Part shown: in pieces, positions 1 through 64,000 of the stretch
Position numbering within the stretch: the first letter of the stretch is position 1
How the letters are laid out: every line of letters starts with the position of its first letter
Origin: a virus
Length of the DNA: 64,000 nucleotides
IMG/VR virus record: IMGVR_UViG_3300045988_098886
Strand: one strand, 5' to 3'
Program-made: the position numbers and the translations under genes
Notes under the pieces: generated by a model
Told to the model about the DNA's origin: nothing
What the model saw: the letters and a program-made list of their open reading frames with translations, nothing else
Database searches by the model: none

Positions 1-281
1 CATTTCTTACATTTTACTTCAAGTCTTTCCTCAAATAACTTTTGGAAATCATCTCCGTAAACACTTACTCCCAAGTCTACTACATTAATAAATGTATCAA
101 CAAGTTCGTCACACAAATTGAGAGCTTCTGTTTTCTTATAATCAGATAAGCCAGTAATAATACTAACTTCTCCCATTACTTCACCACTCTCTTCTGCCAA
201 TTTGATAGCAATGTCTTGAGTTGTTCTACCATTCTTGATAGATTTGCCAACTTCAACAACGTGTTCAATTACATCAATCAT
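1..281 (-). CDS. MazG-like all-alpha NTP pyrophosphohydrolase (C-terminal part outside window)
   Basis: Own translation of the minus strand from ATG at 281: MIDVIEHVVEVGKSIKNGRTTQDIAIKLAEESGEVMGEV...CDELVDTFINVVDLG. The EExGE and ExxD helix pair resembles MazG-type NTP-PPases. The frame stays open to the window edge, so it is absent from the ORF track. Confidence 0.4.
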   Translation of the reverse strand, partial: MIDVIEHVVEVGKSIKNGRTTQDIAIKLAEESGEVMGEVSIITGLSDYKKTEALNLCDELVDTFINVVDLGVSVYGDDFQKLFEERLEVKCKK

Positions 282-304
282 ACTTTATTTCTTAATTGTG
301 AGTA

Positions 305-312
305 CAAAGATA
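305..312 (-). promoter_or_regulatory. Bacteroides-type -7 promoter box (TATCTTTG on minus strand)
   Basis: Plus-strand CAAAGATA is the reverse complement of TAnnTTTG. It lies 24 nt upstream of the ATG at 281. Confidence 0.35.
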
Positions 313-420
313 CTATATATTTTTGATGTTACAAAATAGTAACTGTTAATTTCTGTTAATAAATGAACTACTTTCACAAGCAATTCATTTCATGTCTAAT
401 AAAATTCTTACCTATGAGGG

Positions 421-503
421 CTGAGCGGTCAGGATTCGAACCTGAGTGAGCTTTCGCTGATGGTTTTGGAGACCATTCTCGTCGACCACTTGAGTACCGC
501 CCA
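421..503 (-). tRNA. Class II (long variable arm) tRNA with anticodon loop CUCCAAA, anticodon CCA; identity ambiguous
   Basis: Hand-folded cloverleaf. Acceptor UGGGCGG/CCGCUCA with one G-U pair; 3-bp D stem CUC/GAG; anticodon stem AUGGU/ACCAU; variable arm C-AGC-GAAA-GCU-CAC; T arm UCAGG-UUCGAAU-CCUGA; discriminator G. Confidence 0.7.
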
Positions 504-591
504 GTGTACAGATGTCCTTTTTGTATATCCATTAAATAATATTAAATATTGCTGCAAGACATCTTTAAAAATAAGAAAAAATGAACAGATG

Positions 592-675
592 TGGGCCCGG
601 CAGGACTCGAACCTGCAGTCCATTTAAGGAGTGGATTTACAGTCCACGCGGCTACCAATTACCGGTTACGTGCCC
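592..675 (-). tRNA. tRNA-Tyr (GTA), class II
   Basis: Anticodon arm GUGGA-CUGUAAA-UCCAC; long variable arm UCC-UUAAAU-GGA; T arm GCAGG-UUCGAGU-CCUGC; acceptor GGGCACG/CGGGCCC with one A-G mismatch. The D arm is non-canonical. Confidence 0.75.
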
Positions 676-787
676 AAGAAAAAACAGATGTGCATTTTTA
701 CAACATTCTATGGCGATTGTTTTTAAAAATTTGCTGTTGCACATCTTTGTAATCAATTAACAACTAAAATCAAAACACAATGGTAAG

Positions 788-860
788 TCTGGATAGCAGG
801 ATTCGAACCTGCGGTCTCTTGGTCCCAAACCAAGCATCTTACCAACTCGACTATATCCAG
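788..860 (-). tRNA. tRNA-Pro (TGG)
   Basis: Acceptor CUGGAUA/UAUCCAG; anticodon arm CUUGG-UUUGGGA-CCAAG; T arm GCAGG-UUCGAAU-CCUGC; 73 nt. Confidence 0.85.
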
Positions 861-871
861 AATTTGGGAGA

Positions 872-1477
872 TTAATCATTCTCCCAATAAGTTTTTAAAT
901 CAACGGCTGGACTTCTTTCATATAGGACTCCAGCTTTAATGGCTTCATTTAATTTTTCAGTAACTACTTCAACAGATTGTCCTCCAAACTTCAGATATAC
1001 CAAATTTTTCTTTTTAACAGACATAATTTTGGAATATTTAGGAATATTTTTACTTACTTCTCCCCAAAATACGGTCCATTCATTTTGGTTTCTTTTATTA
1101 CAGGTACAATTTGCACGACTTACTTTCTTAGAAGCAGTCTTTTTCACTTTAGCTTTAGCATTGTTTTTCTTTACTTCCTCATTTAAATTCTTTATCTCTT
1201 TTATATATAAATAATTAGAGATGAAGGTTTTAACTCCTGCTAAATTAAATGTCAATATCTGTGGTCCTTCTTTTACTTGAACCAAATATACTGTCTTAGC
1301 ATTTAAAGGATTAACAATTCTAATATCACAAGTAATCTTTGAAGCTTCTGGAAAGTGGTCACTCAAACCAATCTTAGCTTTACCAATTGTGTAGTATTTG
1401 CTATTAGTAGTTTGAGAATCACATATTGCATCCTTCTTGGTCATTAAAGACTCAAGATATTTACTTATGTAAGACAT
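872..1477 (-). CDS. hypothetical protein (201 aa, Lys-rich centre)
   Basis: Long ORF on the locally coding strand. Its start codon abuts the stop of the upstream gene (1477). No motif recognised. Confidence 0.6.
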   Translation of the reverse strand: MSYISKYLESLMTKKDAICDSQTTNSKYYTIGKAKIGLSDHFPEASKITCDIRIVNPLNAKTVYLVQVKEGPQILTFNLAGVKTFISNYLYIKEIKNLNEEVKKNNAKAKVKKTASKKVSRANCTCNKRNQNEWTVFWGEVSKNIPKYSKIMSVKKKNLVYLKFGGQSVEVVTEKLNEAIKAGVLYERSPAVDLKTYWEND

Positions 1478-1704
1478 TAGTGTTGATATTTACGGATTCT
1501 ACACTTGCAATCAGGGTCATGAACTACTCCCAGAGCCCTTGTACTACCACTACCTGTGGTAAATGAAATATACGTATGACCACTGTATTCAAATTTTCCA
1601 ACTCTTGTTGAATATGCTTGAACTTTAATAACAGAGTATTGCGGCTCAACTCTAGTACATCCTACTAAGGATATAATAGCTAGCAGATAAATTACCTTCC
1701 TCAT
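1477..1704 (-). CDS. small lipoprotein
   Basis: N-terminus MRKVIYLLAIISLVGC has a signal peptide plus a lipobox-like LVGC. Confidence 0.6.
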   Translation of the reverse strand: MRKVIYLLAIISLVGCTRVEPQYSVIKVQAYSTRVGKFEYSGHTYISFTTGSGSTRALGVVHDPDCKCRIRKYQH

Positions 1705-1738
1705 AATATTAATCTTTAATTAATAACTTATTTAATTG

Positions 1739-1810
1739 TGGGACGAGAGGGCTTCGAACCCCGACGCCAGGCTCTTCAGGCCTGCGCTCTACCAACTGAG
1801 CTATCGTCCC
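1739..1810 (-). tRNA. tRNA-Phe (GAA)
   Basis: GGGACGA-UA-GCUC-AGUUGGUA-GAGC-G-CAGGC-CUGAAGA-GCCUG...UUCGAAG...UCGUCCC-A; canonical cloverleaf. Confidence 0.9.
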
Positions 1811-2035
1811 ATTTCCTGTAGACATCACAATCTCTTTTTTAGTCTACAGGTTGCTCTCTATCCTCCCATATTCTGGGATTTCACACTATTGTTTGCGGAT
1901 TAGGTTCGTGTTTCCTCTTACCTTTTGGTACCTTTGAGAGCTTTCCGTACTTATTTATAGAATTATAAGTTGGGCTTTGCTGTACCTAATCCTTGTTAGA
2001 AATTACCTATCTACTTAATCTTTACCTAACCGCTG
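1811..2035 (-). ncRNA. candidate structured non-coding RNA between the Ro60-like gene and tRNA-Phe
   Basis: 225 nt with no ORF. On the minus strand there is a 9-bp long-range helix GGAUUAGGU...ACCUAAUCC (1985-1993 pairs with 1897-1905). A 9-bp hairpin CCUGUAGAC/GUCUACAGG (1815-1823 with 1842-1850) sits directly 5' of tRNA-Phe. Confidence 0.25.
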
Positions 2036-3757
2036 TTAGAGAGTAAGCATATTCAATAATTCTTGATTCATTGCTGCTTGGAACAATTCCAGAGCATTCT
2101 TTGGAATACTTTCAACAGGTGTTTTACCAGTAAGGAATGCAATTCCCGCGGGGTCAAGTCCACTCATGTAGAAAGTGTAATTGTCATCACAAAGTGATTC
2201 GAACTTAGGTCTGATGTTGCTCGAATAGAAACCATTAGGAATATCCCAAAGTACCATTACAAAGTTATCAACATACTCTTTAGAGAATCTTGTTCCCAGA
2301 AGTTCACGGAATCTTTCAAATACTGTTTTGTCTCTTCCGGCAGAGTTGAACTCACCATCAGAAATACAGAGGATTCCAGTTGGGAAATCTTCCTCTTTAT
2401 ATCCCTTATCTCTAAGTTGGATAAAGAGTTCAGCCACGGATAACAGATTGGTTGAACACCAACCGTCTCCACTGAATTTGGTGAATTTCTCATAGGGAGT
2501 ATCACCTTGCCACTGTTTCATTAAGCACCTGTCGGAGAACTCAAGGACAGTATTGGCAAATTTCCCTTCGAGTAAGTAAGAGAAATACAGAGCGATTGAT
2601 TTCGCTACATGATAAGCACTTACTTCAAGACCTGCGGCTTTACAAGTCATAGAGCCAGATGTATCAAGAACAGCAATAAGATTAGTCTTGCGATTCATAT
2701 CTTGTTTAGCTGTTTCAATAAGAGACATAAACTGCTTATTAACAGTGTCTATCTGGTAAGGTTTCAGAGCTGTTTTTCTCCCATTATAACAATCGTTATC
2801 AGGGAACAGTTCATATACAAATCCAGTGAATTTGGCTACTGGTTTTGCTGCTAACCACTCTTCGTATGCTTCGGTAAGATTGTGATTCTCCAAGAACTTA
2901 CTACTAGCAAGTTTTGATAGTGCTCTACCAGCAATCGAATTGAAATCAAGATTTAGATAGTCTTGACGGCTAATTGCCTGCTGCCATTTATGAGCATTAC
3001 CAGATGCTTTAAGTTCACGATACATTTTATATGCACGCCACTTACCTTCCTCTGCTTCGCCATAGTCGAATATTTCTTTCACGATTTTCTTAGCAATAAA
3101 GTTATTGCTTTGAGAACGTAAAGAAGTACACTTTTTTAATGGTTTGATTTGTGGAAGATACTTTCTCACCAAGTTGGTTTGACCATCGTCAGCTAAACCA
3201 CCGACAATAAACTTAATGATGTATTTCCAATCCAGAACTTTATTGACTGCACCATTGTATTCAAGGTCTAATCTTAATATTTCAAAGATGTCGTCCCAAG
3301 AACCAGCTGTAATGAAGACAGGCAAATTCTTTTTAAATACTTTTGGGTGTGTTGTGGCAAGCCAGATAATTCTCATGAAGAACTCGGATTTAAGTCCTTG
3401 TCCTCTTTGAACTCCTAATTTCTTACCTGTAAAGAGTTTTGGATTTCGTGTAATCAAACGGATGTACACTGTTTCTTTGATTGTTATTAAAGGGTCAACT
3501 GCCCACAATCTTTCCATAGTTGATGCGACTTCGTGAAACTCTCTAGGTTTCCTGTAGTTTCCAACGGCTGCGAAGTCGTCAACAAATACATTACCTGACG
3601 TATCATACTTCAAACTTCCATTACCAGAAGTTGTTTCATGTTCCATTTTATATGCTTCCCTTTGGAAGATATTTTCAAACTTGGGAGCATTTACTCCCGA
3701 ACCTTTAGTGACTTTAGGAGTCACTTCATAAATTGATGTTCTTTTTCTGTCAAACAT
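2036..3757 (-). CDS. DUF2828/TROVE-like N-terminal domain + C-terminal vWA (MIDAS) protein, Ro60-like architecture
   Basis: N-terminal TTSGNGSLKYDTSGNVFVDDF matches the TxNGxxxYxTSGNxxxDxF signature of DUF2828/TROVE-type proteins. C-terminal LIAVLDTSGSMT (DxSxS MIDAS) ... CISDGEFN is typical of vWA. Confidence 0.7.
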   Translation of the reverse strand: MFDRKRTSIYEVTPKVTKGSGVNAPKFENIFQREAYKMEHETTSGNGSLKYDTSGNVFVDDFAAVGNYRKPREFHEVASTMERLWAVDPLITIKETVYIRLITRNPKLFTGKKLGVQRGQGLKSEFFMRIIWLATTHPKVFKKNLPVFITAGSWDDIFEILRLDLEYNGAVNKVLDWKYIIKFIVGGLADDGQTNLVRKYLPQIKPLKKCTSLRSQSNNFIAKKIVKEIFDYGEAEEGKWRAYKMYRELKASGNAHKWQQAISRQDYLNLDFNSIAGRALSKLASSKFLENHNLTEAYEEWLAAKPVAKFTGFVYELFPDNDCYNGRKTALKPYQIDTVNKQFMSLIETAKQDMNRKTNLIAVLDTSGSMTCKAAGLEVSAYHVAKSIALYFSYLLEGKFANTVLEFSDRCLMKQWQGDTPYEKFTKFSGDGWCSTNLLSVAELFIQLRDKGYKEEDFPTGILCISDGEFNSAGRDKTVFERFRELLGTRFSKEYVDNFVMVLWDIPNGFYSSNIRPKFESLCDDNYTFYMSGLDPAGIAFLTGKTPVESIPKNALELFQAAMNQELLNMLTL

Positions 3758-3786
3758 ATTCAGGTTAATTTAAACATTTTACATAG

Positions 3787-3872
3787 TAGCTCCACCCGGA
3801 ATCGAACCGGGACGGCCCTTTCGGACCATCAGATTTTAAGTCTGACGCGTCTACCAATTCCGCCATAGAGCC
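3787..3872 (-). tRNA. tRNA-Leu (TAA), class II
   Basis: Acceptor GGCUCUA/UGGAGCU with G-U pairs; UGGCGGAAUUGGUAGACGC D region; anticodon arm UCAGA-CUUAAAA-UCUGA; variable arm GGUCC-GAAA-GGGCC; T arm CCCGG-UUCGAUU-CCGGG. Confidence 0.85.
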
Positions 3873-3883
3873 ATCCTTATTTT

Positions 3884-4015
3884 TTAGAAGCAATCATCGT
3901 CTGTATTGTCATTAGTTACATAATCAATCATTGCACCTGCAAGTATGACTAATCCAAATGAAACCAATAGAGATAAAATAAATATTATGACTACTCCTAG
4001 TATAAATTCTGCCAT
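3884..4015 (-). CDS. 43-aa single-pass membrane peptide
   Basis: Own translation: MAEFILGVVIIFILSLLVSFGLVILAGAMIDYVTNDNTDDDCF. A promoter box lies upstream. It is below the ORF-track length cut-off. Confidence 0.4.
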   Translation of the reverse strand: MAEFILGVVIIFILSLLVSFGLVILAGAMIDYVTNDNTDDDCF

Positions 4016-4041
4016 ACTTTTTCCTTTCTGATTAAGTGATG

Positions 4042-4049
4042 CAAAGATA
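4042..4049 (-). promoter_or_regulatory. Bacteroides-type -7 box (TATCTTTG on minus strand)
   Basis: Plus-strand CAAAGATA, 27 nt upstream of the ATG at 4015. Confidence 0.35.
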
Positions 4050-4139
4050 CTACAAAAAACTGAGCCTACAAACCTTTATTAGTTAAAATTTGTAAATTCT
4101 TCTTCATTTATTATGAGTTAGATTTATTTTGCTTATTTC

Positions 4140-4247
4140 TTAGTTATCTTTAAATATTTTAGTTGATAACCAACAAATAAAGCTAAATCCGGCTGCTATT
4201 GCTGCCATACAGAGAGTTCCTTGAAGAAAATAAATTATAAAATCCAT
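4140..4247 (-). CDS. 35-aa hydrophobic peptide
   Basis: Own translation: MDFIIYFLQGTLCMAAIAAGFSFICWLSTKIFKDN. There is a 1-nt gap to the upstream mini-ORF. Confidence 0.3.
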   Translation of the reverse strand: MDFIIYFLQGTLCMAAIAAGFSFICWLSTKIFKDN

Positions 4248-4248
4248 A

Positions 4249-4332
4249 TTATATTCCTTTCTTCCATTTAACATACAAGATAGCCAATCCGTATAAAATC
4301 GGAAAGGCTATCATACCATAAATAAACTCCAT
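4249..4332 (-). CDS. 27-aa hydrophobic peptide
   Basis: Own translation: MEFIYGMIAFPILYGLAILYVKWKKGI. Confidence 0.25.
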   Translation of the reverse strand: MEFIYGMIAFPILYGLAILYVKWKKGI

Positions 4333-4398
4333 TTTAGTTTGGTGTACTAAATATGAAGCAAACAATCAATATCACGCATATTACCGTGAGGAGTCCCA

Positions 4399-4749
4399 TT
4401 ACACTTCAACAATTTGAGATTTCATGCAGATATTCGGAGTACTGAGAACAGCGTATGCTTGTGCACTACCGACTCCTACCATTTTGACCTTTACACAGTC
4501 AGAATCAACAACAATAGGTGTAACATCATCACCATATTGGTCAGTGTCAACTGTTACAGCAGCAACTCCCAATTCAGAAGAGATGTGACCACAAATATCA
4601 GAAAGAACTTCCGGAAATGAATCATTGACCAGAATACATTCGAGCATTCCGTTCTGTGATATAACAGCCACCACCGGAGAATCGTTACTTACTTCAATTG
4701 CCAATTTGTTTTCACCTTCTTGTACCTTTGCAAATTCTAATTTCTTCAT
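4399..4749 (-). CDS. hypothetical protein (116 aa, acidic)
   Basis: ORF on the coding strand; no motif recognised. Confidence 0.6.
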   Translation of the reverse strand: MKKLEFAKVQEGENKLAIEVSNDSPVVAVISQNGMLECILVNDSFPEVLSDICGHISSELGVAAVTVDTDQYGDDVTPIVVDSDCVKVKMVGVGSAQAYAVLSTPNICMKSQIVEV

Positions 4750-4771
4750 CTTTAAAATATGATTTTATGGA

Positions 4772-4927
4772 TTAATAAATGTCGTTTTCAAGTTGTGCAG
4801 ATACACATACTTGCTCAATATCATAGTCAGGATTTTTCTGAGCTATTTCAATTGCAGATTTCACCACTTCGTTGAGACACCCATGTTCTTGAGCGTTCTC
4901 CAACATTCTTTCAATGATTCCGTTCAT
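4772..4927 (-). CDS. hypothetical 51-aa protein
   Basis: Own translation: MNGIIERMLENAQEHGCLNEVVKSAIEIAQKNPDYDIEQVCVSAQLENDIY. An ATGA start/stop overlap with the upstream gene (4924-4927) suggests translational coupling. Confidence 0.4.
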   Translation of the reverse strand: MNGIIERMLENAQEHGCLNEVVKSAIEIAQKNPDYDIEQVCVSAQLENDIY

Positions 4928-5175
4928 AGTTTAATTAGTGTTCCTTTTGATAAGATTTTAACTTTATTGGAAAAACACACAGCAGATATAGGAGCTGCGA
5001 GAAGAGTAGTATATGCCCTGCCCATAGGCTCACCTATTGGGATAATAATGTCTTTATATCTTTGTACAACATCCCCAGGCCTTAAATCCTCACTGTGCCA
5101 ACTAAGAATTTCCGCCACGTCTCCGTCCTTCATATCTGCAAGGCAACTTACTTGAGAGTCTGATACTTTAGCCAT
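4924..5175 (-). CDS. hypothetical protein (83 aa)
   Basis: ORF on the coding strand, overlapping both neighbours by a few nt. Confidence 0.6.
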   Translation of the reverse strand: MAKVSDSQVSCLADMKDGDVAEILSWHSEDLRPGDVVQRYKDIIIPIGEPMGRAYTTLLAAPISAVCFSNKVKILSKGTLIKL

Positions 5176-5740
5176 TTAGTTTACACTGTTTAATGATTTC
5201 TTTAGTAATAATTCCGCCTAATGCACGAGATGCTTTATCGATTGCGTCGAGATTGAATTCATCTTTATCGAATTTGAATTGAATCCATGTTGGCTCATTT
5301 GGTCTATAGTCTAAGTATGTTTTACATTTTTTAGTTCCTAAGACTTCATGTACCATATCAAGAATACGCTCTCCTGCTTTCTTAGTTCTTACAAATCCAG
5401 ATAAGTCATATCCAACACCTCTAGAGCTCCAATATTCTCCTTCTTCTGGACGCTCATCCTTAGGCATCCAATGCCAACTTGGAATACCAATTCTTGGATG
5501 AGGAATACGGATTGCTTGTTCCATTACATATTCAGAACGAGGATTCTCTGGGTCTTCTGGATAAGCAGCGTATTCACAAGTCGAATAGACAGTTGAACCT
5601 CTTACTTCAAAGTGTAAGCCACAATGTCTACAAGTTGCAGAAGATAGCCCTCCTCCAGATACACAACTTCCTCTTGCTGCATCACATCCACAGTTCGGAC
5701 AACCAAACTGTTCAAAATCAGAATATAATATTGATAACAT
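5168..5740 (-). CDS. zinc-ribbon protein (190 aa)
   Basis: N-terminal CPNCGC...CRHCG four-Cys ribbon; the rest is unrecognised. Confidence 0.65.
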   Translation of the reverse strand: MLSILYSDFEQFGCPNCGCDAARGSCVSGGGLSSATCRHCGLHFEVRGSTVYSTCEYAAYPEDPENPRSEYVMEQAIRIPHPRIGIPSWHWMPKDERPEEGEYWSSRGVGYDLSGFVRTKKAGERILDMVHEVLGTKKCKTYLDYRPNEPTWIQFKFDKDEFNLDAIDKASRALGGIITKEIIKQCKLNG

Positions 5741-6039
5741 TAGTAATTTGATTTAAATACAACTTCTTTGAAAGCTACATATACTTTATCATCTTGTTCA
5801 ACAAGGCAATCATTCTCCTCTAAGAACTTAGTGATAAAGTATGTAGGAATATCATAGTTATCAGTCACAAACATATCACGTTCTTTATCAAAGTGATAAC
5901 GTTCATGTCTTTCAAGCCGAGTAGGATTTCCATTAAGAGTAATCTCACCAGACAAAGGATTGTCTTTATCTGGCTTGATTCCCTTTATATAGATTGAATA
6001 CTTGGCATCCGGCAAATAAACTTGCTGAATTACACTCAC
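5740..6039 (-). CDS. hypothetical protein (99 aa)
   Basis: ORF on the coding strand, abutting its neighbours. Confidence 0.6.
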   Translation of the reverse strand: MSVIQQVYLPDAKYSIYIKGIKPDKDNPLSGEITLNGNPTRLERHERYHFDKERDMFVTDNYDIPTYFITKFLEENDCLVEQDDKVYVAFKEVVFKSNY

Positions 6040-6483
6040 TTACACTTCCTCCCAAGTAATTGTTACAACTTTCTTCAGGATTCTGTAGTCTCCAGTCTCT
6101 TTAAGAACAGAGATTGCCTTTTCAATCAAGTCCTCTTGGTCCATGATTTCCGGCTGTTGAGTGTTTATGGGAGTTTCGGAAGCAGCCATTTCTGCCTTCT
6201 TTTCTCTGCTACGCTTATTCAGCTCATTAGCTTTTTGTCTGTATTCCTTGAGATAGTTCTCCACTCTTCCAATGTAAACTGGGTCATTTGGAAGTTTGTA
6301 TCCTGATTTTGTTGCTTCGAACAACCCAAACTCTTGAGCAGTTGTGGAATATGTAGGAAGACCAGGCAGGATTCCCTTCAACAAGGTCGAAAGTTCACTA
6401 AGGGTAAAGATTTTACCTCTGTTCTCGTCTCTTACCATGTTGTACTTTCTACAAATCTCTTTTGCATCGTTTTTCTTTCCCAT
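6040..6483 (-). CDS. hypothetical protein (147 aa)
   Basis: ORF on the coding strand, abutting the next gene. Confidence 0.65.
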   Translation of the reverse strand: MGKKNDAKEICRKYNMVRDENRGKIFTLSELSTLLKGILPGLPTYSTTAQEFGLFEATKSGYKLPNDPVYIGRVENYLKEYRQKANELNKRSREKKAEMAASETPINTQQPEIMDQEDLIEKAISVLKETGDYRILKKVVTITWEEV

Positions 6484-6560
6484 AATCTTGAAATTTTTAG
6501 TTATTAATAAATTGAATTGATTTATTGTTGACTTAGAACTCTGTGTTCAGTGTGAGGTCT

Positions 6561-6758
6561 TTAAAATCCAAAACTCTTTAGTTGTTTATAATACCACTCA
6601 TGGTCGATTGATGCTTCATCTTGCTCTTGAACTGTATTGTAATAGTTCGCTAAGGTAATTTTCTTAGCAGAGTTCTTAGTGCTATGATAAGCCTTTTCAA
6701 TCGTCTTTAACAGTTTATCTTTCATCTCTCTGTATGTAAGGTTTCTAATGATTTGCAA
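6561..6758 (-). CDS. hypothetical protein (65 aa)
   Basis: ORF on the coding strand. Confidence 0.45.
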   Translation of the reverse strand: MQIIRNLTYREMKDKLLKTIEKAYHSTKNSAKKITLANYYNTVQEQDEASIDHEWYYKQLKSFGF

Positions 6759-6813
6759 CTACTTAGAAGAGCTAACCTAATTTACCATTAGAATAAAGGT
6801 ATAATTATGCAGT

Positions 6814-6857
6814 TATCTTTACGATAAACTTCTTACGGAATATCTTTACGATAAACT
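6814..6857. repeat. perfect 17-bp direct repeat TATCTTTACGATAAACT x2 (6814-6830, 6841-6857)
   Basis: Read directly from the sequence. The repeat is flanked by inverted TGCAGT (6808-6813) and ACTGCA (6855-6860). It lies in a non-coding region upstream of the 6758 gene start. Confidence 0.8.
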
Positions 6858-7084
6858 GCATACAGAATACCTCTATATTCAAATAATCCTTCAAACTGAA
6901 GGTTTTATTTGTTTTGCCATAGTTACGCTATGATTCGAATACTTTATAGTATTATCAACAGATTTAGATTAGCTAATACAAAGGATATCTGTACCTTTGT
7001 ATCCACTCGATATAGTTTAATTTCTGCGACCGAATCACAAGGTATCGGTAAGGAGATAAACTACTTACCTTAACCCGTCCTACA

Positions 7085-7237
7085 TCAATTTAAATATATA
7101 TTCTTCTTATTATCATAGATGCGAATCCATCTTGATATGTACTTGAAGTTGTTTTGTGAGCGAAACTTCCTAGCATCCTTCAGTTGGTTAAATGAACGTA
7201 TATGCTCGCCATCATCAAATCTACATGAATATCTCAT
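7085..7237 (-). CDS. possible 50-aa basic protein
   Basis: Own translation: MRYSCRFDDGEHIRSFNQLKDARKFRSQNNFKYISRWIRIYDNKKNIYLN. Short, with no supporting signals. Confidence 0.25.
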   Translation of the reverse strand: MRYSCRFDDGEHIRSFNQLKDARKFRSQNNFKYISRWIRIYDNKKNIYLN

Positions 7238-7258
7238 TTTGCTTTATAAATTTAGTTG

Positions 7259-7417
7259 TTATTTTACTATGTAAGGAGCTACTGTATATACAAACTTGAA
7301 TGCACTTCTTGCAAATGCTGATTCCAGTTTAGCCACTTCTGCTTCAAACGCAGCTTCTGCTGCCTCTCTAGTATCATATAACACGGAGAGATTATTAGTT
7401 ACAATATATTTCTTCAT
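7259..7417 (-). CDS. possible 52-aa protein
   Basis: Own translation: MKKYIVTNNLSVLYDTREAAEAAFEAEVAKLESAFARSAFKFVYTVAPYIVK. It starts 23 nt after the tmRNA 3' end. Confidence 0.35.
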   Translation of the reverse strand: MKKYIVTNNLSVLYDTREAAEAAFEAEVAKLESAFARSAFKFVYTVAPYIVK

Positions 7418-7439
7418 TGTTGTATGTATTTAAAGATTG

Positions 7440-7987
7440 TGGACCTGGGCGGAGTCGAACCGCCGTCCAAACAAAGTCCAATAATAGAATTTTACGTGTG
7501 TCTCTATTTTATTACATCAGCTGTTGAGTTCAGCATGTAGATAGTTTTACTAAGAAGCTGAGTGTTAATTCACCAATTACGTCTCCTCGTAAGGCTACGA
7601 CTTAGTTGTTCACAAACTACCAAACTGGGCTTGACCGAACGGTCGCTCCACCACTCCATTTACGTTGGAGAACGGATGATGTTTAGAGATTCGTCACACC
7701 TCATGGACCACATCTTCCATCTGCTTTATGACATTAGGAGATTTCAGCTTTACTAACCTTTGGCGTTCAAGTTAAGTGGGCTGCTCTATAATGCTTCTTC
7801 CCACACCTCTTCTGTTTCTAGGTCTCTCCCATTAACCCGACTTAGAGCTAATTTAATAGATAAGCCAGCAGCTTAGGCTGCCATTCTTACATCGCTTCTT
7901 TCAGCATTTATTGTTTTCCTTCGTTTACAGAGATTGCGCTCTACACGTTCTATTACCTTCTCTATGCTGTCAAAACCATACAGGCCC
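7440..7987 (-). ncRNA. ssrA: tmRNA (SsrA-like), about 548 nt
   Basis: 5' GGGCCUGUAUGGUUUUGACAGC and 3' GGAC-GGCGG-UUCGACU-CCGCC-CAGGUCC-A form a tRNA-Ala-like domain with a G3-U70 pair. The internal tag ORF is GCU GAA AGA AGC GAU GUA AGA AUG GCA GCC UAA (AERSDVRMAA). It is preceded by the A-rich AACAAUAAAU, and the stop codon sits in the loop of a GCAGC/GCUGC hairpin. Confidence 0.75.
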
Positions 7988-8118
7988 AGATAAAAGAAAG
8001 TAAGCCTTGGCATAGCAGGTGCTAGTAGGTGGCTATCCAAACTAACTATGCTGTACTTACGTTTTGTCCCGTTATTCTGTTTCTAGGATAACTAGCTTAC
8101 CCCATTAAGAAGAGATTC

Positions 8119-8424
8119 TTAGTCCTCTTTGTATTCAGCGTTCAATTCTTCAATGACTTCGTTGAGTTTATCAAGAATCAACTGACAATCGTCTTCCTCA
8201 ATCTTTGAGTCAACAATCTTTTCAATGATTTCTTTTGAACGTTCAGAATCGACATCATCGTCACCGAGAGATAAAAGTAATCTTTCTGTGCGGTCAGCAG
8301 AGGCCGCTTTGTCTTCTTCAGCATTTGCCTTTGCTAATCCAAGTACTGATAATATACGTTTCTCTCTGGCTTCTGCCAATGATTTACCTGTTTTCTTTTG
8401 TAAAATTGCTGATAATTTTTTCAT
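8119..8424 (-). CDS. hypothetical acidic coiled-coil protein (101 aa)
   Basis: ORF on the coding strand; Glu/Asp/Lys-rich. Confidence 0.6.
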   Translation of the reverse strand: MKKLSAILQKKTGKSLAEAREKRILSVLGLAKANAEEDKAASADRTERLLLSLGDDDVDSERSKEIIEKIVDSKIEEDDCQLILDKLNEVIEELNAEYKED

Positions 8425-8448
8425 GATGAAATATTTATTTGTTAATAT

Positions 8449-8778
8449 TTAAAACCTTACTTTAGCTTTTAAAGCTTTTTTGGCTTTTCTGTGATGAATT
8501 GGGAGTAGCATCCAAGCCATCCATGACCAACCACTTCCATTTCTATCTAGCACATCAATATCGAGATGATATAAATCTCTTCCAGAATAATGTGTATCCT
8601 TTCTAATGATTGTTGCAACTTTACCACAATATTTTTGCATTTCTAAGGTAAAGCACACTGCTTCTCCACAATAATCTGCACGATACTTAAAGATTTCTTT
8701 ACAATCTTTTCTAATATAGACTTTATCTCCTATCTCAAACTTTTGGAGATTTCCTTTTTCATTTCCTGGGTCTTCCAT
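8449..8778 (-). CDS. hypothetical protein, paralog of 8781-9065 (C-terminal KAKVRF)
   Basis: Shares the layout GDKVYI...W..W.LLP...KAKVRF-stop with its neighbour. The 3' ends carry an identical 16-nt stretch. Confidence 0.6.
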   Translation of the reverse strand: MEDPGNEKGNLQKFEIGDKVYIRKDCKEIFKYRADYCGEAVCFTLEMQKYCGKVATIIRKDTHYSGRDLYHLDIDVLDRNGSGWSWMAWMLLPIHHRKAKKALKAKVRF

Positions 8779-8780
8779 AA

Positions 8781-9065
8781 TTAAAATCTTACTTTAGCTT
8801 TTATGATTCTCCTTCTACTTTTGTTTTCAATACCTCGCATTGGGAGCCATACATATGAGTACTTACCATTAATGTCTTTGTATTTAACATATACGGAATT
8901 ATCTTTGTTATCTACGTCAAATATTTCGACATTTTTGTTTGCAACTCCTTCAAAGAAGTCTCTGTCCATAACAAAGTTCTCTTCGATTAAGTGATTATCA
9001 GAAGAGTTTTCATCAAACCATCCTAGTGATTTGACTTTTACTCTTTGTCCAGCTTTAAATACCAT
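8781..9065 (-). CDS. hypothetical protein, paralog of 8449-8778 (C-terminal KAKVRF)
   Basis: AGQRVKV...YVWLPMRG...IIKAKVRF-stop; tandem with 8449-8778. Confidence 0.6.
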   Translation of the reverse strand: MVFKAGQRVKVKSLGWFDENSSDNHLIEENFVMDRDFFEGVANKNVEIFDVDNKDNSVYVKYKDINGKYSYVWLPMRGIENKSRRRIIKAKVRF

Positions 9066-9236
9066 GATATTATGTTTTTAGTTAATAATGTTCGTCCTAT
9101 CTGTATTTATAGAGGCTTTAGACTCTCATACCTTTAAAGATATGGCTACATTAAACGGATGATTTGCCCTGTATTCACATACAAGACAAATCTTTACTAA
9201 TAATTTTAAAAAATGAAGTAACAACATGAATTCTTG

Positions 9237-9311
9237 AGGGAATGAAGAGATTCGAACTCTCAACCTTACCGTTCGTAGCGGTATGCTCTAATCCAATTGA
9301 GCTACATTCCC
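9237..9311 (-). tRNA. tRNA-Arg (ACG)
   Basis: GGGAAUG-UA-GCUC-AAUUGGAUUA-GAGC-A-UACCG-CUACGAA-CGGUA-AGGUU-GAGAG-UUCGAAU-CUCUU-CAUUCCC-U. Confidence 0.9.
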
Positions 9312-9729
9312 AACCAGCGGATTTCCCGCTTTGTCATATTAGTTTTATAAATGGTTGTAATGGTTACCAACCCGGCTGGATTTCGTCTTGGCCTTCGACT
9401 ACTTGGAATAATAAGTTTGCATGTAAAGCTTCCCTCTTCGCTCAATTTACTAGGCTGCCGTCCTAACCCTAACTCTTCTTATCGGGTATGCAATTATTCC
9501 TTTCTCATTACCACTATCTTGGAAATATAAATACACCGCTTTCATAATACTGTTTCATCCATAAACATCGTTGTTTAGCGGGCTGTATTATTAAATAGTA
9601 TGATAGTCAGTTTCTATCAGAGTGTTGCGCACCACTCAACAGTGTATTGAAAGTCATACAAGGCCTGACTTCCTTATTGGCACAGTTTATAAATATAATG
9701 TATAACTAAAATACGGAATTGATTATGAT
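9312..9729 (-). ncRNA. candidate structured non-coding region upstream of tRNA-Arg
   Basis: About 420 nt without a credible ORF on the coding strand. Several local hairpins appear on the minus strand (AAGUCA/UGACUU, GAUAG/CUAUC, AUAAUAC/GUAUUAU enclosing GCCCGCU with a downstream AGCGG, AGCGG/CCGCU next to the tRNA). Class unknown. Confidence 0.2.
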
Positions 9730-9996
9730 TTATTCATCAGCTTCGAGAGCTATTGGAAGAGCAGCTCTTACTGTTTGCTGCAAATCAACAGTGTTAACAC
9801 CGTTATTATTTGCATACAGATAGAGTGCATCAATAGCATCTCTGCATTCATCCCTTTCTTCTGGATTCTCTGACTGTGCAAGCTGCATTTCATAATCAAT
9901 GATACCTGCAAATGCAATTCCTGGGAGATAAGTTTTTTTGTCTTCTTCTGACATTGATTCCATTACGGAATATACTGGAAGTTCTTCAAGATTCAT
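9730..9996 (-). CDS. hypothetical acidic protein (88 aa)
   Basis: ORF on the coding strand. Confidence 0.55.
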   Translation of the reverse strand: MNLEELPVYSVMESMSEEDKKTYLPGIAFAGIIDYEMQLAQSENPEERDECRDAIDALYLYANNNGVNTVDLQQTVRAALPIALEADE

Positions 9997-10067
9997 AACT
10001 TTGTTTCTTTATGTAAGATTTGAGCTCTACTGGTGACTACAAATATCCTTTACGGAATCTTACGGTT

Positions 10068-10304
10068 TTACAATTCGTTTACTAATGCAGTTATTTCATC
10101 CTGCACATCATCAATACACTCTCGGAGATTTAACATACTGGCGAGATTTTCTTCGGATGGGTTTTCAACCCAAGCAAGTTCAGCCTTCTCTAAGTAACCA
10201 AGGAGTTTACGGCGACGTTCATTCAATTTCTCTAATCTTTCTTCAGGATGTTCTCCTTCTAAGACAAGAGCAAAAAATACTGATGTTATAACTCTTCTTT
10301 GCAT
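10068..10304 (-). CDS. hypothetical protein (78 aa)
   Basis: ORF on the coding strand; helical, charged. Confidence 0.5.
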   Translation of the reverse strand: MQRRVITSVFFALVLEGEHPEERLEKLNERRRKLLGYLEKAELAWVENPSEENLASMLNLRECIDDVQDEITALVNEL

Positions 10305-10531
10305 GATTTAGTAAATTTGGTTTTGATGTAATTAATGAACAGGATGATTGGAGATAATGCAAGTATGTTCATACAAATAGTATCGAACATATTCCAATTC
10401 CAGTGAGTGATTTCGTAGCCTGCAATATACTTGATTGCAACTCCAATTGTAGCCAGTACAATAATGATTGCGATTATTAAGCCGAGGAAAACAATCCCAG
10501 CTAATGCAACTGCCAATATATTCTTTATCAT
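10286..10531 (-). CDS. membrane protein (81 aa, 2-3 TM segments)
   Basis: ILAVALAGIVFLGLIIAIIIVLATIGVAI and ICMNILALSPIILFI are hydrophobic spans. Confidence 0.55.
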   Translation of the reverse strand: MIKNILAVALAGIVFLGLIIAIIIVLATIGVAIKYIAGYEITHWNWNMFDTICMNILALSPIILFINYIKTKFTKSCKEEL

Positions 10532-10714
10532 ATCTATCTAAGTTAATGGGTTAAAATAAAAAATAGGATATAAAAGAACTGGATTTTTCCAGAATGAGTT
10601 GATTGATTGTTGTTGTCTATATCCACCGTATTTCTGGCGGAATTTTGAAAGTGGGGAAAATCGGGAAAATAGTGGGCGATAAGCAGAGTCCTCTCGCGCT
10701 CCTATCTACCCTCC

Positions 10715-10993
10715 TCACACCGGCAAGACTCGAATTATTTCCCAAACTGTTGCTTTACTTTGCTTAAAAAGAAGTAAATACATTAAGGGAGTGTTGGGAT
10801 AACATTGTGCACAAGGGAGATATTCATTTGTCCGCATGTCACGAATCCGCTTAACCTTTTCATCTGTAACATATCCTAAGACAGTTTTAAACTGTCCAGT
10901 CTTTTTTCCATAGTGCTTCGTTGCTGTGTACATGGCTACATGCTGCTTATAGATTATAGGAGCGCTACATAAAGGATAAAAAAGGATAGTCAT
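10715..10993 (-). CDS. hypothetical protein in the GC-richer cassette (92 aa; true start may be the internal Met at MYTATKHYG)
   Basis: ORF on the coding strand; its composition differs from the surrounding genes. Confidence 0.4.
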   Translation of the reverse strand: MTILFYPLCSAPIIYKQHVAMYTATKHYGKKTGQFKTVLGYVTDEKVKRIRDMRTNEYLPCAQCYPNTPLMYLLLFKQSKATVWEIIRVLPV

Positions 10994-11027
10994 TTCTGAC
11001 TATCCTATGTGTTTACAGATTAACAGA

Positions 11028-11660
11028 TTAACGGGTAAACGGTAAATCCATATTTGCAGCCGCAAAATGACTTTTCAAATTTTCATCTTGCGACGGTTCA
11101 AAAGATTCTTTCATTATTTCGCCAATCTTTTTAAAAATTTCCTCTTTTACTTTTGGCTCAAAAGTCCACCGTTTACGAACCGTAGCCCCGTTAATGGTTG
11201 GTTGTCCGTTTTCAAACTGCAAAGAAACGACATTCTTTTGCTCAAGGGCTTGCAAAACCTGTTTGTTATCAAACCAGCCTTTCACCGTTTCGTATGCGCT
11301 TTTTCCGTTTGTACGCGAACTTCCTGCAATGATTTCAATTTGTGGCATTGCACGTACCATATCAAGCGTACACCCGTCCGGCAAATTTTCAGATTCGCAA
11401 AGGTTTGCGGTTCTTTGTACTCCTGCTATGGAAACACTACCAAATTTCACGAACTCCAAATTTTCAGGATTAAATAACATTGTCATAAATGCGCCGAAAG
11501 TCACGCCGTTTGTGCGGATTGTCTTTTCCTCAATGATAGGCAAAACAACTGTTAAGTAATTTGCTGAAAGTCCGTTATCACTTCCCGCACTTGCTGCTGT
11601 TTCCATAAACTTTTTTACCTTGTCACTGTTAGCACTCAAAACGTTAATTTTTGCTTTCAT
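11028..11660 (-). CDS. hypothetical 210-aa protein with SSB-like C-terminal DLPF tip
   Basis: Start trimmed to MKAKINVLSAN because the longer track ORF runs through a GC hairpin. The C-terminus ...HFAAANMDLPFTR resembles the D-[IL]-P-F tip of bacterial SSBs. There is no OB-fold evidence by eye. Confidence 0.5.
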   Translation of the reverse strand: MKAKINVLSANSDKVKKFMETAASAGSDNGLSANYLTVVLPIIEEKTIRTNGVTFGAFMTMLFNPENLEFVKFGSVSIAGVQRTANLCESENLPDGCTLDMVRAMPQIEIIAGSSRTNGKSAYETVKGWFDNKQVLQALEQKNVVSLQFENGQPTINGATVRKRWTFEPKVKEEIFKKIGEIMKESFEPSQDENLKSHFAAANMDLPFTR

Positions 11661-11706
11661 AATCTTTTTTTGTTTAAAATTGTTACTAAATAAAATTTCT
11701 ATATTT

Positions 11707-11725
11707 AGGCGGATTTTCACCGCCT
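11707..11725. terminator. GC hairpin AGGCGG-AUUUUCA-CCGCCU
   Basis: 6-bp GC-rich stem. The T-run (TTATTTTTT) follows it on the plus strand, while an A-run precedes it on the minus strand. It sits between two minus-strand ORFs, so its orientation and function are ambiguous. Confidence 0.3.
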
Positions 11726-11731
11726 TATTTT

Positions 11732-11875
11732 TTACAAGTTGTTAAGCATATTACAAACCGCACTTGCACCGTACAAACGTACCATTTCCAAATAGTTCGG
11801 AACGTTCGTTTTAACTTTGCTTGTTAAGTTTACGCTTACTTTCTTTGTCTCTTTGTTGTTTCTAACTGTTTTCAT
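11732..11875 (-). CDS. 47-aa basic protein
   Basis: Own translation: MKTVRNNKETKKVSVNLTSKVKTNVPNYLEMVRLYGASAVCNMLNNL. It is the first gene of the GC-richer cassette. Confidence 0.35.
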   Translation of the reverse strand: MKTVRNNKETKKVSVNLTSKVKTNVPNYLEMVRLYGASAVCNMLNNL

Positions 11876-12090
11876 GATTGTAATCTTTTTTTAAATTAGT
11901 AATTTTTCCGTTTGGAAAGAATGAAATTATTTTCATTTTTCTCCAACTACCCTCGGGGGGCGTTAGAGGGTACTCTACTCTCTCGCTTGTAGTTATTACG
12001 TAAACTCTCTCATTTGTAGATTGCACAAAAATCATTTCCCAAATTTCTCTATATAAGTCACTATATATTATTTGAATCCCGACTGGGACA

Positions 12091-12100
12091 GGGGGGGGGG
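12091..12100. repeat. G10 homopolymer
   Basis: GGGACA-GGGGGGGGGG-ACT read directly. Conspicuous in a roughly 30% GC genome and located in the divergent intergenic region. Confidence 0.9.
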
Positions 12101-12247
12101 ACTATATTTAAGTACCTATATATAATGTACGCGCGTGAAGAAGAAAATAAAAAATTTGAGTAAAAACATACATAGGCTCAAAATACTGTTCGCGAGATTT
12201 TGTCTGCCGAGAAAAACGAAGTTTTTCGAGATTACGTATAGTTCTTA

Positions 12248-12268
12248 TTAAGTATAGATTAAGTATAG
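12248..12268. repeat. tandem 11-bp repeat TTAAGTATAG(A) x2
   Basis: TTAAGTATAG at 12248-12257 and at 12259-12268. Confidence 0.8.
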
Positions 12269-12276
12269 TTAGAGTC

Positions 12277-12400
12277 CACTTTTGAAAATAATCGGTTCAC
12301 TTTTGACATCGAATGGTACATTTTTGAAAATGGTTTAGTACAATTTTGACAAACCCTTGATTTTCAGCACTTTAACAATTCTTAATGGTACAGATTTTGT
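12277..12400 (+). repeat. iteron-like direct repeats (Y)ACNNTTTTGA(A/C)A, four copies at 21-22 bp spacing plus a fifth degenerate copy
   Basis: CACTTTTGA 12277-12285; CACTTTTGA 12298-12306; ACATTTTTGA 12318-12327; TACAATTTTGA 12339-12349; TACAGATTTTGT 12389-12400. AATGGTACA precedes copies 3 and 5. Confidence 0.7.
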
Positions 12401-12418
12401 ACTATTAAAAAATTGCCG

Positions 12419-12426
12419 TATCTTTG
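12419..12426 (+). promoter_or_regulatory. Bacteroides-type -7 box TATCTTTG
   Basis: Exact TAnnTTTG, 20 nt upstream of the ATG at 12446. Confidence 0.45.
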
Positions 12427-12445
12427 TATTATTAAATAATAAGGC

Positions 12446-13171
12446 ATGGAAAATAAACCACAACACATTCAAGTTCCAAACGATATGTGTAAAGAACATA
12501 ACCTAGACCCTACTGATGTCTATGTTTACAGTTACTTGAAAACGTATATGAATAAGGATACTTATGAAGCATTTCCATCCATGGAAACACTAGCGAAAGA
12601 TGCTGGAGTGAGTAAAACTACTGTTAATAAAGCTATTAAAAATCTTGTAGCTAATGGAGACATTTCAGTTAGAAAAGAGGGAAGAAAAAATGTCTATAAA
12701 TTTAATCCCTCTTCTAAAAACTTTGAAATGTTTACATATAAATTTATGAGAGATGTTGACCTTACTTCCCAACAAAGAATATATATTATATTGACACAAC
12801 AATATATGTATAAAGATGAGGAAGGATATGGCAAGCTCACTTACTCAAACCAAGAACTTTCAGAAGAAATTGGATTAAGTGCTTCCACTATTTATAGAAG
12901 AAATAAAGAATTAGAAGATAAAGGAATATTACAAGTAATAGATACAGATAAGAAAGACCCAGAAACAGGAGTAGCAATACAATTGAAATTATTTGATTTA
13001 TCTAAAATAGCACAAGATGTACTCTTTATAAAGAAGAAACTAGAAGAACATGATAAAGAGATTAAAGAAAACAGTAAGACCATTAAGCTCTTATCTAAGG
13101 AAGTTGAAGAATTAAGAGCAGAGATAAAGAAATTGAAGGGAGATACAGAATTAAAAATGATAATGGATTAA
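12446..13171 (+). CDS. double winged-HTH DNA-binding protein (replication initiator or transcription regulator candidate) with C-terminal coiled coil
   Basis: Two HTH-like segments: METLAKDAGVSKTTVNKAIKNLVANGDISVRKEG and NQELSEEIGLSASTIYRRNKELEDKGILQV. It is the first gene downstream of the iteron-like repeats. Confidence 0.6.
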   Translation: MENKPQHIQVPNDMCKEHNLDPTDVYVYSYLKTYMNKDTYEAFPSMETLAKDAGVSKTTVNKAIKNLVANGDISVRKEGRKNVYKFNPSSKNFEMFTYKFMRDVDLTSQQRIYIILTQQYMYKDEEGYGKLTYSNQELSEEIGLSASTIYRRNKELEDKGILQVIDTDKKDPETGVAIQLKLFDLSKIAQDVLFIKKKLEEHDKEIKENSKTIKLLSKEVEELRAEIKKLKGDTELKMIMD

Positions 13172-13176
13172 TAAAA

Positions 13177-13746
13177 ATGAGTACAAAGCAAGAAGTACTT
13201 TGGATGATTGATAATTTATGTGTAACACATACAGGATTTGATACGCTTGCACTTAAAAAGATGGTAGAAAAACTTGATGATAGACATCTAATATTAGAAG
13301 AAGACAATAACGGAGTTGTTACTGCAACTATAAAAGCTTATCCAAGTCCAGCAAAGTATGTGATACAAAAAGGAAAAGTATCTTACATACAAGAATATAG
13401 TGGAGGAACTACCAAATCCGAACGCTTAATTTCTGACTTAGAATCTTTCCTAAGAGAGTTTGAAAACCCAAAACTAAAAGAGTTAATATTTGATAACTTT
13501 CAAAACAGGATTGATGATATTTATGTAGGAGTAAGAGAACATAGAAATTTGGATGTTCTAAGAGAAGAGTTTTGCCATTTACAGCAGGATATTTTAACTA
13601 AGCAATCCGAATTTAACAATAATACCGTTATTGAAGTATTAAGGAAAGCAGGATTTGAGATAACTAAAACCACTAAAGATATTATTACATGTGCAATAGA
13701 TAATTACTTAGACATTAACGTGAAAACAATAGACAATTTAGACTAA
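13177..13746 (+). CDS. hypothetical protein (189 aa)
   Basis: ORF on the coding strand, tightly packed. Confidence 0.65.
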   Translation: MSTKQEVLWMIDNLCVTHTGFDTLALKKMVEKLDDRHLILEEDNNGVVTATIKAYPSPAKYVIQKGKVSYIQEYSGGTTKSERLISDLESFLREFENPKLKELIFDNFQNRIDDIYVGVREHRNLDVLREEFCHLQQDILTKQSEFNNNTVIEVLRKAGFEITKTTKDIITCAIDNYLDINVKTIDNLD

Positions 13747-14300
13747 TGAATCCAATTATAATTATACAAGCAGACTTTATACAAGAACAAGAATTTACCT
13801 TTGATAATTTCGATGAATTAAAAGGTTATCTTAAAGGTAAAACAATTTATGTGAGAGAGGAATCTTTACAAAAAGTTAAAGACATACTAGGGCTATTGGG
13901 CCTTAGACATGAAAAACAAATGGTAGAATATCGCGAGGATACCAGTAGAGTAATCGAAGTAGACAATACTACTTATACAGTAGACTTTAGTAAGAATTAT
14001 GAAGACTATGACATTGATGGAGAGGAACTTATTGAGGATTATTATAAACTCAAAGAAGAACTTATCTACTCTATCATTCCTTGGCCCATTACTATCTCGG
14101 AAGCAAGAGAAATGAATAATCTCAAACTCTCTAAGATTCAAGCATTGGCAGAAACTATGGTAGCAGTAGTACATAATCTTGAGCTTACAGAAGACGATAT
14201 GGAAGTAGAATGGATGTTCGGAAGACATGGGATTAAGGATGCAGCCCAATTCCTTGAAGACTTAGATATCCAGCACGATAATCTTAAATATATATGGTAG
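13746..14300 (+). CDS. hypothetical acidic protein (184 aa)
   Basis: ORF on the coding strand; TAATG stop/start junction with the upstream gene (ATG follows the stop directly). Confidence 0.65.
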   Translation: MNPIIIIQADFIQEQEFTFDNFDELKGYLKGKTIYVREESLQKVKDILGLLGLRHEKQMVEYREDTSRVIEVDNTTYTVDFSKNYEDYDIDGEELIEDYYKLKEELIYSIIPWPITISEAREMNNLKLSKIQALAETMVAVVHNLELTEDDMEVEWMFGRHGIKDAAQFLEDLDIQHDNLKYIW

Positions 14301-14539
14301 AAGGAATACGTAAGTGTATTATTGAATTAAAAAATCTTGAGCAAGGGATTGAATATGCAGTGGCTGACATTAATAAAAGAAATACAGCCCTCGCATCTCA
14401 AGAACAGAACATGGTTCAATTATCATCTGAAGTTGAAACTCTTAAAAAAGAGAATGAATCTTTAAAGAAAGAAAACGAAGAACTAAAGAATAAAATAAAG
14501 GAATTGGAGAAAGATGAATCAGGAAATCAACCTAGTTGA
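14294..14539 (+). CDS. coiled-coil protein (81 aa)
   Basis: Heptad-like SEVETLKKENESLKKENEELKNKIKELEK. Confidence 0.55.
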   Translation: MVEGIRKCIIELKNLEQGIEYAVADINKRNTALASQEQNMVQLSSEVETLKKENESLKKENEELKNKIKELEKDESGNQPS

Positions 14540-14619
14540 GGAAGCTTTATATATGGATGCATACATAGTAGAAGAATGGATTTATTATTTTCCAGACATG
14601 GAAACAATATTTTTAAATT

Positions 14620-15000
14620 ATGATTAGAAACTTAAGAGAAATTATACTTAATAGAATTGCTGAAATAATCAAGGGAAATGATTATGATGAAATATATGCA
14701 ACAGGGAAAAGACCTGCATTAGAAGAATTAGAAGTATTAAATAAGTTGTTACAGAATATCTCTGAAACTGATTTAGTAAATGTTCCAGATGAGGACATCA
14801 AAGAAGGAGATGTATACAGAGTATCTGATGGCAATACTTATATTAAAGGATGCTTCGAAACTCCAGAAGTCTCAACACCTTGTAGTAAATGTTCTAACTA
14901 TCTTGAGTCTTTACGGACAGGAAAGACATTAGTATGTAACTGCACATTGGGATTACCATCTATAACTTGTACTTATGAGTATAAAAGTAACATCGAATAA
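14620..15000 (+). CDS. hypothetical Cys-containing protein (126 aa)
   Basis: ORF on the coding strand; CSKCS...CNC cluster. Confidence 0.55.
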   Translation: MIRNLREIILNRIAEIIKGNDYDEIYATGKRPALEELEVLNKLLQNISETDLVNVPDEDIKEGDVYRVSDGNTYIKGCFETPEVSTPCSKCSNYLESLRTGKTLVCNCTLGLPSITCTYEYKSNIE

Positions 15001-15175
15001 AGAAATAAGAGACACAGTTCTCGCAGGCTTAAAGAAGAACAAGGATAAATATGGCAAGAAGTACTGTCCTTGTTCTTTAGTAAGAGAAGATGATACAGTA
15101 TGTATGTGTAAAGAGTTTAGAGAAATGGAAGAAGGAATTTGCCATTGCCAACTCTATATAAAGACTAAGGATTAA
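14975..15175 (+). CDS. ferredoxin:thioredoxin reductase catalytic-subunit-like small Cys protein
   Basis: YCPCSLVREDDTVCMCKEFREMEEGICHCQLY carries the CPC-x10-CxC-x10-CHC spacing characteristic of FTR catalytic chains (CPC...CPC...CHC). Confidence 0.5.
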   Translation: MSIKVTSNKEIRDTVLAGLKKNKDKYGKKYCPCSLVREDDTVCMCKEFREMEEGICHCQLYIKTKD

Positions 15176-15411
15176 TGTGCATTAGTACAATGAGGTTTCC
15201 AGCTAAATCTTTTAGGATTGACTTCCCTGAAAGAACTCTTAGAAAATACGAGGTAACTCTTACGGGTTTAAAAGGGTATGGAATTAATTATGGAGTTATA
15301 GAATCTATTACTTCCCAATCTGAAGAATGTGATGAAGAACATCTAGGTCAAACTGTATTAGATTTATTAAAGAGAAGTCCAGGATTATGGAAGATTCAAT
15401 TATACATGTAA
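15175..15411 (+). CDS. hypothetical protein (78 aa)
   Basis: ORF on the coding strand; its ATG directly follows the upstream stop codon (TAATG junction). Confidence 0.5.
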   Translation: MCISTMRFPAKSFRIDFPERTLRKYEVTLTGLKGYGINYGVIESITSQSEECDEEHLGQTVLDLLKRSPGLWKIQLYM

Positions 15412-15425
15412 CACAATTATGAACA

Positions 15426-15683
15426 ATGCAAGTATTCGAATTAAAATATCCAATAAGTAATATACAGGGAGTCTTTATAGAGGAAGAAGATTTTGAGAAA
15501 GACCCAGCAAGAATAGCTTTAAATATAGGACATGTTTCAGTGATATTCTTTCCAGAGCAATATAAGAGTACTTACATGAATACTAATCTTTGGCATAAAC
15601 TAATGCCTTGTGTAACTATTAATGGAGTCTTACATGCAAAGATATTTTTCTATTCACCCTCATTTAATCTTGATTGGGAATGA
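15426..15683 (+). CDS. hypothetical protein (85 aa)
   Basis: ORF on the coding strand. Confidence 0.5.
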   Translation: MQVFELKYPISNIQGVFIEEEDFEKDPARIALNIGHVSVIFFPEQYKSTYMNTNLWHKLMPCVTINGVLHAKIFFYSPSFNLDWE

Positions 15684-15925
15684 AAAGACCTATTTACATA
15701 GGCGAAGGACTAATCCCTCAAGTAGAAAGACACCTTATGTTTGAAGCAGTAAACACATGGAATGAAAAACATCCAAATCAGTTATTAGTATTAAATAGAT
15801 ATGAAAATATATTTATCCTATGTCTTTATAATAAGAAAGAAGATGGAACTCATGAAAAGGAATTTTCAGTATCAGGAGATAGCTTTAGAAAGGCATGGGA
15901 TGCATTTATTGAAGTAACAGAATAA
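15674..15925 (+). CDS. hypothetical protein (83 aa)
   Basis: ORF on the coding strand, overlapping its neighbours. Confidence 0.5.
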   Translation: MGMKRPIYIGEGLIPQVERHLMFEAVNTWNEKHPNQLLVLNRYENIFILCLYNKKEDGTHEKEFSVSGDSFRKAWDAFIEVTE

Positions 15926-16185
15926 TGGAATATGATATACGCGAATTTGAAATTCTGCATGAATTAGAAGGAGAAACTAAAATATTTGAGGATAAATATC
16001 CTACATATTTTCTTGTTATATTATGTGAGAAAGATATAATGTTTCTTGGTAGATATACAGGAAAACTATTTTCTGAATTTAATAAGTCAGAACCTATTGG
16101 TTATATAGGAAGAAGAAATTCAGCACGAGAGGTTAGAGAAAGTGCAGAAAAAATGATGATACAAATAAAGGCGGGCACCAAATAG
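15925..16185 (+). CDS. hypothetical protein (86 aa)
   Basis: Last ORF of the plus block; its stop lies inside the terminator hairpin. Confidence 0.5.
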   Translation: MEYDIREFEILHELEGETKIFEDKYPTYFLVILCEKDIMFLGRYTGKLFSEFNKSEPIGYIGRRNSAREVRESAEKMMIQIKAGTK

Positions 16186-16200
16186 GTACTCGCCTTTTTT
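16170..16200. terminator. bidirectional intrinsic terminator between convergent blocks
   Basis: 10-bp stem GGCGGGCACC / GGUACUCGCC (one G-U pair, one mismatch) with loop AAAUA, followed by TTTTTT on the plus strand. The minus strand also has a T-rich flank (TTTATTTG). Confidence 0.7.
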
Positions 16201-16201
16201 A

Positions 16202-16453
16202 TTATATAAGAACTAATAAAAGTCCTATTACTATTCCAATTGCATCTGCGAGAATGTCATACCAATCCCACTTATTACCCGGAGCTTTACTATCTCCGTA
16301 TTCTTTACCTATTGATAAACCTGCTGCTAGACCTATACCTAGCCAGATGTTTATACTTCCAGCAATTAACATTACTAAAAGATTAACTAAACAATGTTTC
16401 AGTTTATCACTTTGTTTTAGGAAGTTTACTATTTTCTTCAGAATTTCCTTCAT
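16202..16453 (-). CDS. small membrane protein (83 aa)
   Basis: Two or three TM spans; GKEYGDS...WDWYDILADAIG motif between hydrophobic segments. Holin-like by size only. Confidence 0.5.
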   Translation of the reverse strand: MKEILKKIVNFLKQSDKLKHCLVNLLVMLIAGSINIWLGIGLAAGLSIGKEYGDSKAPGNKWDWYDILADAIGIVIGLLLVLI

Positions 16454-16676
16454 CGCTTTTAATTTTTTTCCAAATACCTGTTACTGAATCTATTCCTAAT
16501 AAAGCCATAACACATATTAAAAATGTATCTATCATTAATGGTGCTTGTATACACATTACAGTACAATATATAAGTACTGCAACTGCTACAAACCATCCTA
16601 TTACTCCACACACTCGCTTAGACGAGATTCCAGAATGTGAAGTAAACATTTGTCTTACGAAAGTTATGAATCTCAT
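16407..16676 (-). CDS. small membrane protein (89 aa), holin-like by topology
   Basis: VCGVIGWFVAVAVLIYCTVMCI and LMIDTFLICVMALLGI TM spans with a charged C-terminal tail. It overlaps the downstream gene by 47 nt. Confidence 0.5.
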   Translation of the reverse strand: MRFITFVRQMFTSHSGISSKRVCGVIGWFVAVAVLIYCTVMCIQAPLMIDTFLICVMALLGIDSVTGIWKKIKSDEGNSEENSKLPKTK

Positions 16677-16713
16677 TTATTCATGAGCATTTGTTATTAT
16701 GTCATTTTAATTA

Positions 16714-16721
16714 CTATCTTT
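16714..16721 (+). promoter_or_regulatory. Bacteroides-type -7 box TATCTTTG
   Basis: Exact TAnnTTTG, 30 nt upstream of the ATG at 16751. Confidence 0.4.
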
Positions 16722-16750
16722 GCAATTATTAATTTTAAAATTGTAAGATT

Positions 16751-17095
16751 ATGCAGTCTCCTTTTATTCTCTATGGTAAATCGGGGAAGAAATATGAATT
16801 TCATTCTATTTGCCCTATTTCCACTCTTCCAAATCTAAAATTTCAAAAGGATTTTGGAATCATATATGTATATCTCCATATTGATTCTAATGAGAATATA
16901 CGTCTTATTTACTGTGGTAAAGACGAAAACCCTCCCAAGAGATTTAGAGAGCACGAAGAAAATGATAAAAACATAATCAGCAAATCTAATTTTGTTGCAA
17001 TATGTCACTATCTATATCTAAAGGATATGGAAAATGACGAAATTGATTTAATAAAAGGCAATCCATTCGAGGAGAATATTCAACATAATTCATAG
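16751..17095 (+). CDS. small GIY-YIG-like nuclease domain protein
   Basis: FGIIYVYLHIDSNENIRLIYCGKDENPPKRFREHE fits GIY-x(10-11)-Y(I/C)G followed by conserved R and H. It is a lone plus-strand gene, with its own promoter box, inside a minus-strand block. Confidence 0.4.
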   Translation: MQSPFILYGKSGKKYEFHSICPISTLPNLKFQKDFGIIYVYLHIDSNENIRLIYCGKDENPPKRFREHEENDKNIISKSNFVAICHYLYLKDMENDEIDLIKGNPFEENIQHNS

Positions 17096-17317
17096 ATTTT
17101 TCAATATTTCTACTGGAATGTAAGTTGCCAATTTCCAATCTGTACTATTTATTTCCGCTTCGTTGAACGTGTATGCATTATCTATTTCACATACACATAT
17201 CTTTTTTGTATCATTTCTAAATATGGCTATTAACGTTCCATATACATTATTATGTAGTCGTATTTTAAGTCCTTTAACCTCCGTGTCTTTAATCCATTTA
17301 TTTAATTCATTTTCCAT
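17090..17317 (-). CDS. hypothetical protein (75 aa)
   Basis: ORF on the coding strand. Confidence 0.5.
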   Translation of the reverse strand: MENELNKWIKDTEVKGLKIRLHNNVYGTLIAIFRNDTKKICVCEIDNAYTFNEAEINSTDWKLATYIPVEILKNL

Positions 17318-17320
17318 AAT

Positions 17321-17680
17321 TCATTTGTTCATTTCATTTATAAAGTACTCTATTGTATTCCAATACTTATCTACTTGCTGCTTTACATACCACATATCTA
17401 AATGAGAATATTTTCCAAAATTATCATCTTGTATATCAAGAATATACTCTCCAATAGGTTCTGGATATGGGTTAGTCACATATATATTCAATACTACTTC
17501 CCCTAAATATTTATCCAGTAGTTTAGATTCAGAATAAGGAGTTTCGATAAAATGCCCATTTGTATCACATTGACTTAACGTAGTAACTAAGAACTCTTTA
17601 ACTGCATCTTTATTAGTATCTTTATTGACTCTAATTAGTCTATTCCCATTTCCATTTATTGCATTTATTATCATAATCAA
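17321..17680 (-). CDS. hypothetical protein (119 aa)
   Basis: ORF on the coding strand. Confidence 0.55.
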   Translation of the reverse strand: MIMIINAINGNGNRLIRVNKDTNKDAVKEFLVTTLSQCDTNGHFIETPYSESKLLDKYLGEVVLNIYVTNPYPEPIGEYILDIQDDNFGKYSHLDMWYVKQQVDKYWNTIEYFINEMNK

Positions 17681-18321
17681 TTTGTTTTAAATCCGTTTTT
17701 AATTGCCCACTGCTCTTCTACTGGAGATGCAGGGTCATAGAATACTTTATTGTAAGGCATCCTATTTAAAACAGCCTTATCACTATAAACTTGTGGATAA
17801 TGGTAGCTACTAGTCACTTCTCCATTGGGGTACGTAAAATATCCCTTACTATTAGCTATTTTATCTACAAGTTCAGGGTTCAGGTCTTTTATATCTACAA
17901 CCCCAGCATCTAACCCTGTATCTTTTTCTATCTTTCTATAATCTTTTATAGTAGGAGTTCCTCTCTTTGATTGTAACTTCTGAATTTCTTCTGCGTATGC
18001 TTTCTTCGATGCAGGAGACACGTTGTCTTTAAAACCAGTTTTAGCCAGTCTTCTCTGTAAGGGTGTCATCCTTGAATACCTAGTTAAATTTCCTAGATAT
18101 TCTGCTTGCATATCCTCATATATCTGCCTTAACTTAGGACTACTAAGAGTACTCATTCCTTTATCTTGGGCATTTATTAATGCTGATTTATTTCCACTTA
18201 CTAAAGTCGTTTGGGACGGCTTTGCTGTTATATTAGCAAATGGATAGAATGTATCTGAAGGCTCTACAGATGCAGGCTTTAATCCTTTAGTAATTTTAGG
18301 GTCAAATATCATTAAATCCAT
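17677..18321 (-). CDS. hypothetical protein (214 aa); possibly the C-terminal readthrough extension of the 739-aa protein
   Basis: Same reading frame as 18481-20700. The 159 nt between them contain no stop and no ATG/GTG/TTG. Confidence 0.6.
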   Translation of the reverse strand: MDLMIFDPKITKGLKPASVEPSDTFYPFANITAKPSQTTLVSGNKSALINAQDKGMSTLSSPKLRQIYEDMQAEYLGNLTRYSRMTPLQRRLAKTGFKDNVSPASKKAYAEEIQKLQSKRGTPTIKDYRKIEKDTGLDAGVVDIKDLNPELVDKIANSKGYFTYPNGEVTSSYHYPQVYSDKAVLNRMPYNKVFYDPASPVEEQWAIKNGFKTN

Positions 18322-18480
18322 GTGGTCCCAATTATTTTTCTCTGAATGAGATACAACTGGTCTGTCAGTAGTAAAATTAGTTCTGGCAAAATCAGCTCTT
18401 GGAGTAGGATTACTTACTTGTATAGTACCATTGGAATTAATGGGCGCAGGTTCAGAAATCTTCCTAAGTAATTCTGGATT

Positions 18481-20700
18481 TCAAGCTTTAGTATTAAGAT
18501 TTAGCCTTCTTCCTACTGTACCTGTAAATCTCTGTAGAGGATTACCATAATATCCGAACTTTCCACCAACAGTAGTGTATGCATCTCCTGCTATTAGTCT
18601 CGGAGTCATATTAGCTCCTAATCCACCAACAGCTCCTCCAATAAGCCCACCCATTGTTTTATAATTAGTATTATTATCTGTTTTATCATCAATAGATTCT
18701 CCTACTTTAGTACCTACATAACTGGTTCCCAGACTTATTAATGTAGGAATTGTAGCTGTAGCAAGTCCATATCCAAGTCCTGCTATTCCAGCGCCTGCCA
18801 GTACTGGAGTTGCTAGTTCTCCAGTAGTCTTTAGAAATTTACGCTTTCCTCTATCTACTGCACCAGCAAGATTAATATTTCTGGGAGTAACTGTTACTTC
18901 TGGAAGAGTGACATTATTCATGCCATTCTCATTAGTAACTGGCAATACCATATTACCTCTCTTATCATAACCTCCCATATATTTAATCCCACTAGAAGGA
19001 TTCTGATATTTAATAATACCACCTCTCTTTAAGTACTTATTAAGTGATAAAGTTCCATTCAAATTTCTCCTATAAGAATCTTTATCTGCACTATAATTAT
19101 ACTTTCCAGAATTATTTCCATGCAATCTATCTATAAAGTCATTAGTATCTTTAGCATCTAAAGCTTTATATCTATCATTCAATACTTTTACTTTATAATT
19201 AGCATAAGACTTTAAATCATCAAAATCTATATAATCAAATCCGTCTTTGTATCTGCTCTTCTTATATTTAGGAGCTATTGAATCACCTGGATGCTTAATT
19301 CCACTTAAGTTAAACCCTCTTTCACCTCTAGGGTCTAATCCATAATTACTTTCTAATGCTGCTTGCCTTACTAAGTTATTAAGATTAGTAGTGGGCAATC
19401 CATTTTCTTCTAATGCTTCTTTAAAGATAGGAGTCATTACACTCGCAAACTCTTCAAACTTATTCCCTGTACTTCCAAATTTATGGGAATAATCTAGAGA
19501 AGGCTTCTTTCCTTCTAATAGCTTATTGATAAAAGGATTAACACTTCCAGATAAGAATGAAGTTGCAGCACTAGGAGCATATTCTTTAATAATATCTACA
19601 ACATTAACAGGCTCTTTAGGTTCTTCTTTTGGAAGAATACTCTTAACCTTATTAATAGCTTTGGTTACTATTCCGTCTTGTGCTTTAATGACACCACCAT
19701 TTTCTAACTGTTCACTTTGTGGAGTTACTGGAGTTCTCGCTTCTGGTTTAGGTTTATAAGACTTATATCTGCTCCAATCAAAACCAATCATTTCTTCATT
19801 ATGAGCATCTGATTTCTCTTGCCTAAATCGCCTTAATATTCTAGCTTTTAACTCTCCTGCGTTTTGTAACTTTGGAATCTTCATTCCTACTTGAGCTTTA
19901 GCTATTTGATTATAGACGTTAGATAATGCTTGTCTGTATTTAGGGTCAGTTGCATATCCACCTTTGACTACTCTATCAATAAAGTCTCCAGTGAAGGCAT
20001 TATATCTTTTATTATTTAATAATGATACATGATAATTAGCATAATCATTTATATCTTTAAAGTCTCTAAAGCTATCGTTTATATGGATACTCTTTCCATT
20101 AATTACCTCTCTAGTTTTTCTTATAGTTCCTTTCCCTTTTATCCCTCCAAAGTTGAATTTACCTGACTGACTTTTTCCCCAATTACTTTCTAAAGCTGAC
20201 TGGGCTACTAAATATTTTGCATATTTTGTATCCAAACCTTTAGCCTTAAGTGCATTTTCAAATGCGGGAGTCATTGTCTTTATAAACTCATCCTTTGACT
20301 TTATATTGATAGGTGTAGATTCTTTACTTTCTACAATAGGAGTTTCTTCTTTAGAAGTGGGAAGAGGTTCTGTATTTACCTTCTCTTCAACAACTGGCTC
20401 TTCCTTCTTCTCCTCTGCTTTAGCCATTACATTCTGTCTATTAGCTTCCAATCTATTTATTGGAAGTTCTTCAATTTCAACAGTAGCTACAGGCTGTTCA
20501 AATACTGGGCCTTCATAAGGAGTTATACTATTATATGTAGTAAATATATTTCCTCCTAATTGTCGTTTAAGAGTAGTAGGTTTTTTCAAATCAGATGTAG
20601 GAGTTGTTGACTTAACAACTTTCTTTCTCATGTCTCGTTTAGTCCCTGTTAGAATTTTATGATTCTTTACTAACGGAGACTCTTTAAATTTCATCGCCAT
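18481..20700 (-). CDS. internal-virion-type protein with two FlgJ-like glucosaminidase (muramidase) domains and a Gly-rich membrane-active C-terminus
   Basis: Two copies of the glucosaminidase signature: LVAQSALESNWGKSQSGKFNFGGIKG and LVRQAALESNYGLDPRGERGFNLSGIKH. The C-terminus has PVLAGAGIAGLGYGLATA and GGLIGGAVGGLGAN glycine zippers. Confidence 0.75.
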   Translation of the reverse strand: MAMKFKESPLVKNHKILTGTKRDMRKKVVKSTTPTSDLKKPTTLKRQLGGNIFTTYNSITPYEGPVFEQPVATVEIEELPINRLEANRQNVMAKAEEKKEEPVVEEKVNTEPLPTSKEETPIVESKESTPINIKSKDEFIKTMTPAFENALKAKGLDTKYAKYLVAQSALESNWGKSQSGKFNFGGIKGKGTIRKTREVINGKSIHINDSFRDFKDINDYANYHVSLLNNKRYNAFTGDFIDRVVKGGYATDPKYRQALSNVYNQIAKAQVGMKIPKLQNAGELKARILRRFRQEKSDAHNEEMIGFDWSRYKSYKPKPEARTPVTPQSEQLENGGVIKAQDGIVTKAINKVKSILPKEEPKEPVNVVDIIKEYAPSAATSFLSGSVNPFINKLLEGKKPSLDYSHKFGSTGNKFEEFASVMTPIFKEALEENGLPTTNLNNLVRQAALESNYGLDPRGERGFNLSGIKHPGDSIAPKYKKSRYKDGFDYIDFDDLKSYANYKVKVLNDRYKALDAKDTNDFIDRLHGNNSGKYNYSADKDSYRRNLNGTLSLNKYLKRGGIIKYQNPSSGIKYMGGYDKRGNMVLPVTNENGMNNVTLPEVTVTPRNINLAGAVDRGKRKFLKTTGELATPVLAGAGIAGLGYGLATATIPTLISLGTSYVGTKVGESIDDKTDNNTNYKTMGGLIGGAVGGLGANMTPRLIAGDAYTTVGGKFGYYGNPLQRFTGTVGRRLNLNTKA

Positions 20701-21065
20701 ATTCTTTTAATCCATTTGTATTGAAAGACTTTTCTGCTTTCATAATAATCAACCTCATATTGAGCCATTCTAGCTTCTCTTTCAAAAGAGATAGCTCTAT
20801 ACGCAGTATGCCAATTTCTATATATAATTAACTTAATAAGGAACTCTAATACATATAAGGGATAGTATGGAAGTATTCCAACTTCTAACATTTGTATTGT
20901 ATGAGTTCCTTCATGTCTGGCTGCCATATCAGTAAAGTTTTTTAGAACATCCTTTATTCTGGTAACCATTATTCCAAAGAAATTAAAATACTTAAAGCTC
21001 TTAAAAGGAAGTAACTTGTTAATAAAGAATAAGAGTTTTCTTTTCTTATCCCATACGAATTTCAT
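20691..21065 (-). CDS. small HExxH zinc-metallopeptidase-like protein
   Basis: ARHEGTHTIQMLE contains HEGTH; a hydrophobic helix follows. Confidence 0.5.
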   Translation of the reverse strand: MKFVWDKKRKLLFFINKLLPFKSFKYFNFFGIMVTRIKDVLKNFTDMAARHEGTHTIQMLEVGILPYYPLYVLEFLIKLIIYRNWHTAYRAISFEREARMAQYEVDYYESRKVFQYKWIKRIWR

Positions 21066-21075
21066 ACTCTAAATT

Positions 21076-21462
21076 TTAGATAGATTGTTTATAATTATCA
21101 TCTAACCATTTTCTAAAGGCTTGTGCATCAAAGTTTTCAAGTGGTCTAATTACTCCTCCTTTTTCATGTTTCCATTTAGCAGCATTACGAGCAAAGTTAG
21201 CTCTTTTCTTTTGTAATGGAGTTGCATTAGGATTGTTGAGTACTGAACGAGCATGTTCTTGAACACTTTGTCCTGCTTTCTTTGCAGACGCTGTGAACTT
21301 ACCTTTGTTTTCAGGTTTTATATGAATTCCACTTCCGCTCTTGTGTTTTGGAATCAATCTACCTCCTCTTTTAAAATAATCTGCTTCTTCGTAGCTAAGT
21401 GAATTTACGTAGCCTACGGCTGCTTTATGCAGTCTGTCCAATAAAGTTTTATTTTCTCCCAT
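21076..21462 (-). CDS. basic hypothetical protein (128 aa) with KxGG motifs
   Basis: FKRGGRLIPKH and HEKGGVIRP; Lys/Arg-rich. It is the first gene of the minus block. Confidence 0.6.
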   Translation of the reverse strand: MGENKTLLDRLHKAAVGYVNSLSYEEADYFKRGGRLIPKHKSGSGIHIKPENKGKFTASAKKAGQSVQEHARSVLNNPNATPLQKKRANFARNAAKWKHEKGGVIRPLENFDAQAFRKWLDDNYKQSI

Positions 21463-21497
21463 AGTATAATAAAATAATTATTTCATTTTGTAGACTA

Positions 21498-21505
21498 CAA
21501 AAATA
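21498..21505 (-). promoter_or_regulatory. Bacteroides-type -7 box (TATTTTTG on minus strand)
   Basis: Plus-strand CAAAAATA, 36 nt upstream of the ATG at 21462. Confidence 0.35.
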
Positions 21506-21509
21506 TAGC

Positions 21510-21517
21510 TAAATTTG
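21510..21517 (+). promoter_or_regulatory. Bacteroides-type -7 box TAAATTTG
   Basis: Exact TAnnTTTG in the divergent intergenic region, about 110 nt upstream of the ATG at 21627. Confidence 0.3.
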
Positions 21518-21626
21518 CACAATAACAAATGAAAGTATGAATTATATGAAATAATGTGGAAAATTTAAGTAAAGATTTTTAGAACTATTTAACTATTTAA
21601 GAATTTAAAGAAACAGAACAATTAGT

Positions 21627-22328
21627 ATGTTAGATTTTATTAAAAAGGTGTTCAATTTTATAAATGGCTTGAATCCTACAGTTAAAACCATAATCATAAT
21701 GGGACTACTGTTTTGGTGCACACAAGTATGTTTAGTAAATCAAAGTAAGCTATTTATAACTGACTACATCGAGTCTGTTGAGTACAATAACAGAAAATCT
21801 GAGGAGTATTCTCTGAAAGTCTCTCCCAAAATTAGGAGACAAGTAGAGAACATTAGGAACAAAGATACAGATGCTTCAAACGTTCTTCTATTATCTTTTC
21901 ACAATACCAAGAAAAGTTTACAGGGTTTTTCCTATATGTATTTAACGGCATTAACTGACTCTCCAAGGGGTATAGATGATGAAAGTTGCCTTGACATATG
22001 GACAAGTCTTCCGTATTTACAGTTCTCGGACGAAGTAGAAAAGATTAGGAGAGCCAGCTATTTAAGAATAGATTCGCTGGAATCTGCAAAAGAAAAGTTT
22101 CCGCAATTGTACAAGAAACTAAAGATGAGCGGAGCTTGTGCCGCAGCACTGTACCCGATTGAGGGTATTGATAGCGAAGGTTTTATAGAACCTGTTGGAA
22201 TGATTGTCGTGATGTACGATGAACCAAAACGCTATTATTTAGGATATTATAACGAATGTATTGCCCCTTATATTCAAGTACTTTCCACGCTATTAAATTA
22301 TAATACAACGTACAAAAATAAACAATGA
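21627..22328 (+). CDS. hypothetical protein with N-terminal TM segment (233 aa)
   Basis: TIIIMGLLFWCTQVCLV is a hydrophobic span; the rest is unrecognised. Confidence 0.65.
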   Translation: MLDFIKKVFNFINGLNPTVKTIIIMGLLFWCTQVCLVNQSKLFITDYIESVEYNNRKSEEYSLKVSPKIRRQVENIRNKDTDASNVLLLSFHNTKKSLQGFSYMYLTALTDSPRGIDDESCLDIWTSLPYLQFSDEVEKIRRASYLRIDSLESAKEKFPQLYKKLKMSGACAAALYPIEGIDSEGFIEPVGMIVVMYDEPKRYYLGYYNECIAPYIQVLSTLLNYNTTYKNKQ

Positions 22329-22331
22329 ATT

Positions 22332-23234
22332 ATGCAAGTTGATAAGAAAAATGGTAATGTATGTTACAATGATTTGAATCATATCTATTGGAACGAAAAG
22401 GACGAATCTAGATATATATCAGTTACTACACTAATACACTCTTTTACTCAACCTTTTGATAAGGAATTTTGGAGTGCCTATAAAGCATTAGAAAAACTTA
22501 TTCCAAAAGAAAATTGGGCAATAGAAAAGAAATCACTTTTATCTACTAAAAGATTTGATACATCTATATTGGATTTATATAATATTGATGCTGGAGTATT
22601 TAGTGATACACAACAGGATATACTAGATGAATGGGATAAGGCTAATAAAGACTCTTGTGAACGAGGTACTGCAATTCATGCAGAATTAGAAAATCAATAT
22701 TACAAGAAGCCGAAGGATATAAGCCTTAAAAAGTACGGACTCGGAGGTAAATTCGAGTGTAAGAAAGGGTACACAGAATTAGATATGAAACAGGGAGTTT
22801 ATCCTGAATATCTAATATCATACGAATCAGAAGACGGAATGTTAAAAATTGCTGGACAGATAGACTTATTAATAAAAGATGGTAATGACATCTATATTGT
22901 GGACTATAAAACCAACAAAAAGATTGACCAAAAATCTGGATTCGACACATCAACAAAGAAAAATGCAACAATGCTTTATCCACTTACTAATCTAATGGAT
23001 TGTAATTATATGCATTACACTATGCAATTAAGCACATATGCTTATATGTTACAGCAATTAAATCCAGAGTTTGTAGTAAAGCAATTAATATTAGTGCATT
23101 ATGACCATGATGGCAACGAAACTACATATAATCTCGATTATCTAAAAGAAGATGTAGAGAGAATGTTTAGCTTCCATAAGAAAAACATGATTAAGGAAAA
23201 ACAACGAGCTAAAAGACAAAGGATAGAATATTAA
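22332..23234 (+). CDS. PD-(D/E)xK exonuclease (RecB/Cas4/YqaJ-like)
   Basis: GTAIHAELE; GQIDLLIKDGNDIYIVDYKTNKK (D...D-x-K core); QLSTYAYML (QxxxY). Confidence 0.65.
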   Translation: MQVDKKNGNVCYNDLNHIYWNEKDESRYISVTTLIHSFTQPFDKEFWSAYKALEKLIPKENWAIEKKSLLSTKRFDTSILDLYNIDAGVFSDTQQDILDEWDKANKDSCERGTAIHAELENQYYKKPKDISLKKYGLGGKFECKKGYTELDMKQGVYPEYLISYESEDGMLKIAGQIDLLIKDGNDIYIVDYKTNKKIDQKSGFDTSTKKNATMLYPLTNLMDCNYMHYTMQLSTYAYMLQQLNPEFVVKQLILVHYDHDGNETTYNLDYLKEDVERMFSFHKKNMIKEKQRAKRQRIEY

Positions 23235-23347
23235 TCTTAGTAGAGAAGAATAAATTTAAGGAGCATTTTTAAAGCCTTATATAACGCTTTAAATGTTAAG
23301 CAATGTAATAGAGATTCGAACGGATTAATATATCCTTATTTATAGAC

Positions 23348-23614
23348 ATGAATGTAGGACATATTGTAACTGGACACTTAAATGAAGTTCTCAATTTGAA
23401 ACAAGATATTTCAAAGAAGAGACTAGAGATATGTAAAACATGTCCCTTATTTACTCCTAAATTAGGAGGAATGTGTAATAGAAGATTATGGTATAATGCC
23501 CAGACGGGAGATGTAAGTACAGTTAAATTAGATGGATATGTGCGAGGATGTGGATGCAGACTAAAAGCAAAAACCACAATGTCAAGAGAATCTTGCCCCG
23601 CAGGAAAATGGTAA
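23348..23614 (+). CDS. Cys-rich small protein (88 aa)
   Basis: CKTCP...GGMCNRR...RGCGCRLKAK...SCPAGKW; probable Zn or Fe-S binding. Confidence 0.55.
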   Translation: MNVGHIVTGHLNEVLNLKQDISKKRLEICKTCPLFTPKLGGMCNRRLWYNAQTGDVSTVKLDGYVRGCGCRLKAKTTMSRESCPAGKW

Positions 23615-23636
23615 AATTATAAAATGTAAATGAATT

Positions 23637-24257
23637 ATGGCACACAACCCAGGAGAATACGAAAAAGTAAAAATAGCACAAGAATTAGTAGGTCTAGACT
23701 CAGGTGACCAACACTTTGTAATGTCAGCAGAAGAAGATGTTAAAGAAAGAATGGCAAGAGACGCTGCTGTCAAATTTAATAATAGTGTTGACGAATATAC
23801 AGCTAAAATGGATGACTATATTAAAGATGTTGAAGAAAAGGCAAAGAGTATTGCTGAAAACATGAATGGATTAGAAATCATGCCAGTCTTCAACTATATG
23901 ATAGTTAGACCTTATGACCAAAATCCTTATCAAAAAATTAAAGTTTCTTCGTCAGGACTTATTTATGATTTAGGTGGACACAAACCAGAGTTTAAGAACC
24001 CTGATAATGGACAATTAGAAGAAGAAGAAAACTTCATTGTTGTAGGTAAAGTAATTGAAGTAGGTCCAGAAACTAAGTATGTTAGAGAAGGAGACGATAT
24101 ATTCTTTACTAAACCTTCACAGACTCCAATACCATTCTTTAAAATGGGACTTGTCTATGTAAGTGAACAACGTGTTCTTGCAGTAGTAAATGAAAAATTA
24201 AGAGCTCGTTTCCAAAGAGCTGCAGAAGGAAAACTAAAAGCATACAATAAATTTTAA
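23637..24257 (+). CDS. protein with C-terminal GroES/Cpn10-like domain
   Basis: IMPVFNYMIVRP...SSSGLIYD...FIVVGKVIEVGPETKYVREGDDIFFTK...VYVSEQRVLAVV follows the Cpn10 pattern (drvlVk...GGI...G.VvavG...v.vGD.V.f...il.e.dilav). Confidence 0.45.
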   Translation: MAHNPGEYEKVKIAQELVGLDSGDQHFVMSAEEDVKERMARDAAVKFNNSVDEYTAKMDDYIKDVEEKAKSIAENMNGLEIMPVFNYMIVRPYDQNPYQKIKVSSSGLIYDLGGHKPEFKNPDNGQLEEEENFIVVGKVIEVGPETKYVREGDDIFFTKPSQTPIPFFKMGLVYVSEQRVLAVVNEKLRARFQRAAEGKLKAYNKF

Positions 24258-24259
24258 TT

Positions 24260-24505
24260 ATGGAAGAAAAAATATACTTTTTGCCTGGCGATGTGGTAAC
24301 ACTACGTCAGGCAATTCCTTATAAACCAACTATGATTGTTGTAAAGAAGGAAACAAAGATAATAAACCCACGTAAATCTGCTGGAATAGAAGGATTTACA
24401 GGAGGAAAAGAAGATTGCCTTAAAGGAATTAAATGTAGATGGTTCACATCAACTGGTGAATTACAAGAAGCAGTATTTAACACAAAGGATTTAATAAAAC
24501 TATAA
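24260..24505 (+). CDS. hypothetical protein (81 aa)
   Basis: ORF on the coding strand, 2-nt spacers on both sides. Confidence 0.55.
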   Translation: MEEKIYFLPGDVVTLRQAIPYKPTMIVVKKETKIINPRKSAGIEGFTGGKEDCLKGIKCRWFTSTGELQEAVFNTKDLIKL

Positions 24506-24507
24506 CA

Positions 24508-25749
24508 ATGGTTTCTAGAAGAAAACTTAGACAACAGGCCGAGAGAAACTCACAAGCTGCACAATCATCTTTAGCTAACTTTAAACCAGCAGCACCTGCG
24601 ACACCTTCTTACCCTAATTTGGGAACTAGAATTGGACAGCAACCTCAAGGACTTTCTTTCAGTGAAAGAAGTGAAATGAGAACTAAGTTAAATAACACTA
24701 ATGGTAAGAAGATGATACAGGAAACAAATGCTAAATTTAGAGGACAGCCAAGTAGATTTACTGGCTCATTTAATAATGCATTTGCGGCAGCTAGACAGAA
24801 AGGATTGCAACAATTTGAATGGAATGGTAAATTGTATGGAACACAATTAGCTACTCAACAAAAGGCTCCTGCACAGCAACAGGCTGCTCCTGCTAATGAA
24901 CCTACCTATCTCGATTCTATGAAAAGAGGTTCTCTACCACAAGTAGATGTAGTAGCAAAAAGAGTTTCAACTGCCCCTATTCCTGCTCCAGTGCAGCCAG
25001 CACAAAATACTCCAAGTGCAGACTCTTTAGGATGGGGAAGTAACCAAGGCCCTTATCGTTCAGCAGGAACTATTGCTCCTACACGAGGATTTGATAATAG
25101 AGGAGCATATTCTACGACAGGTGGTTCATTTACAAATACAGTTGGAAACAATCCAAATTACGAAACTTCTCCACAAATAAGAAGGTATACTCCTTCTTTC
25201 AGATTTCCTGGAGTTAGAAGTAACGAGAAGGGAGGAAAACTTGAAGACAAACAAAAAGCATTTGTTGCATACTTAATTCAAGCTTCTGGAGTAGATAGTG
25301 AGGATGAATTAAATGATTACATTCAAGATTTAGGACAAGAAGGATTACAAAAAGAATTGGAGAAATTTGAAGAACTTATGACACAAGGAACTGAACAAGT
25401 ACCGGCAGCAGCTAAAGGTGCAAAATTAAATTATATCAAATCATTAAGAGGACAATGTCCTGATGGATTTGAAATGCAATATTTCAAGAAAGGTGGAGTA
25501 ATGTGCAGTCAATGTATTAAAAAAGCACAAGCACAGAAAGCTACTAAGGCAGAAAAAGGAACTAAAGTAGTTCAAGACTTTAAAGCCGACATGAAGAAAT
25601 GTGGCGGAAAGATGAAAGGCAAAATGAAGAAAAAAGAAGACGGAGGAAAAGTAAAAACTATTCCCGGAGTTTTAGATACGAAAGAAAATAAACTGTCTCC
25701 AAAGAGTAAAGTACAAATAAAGAAACATTACTTTGGAGGAAAACTCTAA
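24508..25749 (+). CDS. basic Gln/Ala/Pro-rich protein (413 aa), virion-internal candidate
   Basis: Low-complexity QQKAPAQQQAAPA; KxGG motifs (NEKGGKLEDK, FKKGGVMCSQ, YFGGKL-stop); Lys-rich C-terminus. Confidence 0.65.
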   Translation: MVSRRKLRQQAERNSQAAQSSLANFKPAAPATPSYPNLGTRIGQQPQGLSFSERSEMRTKLNNTNGKKMIQETNAKFRGQPSRFTGSFNNAFAAARQKGLQQFEWNGKLYGTQLATQQKAPAQQQAAPANEPTYLDSMKRGSLPQVDVVAKRVSTAPIPAPVQPAQNTPSADSLGWGSNQGPYRSAGTIAPTRGFDNRGAYSTTGGSFTNTVGNNPNYETSPQIRRYTPSFRFPGVRSNEKGGKLEDKQKAFVAYLIQASGVDSEDELNDYIQDLGQEGLQKELEKFEELMTQGTEQVPAAAKGAKLNYIKSLRGQCPDGFEMQYFKKGGVMCSQCIKKAQAQKATKAEKGTKVVQDFKADMKKCGGKMKGKMKKKEDGGKVKTIPGVLDTKENKLSPKSKVQIKKHYFGGKL

Positions 25750-25756
25750 GTAACTT

Positions 25757-26344
25757 ATGCAGAAAATATTTCTATATGATAATGTAAATAATAGAATAGA
25801 GTTAAATGTTCCGGAAATTTTACTCACTCGTGAGTTTAAAGCCCTAATGGATAAAAAAAGAAATATTACTCCCAAGGATAAAGAAGGAAAACTTGGAACT
25901 CAAGCATTTAAAGAATTTACATATATATGGCTGGCATTAGATTGGCTATCTCCTTATGCTGATTATGCAGAACAAGAGAGACACCAAGAAGCTTTAAAGG
26001 ACGCAGGACTTACTCAGGCAGAGTTTGATGACCCAATATTTAGGGCAGCTTGTAGAAAATACAGAGCTTTACAAGAAGAAACTCGTTCAATAAAGATGCT
26101 AAAAGCAGCTCAAAACACGGTTGATAAATTTATTGACTATTTCAATAACATAGACCCAGAAGAGAGAGATTTACAAACTGGCAAACCTATCTTTAAAGTA
26201 AAAGATATTATGGCAGAAATCTCTAGTTTATCTAAAGTTAATGATGAACTGAAGGCATTAGAAGGTCAGGTTAAGAAAGAACTCGTTGAAGATTCTTCTT
26301 TACGTGGTGGTGCTACTGATGGATTTATACCTAAAGACTTTTAA
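25757..26344 (+). CDS. hypothetical protein; small terminase subunit candidate by position only
   Basis: 195-aa helical ORF immediately upstream of TerL. Confidence 0.3.
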   Translation: MQKIFLYDNVNNRIELNVPEILLTREFKALMDKKRNITPKDKEGKLGTQAFKEFTYIWLALDWLSPYADYAEQERHQEALKDAGLTQAEFDDPIFRAACRKYRALQEETRSIKMLKAAQNTVDKFIDYFNNIDPEERDLQTGKPIFKVKDIMAEISSLSKVNDELKALEGQVKKELVEDSSLRGGATDGFIPKDF

Positions 26345-26346
26345 TT

Positions 26347-28650
26347 ATGGCTAGAGGAAGAAAAAAGAAAGTTGTTGAAGAACCTACTTTAGATATCCTT
26401 CCGGAAAGAGTCCAACGAATATTACAAGAAGTAAAACAGAAAGAGGACCAAGAGTTCAAGGATGAAATTACTTCTCTAATAAAGGCTAGAAAAGGAGAAT
26501 GGGATGTCACTATAAATGATGATATCCCATTTTTTGATTCCAATCTATCCTACGAACTTACAGGATATAAACCTATTGATGACAAACACGGATTGGACTT
26601 TGACCCAGCTTGGTATACTGAAGCTAAGGATACATTTATGAGAACAGGACATTACTGTACTTATAGATTTGGAACCAAGCCTTATAATGACTTCTGGACG
26701 CAAGAATATATAAGATGTAGAGATGGAATGACAGTTAATGGATATACAATTACTGGTGATAATTATTTCTTCTTGAATTATTATCAATTAATGGACTTGA
26801 CATCGGCTGACAAAGCCGGTGGTGGTAGACTTTATGACTTCCCAAGATTCTTCGTAAAGCAGTATGAATATTTCCATTACGTTGAATTATGTAAGAGATT
26901 AAGAAAAAATGCCATAGGACTTAAAGCCCGTGGAGTTGGATTCTCTGAAATCGGTGCTGCAATTGCAGTAAACACATATAATTGTAGAAGAAACTCTGTT
27001 ATAGTTATTGCAGCCCAACTTGAAAATTATCTTACTAAGACTCTTAGTAAATGTTGGAAACAGTTGGACTTTTTAAATGACTATACTGATGGAGGATTTT
27101 TCAAACTAAGGCAAGTAGAAGATACAGCTCTTAGTAAGAAAGCATCTGTTTATAAAGTAATAAATGGACAGAAAGTAGAAGCTGGATGGATGTCAGAAAT
27201 CACTGGTATCAATGCTGATAAGCCAAATAAGATTCGTGGTGACCGTACCGACTTATTAATATATGAAGAAAGTGGTTCTTGGCCTCAATGGAAAAGAGCT
27301 TTCGAACAGGGAGACGCTCTTGTAGGTATTCAGGGAGCAAAGTTCGGAATTAAAATGGCTTGGGGAACGGGTGGAGATAAAGGTCCTTCACTTGAAGGAT
27401 TAGCTAAAGCATATGAAGAACCTGATACATACGATGCCCTTCCTTATAGACATAAATACACTCCAACTGGTGAAGAAGTTATTACAGCTTATTTTATTCC
27501 TGCATATACTATTATTAATAGACCAGGACTTATCGATAAAAGAGGTTGGACAGACCCAGTTAAGGGTAGGGCCTATTATGAAAAGGAAAGAGACAAGAAA
27601 GCAGCCGACCCTGAAACTTTAATTATACACTGTGCTGAATATTGCTTTACAGCAGACGAAGCTCTAGCTTTAGAAGGTACTAATAAATTCAATAAGGTGC
27701 TTATTTCAGAACAGATTGCAAGAATTAGAGTTGATAAACAAGGTCAGAAAATTAGTGTAGGTTCTCTTGAATATAAGTTTAATGGCCCAGTACAAAAAGA
27801 AAATATAGTTGGCTTTAAATGGATAGAAAATTCTGCTCATGGTAAAGTACATATATTGGAACATCCTATTTGGACTATTGATGATAAACAACCTAAGATG
27901 AGGGATATGTATGTGGCTGGAATAGACAGTATTGATATTGGACAGAAGGAAACTTCTGATGCTACTAAAGACCCTTCTGATTTCTGTATTGTAATTAAGA
28001 AAAGAATTAGAGGTCTTACTGACCCTATGTATGTTGCCTATTATAAAGACAGACCTCAAGACGTGAGAGATGCATATAAAATTGCACTTAGACTTATGGA
28101 ATATTATAATTGCCAATGTGTAATTGAAGCATCTAAAGTTGCTATGATTACATGGGCTAGAGAAAATAAATGTCTTAATAGGTTTATGCGAAGACCTAGA
28201 GCTACTATGCCTGATGTTCAAAATGGACAAAGTAAACAGTATGGTGCTCCGGCAACAGTGGCAGTTATTGATTTACAAACTGATTTAATTGCAGACTTTG
28301 TAAATGACTATTGTCATACAATATGGTTCCCAGAAATGCTTGATGAACTTAATCGCTATACTGATGAGAATAAGCGAAAGTTCGATATTGTGGCAGCTAT
28401 GGGTATGGCTGAACTTGGTGACCAAGAGTTACAAGGAATAATACCTAAAGCTGTTGAGAATGTTGATGATGCATTTCAAGACTTTGGATATTATAGAGAC
28501 GAGAACGGAATTAAAAGGTGGGGAACTATTCCCAAAGAGAAACCTAATATTCCTAAGTATGATTTATTCCCTTATCATTATGACAACGACAGAACTAGAA
28601 GCAGCAATCCTCGACATAATCCGCAGATGCTACAAGATGGAATATACTAG
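26347..28650 (+). CDS. terL: terminase large subunit
   Basis: 767 aa. Walker A-like GLKARGVGFSEIGA; Walker B/coupling DLLIYEESGSW; acidic nuclease-type motifs in the C-terminal half (VAGIDSIDIG). Immediately followed by a portal-sized gene. Confidence 0.8.
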   Translation: MARGRKKKVVEEPTLDILPERVQRILQEVKQKEDQEFKDEITSLIKARKGEWDVTINDDIPFFDSNLSYELTGYKPIDDKHGLDFDPAWYTEAKDTFMRTGHYCTYRFGTKPYNDFWTQEYIRCRDGMTVNGYTITGDNYFFLNYYQLMDLTSADKAGGGRLYDFPRFFVKQYEYFHYVELCKRLRKNAIGLKARGVGFSEIGAAIAVNTYNCRRNSVIVIAAQLENYLTKTLSKCWKQLDFLNDYTDGGFFKLRQVEDTALSKKASVYKVINGQKVEAGWMSEITGINADKPNKIRGDRTDLLIYEESGSWPQWKRAFEQGDALVGIQGAKFGIKMAWGTGGDKGPSLEGLAKAYEEPDTYDALPYRHKYTPTGEEVITAYFIPAYTIINRPGLIDKRGWTDPVKGRAYYEKERDKKAADPETLIIHCAEYCFTADEALALEGTNKFNKVLISEQIARIRVDKQGQKISVGSLEYKFNGPVQKENIVGFKWIENSAHGKVHILEHPIWTIDDKQPKMRDMYVAGIDSIDIGQKETSDATKDPSDFCIVIKKRIRGLTDPMYVAYYKDRPQDVRDAYKIALRLMEYYNCQCVIEASKVAMITWARENKCLNRFMRRPRATMPDVQNGQSKQYGAPATVAVIDLQTDLIADFVNDYCHTIWFPEMLDELNRYTDENKRKFDIVAAMGMAELGDQELQGIIPKAVENVDDAFQDFGYYRDENGIKRWGTIPKEKPNIPKYDLFPYHYDNDRTRSSNPRHNPQMLQDGIY

Positions 28651-28891
28651 CAAACTTATAGTGAAAGAACTTCCAGAAGGAGGTTATTCAGCTATATTTG
28701 CAATGAATAATATTGATAAACCATTGGTAATCTCTGGACAATTGGGAGCTTGCGACTTTTTAAAATATATAGAACAAGAACTTAAAGACAAATGTCTTTG
28801 GAGAGTTGAATATTCATTAGGATATCAATCATTCCCAGAGCCTTGTCCAGAATCACCTGAACAAACAAAATGTAAAAATGAAAGATACTAA
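28580..28891 (+). CDS. hypothetical small protein between TerL and portal (alternative start 28637)
   Basis: Track ORF 28454-28891 trimmed to MTTTELEAAILDIIRR... (or MEYTSKLIV...). It overlaps the TerL 3' end and the portal start in a different frame. Confidence 0.4.
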   Translation: MTTTELEAAILDIIRRCYKMEYTSKLIVKELPEGGYSAIFAMNNIDKPLVISGQLGACDFLKYIEQELKDKCLWRVEYSLGYQSFPEPCPESPEQTKCKNERY

Positions 28892-31064
28892 AAAGAATGA
28901 AGAGTTGATGGAAGCTACCAACAGGGCAATCAGCGAGCTGGTTTATCCTAAGTACAGGTTGCAAAAAGCATACAACTACTATAACTGCAAAAGAGATGCT
29001 GAGCAGTACAGATTTCTTGAAGAAAATTATGGTATAGGTCAACCTACATCAGTAGAATTCATACCTCTTATTAGGAAACATGTGGATGCTTTAGTAGGAG
29101 AGTTTCTAGGAACTCCAATTCTTCCTAAAGTATCTTGCAAAGACTCTGCAACGATAAGTGCCATCACTCGTGAAAAAGAAGTCGCAATTTCCTCTGAGGT
29201 ATATAGTCTTCTACAAAAACACTTAAAGAACTCTATGCTTAGCTTTATTGATGGAAGAGATATTACAGATAAAGCTATAGAACAACAAATACAAAAGTTG
29301 ATTGATGATTTAGACCAATCATTTATCTCCCAATATGAAATGGCAGCTCAAAATGTTATTGAATATATCATGCAAAGTAGAGACACAGACCTTATGACTA
29401 AACTAAGAATATTGTTCTTAGATTTACTAATAACTGGTTATGCTTTCTATAGAGTAAAGCCATCTTCAAGTAAAGGGAATATTGATATAGAAGTACTCAA
29501 TCCTTTAAATACATTTATTGATAGAAATCCGGAGTCTATATATATTAAAGATTCTTATAGAGTTGTTGTAAGAAAATGGCTTACTAAGAATCAAATCTTA
29601 AATATATATGGTAGAGATTTATCAAGAGATGATATTGCTAAAATTAAAGACTCATGGCATCAGAGCTTTGATACTTCACATTACTATGTAAGGTCATTTG
29701 CTGATGTAAAGAGTGGCGCTCCTATGACAGACGGACTTGAAGCAGGAAGAGAAATAGTTCCTGGATTTCCGGATGAAGCTATTCAATCTTACAATTATAA
29801 GTTAATTCCTGTGTACGAAGTAGAATGGACTGAAACTGATAAAGACTATAACTTACAAAGATATGAAACTGTTCGTATAGGACAAGAGATTTATATCTTA
29901 AGAGGTAAAAATGAAGAAGTGATAAGAAGTAAAGATAATCCTTCTTATTGTGGTTTATCAGTAAATGGAGTCTACTTTAATGATAGAAACAATGAACCTT
30001 TCTCTCTAGTATTAGCTTGTGCTAATCTACAAGATAGATATGACTTATTACATTTCTATAGAGACAATTTAATTGCAAATAGCGGTACTACTGGAGACTG
30101 GCTAGACTTATCAGTGCTTCCAACAGCTCTTGGAGTTAAACTTCCTGAAAGAATCCAGAAATGGATTGCTTATAAGAAATCTGGAGTTGCAATTATTGAT
30201 ACATCTCAAGAAGGAAGACAATTTAATAGTAATACTACTTATTCTGGATTTGATGATACAGTTAAAGCTCAAACTATCCAAGGTATTCAAATTGCAATTG
30301 ATGCTACTGAAAACACAACAAGTTCTATTACTGGAGTCTTTAGAGAACGTTTAAATGGAATCCAACAGAAGGATGCAGTCACTAATGTACAGACAAGTGT
30401 TAATAATTCATTTATTATTACTAAGAAGTATTACCAACAAATGGATTTAGTAACTAATGAGCTTCTTCTTGATTGTTTAAACATAGCTAAAATAGTTTAT
30501 AAGAATGGATTGAAGGGAACTTTAATTCTTGGAGATAAATATCAAAGAGTCTTTACTGCACTTCCAAAATACTTTACTGTCAGTGATTATGATATTCATA
30601 TTGTAACAAGCACTGATGTTATTAAAGATATGGAATCTATTAAAGCTATTATTCCTGAATTTATTAAGAGCGGAACTCTAGAGCCAGGAATAATCTTTGA
30701 AGCATTAACTGCTAAGAGCTTAACTGAACTTAAATATAAAGTACAGAAAGCACTTAAAGTACAGAAGGATGAAAATGGTCAGATGCAGCAACTTATGCAG
30801 CAGAATGAACAACTTCAACAGCAAGTACAACAACTTCAACAACAATTACAGCAAGCTCAAAGTAAGGTCGAATCTCTTAATGAAGCTAGATTGCAAATTG
30901 AAGATAGAAAGGCTAAAGCTGATGAACAAATCGGATGGTATACAGCTAAGACTGATAGAAGGTCTAAAGATTCTAAAGCTGAAAACGACGATAAAAGAAC
31001 TGAAATTGAGTACGCTCAATTATACGATGGCAATTCTAATAATAACGAAGTAAGAAATATATAA
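28878..31064 (+). CDS. portal protein (candidate)
   Basis: 728 aa, directly downstream of TerL. C-terminal Gln-rich coiled coil (QQLMQQNEQLQQQVQQLQQQLQQAQ). Assigned by position and size. Confidence 0.6.
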   Translation: MKDTKKNEELMEATNRAISELVYPKYRLQKAYNYYNCKRDAEQYRFLEENYGIGQPTSVEFIPLIRKHVDALVGEFLGTPILPKVSCKDSATISAITREKEVAISSEVYSLLQKHLKNSMLSFIDGRDITDKAIEQQIQKLIDDLDQSFISQYEMAAQNVIEYIMQSRDTDLMTKLRILFLDLLITGYAFYRVKPSSSKGNIDIEVLNPLNTFIDRNPESIYIKDSYRVVVRKWLTKNQILNIYGRDLSRDDIAKIKDSWHQSFDTSHYYVRSFADVKSGAPMTDGLEAGREIVPGFPDEAIQSYNYKLIPVYEVEWTETDKDYNLQRYETVRIGQEIYILRGKNEEVIRSKDNPSYCGLSVNGVYFNDRNNEPFSLVLACANLQDRYDLLHFYRDNLIANSGTTGDWLDLSVLPTALGVKLPERIQKWIAYKKSGVAIIDTSQEGRQFNSNTTYSGFDDTVKAQTIQGIQIAIDATENTTSSITGVFRERLNGIQQKDAVTNVQTSVNNSFIITKKYYQQMDLVTNELLLDCLNIAKIVYKNGLKGTLILGDKYQRVFTALPKYFTVSDYDIHIVTSTDVIKDMESIKAIIPEFIKSGTLEPGIIFEALTAKSLTELKYKVQKALKVQKDENGQMQQLMQQNEQLQQQVQQLQQQLQQAQSKVESLNEARLQIEDRKAKADEQIGWYTAKTDRRSKDSKAENDDKRTEIEYAQLYDGNSNNNEVRNI

Positions 31065-31067
31065 TAT

Positions 31068-31823
31068 ATGACTCCTGTATTTAATGTATGTAAATCTAAT
31101 ACTTGCGGATTAACAATCACTGGTCTTTCAAGAGAGGCCGGTGAGTATCTGCCAGAAGATTCTACTGAAAACATAATTAACACTTTTAAGTACAGTGAAA
31201 CTGTAACTGTAAATGTTATACAATTAGATAAGATAGACGAACCTGAATTTATTAAATCTACTGTTGCGCCTCATTTAACTAACACTGATGAAGTAAAAGT
31301 AGACATATCTAAAGATGGTAACTACCGTATCTCACATATCATAATTCCCACTACAGAGTGGTTGCAAAAAGAAATAGATAATCCCAATAGTTCTCTATCT
31401 TCTTATGCAGTTGTGTATGTTTCTGACGGTTCTACAATATATAAGTACATCAATGAAGGTCTTGTTGAATGTCCTGCACTCGAACTTGCTGAAAGGAATC
31501 CTGACGGAACTACAATTTCCATAAGTGAAAAAAATACCTTTTCCATTTGTTATTTATCCAAATGTTTTGTTACTTTGTGCAATGAAATTTTAAACATGAA
31601 CCTTCTTAAATGTAAGAGTAAAAATGCAGATTTAGACGACCTAATATTCAAGAGAGACTTTGTTTGGATGACTATTAACGTAATTAAATATTCCGTTAGC
31701 CTTGGTCAGTATGCAGAAGCCCAAAGAATATTAGAACAAGTAAATACTTGCAATGGTTTTTGTGATTCAATCAATAACAAATATAAAACTTTAAACAGAA
31801 GTTCTGGATGTGGATGCAATTAG
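31068..31823 (+). CDS. hypothetical structural protein (251 aa)
   Basis: ORF in the structural block; Cys-rich C-terminus CNGFCDS...GCGCN. Confidence 0.6.
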   Translation: MTPVFNVCKSNTCGLTITGLSREAGEYLPEDSTENIINTFKYSETVTVNVIQLDKIDEPEFIKSTVAPHLTNTDEVKVDISKDGNYRISHIIIPTTEWLQKEIDNPNSSLSSYAVVYVSDGSTIYKYINEGLVECPALELAERNPDGTTISISEKNTFSICYLSKCFVTLCNEILNMNLLKCKSKNADLDDLIFKRDFVWMTINVIKYSVSLGQYAEAQRILEQVNTCNGFCDSINNKYKTLNRSSGCGCN

Positions 31824-31989
31824 TTTACTTAAACAGAAAATAATTGAGGATTATAATTCTTACGTGAAAAAACTATATAAAGGATACCGAGAAGACTATT
31901 CTTTAATTTTGCACGAAATAAGTTTTATAGAGACTCATACTAAGTTAGATAACTGTGACTTTATTTATCAACAATTAATGTTAGCATAA
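31810..31989 (+). CDS. possible 59-aa protein with GTG start
   Basis: Own translation: VDAISLLKQKIIEDYNSYVKKLYKGYREDYSLILHEISFIETHTKLDNCDFIYQQLMLA. It fills an otherwise 169-nt gap and has no ATG. Confidence 0.3.
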   Translation: MDAISLLKQKIIEDYNSYVKKLYKGYREDYSLILHEISFIETHTKLDNCDFIYQQLMLA

Positions 31990-31992
31990 CAT

Positions 31993-32853
31993 ATGTCAAA
32001 ATATAAAGTACTAGAAGACGGAGTTCTACTTGATGACTGGATGGAGGATAGTTCAGAACAGCCATACATTCCTAAGAATACTCCTAGCTGCAATTGCAAT
32101 ACCTGTCCAGACGAAGACGGGCACTTACTAAAGGATAACTTCCTTGGTGAGTTCTTAACTGAAGCTGATAAGAGAAGAGCTAGAGAGAACCTAGGACTCA
32201 AAGATATGGAAGGCGATGCAGCCAACATTACTTATAAGACAGACACTGACCCTGATATAGAATCAGTTAAAGATGCCTTAGATAAGTTGTTCTATGTTCC
32301 AATAACTATTAGCTCATTTACTGTTTCTCCTAATGAAGCAGAAACAGGTTCAGAAGTTAATACCCTTACATATAACTGGAAATATAATAAAGAGATTAAA
32401 CAACAATACTTTGACGGAGAAGAAATTAATGCTTCACTTAGAACTAAAACTATAACTGGAGCATTTAGAACTACAATATCTAAAACCTTAACTGCATCGG
32501 ACGGAACAGAATCCAAATCTAGTACTGCATCTTTAGTATTCAAAGATGGAAGATATTATGGAGCAAGTGCAGCAGACCCAACAGTTTCAGATTTAATATC
32601 TTCTTTTACAAGAAGTCTGAATCTTACTAGAGGGAATAGTTTTACAGTTAATGCAAGAGAAGGTCAATATATTTATCTTCTAGTTCCCTATTCTTTAAAG
32701 GATATTTCCTTTTCAGTAGGAGGATTTGAAGGTGGTTTCTTTATAATAGACGATAACTATCAATTCACTAGATATGAAGGAGTTACACTAAGATGTGTCC
32801 TTTTTAGAAGTGATAATCCGGGCTTAGGAAGTACAACAGTAACTATTAAATAA
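31993..32853 (+). CDS. tail/fibre-associated protein (286 aa)
   Basis: ORF in the structural block. The beta-rich C-terminal half looks Ig-like (by eye only). Confidence 0.6.
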   Translation: MSKYKVLEDGVLLDDWMEDSSEQPYIPKNTPSCNCNTCPDEDGHLLKDNFLGEFLTEADKRRARENLGLKDMEGDAANITYKTDTDPDIESVKDALDKLFYVPITISSFTVSPNEAETGSEVNTLTYNWKYNKEIKQQYFDGEEINASLRTKTITGAFRTTISKTLTASDGTESKSSTASLVFKDGRYYGASAADPTVSDLISSFTRSLNLTRGNSFTVNAREGQYIYLLVPYSLKDISFSVGGFEGGFFIIDDNYQFTRYEGVTLRCVLFRSDNPGLGSTTVTIK

Positions 32854-32854
32854 C

Positions 32855-35800
32855 ATGGCAGTAGAGTTAATTAGCGAAATAGTTCAAAAAGGTGGTCAGG
32901 ATTTCGCTCTAGTTGATGCCAATAACATTCGTGGAGGTTTTTACCAAGTAACAGAAATGAGCGAAAGAGATGCAATACCAGACAAAAGAAAAAAGAATGG
33001 TATGCTTTGTTTCGTACTCAAAGACCCTGATAAAGTCTTTACTTACCAATGGCTTAATGGTTATTGGATTAAAGCACAATTAGGCGGCGGAGGTGGTGGA
33101 GACGGAGACACTAGAGTTGAAATAGTATCAACGCCAGAAGAGCTAGCAAATAGAGTAGACTTAGAAAGAGCTGGACAAATCGTATATGTAGAAAGTACAG
33201 ACGAAGTTGCTTTTTGGTCTAATAAAAATAAATGGAGCTCTTTTGACCATATTAGAATACAAGATACAGAACCAGTTGACGATGATGCAGTATGGATTGA
33301 TACAAGTCAAAAATCACTTCCTCAATATACCAATTCAGATTTGGCTACTATATTAGAGGCAGTAGAAGCATTAAGAAAGCTGGTAAATAAGCATGAATAT
33401 GCTTTTACGCATGAGATGTCTAGTGGAGACTTTGAAAACAGTGCAAGATTAGATATGATGAAAGCTGCTTCTCCTCTGGAGCCAGGAACGGAAACAGAAT
33501 CAACAGCAGAAGAATATCCAGAATACACTGAATATGAAACTCCAAATTTAAAACACTTAGCTATTAAAGCAGGAACTTACTCAAGCCTGCTTGAGAACAC
33601 AAGAAACTTTGTAAATAACGAATTACTATGGTGTACAGACACTAAACAATTATATATTATGAGTAATGGTAGTTTAAATTGGATTAATAAAAGCGGAAGT
33701 GGAGGTGGTGGAACCGAGTGGGACCCATCTGTTCTCGACGAACTGGATACCATTGGATTTGTTACCCCTAGTGGTCAAACATACAGGGTTAAGATAGAGA
33801 ATGATGGAAAGATGGTTATCTATAAAAAGGAAATGGATACACCACAAACTAAGCCAACTGGAGGTCAAGAAGACCCTTCTGGATGGGTTTATGTTACATC
33901 ACTATTTTTACAGAAGCTATACATAAATTCCATATATTGTGGAGGATTAACATCTAATGAACATAGTTATAACTATTGTTCACATCACTTTGTTGAACTC
34001 TCAAATCTAACTAATGAAGATATTAACTTGAATGGTCTTTCTTTGCAATATGCGACTGAAGGAACTCAATGGCAAGTACTTCCGTTATGGGGAACAATTA
34101 AAGCACAATCTACATTCTTAATTAGAGGTGCTCAATGTTCAGTAATGGATGCAAATACTACTAAGATTAAAGTAAAAACATACGATATGGAATGGAGAGA
34201 TTCAAGCGGAAACTTAATGAAGTTTGATAACAACAAATCCAAATTCTTTCTCACTTGGGGAACTACTCCTTCAACAGTAAGAAACCCATATTCAAATGCT
34301 GACGGAAACTACAGAGTATCATTGGGATATATTGACTTAGTTGGATTCAACAAGGAAAATGCAGAATCCTCTGATACAATTGATGCGAGTGAAAACAAAC
34401 CATATACATATTTAAGTACTGATAAACTCTTTACTAAATATTATGCAATGGACCCAGTAAGTCAGGCTACTAAAGCATTAGATAAAAGAAATAATGCTAA
34501 TGACTGGTATTTTGTTGACCTCACTAAAGAGTTAGTTCCAAGTGTTGAAGCTTTTACTCCAAGAGCTTCATTTGAAAATAAAACAATATTCTATAATAAA
34601 TCTAAACTAGTAAGTTTAAAGCCTAATTTAATATCTTGTACCTTTGGTAGACAAGCAACTGCTCCAAATGCCACAAGATGCTTTAACTGGGTATCAGTAG
34701 GATATTTTGACGAGTATCTATGGCATAGACCAAAAGGAAGTAGTGGCGAAGGCCCTTGGACTAAAGTAGAATCATTTAAAAACGAAACAGGTGTTAGAAA
34801 ATACTATAATCGTATTAGAATGGAAGCTACCGATGGAACTCCGTTTACTACTCATAAAGTTATTCTTAAGAACTTATCAGTAGGAACTTATGAGTATAGA
34901 GTAGGTAGAGCTGATGCAAATGGCAATCCAAGTGAATTTGCTAGTGATTCTTTAACATTTACAGTAAGAGGTACTGATGATATAAAAGACGATTTTACAT
35001 TTGTTCAAGTAAGTGACCAACAAGGTTTTAACTGGGATGAATATAATGTTTGGAGAATATCAGCAGAGTATATAAAAAATCATGTTCCAGAAGCGCAGTT
35101 CACTATTAATACTGGTGATATGACACAAAATGGAAATAGAATCAATGAATGGATTGACTATTATAATGCTCGTAAATCCCTATGGGGAGTTGAAGAAATG
35201 GTGACTGTTGGTAATAATGACTTATGTCCTGCCAACATGTATGTATTAGGAAATGGCGGAGACAGTTCTAAGATTAATCCCTCTAATATGTCGTTCTTCT
35301 ACACATTTGAGATGGATGAAACTAATCCTCCTGTATTTACTATTGAAGGAAAAGAAGTGTTCATTGATTCTCTTTACTCATTTAATTATGGTAACGTACA
35401 TTTCATGTGTGTAAACTCTGAAATTACTGACATGACAGAAACTAATATTTATGGATTAAGCACTGGAAAGATAACTTATCCATATATAAAACAATGGTGT
35501 CAAAAAGATATTGATGCTAATGCTTCTGCTGCTTGGAACATCGCTTACTGTCATGAAATGCCCTTTACTATTATTACTCAAAATGTTATCCAACAATTCT
35601 ATTGGAATGACACGGAAAATGATAAAGTAGAAAGAAGTGGTAGTCATTTAAATTATAATGTACCTAATTCTGACAAATACTGGTTTAGTAAATTCTGTCA
35701 AGAAAACAATATAAGACTTGTCCTTGGAGGACATAAACATACATATAGTGTTAGTTGGCCGCTTAAAGAGAATTTCTCACAAGACGGAACTCCTATAAGT

Positions 35801-36325
35801 ATGAAGCCAATTATTCAAGTAACTCAATCTGATTTAACTACTTACTTTAATAGTGATAGTTTATATGAAGAAACAGAAGGAGACTTGGCTGGACAAAAAT
35901 TCCCCTCTGCTTGGAAAACTGATAATAACTTTAAACAGCATAAACACTTATGTACATTTGAGTTAGTTGATAATATTACTGCTCCTGTATATGCGATGTG
36001 TCAAGCTACTGGTTATAAACATACATCCAATAAGGAATTACCCGCACCAAATATACCTTGGTTAAGACGCTATTTCCCTGCTACTGTTAAAGTTGTAGAC
36101 CAAACCAATATCACTGCAACAGTTAACGCTGGACAGAGATATCCATTCTATATTATATGGAATGTGACTCCAACTCAAATAACAGGTACAGTGAAGAAAA
36201 TTAATTATGTATTTACCTCTGCTGGTAAATTCAATATTAATATTCAAAGTAGTGTTAACCCTCCGGAAGCTATTGGTGGTAATGGGGAAGAAAACAACGG
36301 AAATGATTTAATTATCATAAAATAA
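32855..36325 (+). CDS. tail protein with lamin-tail-like domain and calcineurin-type metallophosphoesterase domain
   Basis: LTD-like: YCSHHFVELSNLTNEDINLNGLSLQYA...FLIRG. Metallophosphatase motifs in order: VSDQQ, TGDMTQNGNR, VGNNDL, CHEMPF, GGHKHTYS. Poly-Gly linkers (LGGGGGGDGD, SGSGGGGTEW). Confidence 0.7.
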   Translation: MAVELISEIVQKGGQDFALVDANNIRGGFYQVTEMSERDAIPDKRKKNGMLCFVLKDPDKVFTYQWLNGYWIKAQLGGGGGGDGDTRVEIVSTPEELANRVDLERAGQIVYVESTDEVAFWSNKNKWSSFDHIRIQDTEPVDDDAVWIDTSQKSLPQYTNSDLATILEAVEALRKLVNKHEYAFTHEMSSGDFENSARLDMMKAASPLEPGTETESTAEEYPEYTEYETPNLKHLAIKAGTYSSLLENTRNFVNNELLWCTDTKQLYIMSNGSLNWINKSGSGGGGTEWDPSVLDELDTIGFVTPSGQTYRVKIENDGKMVIYKKEMDTPQTKPTGGQEDPSGWVYVTSLFLQKLYINSIYCGGLTSNEHSYNYCSHHFVELSNLTNEDINLNGLSLQYATEGTQWQVLPLWGTIKAQSTFLIRGAQCSVMDANTTKIKVKTYDMEWRDSSGNLMKFDNNKSKFFLTWGTTPSTVRNPYSNADGNYRVSLGYIDLVGFNKENAESSDTIDASENKPYTYLSTDKLFTKYYAMDPVSQATKALDKRNNANDWYFVDLTKELVPSVEAFTPRASFENKTIFYNKSKLVSLKPNLISCTFGRQATAPNATRCFNWVSVGYFDEYLWHRPKGSSGEGPWTKVESFKNETGVRKYYNRIRMEATDGTPFTTHKVILKNLSVGTYEYRVGRADANGNPSEFASDSLTFTVRGTDDIKDDFTFVQVSDQQGFNWDEYNVWRISAEYIKNHVPEAQFTINTGDMTQNGNRINEWIDYYNARKSLWGVEEMVTVGNNDLCPANMYVLGNGGDSSKINPSNMSFFYTFEMDETNPPVFTIEGKEVFIDSLYSFNYGNVHFMCVNSEITDMTETNIYGLSTGKITYPYIKQWCQKDIDANASAAWNIAYCHEMPFTIITQNVIQQFYWNDTENDKVERSGSHLNYNVPNSDKYWFSKFCQENNIRLVLGGHKHTYSVSWPLKENFSQDGTPISMKPIIQVTQSDLTTYFNSDSLYEETEGDLAGQKFPSAWKTDNNFKQHKHLCTFELVDNITAPVYAMCQATGYKHTSNKELPAPNIPWLRRYFPATVKVVDQTNITATVNAGQRYPFYIIWNVTPTQITGTVKKINYVFTSAGKFNINIQSSVNPPEAIGGNGEENNGNDLIIIK

Positions 36326-39300
36326 TGTCAGGTAAAAGTGTAAGTATAAAAAACAAAACTACTAATGAATGGGAAATCGTCGCAGGTAGCGACGCTTCCC
36401 AAATTAGTACTTCTAATCCTGACGTGCTAGTAAGTGGAGAAGTAAATATCTCTGTTGACCAAGCACTCAGTAGAACTACTAAAAAGATAGAAACACTTCA
36501 ACGCAATGTTTCGTGGTTAGCGGAACATGGTGGAGGTGGCGGTGGTGGAGGAGATTTTACATCTTCTATTAAGTTAACTAACGGTGGTATTACAACATCA
36601 GAAGGAGTTAATATTCTATATTCTACCACTAAAGAAGTTAAATTAGATTACTTAATCACAGCATTAAAGAATAATCAGAAATTTACAATAACTGTTTCCC
36701 TTGACGGAAACAATGTTATTTCAGGACAAGAAGGATGGTCTGGAACCCCGGGAAGTTTAATTATTAAAAACATATCCCAATATTCGTCATCAAACAGTCA
36801 CTCTATTGTAGTTACTGCTACTGATGCAGAAGGAATTAATGCTACTCCTTATATGCTTACTGTAATTGAATCATCTATTAATTTATCAAGTAGTGTTTCT
36901 TCAGTTACTGCAACAATTGGATTAGCATATAAAATAACATATACAGTTACTAATAAAGTACTGGCAGCAGACACATCTCTTATTGTTAATAATGTTACCA
37001 ATGGTGTTTCTAAAACATTCGAACTTGGTAAGTTTACATCTACTGAGCCTTTGTTATATGATGTTGATTTCTTCAGTTTATTTACTGGAACACCAACGGC
37101 AGGTTCTTCTTACACTATTGAAGCATTTGCACAAACATCTATTGACGGAAAGACTATTACTTCTGATAAAGTAACTAACAAGGTTGTAGTAGAAGACGGT
37201 ACTTCTCTTGTAGTACTTGTTGATGGTATTACAACTAAAGATGAAGTAGAAGCTGGAACAGCTCCGACAGAGTTCCCTCAAGGTGGTAATATCTCATTTT
37301 CATTTACTCCTTATCTATCAGGAATCAGTATTATTTACTATGCTGTAAGAATGAAGAGAGGAAACATCATAAGAGATATTGGGACATTTGAACCTGATGC
37401 AGAAAATCCTTTTAACGAGAACCAGTACGTACAAAGAGGTAAGCAACAAATCTTTAGCTGGGCAGTAGCACAGAATGATGATTACTTAGGTGAGTGGGAA
37501 ATTACTCTAAGATGTTGGTCAGAAAAAGGTTCTCCTATGACTGATACTGAATTAAGATGTATTGTAGTAAAATCTGCGCAATCTTTAATTGCTGACCAAA
37601 ACCCTAGAAATACTAGATATGCAAGTTGGAATATTAAAAACGAATTCCCGACTGCTCCCACAGCAACTTCTTGGATATCAGAAGAATTAAACTATATTTC
37701 TCCTGGAACAACTAGCCCAGTAGTTGTAAAAACTCCTTTAAATGTGTATAATACTAATGGAGAACTATCTGGATTCTTATCTAGTAATGGGCAAACAAAA
37801 TTAAGACTTAGTGGTGAATCTTACGGTATAGTGGATTTACAGCCATTTAAGGATGATATAAGTGATAACAATAACTGGTCTAGACTTGGATTTACATTCT
37901 CTGTAACCCTGAAAACTGACCTACACCCGTTCTCTGATAGAACTGTATTCTTTATTGGAAATTATAGTTCGGATGGAACATTCTCTGAAGGTATTAAAGT
38001 TGGGCTAGAAGACATTATATGGTCTTATACTGACGGAAATATCAAAGAAACAATCTCTTGTAAGTTACAACAAAACGTTATAAATACTCTAGATTTTATT
38101 GTTGATAAAAATAATAATGAAGTAAAAGTCTTTGTTAACGGAGTCCTAAATGCTGCAAGAGAAATCAAATCTGACTTTACTTGGAAAACTACAAGTAAGT
38201 TCTATTTGGCTTGTGATGCTGATGCCAATGGAAACATAGGTAATTATGCTGATGTTGAGCTTTATGATATGAGATTCTTTAGAAGTGCTCTTAATGATAA
38301 ACAAATTGTAATTAATGCTTTAAATGCGAGAGCTAATTCTTCTTTAATGTCTGATGGTACAGTAGATTTCTCTCTGTACAATTCTTGGAAAGCAAAGAAC
38401 TTCTTTAGTACATCTGAATCAACAGCATCTTCAACTCTATGGGACGACCAGAATAATACATATGCAAACATCAACTTCGATGCTTTAATTAGTGACTCTA
38501 ACAAGAAACCGCCCCTTCCAGTAGTTTATATTGACTGCGGTGGTTCTGGATTTACTAAGGCAGTGTATGAAGCTGTAGGTGCAAACCCTACAGAATATAC
38601 TGGTTGTACATTTAACTACTTCGACCCTAATTCTACTAAGAGTTCAGCAGTATCTACTGGAGAATTATCAGTACAGATTCAGGGTACATCATCTACTGGT
38701 TATAGAAGTAAGAACTTAGAAATAATGTTCAGAAAAGAACTATATGATGATATGGGTGGTTTAATTGGTCCAGAGTTATTCCAGCCAAATAATACATGGA
38801 TGCCTGAAAGTCAATTCACATTGAAGGCTGACGTAGTTGACTCTGCTCATGCTAACAATGCTTCTATTGGTAAATGGATTAATGATAATTCAGACTTATT
38901 GTTTGATAAAACCCCGCCAATGGAACAACTTGAATCAAGACGTCCTGTTGATACTAGAGATAAAACAGTTACACATCAAAATGTAACAATTAAACATACT
39001 CTTGAAGGATTCCCTTGTATCTTACTTATTAAGTTTGATGGAACTGATACTCAAGAAATGTTAGGTATTTACTCCTTTAACTTAGGACGTAATGCTTACT
39101 TTAACATGGGATTCAAGTTCTTCAAATCATTCTCAAGAAGAATTAAAGATTCGTCTGGAGCCTATCAAGAAAACCCAGTTCCTGCTTTCATTACTACTTA
39201 TGAAACATATAAGGATAATGAGAACTTTGGAACTATTGACCAAAGACAAATATACTCTTACGAGTTCTCTGAAAATGCCAATATTATTATTAAAGATGAT

Positions 39301-42300
39301 GGAACTAGGCAAATGACTGCCCTGTTTATGCAGGACGACTTATCAATCTTACAGCATGTTGGAGAATTTAGATATAACGGAGCTAATGGCGATAATTCAG
39401 ATGTATCTGACAATAATATCTGGCAAAGACTTCAATTACTATTTACAGACTTAGCTAGTATGACTGGTGAAGCTGTCGATAAGTATAGATGGAATGTTCA
39501 GACAAAAGGATATGAAAAAACTGGAGACCAATACGCTGCTCAACAATCTTGGTCAGCTCTTGCTGATGATTTAACCAATAGATTGAATATTAGAAATGCT
39601 TATTCATATTATGTTATATGTATAGCATTCGGACTAGTGGACTCTCTCGGTAAGAATATGACACTTCGTTCTTGGAATGTTGGAGGAAGTCTTGCTGATG
39701 AAAATATGAACAAATGGTGGCCTTGTTTCTATGACATGGATACAGCATTTGGACTATCAAATACAGGTGAAGAAAATGTACCTAAGACTGCATATCTTGA
39801 TACCTTTGCTAATGCTAATGTAGAATCTGGAGTTAACTCTTTAGTAATTACACAGAATTCAGCAGACGGAGGATATGACACATACTCTGCAAGACTATGG
39901 GATGTTCTTAGAGATACAAGATTTATTAATACTGGAGTATATTCAGGAGCAGGATATGATGCTTTGTGGGAAACTTGGCGTTCAGTAGGAACACTTCTTA
40001 AAGAAGCTAACTACTTCGTTGATAATTATTTTAGTATTCAAATGAAGAACTGTGGTGAACTTCTTTATAATTATGACTATAAAGTTAAGTATTTAACTCG
40101 ATATTCTAAAGATGAAGGTAGTGCTGCCACTTATGCTAACATCGAGTTCTTACATGGTCCTCGTGTAGAATTTGTAAGAGACTGGTTAAAGAAAAGATAT
40201 TATTTTATGGATGGTGTATTCCAATATTCAAATAGTGCACTCATCCAACCATATAATGAGAAAGGTGCTTTTAAATGTGGTGGTGCGGAAGGACAAGCTC
40301 CTGTACTAACAGTTAAAGCAAACTGTCCACTAATCTTTACAGTTAATATTGGACAGACATCTGCCGGAGACATTAGATACTTTGTAGATGAAAATAATCC
40401 TACAAAGATTACTTTATCTCCTATATCCTCTTTCAATACACAGATTACCATTAATGGTATTTCTCAAATAAGTCAACTTGACGGATTGAAGTATATGAGA
40501 TTCCAAGGATTCATGTCTACATTAAGACTTCCAAGTTTTGCGAATGTAGATATATCTGGAGTAAAAACATTATCAAGTGCTCCAATTCTATTTGAAACTG
40601 CCTTTGTTAATGACCAAGATTTCTCTGATGTAAGACATATTGACCTTAGTAATACAGCTTTCTGGTCTGGAAATAGTGGTGTAAGTACATTTACAGTGAA
40701 TATTGAAAAGTATACAAAACTTAAGGATTTGAATATCTCTGGTTCTTGCGTTACTTCTTTATCATTACCAAATGCTTCACTTGCTTCACTTAATATTACT
40801 AATTCAGATGTAGAAAAGATTACGTTACAGTTTCAACCATTCTTGAGTTCTATTGACTTTACAGGATGTAAGAAGCTGAAAACTGTAATTATAGATTCAT
40901 GTACTAAGATAGAAACACTTACTTTGACAAGTTTAAGTGACTTGGATTCTGTAACTATTACAGGATGCCCAAATCTAAAATCTGTCGTATGTACAAATAA
41001 TACTTCGTTATCAGTATTTAATATATCTAACTCTAACAATATAGAAACAATAAACCTATCTAACTGTAACAGTAGGTCTTTACAAATATATATTGTTGGT
41101 GCTGCTAAGATAAAGACTTTGAATTTATCAGGAACTACAACGCCAGAACCAATTCAGTTGGCACAAGGTCTGAATACAATTACTTCTCTAGACATTAGCA
41201 ATAGTTCAGTATCTGCTTTCCAATTTGGTAATGAGCCTATTCTTTCATATAATGGAGAACACGTTCTTGATTTAAGTCCATTTGCTTTAACTTCAGTTTC
41301 TTTAAGAAATGCAGGTTTAGTTAAATATATTAAATTCGACAATAATAAAACTAAACCATTTACTGTTGGAAGTTCCTTCTTTGTTGGATGTTCTTCACTT
41401 ATTAGAGTATTCGGACATCTTGCACTAAACGGACAAAGCATATTTAGTAACTGTAATAAGTTCTTTATACATGATATGCCTAGTACTATTCCAACTCCAA
41501 TGATTGGACCAAATGAGTGGTTTGGACCTGATACTAGTACAGAATCAGGAAAAACAGAATGGAAAAACAACACAAATTTAGATACTAACTTTACTATTGC
41601 CACAACTGCCTTAAATAGTGTATTTAATACTACTGCCTGTACTTTATATGATGTTTATTATATACTTAATAGATGTCAAAATGTGACAAGCTTAGATGGC
41701 ACTTTTGCTACTTGTAGACAAGTCATTACTACAGTTCCTAATTCTTTCAATAGAAATATGTTTAAATACTGTGGTAATGTAACTACTATAAACAGTCTAT
41801 TTTGGGATTGTGGAAGTCTAGAAGGAATATACTATAGCCCTTCACACGATGATAGTGGAAACATTACAGCATATGACGGATTACTTTCTCCTCTTGTAAA
41901 ATGTACAAATATAAATAACGCCTTTAGAACAAACGGAAGAAAGTACATGGATGAATATTTCTTTGCTCCAGTAAATGCTAACGGAGATACTTTAAAAATA
42001 TCAAGCATTAGTTGGGCTCTCTACAATGAGACATTTATTAAAAATGCAAGTGTAGCAAAACAGGAAATACTAGAATCTGATTATATATATGCTAAGGCAA
42101 GTAAGTTGTTAAAGTACCTTCCAGAATTGACTAGTATTGGTTACCTATATGGAACTACTAATTCTAAGATTGAATTTGATTTGTTAACATACGAGGAGAA
42201 TGGAGTTACAGCTTCTTACTGTCCTCTATTTTACAATAACCCCAAACTCGTTACAATACATCAATGTTTTAACTGTTATGGTAAAGGTTCTCTATTAAAT

Positions 42301-44307
42301 GTATTTGGAGGAGATGAAGTATTTAACTCAATGAGAAATAACTTCCCTCAAGCACTCCAATATATAAGAGCTTCATTCAACTGCGCTAAGGAAGGTTCTA
42401 ATACCGTTCTTTGGCCTATTAAGAACTCAATGTTTAATAAGATTAAATCTTCTATTAAGTTCATAGGTCCAACTGATGAAGGAAACTTTGCAACAAGCGG
42501 AGGTAGCTTTGCTGGAGCTGGTATTGTTAAATCCTATGTTCCGGATTTAGTAGGTGATAAGTTCCCTTACGATGTATTTAAAGGTTGTACAAATCTTACA
42601 GAAGCTCCGGCTTTCTTTGCAAGAATGGTATTCCCTTCTGATACAACAACTGAAATTCCAGGAACTACATTTAATGATTGTGTAAAACTTACTAATATTT
42701 CATTTATGTTCTACAATATGAGCAATGTGAAATATACTCTAACAAGTAGAGGATTTAAGAATTGTAGGATAGTTGAAGCACAAGCATGTTTCATGGAAGA
42801 TACAAGTAATTACTGCAAGATAGGAAACATACCTTATGGTTTATTCTATCAAGAAACTGACGTAAGGAAACAATTCGTTGGATGGAATCATACTGACGCT
42901 ACATCGGCAGGAATTACAGAAACGTTTGGTATTACAGAGGATGGACAGTGGATTCCAGATGAGGAATTATCTACTCCATTACCTAATACTAAAACATACG
43001 AATTTACTAGAAAACAATTAAATAGAACTATTAGAGATTTAAATGGATGTCTTAGAGGATTTAGAAGTCCAGATGCTTCTCAATACTTAATGGATTGGGG
43101 AAATCTAGAATATGGAGACTCTGGAGATTTAGTTGCAAATAATGAGAATTATAATCCAGTTGAGTTTATAAAGAACTCTGCTTACGACCCAAGAGAAACA
43201 ATTCCTAATCCGGCATACAATCCTGAAAACCCAGGAGCTGAACCGGAAACAATTCCTAATCCAAATAGGGATATTCGTAGAGTATTGAAGAATACTAACT
43301 ATGACCCTTATGAAGAAATGTGGAATTATTGGGCAGTTGACGGTAGAGTTGGAATGAAAGGAATTATAGAAAACAGTAATTTATATAGAGATGTATTAAA
43401 TGGCACTGTAACTACACTTCCAACAACTATTCCAGATACCATGGAAGATGAAAATGATAGTAGGTCATGTATAACTCCTGCTTCTTACACAGCTAAGAGA
43501 TTAGTTATGAACTACATTTGTCCTCCAGACCTATTTAGATATTGTGAAAACAGTGCAGCTCTAAATGTCAATAATGTACTTATGGGCTCTGGAATTTCTT
43601 CAGATTCAACAGGTAATTATCAGTCTTACGGTGTTTGTGGTAGAATTCCACCTATATTGTTTGAACCGATTAATAATGTAACTAAACTTGAAGGTATATT
43701 CTATTTCTGCTTCATGGTAAATCCATATACTTGGCCAGATACCACAAATGCAGGAACTATGTATCCTCCTAATTTATTCTCAACTTTGAGAAATTTGACA
43801 TCTGTTAAGATGTTATTTAGTTACAATGAAATCCCAACCAACATTACTCTATCTTCTTCATTATTTGTAAACAACTTAAGTTTACAAGACTTAGATAGAA
43901 CTTGGATGTGCTGTAGATGGTATTCTGATGCTACATTACCTGCTCAAGTGCCTAGCGACTTATTCTCAAGAAATGGAGCTCTTGGTAACTTAAGAGGAAC
44001 TTTCTCAATATCATTTTTAAGCGTTGATGCTAGTGATAATGTAACAGCAAATTTATATACTTATGGAAGAAACCCAATGAAGATTGACAGCAACTTGGTA
44101 ACAAGAGCTAAGCACGCTAACATATCAAATGTATCTTATATGTTCGGTGGATGTAAGACAACTCAAGGAACTGTTCCAGAATTATGGAATTGGCTGAATA
44201 AATTATCGTTGAAATATAGAACACAACCATTCTATCAGATGTCTAAAGCTCTAATTACAAATAGTTCTGGTATACCTGCAGAATGGTCAATAGGTATGAA
44301 TGATTAA
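36325..44307 (+). CDS. giant tail fibre/receptor-binding protein (2660 aa): N-terminal anchor + poly-Gly, LamG-like, CotH-like and leucine-rich-repeat regions
   Basis: EHGGGGGGGD linker. LamG_3-type end VELYDMRFFRSALNDKQI. CotH-like IQGTSSTGYRSKNLEIMF, FTLKADVVDSAHANNASIGKW, GFPCILLIKFDG...LGIYSFNLG, SLGKNMTLRSW...WWPCFYDMDTAFG. Roughly 22-aa LRR-like periodicity across about 40.6-41.4 kb (LKDLNISGSCVTSLSLPNASLASLNITNSDVEKITL...). Confidence 0.8.
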   Translation: MSGKSVSIKNKTTNEWEIVAGSDASQISTSNPDVLVSGEVNISVDQALSRTTKKIETLQRNVSWLAEHGGGGGGGGDFTSSIKLTNGGITTSEGVNILYSTTKEVKLDYLITALKNNQKFTITVSLDGNNVISGQEGWSGTPGSLIIKNISQYSSSNSHSIVVTATDAEGINATPYMLTVIESSINLSSSVSSVTATIGLAYKITYTVTNKVLAADTSLIVNNVTNGVSKTFELGKFTSTEPLLYDVDFFSLFTGTPTAGSSYTIEAFAQTSIDGKTITSDKVTNKVVVEDGTSLVVLVDGITTKDEVEAGTAPTEFPQGGNISFSFTPYLSGISIIYYAVRMKRGNIIRDIGTFEPDAENPFNENQYVQRGKQQIFSWAVAQNDDYLGEWEITLRCWSEKGSPMTDTELRCIVVKSAQSLIADQNPRNTRYASWNIKNEFPTAPTATSWISEELNYISPGTTSPVVVKTPLNVYNTNGELSGFLSSNGQTKLRLSGESYGIVDLQPFKDDISDNNNWSRLGFTFSVTLKTDLHPFSDRTVFFIGNYSSDGTFSEGIKVGLEDIIWSYTDGNIKETISCKLQQNVINTLDFIVDKNNNEVKVFVNGVLNAAREIKSDFTWKTTSKFYLACDADANGNIGNYADVELYDMRFFRSALNDKQIVINALNARANSSLMSDGTVDFSLYNSWKAKNFFSTSESTASSTLWDDQNNTYANINFDALISDSNKKPPLPVVYIDCGGSGFTKAVYEAVGANPTEYTGCTFNYFDPNSTKSSAVSTGELSVQIQGTSSTGYRSKNLEIMFRKELYDDMGGLIGPELFQPNNTWMPESQFTLKADVVDSAHANNASIGKWINDNSDLLFDKTPPMEQLESRRPVDTRDKTVTHQNVTIKHTLEGFPCILLIKFDGTDTQEMLGIYSFNLGRNAYFNMGFKFFKSFSRRIKDSSGAYQENPVPAFITTYETYKDNENFGTIDQRQIYSYEFSENANIIIKDDGTRQMTALFMQDDLSILQHVGEFRYNGANGDNSDVSDNNIWQRLQLLFTDLASMTGEAVDKYRWNVQTKGYEKTGDQYAAQQSWSALADDLTNRLNIRNAYSYYVICIAFGLVDSLGKNMTLRSWNVGGSLADENMNKWWPCFYDMDTAFGLSNTGEENVPKTAYLDTFANANVESGVNSLVITQNSADGGYDTYSARLWDVLRDTRFINTGVYSGAGYDALWETWRSVGTLLKEANYFVDNYFSIQMKNCGELLYNYDYKVKYLTRYSKDEGSAATYANIEFLHGPRVEFVRDWLKKRYYFMDGVFQYSNSALIQPYNEKGAFKCGGAEGQAPVLTVKANCPLIFTVNIGQTSAGDIRYFVDENNPTKITLSPISSFNTQITINGISQISQLDGLKYMRFQGFMSTLRLPSFANVDISGVKTLSSAPILFETAFVNDQDFSDVRHIDLSNTAFWSGNSGVSTFTVNIEKYTKLKDLNISGSCVTSLSLPNASLASLNITNSDVEKITLQFQPFLSSIDFTGCKKLKTVIIDSCTKIETLTLTSLSDLDSVTITGCPNLKSVVCTNNTSLSVFNISNSNNIETINLSNCNSRSLQIYIVGAAKIKTLNLSGTTTPEPIQLAQGLNTITSLDISNSSVSAFQFGNEPILSYNGEHVLDLSPFALTSVSLRNAGLVKYIKFDNNKTKPFTVGSSFFVGCSSLIRVFGHLALNGQSIFSNCNKFFIHDMPSTIPTPMIGPNEWFGPDTSTESGKTEWKNNTNLDTNFTIATTALNSVFNTTACTLYDVYYILNRCQNVTSLDGTFATCRQVITTVPNSFNRNMFKYCGNVTTINSLFWDCGSLEGIYYSPSHDDSGNITAYDGLLSPLVKCTNINNAFRTNGRKYMDEYFFAPVNANGDTLKISSISWALYNETFIKNASVAKQEILESDYIYAKASKLLKYLPELTSIGYLYGTTNSKIEFDLLTYEENGVTASYCPLFYNNPKLVTIHQCFNCYGKGSLLNVFGGDEVFNSMRNNFPQALQYIRASFNCAKEGSNTVLWPIKNSMFNKIKSSIKFIGPTDEGNFATSGGSFAGAGIVKSYVPDLVGDKFPYDVFKGCTNLTEAPAFFARMVFPSDTTTEIPGTTFNDCVKLTNISFMFYNMSNVKYTLTSRGFKNCRIVEAQACFMEDTSNYCKIGNIPYGLFYQETDVRKQFVGWNHTDATSAGITETFGITEDGQWIPDEELSTPLPNTKTYEFTRKQLNRTIRDLNGCLRGFRSPDASQYLMDWGNLEYGDSGDLVANNENYNPVEFIKNSAYDPRETIPNPAYNPENPGAEPETIPNPNRDIRRVLKNTNYDPYEEMWNYWAVDGRVGMKGIIENSNLYRDVLNGTVTTLPTTIPDTMEDENDSRSCITPASYTAKRLVMNYICPPDLFRYCENSAALNVNNVLMGSGISSDSTGNYQSYGVCGRIPPILFEPINNVTKLEGIFYFCFMVNPYTWPDTTNAGTMYPPNLFSTLRNLTSVKMLFSYNEIPTNITLSSSLFVNNLSLQDLDRTWMCCRWYSDATLPAQVPSDLFSRNGALGNLRGTFSISFLSVDASDNVTANLYTYGRNPMKIDSNLVTRAKHANISNVSYMFGGCKTTQGTVPELWNWLNKLSLKYRTQPFYQMSKALITNSSGIPAEWSIGMND

Positions 44308-44328
44308 TAATTTTAAAACAATATAAAT

Positions 44329-44592
44329 ATGTACGGATACGGAAAAGTAGCTAATAGGGAAGGTAAAATATCTTCTGTCCAAGTAAGTATCTTACAGAAT
44401 GTTCCTGCCGGGGATTTTTTCCCCGGTGTGATATTTCTGATAAAGAATATTACTGACGATAATATAACGGCAGAGATTAGACCAGCAGGACAAGACAATT
44501 TTATAGAAACAGTACTATATCCCGGATGGAACCCTGAGATGTGTGAAGAAATAAGAGACGCAGAAGAAGGAACATTACAATATGGGTACTAA
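44329..44592 (+). CDS. hypothetical small protein (87 aa)
   Basis: ORF between the two giant genes, overlapping the next start by 11 nt. Confidence 0.55.
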   Translation: MYGYGKVANREGKISSVQVSILQNVPAGDFFPGVIFLIKNITDDNITAEIRPAGQDNFIETVLYPGWNPEMCEEIRDAEEGTLQYGY

Positions 44593-47500
44593 TATAACTG
44601 GTATTGGTAACGCCAATGCCATAGGATTTAAGTCTAGAGTTACAGGTGGGATGTATTTCCCGCCTGAACTTAAAGACGCTCTTGTAGGGGTATGGTCAGC
44701 CTACGGTAAATCGAATGATAGTACTGACCGTAACATTATCAAGAATAAAATAAAAGATAGAGGTGGAGACTTTGAGTTAATAAATTTCAATTATGAAGGC
44801 ACATCTGGATATAATGGTTATCCAGTAGTATTTGGTAAGGATAAAACTTATCAATACGTCAATCATTCACCTAATTATAATCAAACTACTATTAATGTAA
44901 CTCACTTTAATACTAGACAAGCCTTATTATATAGTTATATACAACGAAATGGAGAACTAACTTCATATAATAGAGACTATCCTTCATATAAAATAAAGGT
45001 TAGTGGATTGGAGGAAGGGTTCGGTCTGATGTATCAATATAATAGTAAAGCCGATGCAACATCTGTTAATGCACTTAGAATTGAAACTAATGGAATTTAC
45101 ACTATCCCTAAATCTTTTGCAAGTGATGGTAGTTTAACTAACGCTAATATATGGGTAGGATTTGTATTTACAGGTACTGAACAAGAACAATGTAACGTAA
45201 CCATAGAAGTGCTCCCAGAATATAAGGGCGCAGTAGTTACTGATGGAGTTGATGATATGATTGTCAGTCAGAATACTGTTGAAGAAATGGGTATTACTGA
45301 TAAATTTACTGTAGTTAGTATGATTCATCAAATAACTTTGAGAGGTGCTACGGCTGCTGCATTAACTAATTATATTAGACAACCTATAGGACATGAGTAT
45401 GTAAGAAATCATGTTGCCAATATTGGTAAGACCGGAATATATGGATATGCAGTATATGATGTTAATCATTCTAGTGCTGGCAATAGTCATATAATAAATA
45501 CTATATTAGGAGATAAAAACGATTATTCTATACATATAACCGGTAATTTATCGCAAGGAAAATTTAGTGTACAAGGATATATAAATGGCGATAATAACGC
45601 AGTTGAATTAAGTCAAGTTGCTTGGTATTGGACATTTATAGCTAACAAACTCCTTACAGAGGATGAAATTAATCTTATAATCGAGAAATATAATCTTGAT
45701 AGGCCCGGAGAAATTGTGAAGCCTGATGTTTATTATGACATAAAGAGACAGAAAATTACTAATGAAAATCATTCAAGTTTTGATGATGAACTAACAGATT
45801 TTTCTGGAAATGGTCATAATATGAAGTTATATAACATTGCTTGGGAAGGTAATAGTGGTATTGGAAATTATCCAGTAGTATTTGGTGCTAATAAGACTTG
45901 GAAAAATCTTAGAGCAGAAGATAATAATTTAAGCTATAAATTAATTGCCAATTCTATTACTGTTTATAAAGTTCTTCCAAATAGCGGAGCTATAATGTGG
46001 ACTTATATTAAAGAAAATGAAATTATAAGAGAAATAGAAATTCCTAGTTTTACAGTTAAAGTAAGTGGTACTAAAAATGGAGATAGAGTAAGATATTATT
46101 ATGTAGATGAAAATAGTACATTTAAAAATACTATTTTTGATATAACTGAAGATGGAACTTATGTGTTACCTAAATGTAATAAACTACAAATTACTGAATC
46201 AACACCTAGTACTAATATCTTTATAGGATTTGTAATAATATTAAATGATAATCCTAGTACAGGGGTAACTATAGAAGTTATTCCTTCCAATGAAAACGCT
46301 ATTTGTCTTGACGGGGTAGATGATTATGGAAAAGTAACAGGGCTGCCTATCTATAAGGATTATACAGTAGCTGCTCTTCGTAAATGGTTATATGATGATT
46401 CTGTAACAAGTACTCAAACAGGTTCTATTGTTTCTAAATCTAAATTTGGCAGTGATGGTGCTTTTATCTTTGAACAAACATTAAACAAAAATCCTTCTCG
46501 TTCTAGTACTTGGTGTTTTGGTTTAACTAATTCATTAATAAATAATGATAAGTTGTTCGAAGAATCATTTACTTATCAAACTAAATATAGCTACAATAAT
46601 AACCCTATCCAACCAGGTACTGGATTTGATAGAGATTCTATGTGGCTAGGTTCAGTTAGAGATAATGATTCAAGATATTCAAAAATGGCTATTTGGTCTT
46701 TATTATTGTTTCCTTATTCTCTTTCAGAATTTCTACTTGAAAGACAGATAAAGAAAGCAAGAGCAGGAACATTATATCCTAATCAAGTTGAATTTAGACC
46801 TATAATTCCAGAGGATGAGAACATTACTAGAATCGATTATTTTGTTGTCAATTCTGGCACATGGATAGTAATTAAACCGGGAGACTATGTAGACGTAGGA
46901 GCTAGAATTGTTTTTAATGTATATACAAAACTTCCTTATAAAGTAGAAAAAGTATCTTCACCAGCTTTTACTGGAATGAGTGTTAGACATTCAACAGAAT
47001 TAAATATTTTTGATGTTGAAGGATATATAAAGGATAAAACTCCACAGAAGATTAAATTAACTCTTGCGGTTAATGAAGATATTGTCCAATGGAATCCTAC
47101 AATTACATCTAATCTACTCGATTCATTTACTGCATCAAGTTGGTATTTAAATGGTTGGGATAACACCTTAACAGAAGGAACTTGGATTAAGAAAACTGAT
47201 AGAGTATTCTTCAAAGCTACATTTAAGACGGAATTATATGGTCTTGAAACAGCTACATTTGGTGGAGCTGAATGTGTAGTAAGTAAAGCTGATAACTGGT
47301 CTGATTCTACAAACATCTGGGATATAAGAATGCTTGGAACTGTTGGAGACCTAAGTCAAGTATTCAATTTGGATGTGTATGAGCTGATAAGGTTTGAAGA
47401 TATTGTTCAGCCGTATCCATCGTTTTATGAATTTATAGATGAAAATAAAAACTTAATTACTTGGGGTAGTAAAATAAAAATAGGAAGTACTATAACTAGA

Positions 47501-50500
47501 ATTAAAGGGTTTTTCGATTCTAATCTTTTAAAGGGTTTATATACTATTTCCTACCCAAAATTAAATGGTGTTGAAGCGTCAGGTTCTAAATATGTTGTTG
47601 AAAAATCAATGGTATTTACTTGTACGGCTACTTGGATTTTTGATAACAATGAACCTAAATGTGTTTTATCTCCTGATAGATTACAAATTCCAAATAGTTC
47701 GTATAGAATACTGAAACATATCCCTGATATATCCGGTCATGGTAATCATGGTAAGATAAACAATTCTGCTTATGAAGGTATGAGTGGGATGAATGGTTAT
47801 CCTGTTGTGTTCGGTGCTAATAAGACTTGGAAAAGTATTGTTGCTAATAATGGCACTCCATGGAATTATAAATTAACTCCTACTTCTATTAATATTTATA
47901 AATCAGACCCTATTGGAAGTTTTTTTATAAGAACTTATATAATACTTAATGGAGTTATTAATTCTATTACAATACCAGAATTTAAAATTAAAGTAAGTAA
48001 TTTAAAAGATGGAGAAATTGTACAATATCATTATGTATCTAATGATAATAATTCAATTGTTAGTTCTGTATCCATAAGAACAAATGGAATATATACTTTG
48101 CCTGCTAGCGTACCTATTGTTACAGAAGATGTTAGTGCCAATAAATCCATAGGATTTACATTTAAATTAAATGATAATATTAGTGAAGATGGAGTAACTA
48201 TAGAAATTCTTCCTAAATACGAAGGTTCATTCTGTCTTGATGGCGTAGACGACTTTGTTACTATTCCAACTTTAGTTACCAAGCAGTCTTTAATTAAGTG
48301 TAATTGGACTACTCAAAATTATAACAAGTTCTTAGTAGACTATCGTAAAGACAATGCTTCTAATGGTTATTCTACAAATAAAACAGGTAGTACAGATATA
48401 CAATTAGCTTATAATGGAAGAGTTACTTATATAGATGGAATATTAAATAAAAATTTAATTCCAGATGATAATTTAAAAGAAATTACTCATTGTGCTACTA
48501 TTCAGTATCCTAATAATGTTGAATCTGAAACCACAATAGCATCTGCTTTTGACTTAAGAGGTTATATGCAAATGGCTCTTTATACTTATATAGCATTTTC
48601 TGAATTTTCAACTGAAGAAAAAATTAAAGAGTTAAATGAATACGTAGGAACAGAAGGTAATATTGTAGAATGGAATCCAACTATTACTAGTAATATTCCT
48701 TATAAAGATATATCTACTTATATTACGACCGACGGAACTACAGACCTCTCTCCTAAAGTTGGGAACCTTTATAAGAAAGGTGACAAACTTACAATAGGTA
48801 TTAAGCCTGTTAAGGATTTAGATGAAGTAGGAACTGTTACTGTAAATGGAGTTGAAGTTAAATGTTCTAGCTTAACAGAGTTAGGTTATTATATTTACAA
48901 TACTGTACTGGATAGTACTCAAATTATAGATATAACTATTGATGAGTATATTAAATATGAGGATATTGTTCAACCATTCCCAACAATATTCGAATTAAAG
49001 AATGTTGGTACTAATGTAACTTATACTTATGGAAGTAAGTTAAAGATAGGTTCAGAGTTCTTATTTAATAAATGGACAAATTTATTGCCAGAATTGTATA
49101 GACCTACTGGAAGTGGAAGGTATAATGGAAATGAGTTTAAAACTGGAAATACATATATAGTAGAAAGAACTATGACATTCTCTTGGAGTTCTCCAATGGA
49201 GTACTTATTAGATTCTGCACCTAAATGTATATTCTCTCCAAGTAAATTAAGGATGCCTAATGAATCTTATAGATATTTAGGTTACATTCCAGATATTTCT
49301 GGTAATGGAAATAACGGAATCTTTAATAACTTTGCATTTGGTGGAATGTCCGGAGCTAATGGTTATTCTATTAACTTTAATTCTTGGAGTGTATATCCAG
49401 GTGTAAATAAAACAGATAATAGTTTTTCTATTAATAAATCTTTTGTTAATTCAGGTTATGTTTCTTTTGTAAGTAAAAATACAGTTGTTCCTACATTTAA
49501 AATTAATATAACTGGAATACCTTCAGGAGGAGGGTTAAAATTCTCAGGAGTTGATGAACAACAGCTTACTAATGGAGAAAATACAATTCAAGGATTTACA
49601 GCTATTCAAAATAGCGGATTCATTATTAATTTTGGAGGTGGTCTTGATTGGTCTAATCTTGTTATTGAGCAAATTCCTGAATATGAAGGTTCTATATGTT
49701 TTGACGGAATTGATGACTATATTAATATTCCTACTACTGTCGGTGGTAAACAGGTATTGATGAAAGTGAATTGGCAAAAGCAAGATACTATGCTTTATAA
49801 TCAAAATCCCGGTCAGGATAATTTTGCTATATTTACAAATGATTATAATAATAATAACTTAGTCGTTGCTTATGCTTCAAGGAATAATGGTAATACTTAT
49901 ATTGATGGTGTAGTAAACAATAATATCTTAGCTACGCAATTAAAAGGCATAACTCATAATATTGTTGCTACTAATAATAATATAGATGCTACTATTACTC
50001 CAATCATAGGTTCTAATAAAAACCATGATAACTTCTTTGCTCAAATGGCCCTCTATGACTTCATGCTTTTTGATGAAATCAGTACAGATGAAGAAATCAA
50101 GGAATTAAACAACATTGTAGGAATTGAAGGAGACTACGTACAGAAGCCAAGTTATTATTGGGATGCTTATGGTAAGAGTAATTTAGATGTTGACAAAGGG
50201 TATATAAAAGACCAAGTATCCTTACAACTAAATAATGATACTACTAATAATAATTCGTTAGAGAATTTTAATTTTGGGTATGAAGGAATGAGTGGATATA
50301 ATGGTTATCCAGTGATATTTGGTGCTAATAAAACTTGGAAAAATAAAGCTCCTGAAGGACCTAATAGTTATATTTGTACTATTAATGCTAATAAATATAA
50401 TATTACACAGATATTATTAAGTAATGCTTGGACTTATTCTTATATAAAAGAAAACGGAGAATTAACTAAGTATAATAAAGATGTAGAATCTTTTAAGATT

Positions 50501-51289
50501 AAAGTTACTGGATTAAAATCTGAAATTCCTCTAAGATATTCTTACTTGAGTTCTACGGATGCAACAGTTACATCTAATATTACTATCAAATCTGATGGCA
50601 CTTATGAACTACCTAAGTCATTTGCAAATGACGGAAGTTTAATTGATAATTATGGTTGGATAGGATTTAGTTTTACTAGAGTATCTGTTGATATTCCTGA
50701 AATAATAACAGATGTAAATATAACCATAGAAATTCTTCCTGAATATAAAAATGGATTAGTTTATGATGGAGTAGATGATTACAGTGAAAACGCTAGTATT
50801 CCTTTATTTAGCGATTATACGTATATCTTTAAAAGAACTTTATTGAATAGAAAATATAATAGTGGTTCTATGTTTAAGGGGAACAATAGTCAAGTAGGCG
50901 GAGGAGCATTTATATGTGATTATAATAGTGTAGAGCCTGATTTACAAATACAAGGATTTTCTTTTGGAAGGGGAATTACTGTAGACAGTTTGAATACTAA
51001 TAGTATTGTATATGGAACAAGAGATTCTGTAAATGGAACAGAAATTATTGCTGGAAGTAATACAGATACTGAAGGATTGACTGTCGGTAAATGGAGAGCT
51101 TATAAAGAAATGGTATTCTACAAATTATTCCTATATCCTAGAACCGTTAATATGCTGAGTATTAATATGGTTAAGAATATGATGGAAGAAGATGGAATTA
51201 TAGATTTGACAAGTAAGTTATTTACTGATAAATATACAGGAGATTTTTATGAAATGGATTTTAACAATGACTTTTTAATAGGTAACTAA
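44582..51289 (+). CDS. giant modular tail fibre protein (2235 aa) with five LamG-type modules
   Basis: Five copies of (Y/F)EGxSGxNGYPV(V/I)FGANKTWK-like segments. Five copies of IE(V/I)LP(E/K)Y(K/E)G...DG(V/I)DD LamG starts, each closed by MA(L/I)Y..(L/F)F...(S/T).EE(I/K) ends. Duplicated IV(Q/E)WNPTITSN and EDIVQP(Y/F)P segments. Confidence 0.85.
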   Translation: MGTNITGIGNANAIGFKSRVTGGMYFPPELKDALVGVWSAYGKSNDSTDRNIIKNKIKDRGGDFELINFNYEGTSGYNGYPVVFGKDKTYQYVNHSPNYNQTTINVTHFNTRQALLYSYIQRNGELTSYNRDYPSYKIKVSGLEEGFGLMYQYNSKADATSVNALRIETNGIYTIPKSFASDGSLTNANIWVGFVFTGTEQEQCNVTIEVLPEYKGAVVTDGVDDMIVSQNTVEEMGITDKFTVVSMIHQITLRGATAAALTNYIRQPIGHEYVRNHVANIGKTGIYGYAVYDVNHSSAGNSHIINTILGDKNDYSIHITGNLSQGKFSVQGYINGDNNAVELSQVAWYWTFIANKLLTEDEINLIIEKYNLDRPGEIVKPDVYYDIKRQKITNENHSSFDDELTDFSGNGHNMKLYNIAWEGNSGIGNYPVVFGANKTWKNLRAEDNNLSYKLIANSITVYKVLPNSGAIMWTYIKENEIIREIEIPSFTVKVSGTKNGDRVRYYYVDENSTFKNTIFDITEDGTYVLPKCNKLQITESTPSTNIFIGFVIILNDNPSTGVTIEVIPSNENAICLDGVDDYGKVTGLPIYKDYTVAALRKWLYDDSVTSTQTGSIVSKSKFGSDGAFIFEQTLNKNPSRSSTWCFGLTNSLINNDKLFEESFTYQTKYSYNNNPIQPGTGFDRDSMWLGSVRDNDSRYSKMAIWSLLLFPYSLSEFLLERQIKKARAGTLYPNQVEFRPIIPEDENITRIDYFVVNSGTWIVIKPGDYVDVGARIVFNVYTKLPYKVEKVSSPAFTGMSVRHSTELNIFDVEGYIKDKTPQKIKLTLAVNEDIVQWNPTITSNLLDSFTASSWYLNGWDNTLTEGTWIKKTDRVFFKATFKTELYGLETATFGGAECVVSKADNWSDSTNIWDIRMLGTVGDLSQVFNLDVYELIRFEDIVQPYPSFYEFIDENKNLITWGSKIKIGSTITRIKGFFDSNLLKGLYTISYPKLNGVEASGSKYVVEKSMVFTCTATWIFDNNEPKCVLSPDRLQIPNSSYRILKHIPDISGHGNHGKINNSAYEGMSGMNGYPVVFGANKTWKSIVANNGTPWNYKLTPTSINIYKSDPIGSFFIRTYIILNGVINSITIPEFKIKVSNLKDGEIVQYHYVSNDNNSIVSSVSIRTNGIYTLPASVPIVTEDVSANKSIGFTFKLNDNISEDGVTIEILPKYEGSFCLDGVDDFVTIPTLVTKQSLIKCNWTTQNYNKFLVDYRKDNASNGYSTNKTGSTDIQLAYNGRVTYIDGILNKNLIPDDNLKEITHCATIQYPNNVESETTIASAFDLRGYMQMALYTYIAFSEFSTEEKIKELNEYVGTEGNIVEWNPTITSNIPYKDISTYITTDGTTDLSPKVGNLYKKGDKLTIGIKPVKDLDEVGTVTVNGVEVKCSSLTELGYYIYNTVLDSTQIIDITIDEYIKYEDIVQPFPTIFELKNVGTNVTYTYGSKLKIGSEFLFNKWTNLLPELYRPTGSGRYNGNEFKTGNTYIVERTMTFSWSSPMEYLLDSAPKCIFSPSKLRMPNESYRYLGYIPDISGNGNNGIFNNFAFGGMSGANGYSINFNSWSVYPGVNKTDNSFSINKSFVNSGYVSFVSKNTVVPTFKINITGIPSGGGLKFSGVDEQQLTNGENTIQGFTAIQNSGFIINFGGGLDWSNLVIEQIPEYEGSICFDGIDDYINIPTTVGGKQVLMKVNWQKQDTMLYNQNPGQDNFAIFTNDYNNNNLVVAYASRNNGNTYIDGVVNNNILATQLKGITHNIVATNNNIDATITPIIGSNKNHDNFFAQMALYDFMLFDEISTDEEIKELNNIVGIEGDYVQKPSYYWDAYGKSNLDVDKGYIKDQVSLQLNNDTTNNNSLENFNFGYEGMSGYNGYPVIFGANKTWKNKAPEGPNSYICTINANKYNITQILLSNAWTYSYIKENGELTKYNKDVESFKIKVTGLKSEIPLRYSYLSSTDATVTSNITIKSDGTYELPKSFANDGSLIDNYGWIGFSFTRVSVDIPEIITDVNITIEILPEYKNGLVYDGVDDYSENASIPLFSDYTYIFKRTLLNRKYNSGSMFKGNNSQVGGGAFICDYNSVEPDLQIQGFSFGRGITVDSLNTNSIVYGTRDSVNGTEIIAGSNTDTEGLTVGKWRAYKEMVFYKLFLYPRTVNMLSINMVKNMMEEDGIIDLTSKLFTDKYTGDFYEMDFNNDFLIGN

Positions 51290-51291
51290 CA

Positions 51292-53319
51292 ATGGCAAAT
51301 TGGAGTAATTTAAAAACAACAATATCTAATATTGTTAAGAGTAACGGTACTCAAGCAATTACCGGAAATTCACTACAATCTGTACTATTAAACATGGTTA
51401 CATCTCTAGGAGAAAATTGTATGTTTGCAGGGGTAGCTACCCCTGCTACAACTCCTGGAACTCCAGACGGTAATGTCTTTTACATTACAACAGAAGCTGG
51501 AACATATACCAACTTTAATAATATAGTAGTAGCAGATGGAGAATTAGCAATTCTTATATGGAAAGGAGCTTGGACTAAAAGTAGTATGGCAATAGCCACT
51601 CAAGCTAAGATGGATGAAATTGACCAACATGTAAATGAGGTTAATACTAAACTGGATGAAATGCAAAAAGGTATGGAAGATGTATATGCCTACGGAGTTG
51701 AATGGGATTCTACAGTAGCTGACCCTACTCTTACTAGAATTGGTAATTTAACTCTGCATAAATCGTTACCTATTCAGTCACGACTAAAGGGCTGTGTTGC
51801 TAATGGAGGGACAATTAATTATTACCTCAATCCAGATGACTGGTCAAAGAAAGAAGATGGTACACCATCAGTATTAGATGGAACTGACGGAACTGTCAGA
51901 GTTGAAGTACCTCGATTCTGGGGAAAATCTGGAGTTGCAGGAACAAAAAGATGGGTTAAGATTTCTACTGTATGTATTGATAATACTTGGACAGAGATTC
52001 CAGCAATGTTAATAGATGCATATAGGTCTACAACAGATAACACTGTAACAGCAACACCTAAGTTAGTGTCAGTTGTGAATACTACTGCTGCATTTAGAGG
52101 TGGAGGAAATAGAACAGCTTATGATACTTATTTAGAAACTGATCCAGTTAGAACAGATTTAGGAAAACCAAGAACAGCAATGAATAGAGCAACTGCACGT
52201 ACTTGGGCAACTAATGCAGGTTCTGAGCTATTATGCTATGAATATTACAAATGGGTAATGTTTTGGTTGCCTGTAATTGAATATGCTACATTTAATATGC
52301 AAGCATCATTTAATGCAGACTTAACTTCCGAAGGGTTTCACCAAGGAGGATTAAGTGCAGGAGTAACAAACATGTCCAATTGGGAATTTTATAACGGATA
52401 TTATTCAGTATGTCCGTGTGGATACGCAAATGAATTAGGAAATTTCACAGGAGCTAAAGTAATTCCTTCTACTACGTGGGAATACGCGTCAACTGGTTTG
52501 ACGAATATGGCTTCTTATTCGAGAGATGCAGGTCAAGCTGATATGACCGCAGAAACAAATAAAGTCACAATTACAAACGTTAAAGGCACAAATAGATACT
52601 TATATAGAACTTGGGGATATCAAAATGGTTCTACAGTCTATACAGTGTCAGGATTGGCAGAGGGTCAAAATTTAATATTCTATACGGGAAGCACAACACT
52701 GGCAACAGTTACGGCTGATGGAGATGTTACAATAGATTGGCCTACTAACGTACTATCTGATAGATGTATTAAATCTTCTTTCACTGGAAGCTGTAATATT
52801 GTAATATCTATCAAGAGTGCATCTAACGTTAATGTACCAGTAACTCGTCCGGCCATGAGTATTGCAAGATATAGAGGATTTGAAAATATCTTCGGAGACT
52901 TATGGACAAATATTGAAGGAGTAATTATCCAAGGATATAAAGACGAGGGGACTGATAACTTCAACTGGAAGAATGTATATACAACTACAAATCCAGAAGA
53001 TTACGGAGAAACGGAAACTCAAAAAGCTAAAATGAAGCTAATTTCTAGCAGAGAAGTTCATAACGATGGTTACATCAAAGACTTTGACCTTCAAACTACT
53101 GGGGAAATAGTACCATGTGCTAATGGCGGGGGAAGTACTACCTATATGTGTGATTATCATTACACAGGAGGTAAAGACACTAGTCTAAGAACTCTCTTGC
53201 TTGGCGGCAGCGCTGATAACGGCGGTGATGCGGGCCTTGGTTCCTTCTATTCTGATGATGGGGTCGGCGATGCCGATGCCGCTGTGGGCTTCCGTACTTT
53301 GAACAAAATTGTAAATTAA
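51292..53319 (+). CDS. DGR target protein (tail fibre / receptor-binding candidate, 675 aa) with C-terminal C-type-lectin-fold-like variable region
   Basis: The C-terminus RTLLLGGSADNGGDAGLGSFYSDDGVGDADAAVGFRTLNKIVN is encoded by the VR. It follows the LxGGS...(variable)...GFR pattern of DGR CLec-type targets. Confidence 0.85.
   Translation: MANWSNLKTTISNIVKSNGTQAITGNSLQSVLLNMVTSLGENCMFAGVATPATTPGTPDGNVFYITTEAGTYTNFNNIVVADGELAILIWKGAWTKSSMAIATQAKMDEIDQHVNEVNTKLDEMQKGMEDVYAYGVEWDSTVADPTLTRIGNLTLHKSLPIQSRLKGCVANGGTINYYLNPDDWSKKEDGTPSVLDGTDGTVRVEVPRFWGKSGVAGTKRWVKISTVCIDNTWTEIPAMLIDAYRSTTDNTVTATPKLVSVVNTTAAFRGGGNRTAYDTYLETDPVRTDLGKPRTAMNRATARTWATNAGSELLCYEYYKWVMFWLPVIEYATFNMQASFNADLTSEGFHQGGLSAGVTNMSNWEFYNGYYSVCPCGYANELGNFTGAKVIPSTTWEYASTGLTNMASYSRDAGQADMTAETNKVTITNVKGTNRYLYRTWGYQNGSTVYTVSGLAEGQNLIFYTGSTTLATVTADGDVTIDWPTNVLSDRCIKSSFTGSCNIVISIKSASNVNVPVTRPAMSIARYRGFENIFGDLWTNIEGVIIQGYKDEGTDNFNWKNVYTTTNPEDYGETETQKAKMKLISSREVHNDGYIKDFDLQTTGEIVPCANGGGSTTYMCDYHYTGGKDTSLRTLLLGGSADNGGDAGLGSFYSDDGVGDADAAVGFRTLNKIVN
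53188..53292 (+). repeat. DGR variable repeat (VR)
   Basis: Aligns without gaps to 53390-53494 (offset 202). I counted 26 differences in 105 nt. Twenty-five of them fall where the TR has A; the one exception is G53232 versus T53434. Confidence 0.9.
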
Positions 53320-53389
53320 TTTCTCACAACATACCAGGGCACTATTTACCTTACCGGGTTGCAAGGGCAGCATAAAGTTTACTGTGAAC

Positions 53390-53494
53390 AAAAAACTCTT
53401 ACTTAGCAGCAACGCTAATAACAGCAGTAATGCTAGCCTTAGTTACTTCAATTCTAATAATGGAGTCAGCAATGCCAATGCCAATGTAGGCTTA
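53390..53494 (+). repeat. DGR template repeat (TR)
   Basis: Non-coding copy of the VR with 38 adenines, 25 of which are substituted in the VR. In the VR frame it reads KKLLLSSNANNSSNASLSYFNSNNGVSNANANVGLL (AAY-rich), as expected for a template. Confidence 0.9.
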
Positions 53495-53641
53495 TTATAT
53501 ATTTTCATTTGGATAATTTTGTTTTTAATATTTTGTCTAAATAGTGTCCTTGCCTCTTGGCAAAAAATAACGTAGTATTTAACATAAAAGGGTGTTAGTA
53601 GGTTAATTCTCGAAGTGCTCCCTATATAAATATATAAGACT

Positions 53642-54886
53642 TTGAAAAGAATAGGATATTTGCACGAGCAGGTATACAACCTGCCTAATATAGAACTTGC
53701 TGACAGAAAAGCAAGAAGACACAAATCAGTGAGATGGGGAATCCTAAAACATGATAAACATTGTGAAAAGGAGAATTTAAAGTTGGCAGAAACTTTGAGA
53801 AACTTAACATATAAAACCTCAAAGTATAGCACGTTTAAAATTTATGAGCCTAAGGAGAGATTAATCTTTAGGCTTCCATATTATCCTGATAGAATTACGC
53901 ATCATGCGATAATGAATATAATGGAACCAATATGGGTAAACATATTTATCAAACATACTTATTCTTGTATTAAAGACAGAGGAATACATGATGTTGCAAA
54001 GGACTTAAAGTACGTTTTGCAGAAATATCCAGAAGAAACTAAGTATTGTTTGAAAGTAGATGTTAGGAAATTTTATCCGTCTATTGACCATGATATACTG
54101 TACGAAATACTCCAAAAGAAAATAAAGGACAAGAAATTGCTAACTTTGTTAAAGGAGATAATATATTCGGCAGATGGAGTACCCATTGGAAACTATTTGT
54201 CTCAATTCTTTGCAAATTTATATCTTGCTTACTTTGACCACTGGGTTAAAGAAGAGCTTAAATGTAAATTCTATTTCAGGTATGCAGATGATATAGTTAT
54301 TTTAAGTGATAGTAAAGAATTTTTGAGAAGTGTTCTTCTATCTATGAAATTATATCTCCGCAATGTCTTAAAACTAGAGCTTAAACAAAATTATCAAATT
54401 TTTCCCGTAGACAGTAGAGGAATAGACTTTGTAGGTTACAGGTTCTTCCATACTCATGTACTGCTTAGAAAATCTATAAAAGTTAGATTATTTAGGCTAA
54501 TTAAAAGGTACAAGGATAAGAAAATTGATAGGATTGAACTAAGACGAAGAATGCAATCATACTTTGGATGGTTGAAGTTTTGTAATTCTAAAAATCTGCT
54601 CCATAAGATTCAGCTAGAGACTGGATTAAGATTTTCTAACTGGAATGGGAAGAAGGTAAATATTTCAAAATTTTATGGTAAGTATGTTCACATCGTAGAG
54701 GTGATGAACTACAATAAATACTTTAGAGTCCATTGTGTATACAATAATAAATCATATTATTTTGAAAGTAAGAATAAACAATTATTTTATTCTATACATA
54801 GATATTCATTACCTGTAAATTTTAAAATAACACCATATGTTAGACCCAAGAAGAATAGAAACAAACCTGCAACCCGAACCGATTGA
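53642..54886 (+). CDS. DGR-type reverse transcriptase (TTG start)
   Basis: VDVRKFYPSIDH; GVPIGNYLSQFFANLYL (the DGR-clade I/LGxxxSQ motif); FRYADDIVILS (YxDD). There is no in-frame ATG near the N-terminus, so the start is TTG at 53642. About 90 aa of basic C-terminal extension. Confidence 0.9.
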   Translation: MKRIGYLHEQVYNLPNIELADRKARRHKSVRWGILKHDKHCEKENLKLAETLRNLTYKTSKYSTFKIYEPKERLIFRLPYYPDRITHHAIMNIMEPIWVNIFIKHTYSCIKDRGIHDVAKDLKYVLQKYPEETKYCLKVDVRKFYPSIDHDILYEILQKKIKDKKLLTLLKEIIYSADGVPIGNYLSQFFANLYLAYFDHWVKEELKCKFYFRYADDIVILSDSKEFLRSVLLSMKLYLRNVLKLELKQNYQIFPVDSRGIDFVGYRFFHTHVLLRKSIKVRLFRLIKRYKDKKIDRIELRRRMQSYFGWLKFCNSKNLLHKIQLETGLRFSNWNGKKVNISKFYGKYVHIVEVMNYNKYFRVHCVYNNKSYYFESKNKQLFYSIHRYSLPVNFKITPYVRPKKNRNKPATRTD

Positions 54887-55211
54887 ATTGCTTGGAAATG
54901 GTACATATTACTACAATTACGATATAAAATCAGAAATTGTGTGCGTTCCACAAATGAATGGAAGCACAAAAGAAGAAGAAAGATGGAATTACATTCAGAT
55001 ACATTTAAGCGGAACGCCAGAATATAAAGCATGTGCTAGAGCAATAATTAGACAATATATTGATGAAGAATCAGAGTTCTCTATAATTAATGATTTCAAT
55101 GCACATCAATTAGGTATAAGAAAAGATGAGAAAGCATACTCTGAATATATAGAGTATATTAATTTAGTTTCAGAAATCAAATCAAAAATTAAGTCGGACT
55201 TTAATAAATAA
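54837..55211 (+). CDS. hypothetical protein (124 aa) overlapping the RT 3' end
   Basis: ORF overlapping the RT by 50 nt. Helical and acidic C-terminal half; it does not look like a basic Avd. Confidence 0.5.
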   Translation: MLDPRRIETNLQPEPIELLGNGTYYYNYDIKSEIVCVPQMNGSTKEEERWNYIQIHLSGTPEYKACARAIIRQYIDEESEFSIINDFNAHQLGIRKDEKAYSEYIEYINLVSEIKSKIKSDFNK

Positions 55212-55215
55212 AATT

Positions 55216-55620
55216 ATGGATTACGCAATAGTAACAAAAGAGTGGATGACACAACGTGGTTTAATCATTGAACCAGAAATGAGAAAAAGTGTAGATAACA
55301 GCAAAGTAGTATTACACAAATCTTGGCTTAGACCTTTCCTAGAAGATGAAGGCATTGAACTCTATTATCATGACGACCCAGCCTTTGTGGCGCTTTTAGC
55401 ATCTCCAGAATGGTCAGCTCCTGAACAAGAAGTAGAAACTGCAAACATGGGAGAAGGAACAAAAGAAAGTCCATACCAATATGACGGAGTAATGCCACTA
55501 GTTAAAGGTAATTACTACTCACAAGATGGAGTTATATATGTATGCACAAGAAGTCTATATGAGGAAAACAGTACCCCTCTCAAGGATTTAATTGGAATGT
55601 ATGTAAAGGAAGCTGCCTAA
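55216..55620 (+). CDS. hypothetical protein (134 aa)
   Basis: ORF on the coding strand. Confidence 0.6.
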   Translation: MDYAIVTKEWMTQRGLIIEPEMRKSVDNSKVVLHKSWLRPFLEDEGIELYYHDDPAFVALLASPEWSAPEQEVETANMGEGTKESPYQYDGVMPLVKGNYYSQDGVIYVCTRSLYEENSTPLKDLIGMYVKEAA

Positions 55621-55725
55621 ATAGCATCTTTCTCATTTGAAAAATAATTTTTAACACTTGTGGCTAAATTACAAGAATTTTTAAAGAAATTTAATAATTT
55701 AGTTGCGAGTGTTAATTTTTATTTA

Positions 55726-55733
55726 TACCTTTG
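55726..55733 (+). promoter_or_regulatory. Bacteroides-type -7 box TACCTTTG
   Basis: Exact TAnnTTTG. It would give a leader of about 120 nt containing an 8-bp hairpin AAGUAACU/AGUUACUU before the ATG at 55860. Confidence 0.4.
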
Positions 55734-55859
55734 TGCTGTTACAAATGGAGAAAGACCGAGACGCCTAAAATTATAATTAGGTCGATTGAAAGGAGTAATA
55801 AGTAACTAAAGTCTAAAAAGTTACTTTAATTCATTTATTAATTTAAAAAATTTTTAAAC

Positions 55860-56780
55860 ATGGCAGAGTTTTTAACAATGGAAGATGCCGAAAGCAAATT
55901 CGGTAAGAAAGGGAGAACAAATGCGGGCCTAACCCTAGGTATTATTGGTACAGCACTAGCTGCACTTGGTAATAACGGAGGTGGTTGTGGCTGTGGAAAC
56001 AACGGTATTTTAGGTGGACTCTTCGGAGGAAACAATGGTTCTTGCTGCGCAATGCAACAAGCAGAACAGGCTAAAACGTTAGCAATGGTTCAAGGACAAC
56101 AGGCAGATAATTTATCTTGGGCAAATAGAGTACAATCTATGCAAGATGATATCGAAGTTTATTCTTATCTAAACAGTAGGGATTTAGCTACTAACACAAG
56201 AATTGGAAATGAAGTACAGGTACTTACTAACCAAATCTGGAATGATAGAGTTCAAGACCTTAAGGATAAGAGCGGAATGTATGTTGATTTACTTACTAGA
56301 GACAACGCACAGAATCTAAGATTATGTGATGAACTTTATAAGAGAAGAGAACAAGACATTCAGGAAAAATCTGACATCTTTGAAAGACTTGGAACCAGAA
56401 TCAGTGAATTAGAGAAGAAAGAAGCTGCTACATCAGCTGCATTACCTCTAATGTTCGAACTTGCAAAAGAAAAATCAGAAAGATATTCTGACGCTTGCTG
56501 CTGCAAGAGCGAGAAAGATTTACTTAAAACTGCTAGTGCTCTTCAAACTGAAGGTATGGCTGTAGCTAACAACTTACAAAGACAACTTGACCACAAAATT
56601 ACTGGAGAATTAAAATATTCTTATAGTAACTTATGTGCTCCTGTTCCTAGTATAGCTCCTCTTTATTGTAGTCCGTTTACACAATATGGTACAGGCATGT
56701 ACGCTGGTACAGCTGCTTCTAACTGGAATGCAGTGAATACAGCTATCAATGGCGCTTGTCCTACTTGTCAAGCACAATAA
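55860..56780 (+). CDS. Gly/Cys-rich protein with central coiled coil (306 aa)
   Basis: GLTLGIIGTALAALGNNGGGCGCGNNGILGGLFGGNNGSCC N-terminal region; C-terminal Cys clusters (ACCCK, CAPVP...YCSPF, GACPTCQ). Bracketed by a promoter box and a terminator. Confidence 0.65.
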   Translation: MAEFLTMEDAESKFGKKGRTNAGLTLGIIGTALAALGNNGGGCGCGNNGILGGLFGGNNGSCCAMQQAEQAKTLAMVQGQQADNLSWANRVQSMQDDIEVYSYLNSRDLATNTRIGNEVQVLTNQIWNDRVQDLKDKSGMYVDLLTRDNAQNLRLCDELYKRREQDIQEKSDIFERLGTRISELEKKEAATSAALPLMFELAKEKSERYSDACCCKSEKDLLKTASALQTEGMAVANNLQRQLDHKITGELKYSYSNLCAPVPSIAPLYCSPFTQYGTGMYAGTAASNWNAVNTAINGACPTCQAQ

Positions 56781-56788
56781 GATATTGA

Positions 56789-56828
56789 AAGGAGATTATG
56801 TAACAGTAGTCTCCTTTCTTTTTTTTAT
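56789..56828 (+). terminator. intrinsic terminator
   Basis: Stem AAGGAGAU / AGUCUCCUU followed by TTTCTTTTTTTT. Confidence 0.6.
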
Positions 56829-56836
56829 AACCTAAA

Positions 56837-57322
56837 ATGCTCAAAATTATGACTACAAAAATAACTCCATTTGGAACCGAAGATAACGGAAGTCAAATAT
56901 TAGAGTTTAATGTTTCTATACCTAAGGGAGCAAATACAAGTATAGCTCCTAACTCTACACTAACAGTAACACAAAGATTCGCAGAAGTTTATAATCAAGC
57001 AACCACTGGCGCTGCTTCTTATAGACAAGTCACTAAACTAGATGTGGTTCATAACCTACAATATGTTGATTGTAAGGGTACGCCAAAAGTTATCACAAAC
57101 GTCACTTCAACTATTATCGACACTCCGGCAACTTCCGCTACTCCAGAAACTCTGACACCAGAGATTTTCAAAGTAGTTGATGTTTTAATTCCAAGAGGAA
57201 AGACAATAGTAACACAAGATTTAATTAACGATTCACCTACAACTACGTCACAGTTGGCTAATTGTGCATACTCAGTATTTGTAATACAAGTAGCTGCACC
57301 TACTCCAGCTCCTGCGCAGTAA
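56837..57322 (+). CDS. hypothetical structural protein (161 aa, Thr/Pro-rich)
   Basis: ORF on the coding strand; TPATSATPETLTP and APTPAPAQ low-complexity stretches. Confidence 0.6.
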   Translation: MLKIMTTKITPFGTEDNGSQILEFNVSIPKGANTSIAPNSTLTVTQRFAEVYNQATTGAASYRQVTKLDVVHNLQYVDCKGTPKVITNVTSTIIDTPATSATPETLTPEIFKVVDVLIPRGKTIVTQDLINDSPTTTSQLANCAYSVFVIQVAAPTPAPAQ

Positions 57323-57338
57323 TTAATTAATTTATGAC

Positions 57339-57782
57339 ATGTTTGGCGATACTTTTAGTAACAATAGCTTGGGTGATTTACAGAAGACTTACTACCAACA
57401 ACTCGAAACTCTAAACAGAATGCAACAGCAGCAACAAGCGACTAACACTTCAATATTAGAAGAGATTAATAAATCAGTCGGGATGCTTAATTCTGAAGAA
57501 CAATCAGTATTGGCAAGTTCACACGATTATCAGTTGGCAAAACAAACCTATGAAGCTGGATTCATGGCTTACTTAGGAAATAAATTCGCTGGAGAATACG
57601 TAAGTAGTCCAGACGGAAAAATAGCTGCTGAAAATTTATTAAGTGCTATTAATAAGTCTAAGGAAAAAATCGCAATAGAATTAAAGAAAAAACAAGAAAA
57701 ACTTGATACAATGCTTAATCTATTGGAAAATGACCCAGAAATAAAGAAGAGATATGATGAACTTATGTTAAATAAACAGTAA
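57339..57782 (+). CDS. hypothetical helical protein (147 aa)
   Basis: ORF on the coding strand. Confidence 0.6.
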   Translation: MFGDTFSNNSLGDLQKTYYQQLETLNRMQQQQQATNTSILEEINKSVGMLNSEEQSVLASSHDYQLAKQTYEAGFMAYLGNKFAGEYVSSPDGKIAAENLLSAINKSKEKIAIELKKKQEKLDTMLNLLENDPEIKKRYDELMLNKQ

Positions 57783-57786
57783 TACT

Positions 57787-58107
57787 ATGGTTAGTGACAA
57801 AGAAATATTAATGCAAGCTGCTGAGAAATATGCAAAGGATATCGCGAGTAATTTCTTCGGATTATCCACTATTCCAGTACAAACTGCTATCACCTATGTT
57901 GTAAGAAATTGGGTTGATAAACACAATACTCTAATTGATTTATTCGTTGATGTTGACGGAAATATAAATACGAAGATTCTGGGAGATGCTGCTAAGTCAG
58001 TATTGAGAGAAAACGACGGTTTCAAAATAGGAAAAGTAAAATTCACTGAAGCCGATGTAGATGATTTATTTAGTACTTTCAATGACATCAAGTCTAGAAA
58101 TTCATAA
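57787..58107 (+). CDS. hypothetical protein (106 aa)
   Basis: ORF on the coding strand, followed by a terminator. Confidence 0.6.
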   Translation: MVSDKEILMQAAEKYAKDIASNFFGLSTIPVQTAITYVVRNWVDKHNTLIDLFVDVDGNINTKILGDAAKSVLRENDGFKIGKVKFTEADVDDLFSTFNDIKSRNS

Positions 58108-58112
58108 TATAG

Positions 58113-58151
58113 ATACCATCGGCATTTATTTGTCGGTGGTATTTTTGTTTT
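58113..58151 (+). terminator. intrinsic terminator
   Basis: 9-bp stem AUACCAUCG / CGGUGGUAU (one G-U pair), 12-nt loop, then TTTTTGTTTT. Confidence 0.65.
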
Positions 58152-58168
58152 AATATACTTAATAAATC

Positions 58169-61100
58169 ATGGAAAACGTTAGAGTAGACTCTCTCTTAGG
58201 AAACAAAAAAGTAATAGTTGGAAATCCCTATTCTGACATTGTATTAGAAACTCTAGGTAAAGTATATATAAAGTCAGGGAGAAATTGTAAACTATTAGAT
58301 GATGTTATAAAGGAACTAGCTATAATCACTGAAAAACCTCAGAAAGAAATATATGCTAAAACCATTATAGTAAATAGCATTGATGAGTTGGGGTCTCTCG
58401 ATTATCCGGGAGATGGCTACTTAATTTACAATTCCCTAAATAAGTCTTTATATATCTCATACGAAGATAAATATATAGCTTTAATAGAATCTGTTACAGA
58501 TACATCAGAAAGTTATGTAAAAAAGACAGGAGATTCAATGTCTGGACAATTAGAAATAACAGTGGATTCTTTTCCACCTCTTATTGTTCATTCTAAAAAA
58601 CTTGTAAGTAATCTCAATGCTAATTACCTTGAGAATTACTCTGCAAAAGACTTAGCTAAGAAAAAGGTTGATGAAGTAATCTCTGGAGACTGGGTATTTA
58701 CTGGAAGTAATATATCTAAAGCCAACTGGAGATTTTATAGAGATATAATAGTGGACGGGAGTGTTACTTCTCCGTTCTTTTCATCTGGATTCTCAGGCTC
58801 TGGTTGGAGAATTGATGCACAAACAAATACACTAACTATTGATTACTTGGTGGTTAGGAAAGCTATGCAAGTATATGAAATGGTGGTCAATAAAATCACC
58901 GCAACTAACGGTTCTCTTTGGGTATCAAATGCAAGTAAAGTGGAGGATTATGTTCTAGCTTACGAAAATACTACAACAGAGTTCTTGATTGAATTTAACA
59001 AGGCATATCAAGACGCTTCTGGTGGAACTATTTTTACAGAACTTGATGACCTTGCTCGGTCACTACTTACATCCTTGCTATCCCAGCGGACTGATATTAT
59101 CTTTACTGATAAAAATGTAAGGGCTTACATGGTTGGAGACACTTCGTGGCAATGTCCGTCTCTTTTGACCCATATTGTAGATGCTAAAGCATTAGTGGGT
59201 TCTGAACTATTTACTAATATAAATTTACTATGGGATAAGTCATTTCTTGATAGTATAAATATAGAAGACCCTCAAACTCCTGCAGCATTAGCTATTAACA
59301 ATTCAGCACAAGGAATAGATTTATTTGCAGAATCTGGGCCTGAATCTTATATGGAAATAGTATCTACTGATAATAAAAGTATTATAAAGAAACCATTATA
59401 TTATGATTATTTTTATGGTACTGAAAACATATATGTAGTCGAATTTGACAAAGATGAAATTCCTGTATTTAAGCCCGGAGACATTGTAAGGTGTCAGAAA
59501 TGGGACAATCAGAATATCAAATACTACGACGGAATAGTGCTGGCCCCTGTAGGATTACACTCTTTTGCTATACAATTAGCTAAATCTGTGTTTGATAAAT
59601 ATACCGAAATATCATACGATGAAAAGGGAAACATATCAGAAATCACAGAGGAATATAACGATAGTTTATATGATAGAACTTGGCGCCCATCAGATGATGA
59701 CCCTACTTGGGATGAGGAAGACCCACCCGTTGATGAGAAAGAAAGAAAGCTGGGAACAGTTGAAATAGGAGACAGCATAGTACAAGTTGGAAATATAAAA
59801 CCTGACTCTGGAAGACAGAATGCAATATACCTAACTTCTTCTGACGACCAAGCACCATATATAAATATATTGTCAGATTTAAATAGGCCTGACTACTCTG
59901 TACTTTATAAGATACCTAAGTATGATAAGGATGGAAATCCTATTACTAAGAAGGACGAAGATGGTAATTTTATAGAGTATGAATTCGAATACACGAAAAC
60001 AACTAAAGTAAGATTGGGAAATCTTGGTGGAATTATAGACTATACATTTCCTGCTAATAGGCAACCTAGGGGATACGGACTCTATGGTCAGAATGTATAT
60101 CTTACTGGAGAGTTTTATTTGAATAATGGAAAATCAATAGTAGATGTTTCACAAGATGGAATAATCCTTAAATATAAAAGAGCAGGATTGGAACTTTTAG
60201 ATTTATATGATGAACAGGGAAATCCTATATACTTAACCGATAAGGATGGCAATATTATAAAAGATGATAATGGAAACCCCGTTCAAAAGCAAGAAATAAA
60301 ACTTAATGCCGAGCAAATAAAAGTCGGAGATGAGGAAACCTATGCTTTGTTTAAAGTAATATATGAAAATGGAGAAAAGAAAATCTACCTTAATGCAGAT
60401 TTAATTCAAGCTAGTGAAATATATAATTTAAAGGAATCTGCTGATGCATCAGTAATTACTACTATTGACAGTTCGGTAAGCGAAACCCCAACTAATGCTG
60501 TAACTGATTGGACCTATGCAGCTAAATATTTCTTTCCAGAATATGGACAAACTCCTAACTGGAATGCTAATTATCATCCGGACGGAGGGGGAGATTTTTC
60601 TTCTAAGACAAACGGAACTTTTGAATTGACTACTCCAAGTACCGACTTTAATTCCTATATATTAACTAATAGGATAGAAGCAGTAGCAGCTACTATCGGA
60701 AAAGTTACTATGGAAATGACTGTAACTCAATTAACGTCTGATATAAGTAAATATGAAGTGGCTTTATTAGATTTGGAAAATCCAGGTAATTATTTCGTTA
60801 TTCCACTTATTTCTAACGATGGTGTTAATTTTAAATGGGAAAAAACGCTCAACGTAAAAATGGAAGGAGATTATGCTGTTGGTATACAAATTAAAAGTTC
60901 TGGAGTATCCGGAACTGATATATATAGTGCTCTTAAAGCTACTATAAGTGCAGAAGAAAAATCCTATTATTGGGCACTGTGGTCCGATGGTTCTGGAGTA
61001 TTAGCTGAGGAAAGGATACAATGGGATAATTTGGGAAATCTTAGCATAACTGCCTCTAAACTTACTGTGGATGATGGACGATATAAAATAGGATTGTATA

Positions 61101-61576
61101 GCTCTAATGATGGCTGCTATTTACAATGCTATGGAAGTAATAAGGAAAATCCTTATGCAAAAATTGGCTGTTCTTTTAATGCAAATTTTCAAAGATATCA
61201 AGGTTATCTGTCCTTGGCATCAGGACAAGGAGTTGGGGAGTCTTCAGACGGTCTTTATGCTTCTTTTAACGTTTTAACTATAGCAGATAGTTCAAATCCT
61301 ACCTTCCCTTCTCAAACTACTACTACAAGTGCATCAGGATATACTGTGTCTAGCACCAATTCTATTGGCTCGTTATCTACAATGTATATACATGACCAGG
61401 GTTTAAATTGTTTGTTTACATCAGGAAGTTCTGGAATAGTTTCAGCAGGATTTAGAAGAGGTAGAGTTCCTAATTTACAAGATGTGGACTTGGGAGATGT
61501 ATTTAGAATACCTCTTGGAGATATAGATAGAATATATAATGGGACAGCAGAAGTGCTAATGATTAAAACAGGATAA
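58169..61576 (+). CDS. tail fibre protein (1135 aa)
   Basis: KKTGDSMSGQLEI...SKKLVSNLNANYLENYSAKDL resembles the tGGtMtGpL...LnAd.ldG motif common in phage tail fibres. Large beta-rich ORF. Confidence 0.65.
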   Translation: MENVRVDSLLGNKKVIVGNPYSDIVLETLGKVYIKSGRNCKLLDDVIKELAIITEKPQKEIYAKTIIVNSIDELGSLDYPGDGYLIYNSLNKSLYISYEDKYIALIESVTDTSESYVKKTGDSMSGQLEITVDSFPPLIVHSKKLVSNLNANYLENYSAKDLAKKKVDEVISGDWVFTGSNISKANWRFYRDIIVDGSVTSPFFSSGFSGSGWRIDAQTNTLTIDYLVVRKAMQVYEMVVNKITATNGSLWVSNASKVEDYVLAYENTTTEFLIEFNKAYQDASGGTIFTELDDLARSLLTSLLSQRTDIIFTDKNVRAYMVGDTSWQCPSLLTHIVDAKALVGSELFTNINLLWDKSFLDSINIEDPQTPAALAINNSAQGIDLFAESGPESYMEIVSTDNKSIIKKPLYYDYFYGTENIYVVEFDKDEIPVFKPGDIVRCQKWDNQNIKYYDGIVLAPVGLHSFAIQLAKSVFDKYTEISYDEKGNISEITEEYNDSLYDRTWRPSDDDPTWDEEDPPVDEKERKLGTVEIGDSIVQVGNIKPDSGRQNAIYLTSSDDQAPYINILSDLNRPDYSVLYKIPKYDKDGNPITKKDEDGNFIEYEFEYTKTTKVRLGNLGGIIDYTFPANRQPRGYGLYGQNVYLTGEFYLNNGKSIVDVSQDGIILKYKRAGLELLDLYDEQGNPIYLTDKDGNIIKDDNGNPVQKQEIKLNAEQIKVGDEETYALFKVIYENGEKKIYLNADLIQASEIYNLKESADASVITTIDSSVSETPTNAVTDWTYAAKYFFPEYGQTPNWNANYHPDGGGDFSSKTNGTFELTTPSTDFNSYILTNRIEAVAATIGKVTMEMTVTQLTSDISKYEVALLDLENPGNYFVIPLISNDGVNFKWEKTLNVKMEGDYAVGIQIKSSGVSGTDIYSALKATISAEEKSYYWALWSDGSGVLAEERIQWDNLGNLSITASKLTVDDGRYKIGLYSSNDGCYLQCYGSNKENPYAKIGCSFNANFQRYQGYLSLASGQGVGESSDGLYASFNVLTIADSSNPTFPSQTTTTSASGYTVSSTNSIGSLSTMYIHDQGLNCLFTSGSSGIVSAGFRRGRVPNLQDVDLGDVFRIPLGDIDRIYNGTAEVLMIKTG

Positions 61577-61577
61577 T

Positions 61578-61886
61578 ATGAATTTAACAATAAAAGAAAG
61601 ACTATCGATATTACAGATACTTCCAGAAAGTGGAAGTTTATCTGACATGGTGGATATCATGGAAATTGTAAAGAAAGTTAGAATTACCCAAGAAGAAAAA
61701 ACAAAAGTGGAATACAGGGAAACCTCTGGAGCTATCACTTGGAATATTTCTAAAGATGAGGGAGCAGATATAGATTTTACTTTTGAGGAATTAAGTATAT
61801 TAAAAAAAGCTGTGTCTAAGGTAGATAAGGAAGGAAGAGTAAATATGTCTAATTTGGATATCTGCTTAAAAATAAAAAATTTATGA
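61578..61886 (+). CDS. hypothetical protein (102 aa)
   Basis: ORF on the coding strand, overlapping the amidase start. Confidence 0.55.
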   Translation: MNLTIKERLSILQILPESGSLSDMVDIMEIVKKVRITQEEKTKVEYRETSGAITWNISKDEGADIDFTFEELSILKKAVSKVDKEGRVNMSNLDICLKIKNL

Positions 61887-62473
61887 AAATACTGTTAGAC
61901 AATGGTCACGGAGAGAACACTCCAGGAAAAAGAAGTCCTGATGGTAAACTTAGAGAGTATCTTTATGCAAGAGAGATAGCTTCTATGGTTTATGATGAAC
62001 TTTATAATAGAGATTATGATGTTGAACTTCTTGTTCCGGAAACTACTGATATTTCACTCTCTGAAAGATGCAAACGGGCTAATAAATTTGCTAAAGAATT
62101 AGGAAATAAAAATGCTCTATTAGTGTCTATTCATTGCAATGCCGCAGGTAATGGTAGTGCATGGATGGGAGCAAAAGGATGGAGTGTCTTTGTTTCCAAT
62201 AATGCTTCAAGCAATAGTAAGTTACTAGCTGATTGTTTATATGATGCAGCTGAACAACAGAAACTTAAGTTAAGAACAGAGAAACCAGGACAAAAATATT
62301 GGCAGCAAAGCCTTGCAATATGTAGAGATACTAACTGTCCTGCAGTTCTTACAGAGAATCTATTCCAAGACAACAAAGAAGATGTAGAATTTCTTCTTTC
62401 TAAAGAGGGAAAGGAAGCTATCGCTAAACTTCATGTGGACGGAATCATCAAGTACATTTCTAAAAATTCATAG
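61883..62473 (+). CDS. N-acetylmuramoyl-L-alanine amidase (Amidase_3-type endolysin)
   Basis: KILLDNGHGENTPGKRS...REYLYAREIA...LSERCKRAN...LLVSIHCNAAGNG...AVLTENLFQDNKEDVEFL match the Zn-ligand H, E, H pattern of Amidase_3. Confidence 0.8.
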   Translation: MKILLDNGHGENTPGKRSPDGKLREYLYAREIASMVYDELYNRDYDVELLVPETTDISLSERCKRANKFAKELGNKNALLVSIHCNAAGNGSAWMGAKGWSVFVSNNASSNSKLLADCLYDAAEQQKLKLRTEKPGQKYWQQSLAICRDTNCPAVLTENLFQDNKEDVEFLLSKEGKEAIAKLHVDGIIKYISKNS

Positions 62474-62543
62474 GTTAAAGTTATTAAAAAATGTAAAATT
62501 AGAAAATTTTAGTATTTCACTTTATGTGGAATAAAAAAATGAC

Positions 62544-62551
62544 TATATTTG
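62544..62551 (+). promoter_or_regulatory. Bacteroides-type -7 box TATATTTG
   Basis: Exact TAnnTTTG, 25 nt upstream of the ATG at 62576. Confidence 0.4.
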
Positions 62552-62575
62552 CAAATAACTTTAAAAGAATGATAT

Positions 62576-63712
62576 ATGGAAAAGGGAATTGAGGATTTAG
62601 ACTTTAACGAAGAAGATTACGGTATAGCACCGGAACCGTCGAACCCTAATGGTTACGTACCAGATTACGAATCATTAGAGCAAGAGAAACCTTGGATGGG
62701 AGAGGAAACTCAACCACAGCCAGCAGAAGGTTCACAACAAGAACCTACGCAGACACAAGAACCAGTACAGGAAGATGATATTATTATTTCTATGCTTAAA
62801 CAAGTAGGTATCAAAGACCCTTCAAAAATTAAATTTGAAAATGATGAAGGTGAAATTGAAGAAGTTTCTTGGGATTCGCTATCAGCGGAAGAAAAGTTAA
62901 ACATTTTAGCCCCAGAATCTCCTGACCCTAACTATGGTCTTGAAGAACCTGAAATTAACTTTATTAATTTATTACGTGATGCTGGGATTACTCCAGAGGA
63001 ATATATAAATTACCAAAAGGAACAGGCTATTGAAGAATATAGACAAGCATTAGAAGGTAATCCACAATATGAAGTTGAGAGGTTGTCAGACGAAGACTTA
63101 TATACTTTAGATTTACAGTCTAGAGTTCCAGATATGACTGATGAAGAAATAGCTGTAGCTTTAGAACATGAAAAATCTAATCCAGCACTTTTTGAAAAGA
63201 AAATGCAGGGAATTAGAGCGGAGTATAAAGCATTAGAAGATGAAAGAAGACAGAATGAGGAACTTCTCGACCAACAACAGAAACAAGAACAATTTGAAGC
63301 CTTCCAAGCTGACGTACTCGAAGCTATTGAGTCTTTAGATGAAGTTGGAGGTGTAAAATTAAATTTGGACCAAGATGACATGGAAGAAGTTGCAAACTTC
63401 ATATTATCGCTAGATTCGGCAGGAGTTAGTTACTTAGGAAAAGCATTAGACGACCCACAAACTTTAGCGAGAATGGCTTGGTTTGCGTTGAAGGGAGACG
63501 AAGCTTTCGAGACTATCACTGATTATTATGATAAGGAGATAGCAAAAGAAAGACGTTCAGCCTACGAAGCTGGATATGAAGATGCAAAGAAAGGACTTCA
63601 ACCAAAAGGTAATAAAAAACCTACTGTCGTAGTTGCTCCAAAAACTGCATCTGAACCTAAATCCGAGGATGGAAATCCTCATGAAAAAACAATTAATGAT
63701 ATAGATTTTTAA
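62576..63712 (+). CDS. acidic Glu/Gln-rich coiled-coil protein, scaffolding-protein candidate
   Basis: 378 aa, strongly acidic with long helical E/Q/K stretches. It lies immediately upstream of the capsid-like ORF. Confidence 0.4.
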   Translation: MEKGIEDLDFNEEDYGIAPEPSNPNGYVPDYESLEQEKPWMGEETQPQPAEGSQQEPTQTQEPVQEDDIIISMLKQVGIKDPSKIKFENDEGEIEEVSWDSLSAEEKLNILAPESPDPNYGLEEPEINFINLLRDAGITPEEYINYQKEQAIEEYRQALEGNPQYEVERLSDEDLYTLDLQSRVPDMTDEEIAVALEHEKSNPALFEKKMQGIRAEYKALEDERRQNEELLDQQQKQEQFEAFQADVLEAIESLDEVGGVKLNLDQDDMEEVANFILSLDSAGVSYLGKALDDPQTLARMAWFALKGDEAFETITDYYDKEIAKERRSAYEAGYEDAKKGLQPKGNKKPTVVVAPKTASEPKSEDGNPHEKTINDIDF

Positions 63713-63722
63713 TTAAAAAAGT

Positions 63723-64000
63723 ATGATAGTAGCGAATTTTGTATCAAACAGACCGACTATGTCGGAAACTAGAACTTATGAAGATTTCTATAAGTTTCTA
63801 GGAACTAGACCAACTAAATTAGGTGTTGTTTCAAGACTTTACCCAGAACTTACAGCTTCTTACCTAACAGAATCTCTAAGAAACATTTTCTACCAAGATG
63901 TTAAGTCTGGTAATAAATATCAAAGCATTGACTCAATGTACTTTGAATGGGAAGTTGAAACCAACTACATTAAGAGAGTTGAGTTTGCAGATGTACCAAC
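63723..64000 (+). CDS. major capsid protein candidate (N-terminal part; continues beyond window)
   Basis: Own translation: MIVANFVSNRPTMSETRTYEDFYKFLGTRPTKLGVVSRLYPELTASYLTESLRNIFYQDV... The frame is open to the window end. Assigned by its position after the scaffold-like gene only. Confidence 0.35.
   Translation, partial: MIVANFVSNRPTMSETRTYEDFYKFLGTRPTKLGVVSRLYPELTASYLTESLRNIFYQDVKSGNKYQSIDSMYFEWEVETNYIKRVEFADVP

Follow-up and report, generated by a model that had tools for sequence, protein, structure and literature searches.

Genes for tmRNA have been reported in cluster C mycobacteriophages (Bxz1 and others), in Bacillus phage G and in huge phages, and are present in approximately 2.3% of isolate phage genomes; they have been proposed to keep translation going in the infected cell or to redirect it (PMC4131195, PMC7162821, PMC9004378). 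Because they were found with ARAGORN, the previously known phage tmRNAs are of ordinary length. Other described forms are the intron form, with a group I intron in the T-psi-C loop, of which the smallest known gene measures 545 bp (2025 tmRNA database paper, PMC11915505), and a two-piece permuted tmRNA with a glutamine riboswitch, described in OM43 phage Melnitz (PMC9004378).

Here we describe a tmRNA gene in a viral DNA stretch of 64,000 nt from IMG/VR, hereafter called the window. Phage tmRNAs are already known, and the family to which this gene belongs is an oversized form of them with an RMAA tag. Like the known phage tmRNAs, it is a complete ssrA gene in a large genome beside many tRNA genes, but its carriers are probably crAss-like gut phages. 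Huge phages often encode SmpB as well, whereas none was found for the window phage with the E. coli protein as query against part of the genomes. With the intron form the gene shares a length above 500 bp, but its T loop is uninterrupted and the surplus is divided among four short segments of the pseudoknot arc. As in Melnitz, a phage tmRNA carries extra sequence, which is functional in Melnitz, but the window gene is not permuted and no riboswitch family matched at E ≤ 1. The word tmRNA did not occur in the Zeta-group genome papers that were searched for it.

A Bacteroidales (Marinilabiliaceae) tmRNA (L170:4494–4892; 399 nt, tag GETNYALAA, 159 bits against RF00023) allowed a comparison with a bacterial RNA. 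Both have the end-joined acceptor stem with G3-U70, the T arm, the GGAUUUGACAG / UUGUUUGGAC motifs and a long helix 2; in both, a hairpin followed by GUAAA precedes the A-rich leader, and U(-5)A(-4) stands before an Ala or Gly resume codon. The tag has 9–10 amino acids and ends in Ala-Ala, the stop codon lies in the loop of helix 5, and CCA is unencoded in both. Some phage tag variants even begin with GET or GNT, as the Bacteroidales tag does. The phage RNA differs in its length (548 nt, family range 513–601 nt), in an arc from stop codon to helix 2 of 373 nt versus about 211 nt, in an RF00023 score of 75 bits that is less than half of the bacterial one, in a tag ending in RMAA instead of ALAA, in the second stem of PK1, which was not found in the phage copy, and in being carried by a phage.

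On the minus strand at 7440–7987, the window encodes a standard-form, one-piece, intron-less tmRNA. The Rfam model RF00023 (374 positions, gathering score 47) matched 7437–7987 on this strand over its full length (1–374 of 374) with 75.1 bits and an E value of 2.4e-27, which is far outside chance; the homologue in contig L001 scored 68.8 bits. The tmRNA identity given in the original prediction is thereby borne out, and the Rfam comparison that it proposed passes the gathering threshold. The tRNA-like domain and its connecting helix are located as follows.

7440–7987, minus strand: complete one-piece tmRNA gene (RF00023, sequence reading and 73 complete homologues).
7981–7987, minus strand: 5' strand of the acceptor stem, GGGCCUG, RNA 1–7, pairing with 7441–7447 and including G3 of G3-U70.
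7440–7464, minus strand: T arm, 3' strand of the acceptor stem and discriminator A548 (covariation alignment).
7943–7956, minus strand: 5' strand of helix 2, RNA 32–45, pairing with RNA 489–507.
7481–7499, minus strand: 3' strand of helix 2, RNA 489–507 (covariation alignment).

The 5' end GGGCCUGUAUGGUUUUGAC begins at 7987 and the 3' end ...GGACGGCGGUUCGACUCCGCCCAGGUCCA stops at 7440, giving a gene of 548 nt from G1 to the discriminator A. The original prediction had read a 3' end in ...UCCA; these letters are present, but they are the end of the acceptor strand plus the discriminator and not an encoded CCA, the gene and what follows reading ...GGUCC-A-CAA. Because CCA is not encoded, the mature tmRNA would measure 551 nt. 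The T arm GGCGG UUCGACU CCGCC (RNA 524–540) is followed by the acceptor 3' strand CAGGUCC (RNA 541–547), and since the T loop UUCGACU is uninterrupted there is no T-loop intron.

We collected 73 complete homologues (61 unique, 513–601 nt) from IMG/VR gut viral contigs of approximately 90–270 kb. Covariation was assessed on a hand-built structure with 51 unique sequences and slid controls; automatic helix discovery on a MAFFT alignment was dropped, as the variable regions were too noisy. In the hand-built structure 92.6% of cells were paired (35–49% in the slid controls), 33 pairs had changed on both sides (7–10 in the controls) and the covariation score was 0.266 (0.04–0.07 in the controls). 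This supports the predicted acceptor stem, T arm, helix 2, stop hairpin and PK2-like pseudoknot. The alanine identity pair G3-U70 is unchanged in 51/51 sequences, and in the window copy the acceptor strand is followed by A as the discriminator; acceptor pairs 5 and 7 covary (CG43/UA6/UG2 and AU30/GC21). In the T stem, four of five pairs have changed on both sides, and pairing in the T arm and acceptor stem reaches 100% of cells. Helix 2 comprises 14 pairs, six of them with compensatory changes, and is 99.8–100% paired. An alanine-type acceptor with G3-U70 and a T arm, as first proposed, is therefore upheld by the sequence reading as well as by covariation.

The messenger-like part of the RNA begins with a hairpin at the PK1 position and contains the tag frame.

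7929–7942, minus strand: PK1-position hairpin AGAG-CGCAAU-CUCU, RNA 46–59, followed by GUAAAC, which matches the Rfam consensus.
7873–7905, minus strand: tag frame GCU...GCC UAA, RNA 83–115 (ARAGORN on shortened constructs and Rfam alignment).
7868–7881, minus strand: helix 5, GCAGC-CUAA-GCUGC, RNA 107–120, with the stop codon UAA within the loop.

The codons GCU GAA AGA AGC GAU GUA AGA AUG GCA GCC UAA specify AERSDVRMAA and a stop. Before the frame stands AAUAAAU, which places U at -5 and A at -4, a context present in all variants read, and in the Rfam alignment GCU falls on the consensus resume codon. Across the family we read 14 tag variants of 9–10 amino acids, every one in frame and with indels of whole codons. 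Arg at -4 and the hydrophobic X-Ala end are kept in 14/14 of them, whereas the upstream residues vary freely; the ends read RMAA or, rarely, RLAA or RMVA, all of them conservative exchanges. Most nucleotides of the tag end are invariant and lie within helix 5, so the conservation of RMAA could partly reflect a constraint on the RNA. Helix 5 is invariant in the 51-sequence alignment A2, and additional homologues have the compensatory variants GUAGC/GCUAC (L229) and GCUGC/GCAGC (L230). The stem AGAG/CUCU at the PK1 position likewise shows no change across 51 sequences. A second PK1 stem was sought in the window copy and none could be built; in other subgroups a 3-bp candidate for it covaries (GCA/UGC vs GUA/UAC). 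Tanner et al. are said to have found in 2006 that a hairpin can replace PK1 in E. coli.

ARAGORN called six tRNAs in the window and did not call the native tmRNA. After deletion of at least 140 nt from the body it called a tmRNA with the tag AERSDVRMAA* at RNA 83–115, so the native RNA is missed because it is too long. With shortened bodies a tmRNA was called in 61/61 unique homologues, while with native sequences 68 of 72 family members were missed. Pipelines and surveys based on ARAGORN (Pharokka, the huge-phage survey, the estimate of 2.3% of phages) are blind to tmRNAs above approximately 410–430 nt, and covariance models do detect long tmRNAs that ARAGORN overlooks.

The tag and the stop codon in a GCAGC/GCUGC hairpin loop thus agree with the original prediction, the former through the shortened constructs and the Rfam placement of the resume codon, the latter through sequence reading; the ARAGORN check that it suggested fails on the native gene but succeeds on shortened bodies, where it returns this tag. 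Its description of the tag as unusual applies to Arg at -4 and to Met in place of Leu, but not to the internal charge, which tmRNA tags commonly carry. The geometry around the tag stands as regards the resume codon, with PK1 demonstrable here only as a hairpin.

The RNA is approximately 150–175 nt longer than ordinary tmRNAs, and the surplus sits in the body. It consists of four variable segments of 25–100 nt each between invariant core blocks in the PK2–PK4 region, where the following elements can be located.

7839–7866, minus strand: helix 6-like stem GGCUUA/UAAGUC, RNA 122–149, enclosing a small variable hairpin.
7736–7838, minus strand: PK2-like pseudoknot, RNA 150–252 (crossing-stem covariation).
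7805–7825, minus strand: near-invariant 21-nt core element AGACCUAGAAACAGAAGAGGU, RNA 163–183 (at least 88% identity per position over 51 unique sequences).
7675–7733, minus strand: variable segment B, RNA 255–313, one of four length-variable inserts.
7654–7674, minus strand: conserved block CGUUCUCCAAC with hairpin CUCCA-ACGUAAA-UGGAG, RNA 314–334, 95% of cells paired.
7549–7611, minus strand: variable segment C, RNA 377–439, closed by GGUAG/CUAUC.
7520–7544, minus strand: PK4-like element, RNA 444–468, CUAUC and then hairpin GCUG-AACUCAA-CAGC.

In the helix 6-like stem 90.5% of cells are paired, with one-sided changes only, and its local fold has -4.5 kcal/mol (z -1.7). The PK2-like pseudoknot is composed of a stem GGGUUAA/UUAACUU around the variable helix GUGGG/CCCAC and of a crossing stem GGGAGA/UCUCCU, in which five of six pairs have changed on both sides (e.g. 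GGAAGG/CCUUCC in L043 and L069); the variable segment within it ranges from 29 to 77 nt across the family. The segment between the anchors GUUAGUA and CGUUCU measures 76 nt in the window copy (40 to 77 nt in the family) and segment C 65 nt (40 to 69 nt), the closing helix of the latter being 99.6% paired. Folding of segments B and C, the two largest inserts, is at shuffle level (z -0.09 and 0.10, respectively). The L018 group has CCUACUUU/AAAGUAGG in place of the CUCCA/UGGAG hairpin. The PK4-like hairpin covaries (CCAG/CUGG in L065, GCUAG/CUAGC in others), and its loop AACU can pair with AGUU at RNA 362–365 (window 7623–7626), a pairing that is 99.5% kept and almost invariant. A length of approximately 548 nt with extra sequence in the body, as originally noted, is borne out against the 374-position Rfam model. 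The proposed search for PK1–PK4 gave a covarying crossing stem for the PK2-like element, a compatible, almost invariant pairing for the PK4-like one and only a hairpin for PK1.

An Rfam search of 7300–8150 for introns and riboswitches returned no family except tmRNA at E ≤ 1, and Intron_gpI had no match at the gathering threshold across the window and none at E ≤ 1 in 7300–8150. With the T loop intact, the intron-like insert that the original prediction wished to have checked was thus not found in this region, and the intron form was rejected on the same T loop and on the lack of matches to group I intron models. The permuted two-piece form was rejected too: RF04321, whose threshold is 47, reached only 29.3 and 20.1 bits, and the gene order is standard.

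The window contains phage genes for a terminase (26347–28650), a portal (28878–31064), a tail protein and an endolysin, and the following tRNA genes.

418–3872, minus strand: five-tRNA block Trp-CCA, Tyr-GTA, Pro-TGG, Phe-GAA, Leu-TAA (ARAGORN and Rfam RF00005).
9236–9311, minus strand: tRNA-Arg (ACG), 1.25 kb upstream of the tmRNA on the same strand (ARAGORN and Rfam).
418–504, 591–675, 787–860, 1738–1810, 3786–3872 and 9236–9311, minus strand: the six tRNAs called by ARAGORN.

All six share their strand with the tmRNA, in agreement with the earlier statement that it is phage-encoded and stands beside six tRNAs. The carrier is probably a large gut phage of the 'Zeta' crAss-like group, distantly related to crAssphage, and is apparently lytic. 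Its TerL is 27–29% identical to Crassvirales terminases, a contig 99.9% identical to the window measures 140.6 kb, relatives reach 192 kb and one 270 kb, the window encodes a reverse transcriptase, and PHROG gives no match for most large ORFs. These traits were compared with the published description of Zeta phages, which have a crAss-type TerL, genomes of 145–192 kb, a block of tRNA genes, DGRs in many cases and few homologues in databases (PMC7886860, PMC12386605). Megablast of window positions 1–20000 against INPHARED gave no near-identical reference phage, and the relatives of the window are unannotated gut contigs only.

SmpB was sought by tblastn with the E. coli protein as the sole query and had no match either in the window (best E 0.1) or in related flanks totalling 869 kb, which cover part of each genome; Pfam found none in ten neighbouring ORFs. 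Together with the unencoded CCA, this points to dependence on host factors. The Bacteroidota -7 motif TAnnTTTG was absent from 31 unique upstream regions, and sigma-70-type promoter sites near the gene were no more numerous than in shuffles. A TATAAT-rich motif occurs upstream in some relatives and is absent from the window.

We propose, with a probability of about 0.72, that the gene encodes a functional standard-form tmRNA of a large lytic gut phage, which would give additional ribosome-rescue capacity during infection, and that the approximately 160 extra nucleotides are lineage-specific expansions of the PK2–PK4 arc predicted to be present in the mature RNA. The gene would be transcribed together with the adjacent minus-strand genes and tRNAs, and the RNA would be excised by host tRNA-processing enzymes and completed at its 3' end by the host CCA-adding enzyme. 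Host AlaRS would charge it with alanine via G3-U70 and A73, and host SmpB and EF-Tu would deliver it to ribosomes that have stalled on mRNAs which are broken or lack a stop codon. Translation would resume at GCU, append AERSDVRMAA and end at UAA, freeing the ribosome, with more rescue capacity during infection as the net result. Infection may well bring a high demand for rescue through mRNA decay, RNase-based defences and, in some relatives, the suppression of stop codons. As the hydrophobic X-Ala-COOH degradation end is kept, chains that carry the tag probably still undergo degradation. That the RNA is expressed, relies on host factors and rescues ribosomes, and what becomes of the tagged proteins, are in this case predictions from sequence, within which manipulation of translation or ribosome rescue by a phage tmRNA, as first suggested, is a reasonable view.

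The conservation of the tag end could also be read as a take-over of tagging, in which the phage tmRNA competes for limiting SmpB and replaces the host tag (e.g. ...YALAA) with ...R-M-A-A. Rescued chains might then be degraded more slowly or more quickly or through another protease or adaptor, or might evade a host response triggered by tagged proteins, and either the larger body or the invariant 21-nt element may be a binding site for a factor of phage or host. Arg at -4 is indeed found in all 14 tag variants, against free variation of the residues before it, the single Bacteroidales tmRNA compared has ALAA, both RNAs would share the host protein since no phage SmpB was found, and blocks such as AGACCUAGAAACAGAAGAGGU are conserved well past the requirements of a helix. 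However, the terminal hydrophobic-Ala-Ala that degradation tags need is retained, the Met/Leu and Ala/Val exchanges resemble ordinary degron drift, the invariant nucleotides of the tag end overlap helix 5, and no candidate partner protein was found among the neighbouring ORFs, so that we regard this reading as unlikely. Somewhat less likely again is its fullest version, in which the enlarged tmRNA outcompetes the host RNA for SmpB, the RMAA end alters the fate of rescued chains, and the 21-nt element and the expansions dock a factor. If true, a prevalent gut-phage family would run its own trans-translation, with the tmRNA as a takeover device and not a spare part, and the RMAA end might change the choice of protease or adaptor or blind a host stress or defence signal.

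It is distinctly improbable that some of the extra segments are excised from the transcript as intervening sequences, which would leave a normal-sized or two-piece mature RNA and make 548 nt the length of the gene only. Self-splicing introns are reported to be unusually numerous in Zeta crAss-like genomes (PMC7886860), the tmRNA database authors stated that introns at sites other than the T loop might have escaped notice (PMC11915505), and segments B and C give no thermodynamic structure signal. Against this, the surplus is split over four sites of 25–100 nt each, a size below that of group I or II introns, the region has no match to an intron family at E ≤ 1, and helices that close or lie inside the variable segments covary. 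The T loop, to our knowledge the only known intron site in tmRNA, is intact as well. Very improbable is an inhibitor that titrates host SmpB and shuts down host trans-translation. The precedent is the RNA of mycobacteriophage DS6A, which consists of a tRNA-like domain only and for which this was proposed (PMC4131195, PMC11915505), and the missing phage SmpB would fit. The window RNA, however, has a complete mRNA-like domain, and its resume context, open frame, helix 5 stop and whole-codon indels are kept in 61 unique sequences; a pure decoy is unlikely because it would not need such features. Scarcely credible is a dead relic, either a host ssrA copy or an attP fragment left by imprecise excision, even though ssrA is a common integration site of prophages and fragments of it occur in them (PMC9004378). 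The gene is full length, its compensatory changes are conserved in more than 70 viral contigs, it lies within the tRNA block of an apparently lytic phage, and it resembles none of the bacterial loci among the matches listed (at least 120); covariation and conservation of the tag frame contradict the loss of function.

As a functional tmRNA that supplements the host's own, the RNA would bring ribosome rescue into the set of host functions encoded by abundant crAss-like gut phages. The combination of invariant blocks and exchangeable segments provides a natural experiment on how far the pseudoknot arc tolerates change. With its invariant ...R-[M/L]-[A/V]-A end, the tag is distinctive and could be looked for in gut metaproteomes as a sign of phage-driven tagging in situ.

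Short elements of the gene were also used as queries by themselves. The 18-nt core of AGACCUAGAAACAGAAGAGGU alone retrieved 97 viral loci. A scan of bacterial contigs with the loose 16-mer ATGGCAGCNTRAGCTG gave at least 120 loci, with no tmRNA at the match among those listed. Inside one listed locus, the same scan yielded one Marinilabiliaceae tmRNA, unrelated to the 16-mer match.

Reading the minus strand of 7300–8150 bore out the predicted ends, A-rich leader, tag frame and stop-codon hairpin. The RNA starts with GGGCCUGUAUGGUUUUGAC at 7987 and ends with ...GGACGGCGGUUCGACUCCGCCCAGGUCCA at 7440, the leader AACAAUAAAU precedes the resume codon, and the stop codon UAA lies in the loop of a GCAGC/GCUGC hairpin.

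7440–7987, minus strand: tmRNA gene, 548 nt
7905–7873, minus strand: tag frame GCU GAA AGA AGC GAU GUA AGA AUG GCA GCC UAA, read from the sequence

The identification as tmRNA is supported by the Rfam model RF00023, which matches 7437–7987 (minus strand) over its full length (model 1–374) with 75.1 bits and an E-value of 2.4e-27, against a gathering score of 47, and aligns GCU to the consensus resume codon. After the 3' strand of the acceptor, CAGGUCC, come the discriminator A and CAA. The gene does not encode CCA, which must be added post-transcriptionally, giving a predicted mature RNA of 551 nt. ARAGORN found the six expected neighbouring tRNAs, all on the minus strand (Trp, Tyr, Pro, Phe, Leu and Arg), but did not call the tmRNA on the native window sequence. 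Once the central part of the RNA was shortened by at least 140 nt (to 408 nt or less overall), it called a tmRNA with the tag AERSDVRMAA* at 83–115, while shortened constructs of at least 428 nt gave no call, indicating that length is the only obstacle for the program. The predicted tag AERSDVRMAA is thereby confirmed by an independent program, in agreement with the resume codon aligned by Rfam.

The gene belongs to a family of phage tmRNAs. A homologue in the gut phage contig MT837398 (66% identity, 68.8 bits) carries the tag AEIAPVRMAA. Scanning IMG/VR with three exact patterns, each from a different conserved block, yielded 69, 69 and 97 loci, or 113 combined, and 115 phage loci with two GenBank contigs added. 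The contigs are nearly all 90–270 kb in length and from human-gut samples. From these, 73 complete genes of 513–601 nt were extracted, 61 of them unique. ARAGORN called 4 of 72 native homologues, and 61 of 61 after trimming to 380 nt.

A hand-built structure of 17 helices (split by the tool into 19; 91 pairs) was evaluated on 51 aligned unique sequences, with helix partners slid by 1–3 alignment columns as controls.

Support for the hand-built structure in 51 sequences
Cells paired: structure 92.6%; slid partners 35–49%
Pairs changed on both sides: structure 33; slid partners 7–10
Covariation score: structure 0.266; slid partners 0.04–0.07

Covariation was found for acceptor pairs 5 and 7, four of the five T-stem pairs and six pairs of helix 2, and the predicted G3-U70 pair is present and invariant. 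Helix 5 is unchanged throughout the alignment; additional homologues carry the compensated variants GUAGC/GCUAC and GCUGC/GCAGC. Of the pseudoknots anticipated, a PK2-like one is supported, its crossing stem GGGAGA/UCUCCU being replaced by GGAAGG/CCUUCC in the homologous loci L043 and L069. The PK1 position holds an invariant hairpin followed by GUAAA, matching the Rfam consensus, but its second stem was not found in the window copy, and other subgroups offer only a 3-bp covarying candidate. Ahead of the resume codon, positions −5 and −4 are U and A in every variant read; this is the known frame-setting context (U85 and A86 in E. coli tmRNA). The invariant Arg-Met codons AGAAUG (window 7882–7887, RNA 101–106) are complementary to an invariant CGUUCU 200 nt downstream (7669–7674, RNA 314–319), and CGUUUU variants keep the pairing via G-U; the match may be coincidental, or the pairing may hide the end of the tag frame.

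The family has 14 tag variants of 9–10 residues, all in frame and with indels of whole codons: GNTEVRMAA, AEIAPVRMAA, ATYSEVRMAA, AERSDVRMAA, AERSDYRMAA, AEIDYNRMAA, AAYSEVRMAA, GETEGFRMAA, ANTSVRMAA, AERSEYRMAA, GNTTYRMAA, ATTSVRMAA, GNTVYRMVA and ANNSVRLAA. Arg at −4 is invariant, and the C-terminal end is always hydrophobic-(Ala/Val)-Ala, a pattern that would be expected of a translated tag keeping its C-terminal degradation signal. Since the nucleotides AGAAUGGCAGC overlap helix 5, RNA constraints also contribute to the conservation of the tag end. The tag is unusual, as proposed; what sets it apart is Arg at −4 and Met replacing Leu, and its internal charge, which had been stressed, is ordinary among tmRNA tags. 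Some variants begin with GET or GNT, similar to the Bacteroidales tag GETNYALAA, which hints weakly at Bacteroidota ancestry.

The unusual length was also borne out, and the extra sequence lies in the body. The 5' part (RNA 1–82) and 3' part (489–548) are of ordinary size, while the stretch between the stop codon and helix 2 spans 373 nt, against about 211 nt in one Bacteroidales tmRNA (L170, with a total of 399 nt, 159 bits and the tag GETNYALAA). Within the family, seven blocks are near-invariant, such as AGACCUAGAAACAGAAGAGGU at window 7805–7825, and four length-variable segments sit between such blocks; the remaining intervals are constant within a few nucleotides.

Length-variable segments of the tmRNA body
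PK2 core to UUAA: family 29–77 nt; window copy 30 nt
GUUAGUA to CGUUCU: family 40–77 nt; window copy 76 nt
CGUUCU to GUUUGG: family 25–100 nt; window copy 39 nt
GUUUGG to AACUAYC: family 40–69 nt; window copy 65 nt

Folding of the two largest inserts is no more stable than that of shuffled sequences. Some relatives carry a 31-nt hairpin module, GTTTGGAAGCGTCAGCTTCTGAACCTTTAA, that the window copy lacks. It sits in the body (alignment columns about 450–510), once in loci L031, L033, L065, L080 and L091 and twice in tandem in L079, and resembles a small hairpin able to duplicate or move. According to PMC11915505, whose survey covered RefSeq viruses and not viromes, the smallest intron-form tmRNA is 545 bp, and on this evidence the phage family exceeds the usual size of standard-form tmRNAs. 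Two ORFs overlap the gene, one of 55 aa (window 7873–8040, minus strand) that extends the tag frame upstream and one of 64 aa that runs antisense within the variable body (window 7562–7756, plus strand); neither looks like a gene, because homologue indels there are not multiples of three.

The best-supported reading is a working tmRNA that would add ribosome-rescue capacity during infection and tag the rescued chains. Phage tmRNAs are established but uncommon, being known from cluster C mycobacteriophages, phage G, huge phages and about 2.3% of isolate genomes (PMC4131195; PMC7162821; PMC9004378), so the present one is a variant and not a new kind. A dead relic is contradicted by the covariation. 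Excision of the intervening segments from the RNA is unlikely: the T loop, to which the known introns of tmRNA genes are confined, is uninterrupted, and a search of 7300–8150 against Rfam families other than tmRNA gave no intron or riboswitch at E ≤ 1. A decoy for the tmRNA partner protein SmpB is likewise unlikely, given that the coding part has been preserved. A take-over of tagging, in which tagged chains meet an altered fate, is possible and compatible with the data.

A rescue tmRNA of this kind would draw on the host. With neither an encoded CCA nor an AlaRS, the RNA must use host enzymes. A tblastn search with E. coli SmpB, a query that matches known phage-borne and prophage copies at 100%, gave no SmpB gene in the window or across 869 kb of sequence next to the homologues, and Pfam searches of ten neighbouring ORFs gave nothing relevant. 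No dedicated tmRNA promoter was found, and the Bacteroidota −7 motif TAnnTTTG was absent from 31 of 31 unique upstream regions. A gap of 22 nt separates the 3' end from the start of the next ORF, suggesting that the tmRNA is co-transcribed and then processed. A TATAAT-rich motif, ACTATAATGCTATAAT and variants, lies 0–60 nt upstream of the 5' end in loci L001, L005, L021 and L072; conserved in several relatives and absent from the window, it may bear on the transcribing polymerase or the infected host.

The window codes for a large terminase, portal, tail protein, endolysin and reverse transcriptase, and most of its large ORFs have no PHROG match. The terminase is 27–29% identical to those of Crassvirales and closest to unannotated human-faecal 'Bacteriophage sp.' contigs. 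A megablast of window 1–20000 gave no near-identical record in INPHARED; an IMG/VR contig, L049 (140,591 bp), shares 99.9% identity with the window across 8.7 kb, and other relatives of 148–192 kb are 85–97% identical. From its match to published descriptions (145–192 kb, deepest terminase branch, tRNA block, diversity-generating retroelements, few homologues; PMC7886860; PMC12386605), we infer that the carrier is a 'Zeta' crAss-like phage. The word tmRNA does not occur in the available text of either paper, and the 2021 paper looked for tRNAs with tRNAscan-SE alone (PMC7886860).

Reading through stop codons would call for more ribosome rescue. Near the tmRNA of loci L009, L076, L081, L086 and L087 lie tRNAs of amber-suppressor type (anticodon CTA, which ARAGORN labels Pyl); the window has none. 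ARAGORN assigns Trp (CCA anticodon) to the 87-nt window tRNA at 418–504 (minus strand), whose fold shows an extended variable arm, AGCGAAAGCU, and a D region like that of Ser or Leu tRNAs; a type II shape is thus combined with a Trp anticodon. This tRNA may be linked to the opal suppressors known from Zeta crAss-like phages. Within the tRNA block, a 573-aa protein (2036–3757, minus strand) with matches to PHROG 850 'RNA-binding protein' (E 3.5e-32) and to the Pfam domains DUF2828 and DUF7788 is a possible RNA-handling factor associated with the tRNA/tmRNA cluster. The reverse transcriptase (PHROG 1423, E 1.6e-115; 53642–54886, plus strand) lies near a large tail-fibre-like gene (58169–61576, plus strand), which points to a diversity-generating retroelement, an element that Zeta crAss-like phages are reported to carry (PMC12386605).

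Follow-up and report, generated by a model that had tools for sequence, protein, structure and literature searches.

The closest annotated relative of the locus described here is the diversity-generating retroelement (DGR) of crAssphage LMMB (Intestiviridae), published in Viruses in 2020 as avd-less (PMC7290462). Its reverse transcriptase (RT) belongs to "lineage 3" of Wu et al. (2018), of which the absence of avd is typical (PMC7290462). The DGRs of Zeta and Epsilon crAss-like phages are also mostly avd-less, and are found in large gut phages, with a tail-fibre target carrying a C-terminal variable repeat (VR) (PMC12386605, PMC11054128). The RNA elements of a DGR ribonucleoprotein have been described for Bordetella phage BPP-1 (bRT-Avd-RNA, PDB 8ub7; bioRxiv 10.1101/2023.10.23.563531). 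Additionally, Rfam holds two RNA motifs, RT-17 and RT-18, that are "found nearby to RT genes" and whose function was left open (Weinberg et al., 2017, PMC5737381).

We analyzed a 64-kb stretch (the window, 64,000 nt) from a large crAss-like gut phage, a group in which such DGRs are already well documented. The locus has the repeat anatomy of a DGR and a DGR-type RT, its VR turns over among nearly identical genomes, and covarying helices surround its template repeat (TR). We consider it very probable (about 0.9) that this is a functional avd-less DGR of crAss-like lineage, aimed at the tail protein encoded at 51292–53319. The features are listed in Table 1.

Table 1. Features of the retroelement; positions are those of the window.
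Feature	Position	Strand	Description
Target gene	51292–53319	+	675-aa tail protein; phrog_5302 "tail protein", E 1e-83
Variable repeat (VR)	53188–53292 (core 53194–53291)	+	Residues 633–667 of the target; differs among genomes with identical TR
Strand a	53337–53348	+	GGGCACTATTTA; 5′ strand of the 12-bp TR-bracketing helix
Template repeat (TR)	53390–53494 (core 53396–53493)	+	Non-coding; from the VR/TR comparison
Strand b	53495–53504	+	TTATATATTT; begins 2 nt past the last TR/VR-homologous base; pairs with b′
Strand a′	53538–53549	+	TAAATAGTGTCC; 3′ strand of the TR-bracketing helix
Hairpin and A-run	53550–53567	+	UUGCC-UCUU-GGCAA, then A-run
Stem GGGUG/CUCCC	53590–53622	+	Encloses near-invariant UUAGUAG...CGAA; candidate RT-binding stem-loop
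Strand b′	53628–53637	+	AAATATATAA; ends 4 nt 5′ of the RT start codon; candidate primer strand
DGR reverse transcriptase	53642–54886	+	414 aa, TTG start; RVT_1 E 3.7e-18, phrog_1423 E 1.6e-115

The repeat pair

A machine comparison reproduced every count of the earlier note for a gapless alignment of VR and TR at an offset of 202 nt. Substitutions affect 25 of the 38 TR adenines (19 to G, four to C and two to T), whereas 66 of the 67 non-A positions are identical (Fisher exact p = 1.2e-13 for the contrast). The sole non-A mismatch is, as claimed, G53232 in the VR against T53434 in the TR; this G is private to the window genome, its relatives having the T of the TR. Where the repeat begins and ends is ambiguous, because the first six TR columns and the last one are all adenine. 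We thus also used a conservative core of 98 nt, in which 21 of 31 adenines and one of 67 other positions are changed (p = 6.7e-13). No other 98-nt pair separated by up to 1 kb reaches 72% identity anywhere in the window, and a search of both strands did not find a second VR.

The VR had been described as the final 105 nt of the coding sequence, which is wrong, since eight further codons (RTLNKIVN) come after it. The translation of the VR reads ...LLLGGSADNGGDAGLGSFYSDDGVGDADAAVGFRT. The TR is situated 148 nt 5′ of the RT start codon. Homology between both repeats stops at GGCTT (53489–53493), where there is no G+C-rich block, and mutated adenines reach within 6 nt of this end. Beyond it, the flank on the TR side, UUAUAUAUUU, shows no variation and base-pairs with b′, and that on the VR side is coding sequence.

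The reverse transcriptase and the search for Avd

The RT ORF is present at the stated place and contains both motifs attributed to it, IGNYLSQ (residues 182–188, 54185–54205) and YADD (residues 214–217, 54281–54292), and its homologs begin at the same MKR. The closest PDB sequence is that of BPP-1 bRT (8ub7, E 2.9e-48), with group II intron and retron RTs at about 1e-14. Likewise, an AF2 model of the protein (pLDDT 84.6) retrieved 8ub7_A as the best Foldseek hit (TM 0.92, rmsd 2.1 Å, 34% identity), and the NCBIfam models for group II, retron and DRT enzymes all scored far under their cut-offs. Judged by sequence and predicted fold, this RT is a DGR-clade enzyme, grouping, as had been proposed, with DGR RTs and not with those of group II introns or retrons. 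Residues 327–414 (54620–54883) form a C-terminal extension absent from BPP-1 bRT.

The description of the DGR as complete holds for its core parts and fails for an Avd gene, which was not found within the window. None of the ORFs of the window matched Avd in Pfam, NCBIfam or PHROG, including the target, the RT, two small flanking ORFs and both giant ORFs; the Pfam scan covered 57 ORFs, none with E below about 5e-5. This search spans the 64-kb window, the whole genome measuring about 185 kb.

The target gene and its neighbors

The target ORF is present as the earlier note had it, with the VR as its codons 633–667. Residues 133–387 and 521–675 share homology with the target of the LMMB DGR (QIN93297; BLASTP, 39% over residues 133–365, E 3e-42, and 32% over residues 525–673, E 5e-13). 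Between them, residues ca. 388–520 constitute an inserted beta domain, the sole stretch modeled by AF2 with pLDDT above 90 (about 390–520). The VR domain (residues 585–675) was modeled with a pLDDT of about 24 and matched no Pfam domain and no PDB sequence. A C-type lectin fold is plausible for this domain from its homology to published targets of crAss-like DGRs. We also take GFENIFGDLWTN, together with a VR ending in GFR, to resemble the motifs of DGR targets with this fold. The VR-bearing domain is presumed to be a receptor-binding domain. Two descriptions of the neighborhood need correction: the target is not the last fiber-like gene, given that ORF 58169–61576 also matches a tail-fiber PHROG, and the two giant upstream ORFs are only putative fibers, one having a ConA-like lectin domain only and the other no match.

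Comparison with other crAss-like phages

The DGR of LMMB has the same order of target with VR, TR and RT, and neither has avd. Both RTs are 57.6% identical over residues 1–411, C-terminal extension included, and the targets are homologous in their N-terminal and VR-bearing parts. The LMMB spacer also contains a:a′, the hairpin, the A-run, UUGGUAG...CGAA and b:b′, although the helix sequences have diverged by compensatory change. The phages themselves differ, with contigs of ca. 185 kb for that of the window versus 98 kb for LMMB, and the window target has an extra beta domain of ca. 130 aa. The TerL of the window phage is only about 29% identical to those of classified crAss-like phages. Zeta RTs show the motif GxxxSQ, as does the RT of the window, whereas Epsilon RTs show GxxxSP. 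Many Zeta genomes have recoded stop codons, whereas the window contains long ORFs in the standard code.

Variation among related genomes

IMG/VR contains 486 relatives of the RT. Loci were fetched for a set of these, and among the ca. 65 with enough DNA 5′ of the RT gene, the VR-TR-RT layout with adenine-specific mismatches was found in 64, window included. Eleven loci, each on its own contig and from other samples, had an identical TR core, and nine genomes sharing one TR had nine distinct VRs, differing at TR-adenine columns. In four genomes with identical TR, 23 of the 38 adenine columns were variable versus two of the 67 non-adenine columns (p = 3.6e-11). At the protein level, the columns with six to nine different residues in the 90% cluster of the target (15 full-length proteins) correspond to AAY codons of the TR.

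The comparison with one of these genomes, L001, separates the VR from its surroundings. The TRs are identical, and the 2000 nt upstream contain only eight differences and the 350 nt downstream none, yet the VRs differ at 14 positions, 13 of them in TR-adenine columns, suggesting recent activity of the DGR. Additionally, 15 of 80 relatives had contigs ending within 1 kb 5′ of the RT (p about 6e-11, binomial test); breaks in assembly at a heterogeneous VR would produce this pattern.

RNA structures around the template repeat

The TR is bracketed by the helix a:a′, whose pairing is kept at 11–12 of 12 positions across 12 sequence versions in the 64 loci; shuffled arms reached 12 in 2 of 3200 cases. 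Two-sided changes occur at five of the 12 pairs, with a covariation score matched by none of 500 shuffles, and the G·U wobbles are valid for the + strand RNA only. With different sequences, the helix recurs in LMMB, cr7_1, cr130_1, cr50_1 and phage Versailles. In all 29 sequences compared, the hairpin that follows a′ was paired, and two of its three G-C pairs showed compensatory changes. In the GGGUG/CUCCC stem, 90% of the cells were paired, with double changes at two pairs. The helix b:b′ was predicted by RNAalifold and is invariant inside the close family; both strands are complementary in 15 sequence-distinct versions across subfamilies, the single helices being A/U-rich and modestly above shuffles (p 0.003–0.5).

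Within the spacer, the stretch 53546–53637 aligns end to end with both Rfam motifs, with which it has in common CCUUGCC-UCxU-GGCAAAA and UGGUAG...CGAA. The match to RT-17 (RF03020) was full-length with 23.8 bits (E 0.011), and that to RT-18 was also sub-threshold; the spacer of crAss-like phage cr6_1, from the same DGR lineage, passed the RT-17 threshold with 44.5 bits. The window spacer is thus a divergent homolog of RT-17 and not an Rfam member, its score lying below the gathering threshold of 40.4 bits. The GGGUG/CUCCC stem is a candidate for the core of this RT-17/RT-18-like motif. In contrast to our helices, the Rfam models leave the a′ and b′ ends unpaired.

The locus resembles the BPP-1 DGR in RT fold, adenine-specific mutagenesis and a tail protein as target. 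In both, an upstream and a downstream strand form a duplex around the TR, a short hairpin and adenosines come next, and a stem-loop occupies the RT-proximal part of the spacer. The BPP-1 counterpart of strand a is the avd strand of the "cPRT Stop" duplex, and the hairpin and A-run resemble its stem-loop with A-minor adenosines; the 12 bp of a:a′, with five covarying pairs, the hairpin and the A-run agree with a Stop element of BPP-1 type. The differences are also clear: the window has no Avd and no Avd-binding stem-loop, its RT has an extra domain of ca. 88 aa, there is no G+C-rich IMH, and the strands are ordered a, b, a′, b′, as in a pseudoknot, instead of the nested a, b, b′, a′. Strand a and the TR core downstream of it are 46 nt apart, whereas in BPP-1 the strand abuts the TR. 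If a:a′ acts as the stop, this distance implies that the cDNA would, unlike that of BPP-1, carry a non-homologous tail.

A plausible mechanism would begin with a + strand RNA running from just past the target stop codon to the RT start and carrying the invariant TR. Its cDNA would replace the VR at the 3′ end of the tail-protein gene, re-randomizing about a dozen residues, mostly at AAY codons in the TR. By analogy with BPP-1, a:a′ with the hairpin and A-run would dock on the RT and mark the far end of reverse transcription, while b:b′, at the 3′ edge of the TR/VR homology, would be the template:primer duplex that fixes the start of the cDNA; for this priming model alone we would put the odds at slightly under even. 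Avd would be dispensable, and the extra C-terminal domain of the RT may or may not compensate for it. More generally, we tentatively propose, with some doubt, that the DGR RNA of avd-less crAss-like and related Bacteroidota phages could be a form of the BPP-1 RNA that is permuted and pseudoknotted. The presumed primer would have moved to the far 3′ end of the spacer, only a few nucleotides ahead of the RT start codon, with Stop duplex, hairpin, A-run and RT-binding stem being kept.

Alternative explanations

A chance or recombinational duplication next to a group II intron or retron RT would be compatible with the generic nature of RVT_1 and with a group II RT/maturase model being the top, sub-threshold, NCBIfam match. 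Nevertheless, it does not account for the asymmetry of the mismatches, among PDB entries bRT is nearer to this RT than any group II or retron enzyme by 34 orders of magnitude, and an Rfam search detected neither intron RNA domains nor retron msr/msd. The mismatch pattern, the PDB match and the fold match refute this possibility, to which we assign a negligible probability. It is also quite improbable that the DGR is a fossil, once functional and now inactive, with the VR/TR pattern as a relic. Degraded cassettes are frequent in published crAss-like genomes (PMC7290462, PMC11054128), and the missing Avd and the mismatch at G53232 could be read in the same way, but the RT ORF is intact, with all the catalytic motifs and a confident fold. 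Moreover, the TR is constant while VRs vary at adenine columns, even between the window and L001 with their nearly identical flanks, and the helices of the spacer RNA are maintained through compensatory change. An active DGR could, in turn, depend on an accessory factor, either an Avd-like or other protein encoded in the rest of the genome or a host protein, since BPP-1 bRT is inactive without Avd, the window covers about a third of the genome, and some Zeta crAss-like phages do carry avd. This is unlikely, because complete genomes of the closest annotated lineage lack avd in published analyses, in agreement with the window ORFs. The stem-loop situated right after the TR, which is the Avd-binding site in BPP-1 and occurs in 207 of 278 Avd-bearing DGRs, is also absent here, where 53505–53537 is variable and U-rich, without a conserved stem.

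The role of b:b′ is more debatable. It could instead be a translational switch that hides an A/U-rich region 5′ of the RT start, or a stem closing the spacer, with priming occurring elsewhere, a reading that we regard as a serious contender even if we lean against it. In its favor, the end of b′ lies 0–21 nt before the RT start across versions, and the primer strand of BPP-1 adjoins the Stop strand on its 5′ side instead of occupying the spacer 3′ end. Against this, b starts 0–3 nt past the end of the homology in 12 of the 15 versions (cr130_1 was scored at +12), for which a purely translational element gives no reason, and b′ terminates in A and then G in 10 of the 15, like Sp A56-G57 of BPP-1. 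Additionally, the stretch immediately 5′ of a′, the place of a primer strand of BPP-1 type, showed no conserved complementarity with the TR 3′ end.

Implications for DGR function without Avd

As a DGR, this locus adds little, since it has hundreds of close relatives in public viromes and crAss-like DGRs have been described since 2020; its added value resides in the RNA helices of the spacer and TR. The clade is a natural data set on the function of a DGR RT without Avd, with dozens of distinct, homologous spacers showing compensatory changes. It offers a defined candidate start and stop for the cDNA and, in its natural variation, a clean record of context-dependent adenine mutagenesis. Should the permuted primer model hold, the RT and about 320 nt of RNA would make up a small, two-part candidate system for Avd-independent targeted mutagenesis. 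In that case RT-17 and RT-18 would be the RNA that primes and docks a DGR RT independent of Avd, and priming would be coupled to translation of the RT.

A DGR of a known kind in a crAss-like phage

The window (34% G+C) encodes a P22-like portal and a crAss-type TerL that is 29% identical to those of classified Crassvirales and 49-53% identical to those of unannotated gut phage contigs. A megablast search of the INPHARED phages with the DGR cassette gave no match, and relatives were found at the protein level only. The nearest annotated reverse transcriptase (RT) is that of crAssphage LMMB (57.6% identity over residues 1-411), whose DGR, published in 2020, has the order target-VR-TR-RT, lacks avd and contains an RT of lineage 3 (PMC7290462). 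The window target shares homology with its LMMB counterpart over both halves, at 39% and 32% identity, but differs from it by a beta domain inserted at about residues 388-520 (52453-52851). This domain is the only part of the target modeled confidently by AlphaFold (pLDDT 87-96); the VR domain reached a pLDDT of about 24 in the AF2 full-target model, made from a 32-sequence alignment, and profile searches of PDB and Pfam for relatives of its fold retrieved nothing with E up to 10. DGRs, most of them lacking avd and with a C-type lectin domain modeled at the C-terminus, have been described as well for the Epsilon and Zeta groups of crAss-like phages (PMC11054128, PMC12386605). In view of the DGRs documented in LMMB and in Epsilon and Zeta phages, the window element therefore belongs to a known kind, and only the comparative RNA model goes beyond published descriptions.

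The target had been proposed to be the last tail-fibre gene, which does not hold, because a fibre-like ORF further downstream (58169-61576) matches a tail-fibre PHROG. The target and RT genes of the window read through in the standard code, unlike those of three published crAss-like phages, cr7_1 (L092), cr52_1 (L094) and cr6_1 (L095), whose annotated target and/or RT contain 2-14 in-frame stops in that code; this indicates stop-codon recoding in these phages.

The left end of the window contains a tmRNA gene surrounded by tRNA genes (see table). The tmRNA frame past the resume region reads AERSDVRMAA-stop, and ARAGORN did not call a tmRNA at this position. An ORF directly adjoining tRNA-Leu (3786-3872) matches a PHROG of RNA-binding proteins and is probably the one window ORF with a match to Pfam DUF2828.

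Coordinates of the DGR components, RNA elements and other features of the window
Feature	Coordinates	Strand	Details
tRNA genes (Trp, Tyr, Pro, Phe, Leu, Arg)	418-9311	-	six genes, around the tmRNA gene
ORF, PHROG 850	2036-3757	-	573 aa; 'RNA-binding protein', E 3.5e-32
tmRNA gene	7437-7987	-	Rfam RF00023, 75.1 bits (threshold 47); full model; about 159-nt insertion
Target ORF	51292-53319	+	675 aa
VR	53188-53292	+	
Helix a:a'	a 53337-53348, a' 53538-53549	+	a GGGCACUAUUUA, upstream of TR; a' UAAAUAGUGUCC, downstream of TR
TR	53390-53494	+	
Helix b:b'	b 53495-53504, b' 53628-53637	+	b UUAUAUAUUU, b' AAAUAUAUAA; complementary strands
Hairpin		+	UUGCC-UCUU-GGCAA, then A-run; immediately 3' of a'
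P-stem		+	GGGUG/CUCCC around near-invariant UUAGUAG...CGAA; 90% paired; double changes at two pairs
DGR RT	53642-54886	+	414 aa; TTG start
ORF, phrog_11557	54837-55211	+	124 aa; overlaps final 50 nt of RT gene
Tail-fibre PHROG ORF	58169-61576	+	1135 aa; phrog_33450, E 3e-20; downstream of DGR

Repeat pair and reverse transcriptase

An ungapped comparison of VR and TR, at an offset of 202 nt, reproduced exactly the counts of the earlier note: 25 of the 38 TR adenines are replaced in VR (19 by G, 4 by C and 2 by T), and 66 of the 67 non-A positions are identical, the sole exception being G53232 against T53434. The mismatches are concentrated at adenines (Fisher's exact p = 1.2e-13), also in a conservative 98-nt core from which the terminal columns that are A in TR were removed (53194-53291 vs 53396-53493; p = 6.7e-13). 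No further 98-nt pair at least 72% identical was found anywhere in the window between stretches up to 1 kb apart, nor was a second VR on either of its strands. VR comprises codons 633-667 of the target ORF, which continues for eight more codons, and TR is non-coding. G53232 is private to this genome, the closest relatives (L001, L002 and L015, with RTs 88-98% identical) having a T, and could have arisen by ordinary point mutation or, alternatively, as a rare error of the RT at a U.

The RT contains both the IGNYLSQ motif and the YADD box reported previously, and its TTG start is supported by the MKR..LHE N-terminus at which its homologues also start. It matches RVT_1 and phrog_1423 (E 1.6e-115). 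Its closest solved structure, by far, is the DGR RT of Bordetella phage BPP-1 (8ub7; E 2.9e-48 over residues 6-326), compared with only about 1e-14 for solved group II intron and retron RTs, and it scored far under the cut-offs of all the NCBIfam group II, retron and DRT models. The AlphaFold model (pLDDT 84.6) superposes on 8ub7_A with a TM of 0.92 and an rmsd of 2.1 Å.

Signs of activity among relatives

IMG/VR contains 486 stretches encoding relatives of the RT, of which we examined the best 80 (72-98% identical, in contigs of 100-190 kb). The layout VR, about 200 nt, TR, about 150 nt, RT, with adenine-specific mismatches, was present in 64 loci including the window, out of roughly 65 with enough upstream DNA. 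Locus L001 and the window share an identical TR; upstream of VR they differ at eight of 2000 nt, and the 350 nt downstream are the same; nevertheless, the two VRs differ at 14 positions, 13 of them TR-adenine columns. Among four genomes sharing this TR, 23 of the 38 A columns vary, compared with 2 of the 67 non-A columns (p = 3.6e-11), and with the results of pattern scans of viral and metagenome collections added, a single TR is accompanied by nine different VRs in all. VR and TR were the sole copies of the repeat in three long contigs (140-240 kb), which, when a strict match is required, indicates a single target in each genome. Additionally, in an alignment of 15 full-length proteins from the 90% cluster of the target, the columns where 6-9 different residues occur match the AAY codons of TR.

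For 15 of the 80 relatives, the contig stops between 1 and 970 nt ahead of the RT start, in many cases within VR or just past TR (L013, L016, L019, L026, L034, L035, L045, L052, L055, L059, L065, L068, L070, L076 and L079), when chance would place about one or two contig ends in the 1 kb preceding the RT. These are likely assembly breaks caused by VR heterogeneity or by the VR/TR repeat, and would be indirect evidence of such heterogeneity. Cluster size was considered as another sign of hypervariation and discarded, since the 90% clusters are similar for target and RT (1680 and 1466 members). With its DGR-type RT, its A-specific repeat pair and a constant TR next to a variable VR, the interpretation of the element as a DGR is supported with minor corrections; judged from these sequence comparisons, it is evidently an ordinary, well preserved and recently active DGR.

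Cis-acting RNA elements

The family alignment of the region from VR to the RT gene revealed strongly conserved non-coding blocks. TR is bracketed by a 12-bp helix, a:a', whose strand a lies 46 nt upstream of TR. This helix has 12 sequence versions across the 64 loci, each with 11-12 of the 12 pairs, and five of the 12 pairs have changed on both sides; of 3200 trials with shuffled arms, two yielded all 12 pairs. The covariation score was reached by none of 500 shuffles and was far lower in slid controls, and the G.U pairs are compatible only with RNA of the + strand. Equivalent helices of unrelated sequence occur in phages LMMB, cr7_1, cr130_1, cr50_1 and Versailles. The hairpin following a' is paired in all 29 sequences compared, with exchanges of GC to AU, CG to GC and CG to UA.

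A second helix, b:b', joins the 3' flank of TR to the bases preceding the RT gene: b begins 2 nt past the last base homologous between TR and VR, and b' ends 4 nt before the RT start. Both strands are invariant within the close family, and across subfamilies there are 15 sequence-distinct versions, complementary in each, such as UUAUACAU/AUGUAUAA, UUUAUAUAAUU/AAUUAUAUAAA, UUAAAAUU/AAUUUUAA, CUGAACCC/GGGUUAUCAG, UGAAAUUGU/GUAAUUUCA and UGUGAAU/AUUCACA; in 12 of the 15, b starts 0-3 nt after the end of homology. Several of these pairings were set by eye, where the automatic longest-helix search chose another segment or missed a bulged helix, and single cases only modestly beat shuffles (p 0.003-0.5) because the strands are A/U-rich. 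Folding of the spacer as a single sequence was no better than shuffles (z = 0.18), and the evidence for the proposed spacer structure is comparative only. In L014, a segment of about 70 nt (about 5930-6000) that makes up the spacer's 3' half, hairpin through b', is duplicated in tandem.

In the BPP-1 ribonucleoprotein, the 'cPRT Stop' consists of a duplex between an upstream part of avd and spacer nt 59-70, a 2-bp hairpin after it, and adenosines engaged in A-minor contacts. The primer strand (Sp 47-56), which primes from A56, abuts the Stop strand on its 5' side and is paired with TR 117-129; the binding site of Avd is a stem-loop where the spacer begins (bioRxiv 10.1101/2023.10.23.563531). 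The a:a' helix with its hairpin and A-run resembles this Stop element. The Avd-binding stem-loop is absent from the window spacer, in keeping with the absence of Avd. A nested primer strand 5' of a', as in BPP-1, was rejected because conserved complementarity was not found there. By analogy with BPP-1, the natural candidate for the template:primer duplex of cDNA synthesis would be b:b', since the start would then be set exactly at the TR/VR boundary; b' also ends in A then G in 10 of the 15 versions, as in A56-G57 of BPP-1. The strand order a, b, a', b' forms a pseudoknot, whereas the order in BPP-1 is nested, and a translational or purely architectural role of b:b', rather than priming, is a live alternative.

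The cassette had no Rfam hit at gathering thresholds. With relaxed thresholds, 53546-53637 aligned end to end with RT-17 (23.8 bits) and RT-18 (23.2 bits), and the spacer of cr6_1 passed the RT-17 threshold. Both motifs were described in 2017 as RNAs near RT genes with no assigned role, some being guessed to be DGR-linked (PMC5737381).

Absence of Avd and the ORF overlapping the RT gene

No window ORF matched the Avd models of Pfam, NCBIfam or PHROG; in the 57-ORF batch, this applies to the 25 most-matched families listed, and weaker hits, with E above about 5e-5, could be missed. RT residues 327-414, without counterpart in the BPP-1 RT (bRT), were modeled with confidence: a short helix leads into three strands, and a second helix and one more strand precede a disordered, basic tail. 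They had no match in Pfam or PDB. This extension may or may not stand in for Avd; the avd-less relatives cr52_1, cr6_1 and cr50_1 have shorter RTs (341-346 aa) that lack it.

The ORF overlapping the 3' end of the RT gene has syntenic homologs after the RT in cr7_1, cr55_1, cr50_1 and the non-crAss Bacteroides phage Versailles. It was considered as a new DGR accessory gene and rejected, because in L100 its homolog directly follows a DGR-less homolog of the target, without RT or TR. This arrangement associates it with the tail-protein gene rather than with the retroelement; its product probably acts together with the tail protein, e.g. as an assembly factor, and TR-RT looks to have been inserted between the two genes.

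Mutation spectrum

In 63 distinct VR/TR pairs of the family (from the set L001-L080), the outcome at a TR adenine varies with its 3' neighbor. An A preceding G appears as G in VR in 95% of the cases (n = 473), with C or T almost absent, so that G is in excess among the family-wide substitutions (1036 G, 363 T and 348 C). The rule holds at four-fold degenerate third positions (GTA to GTG, 98%; GGA to GGG, 92%; ACA to ACG, 88%), where the base is invisible to the protein and protein selection is thus not the cause. The pattern is better explained by RTs of this family misincorporating near-deterministically, in a context-dependent way, than by selection. Misincorporation by BPP-1 bRT in E. coli is also context-dependent, with dC dominant outside AAC (bioRxiv 10.1101/2025.08.18.670894); the effect in the window family has the same direction, but greatly exceeds the rate of roughly 30% observed there. 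The AAY codons of TR show broad outcome spectra. As a consequence of this spectrum, the AGY codons of TR almost always become GGY (Gly) scaffold codons in VR, and the AAY codons are those that are diversified.
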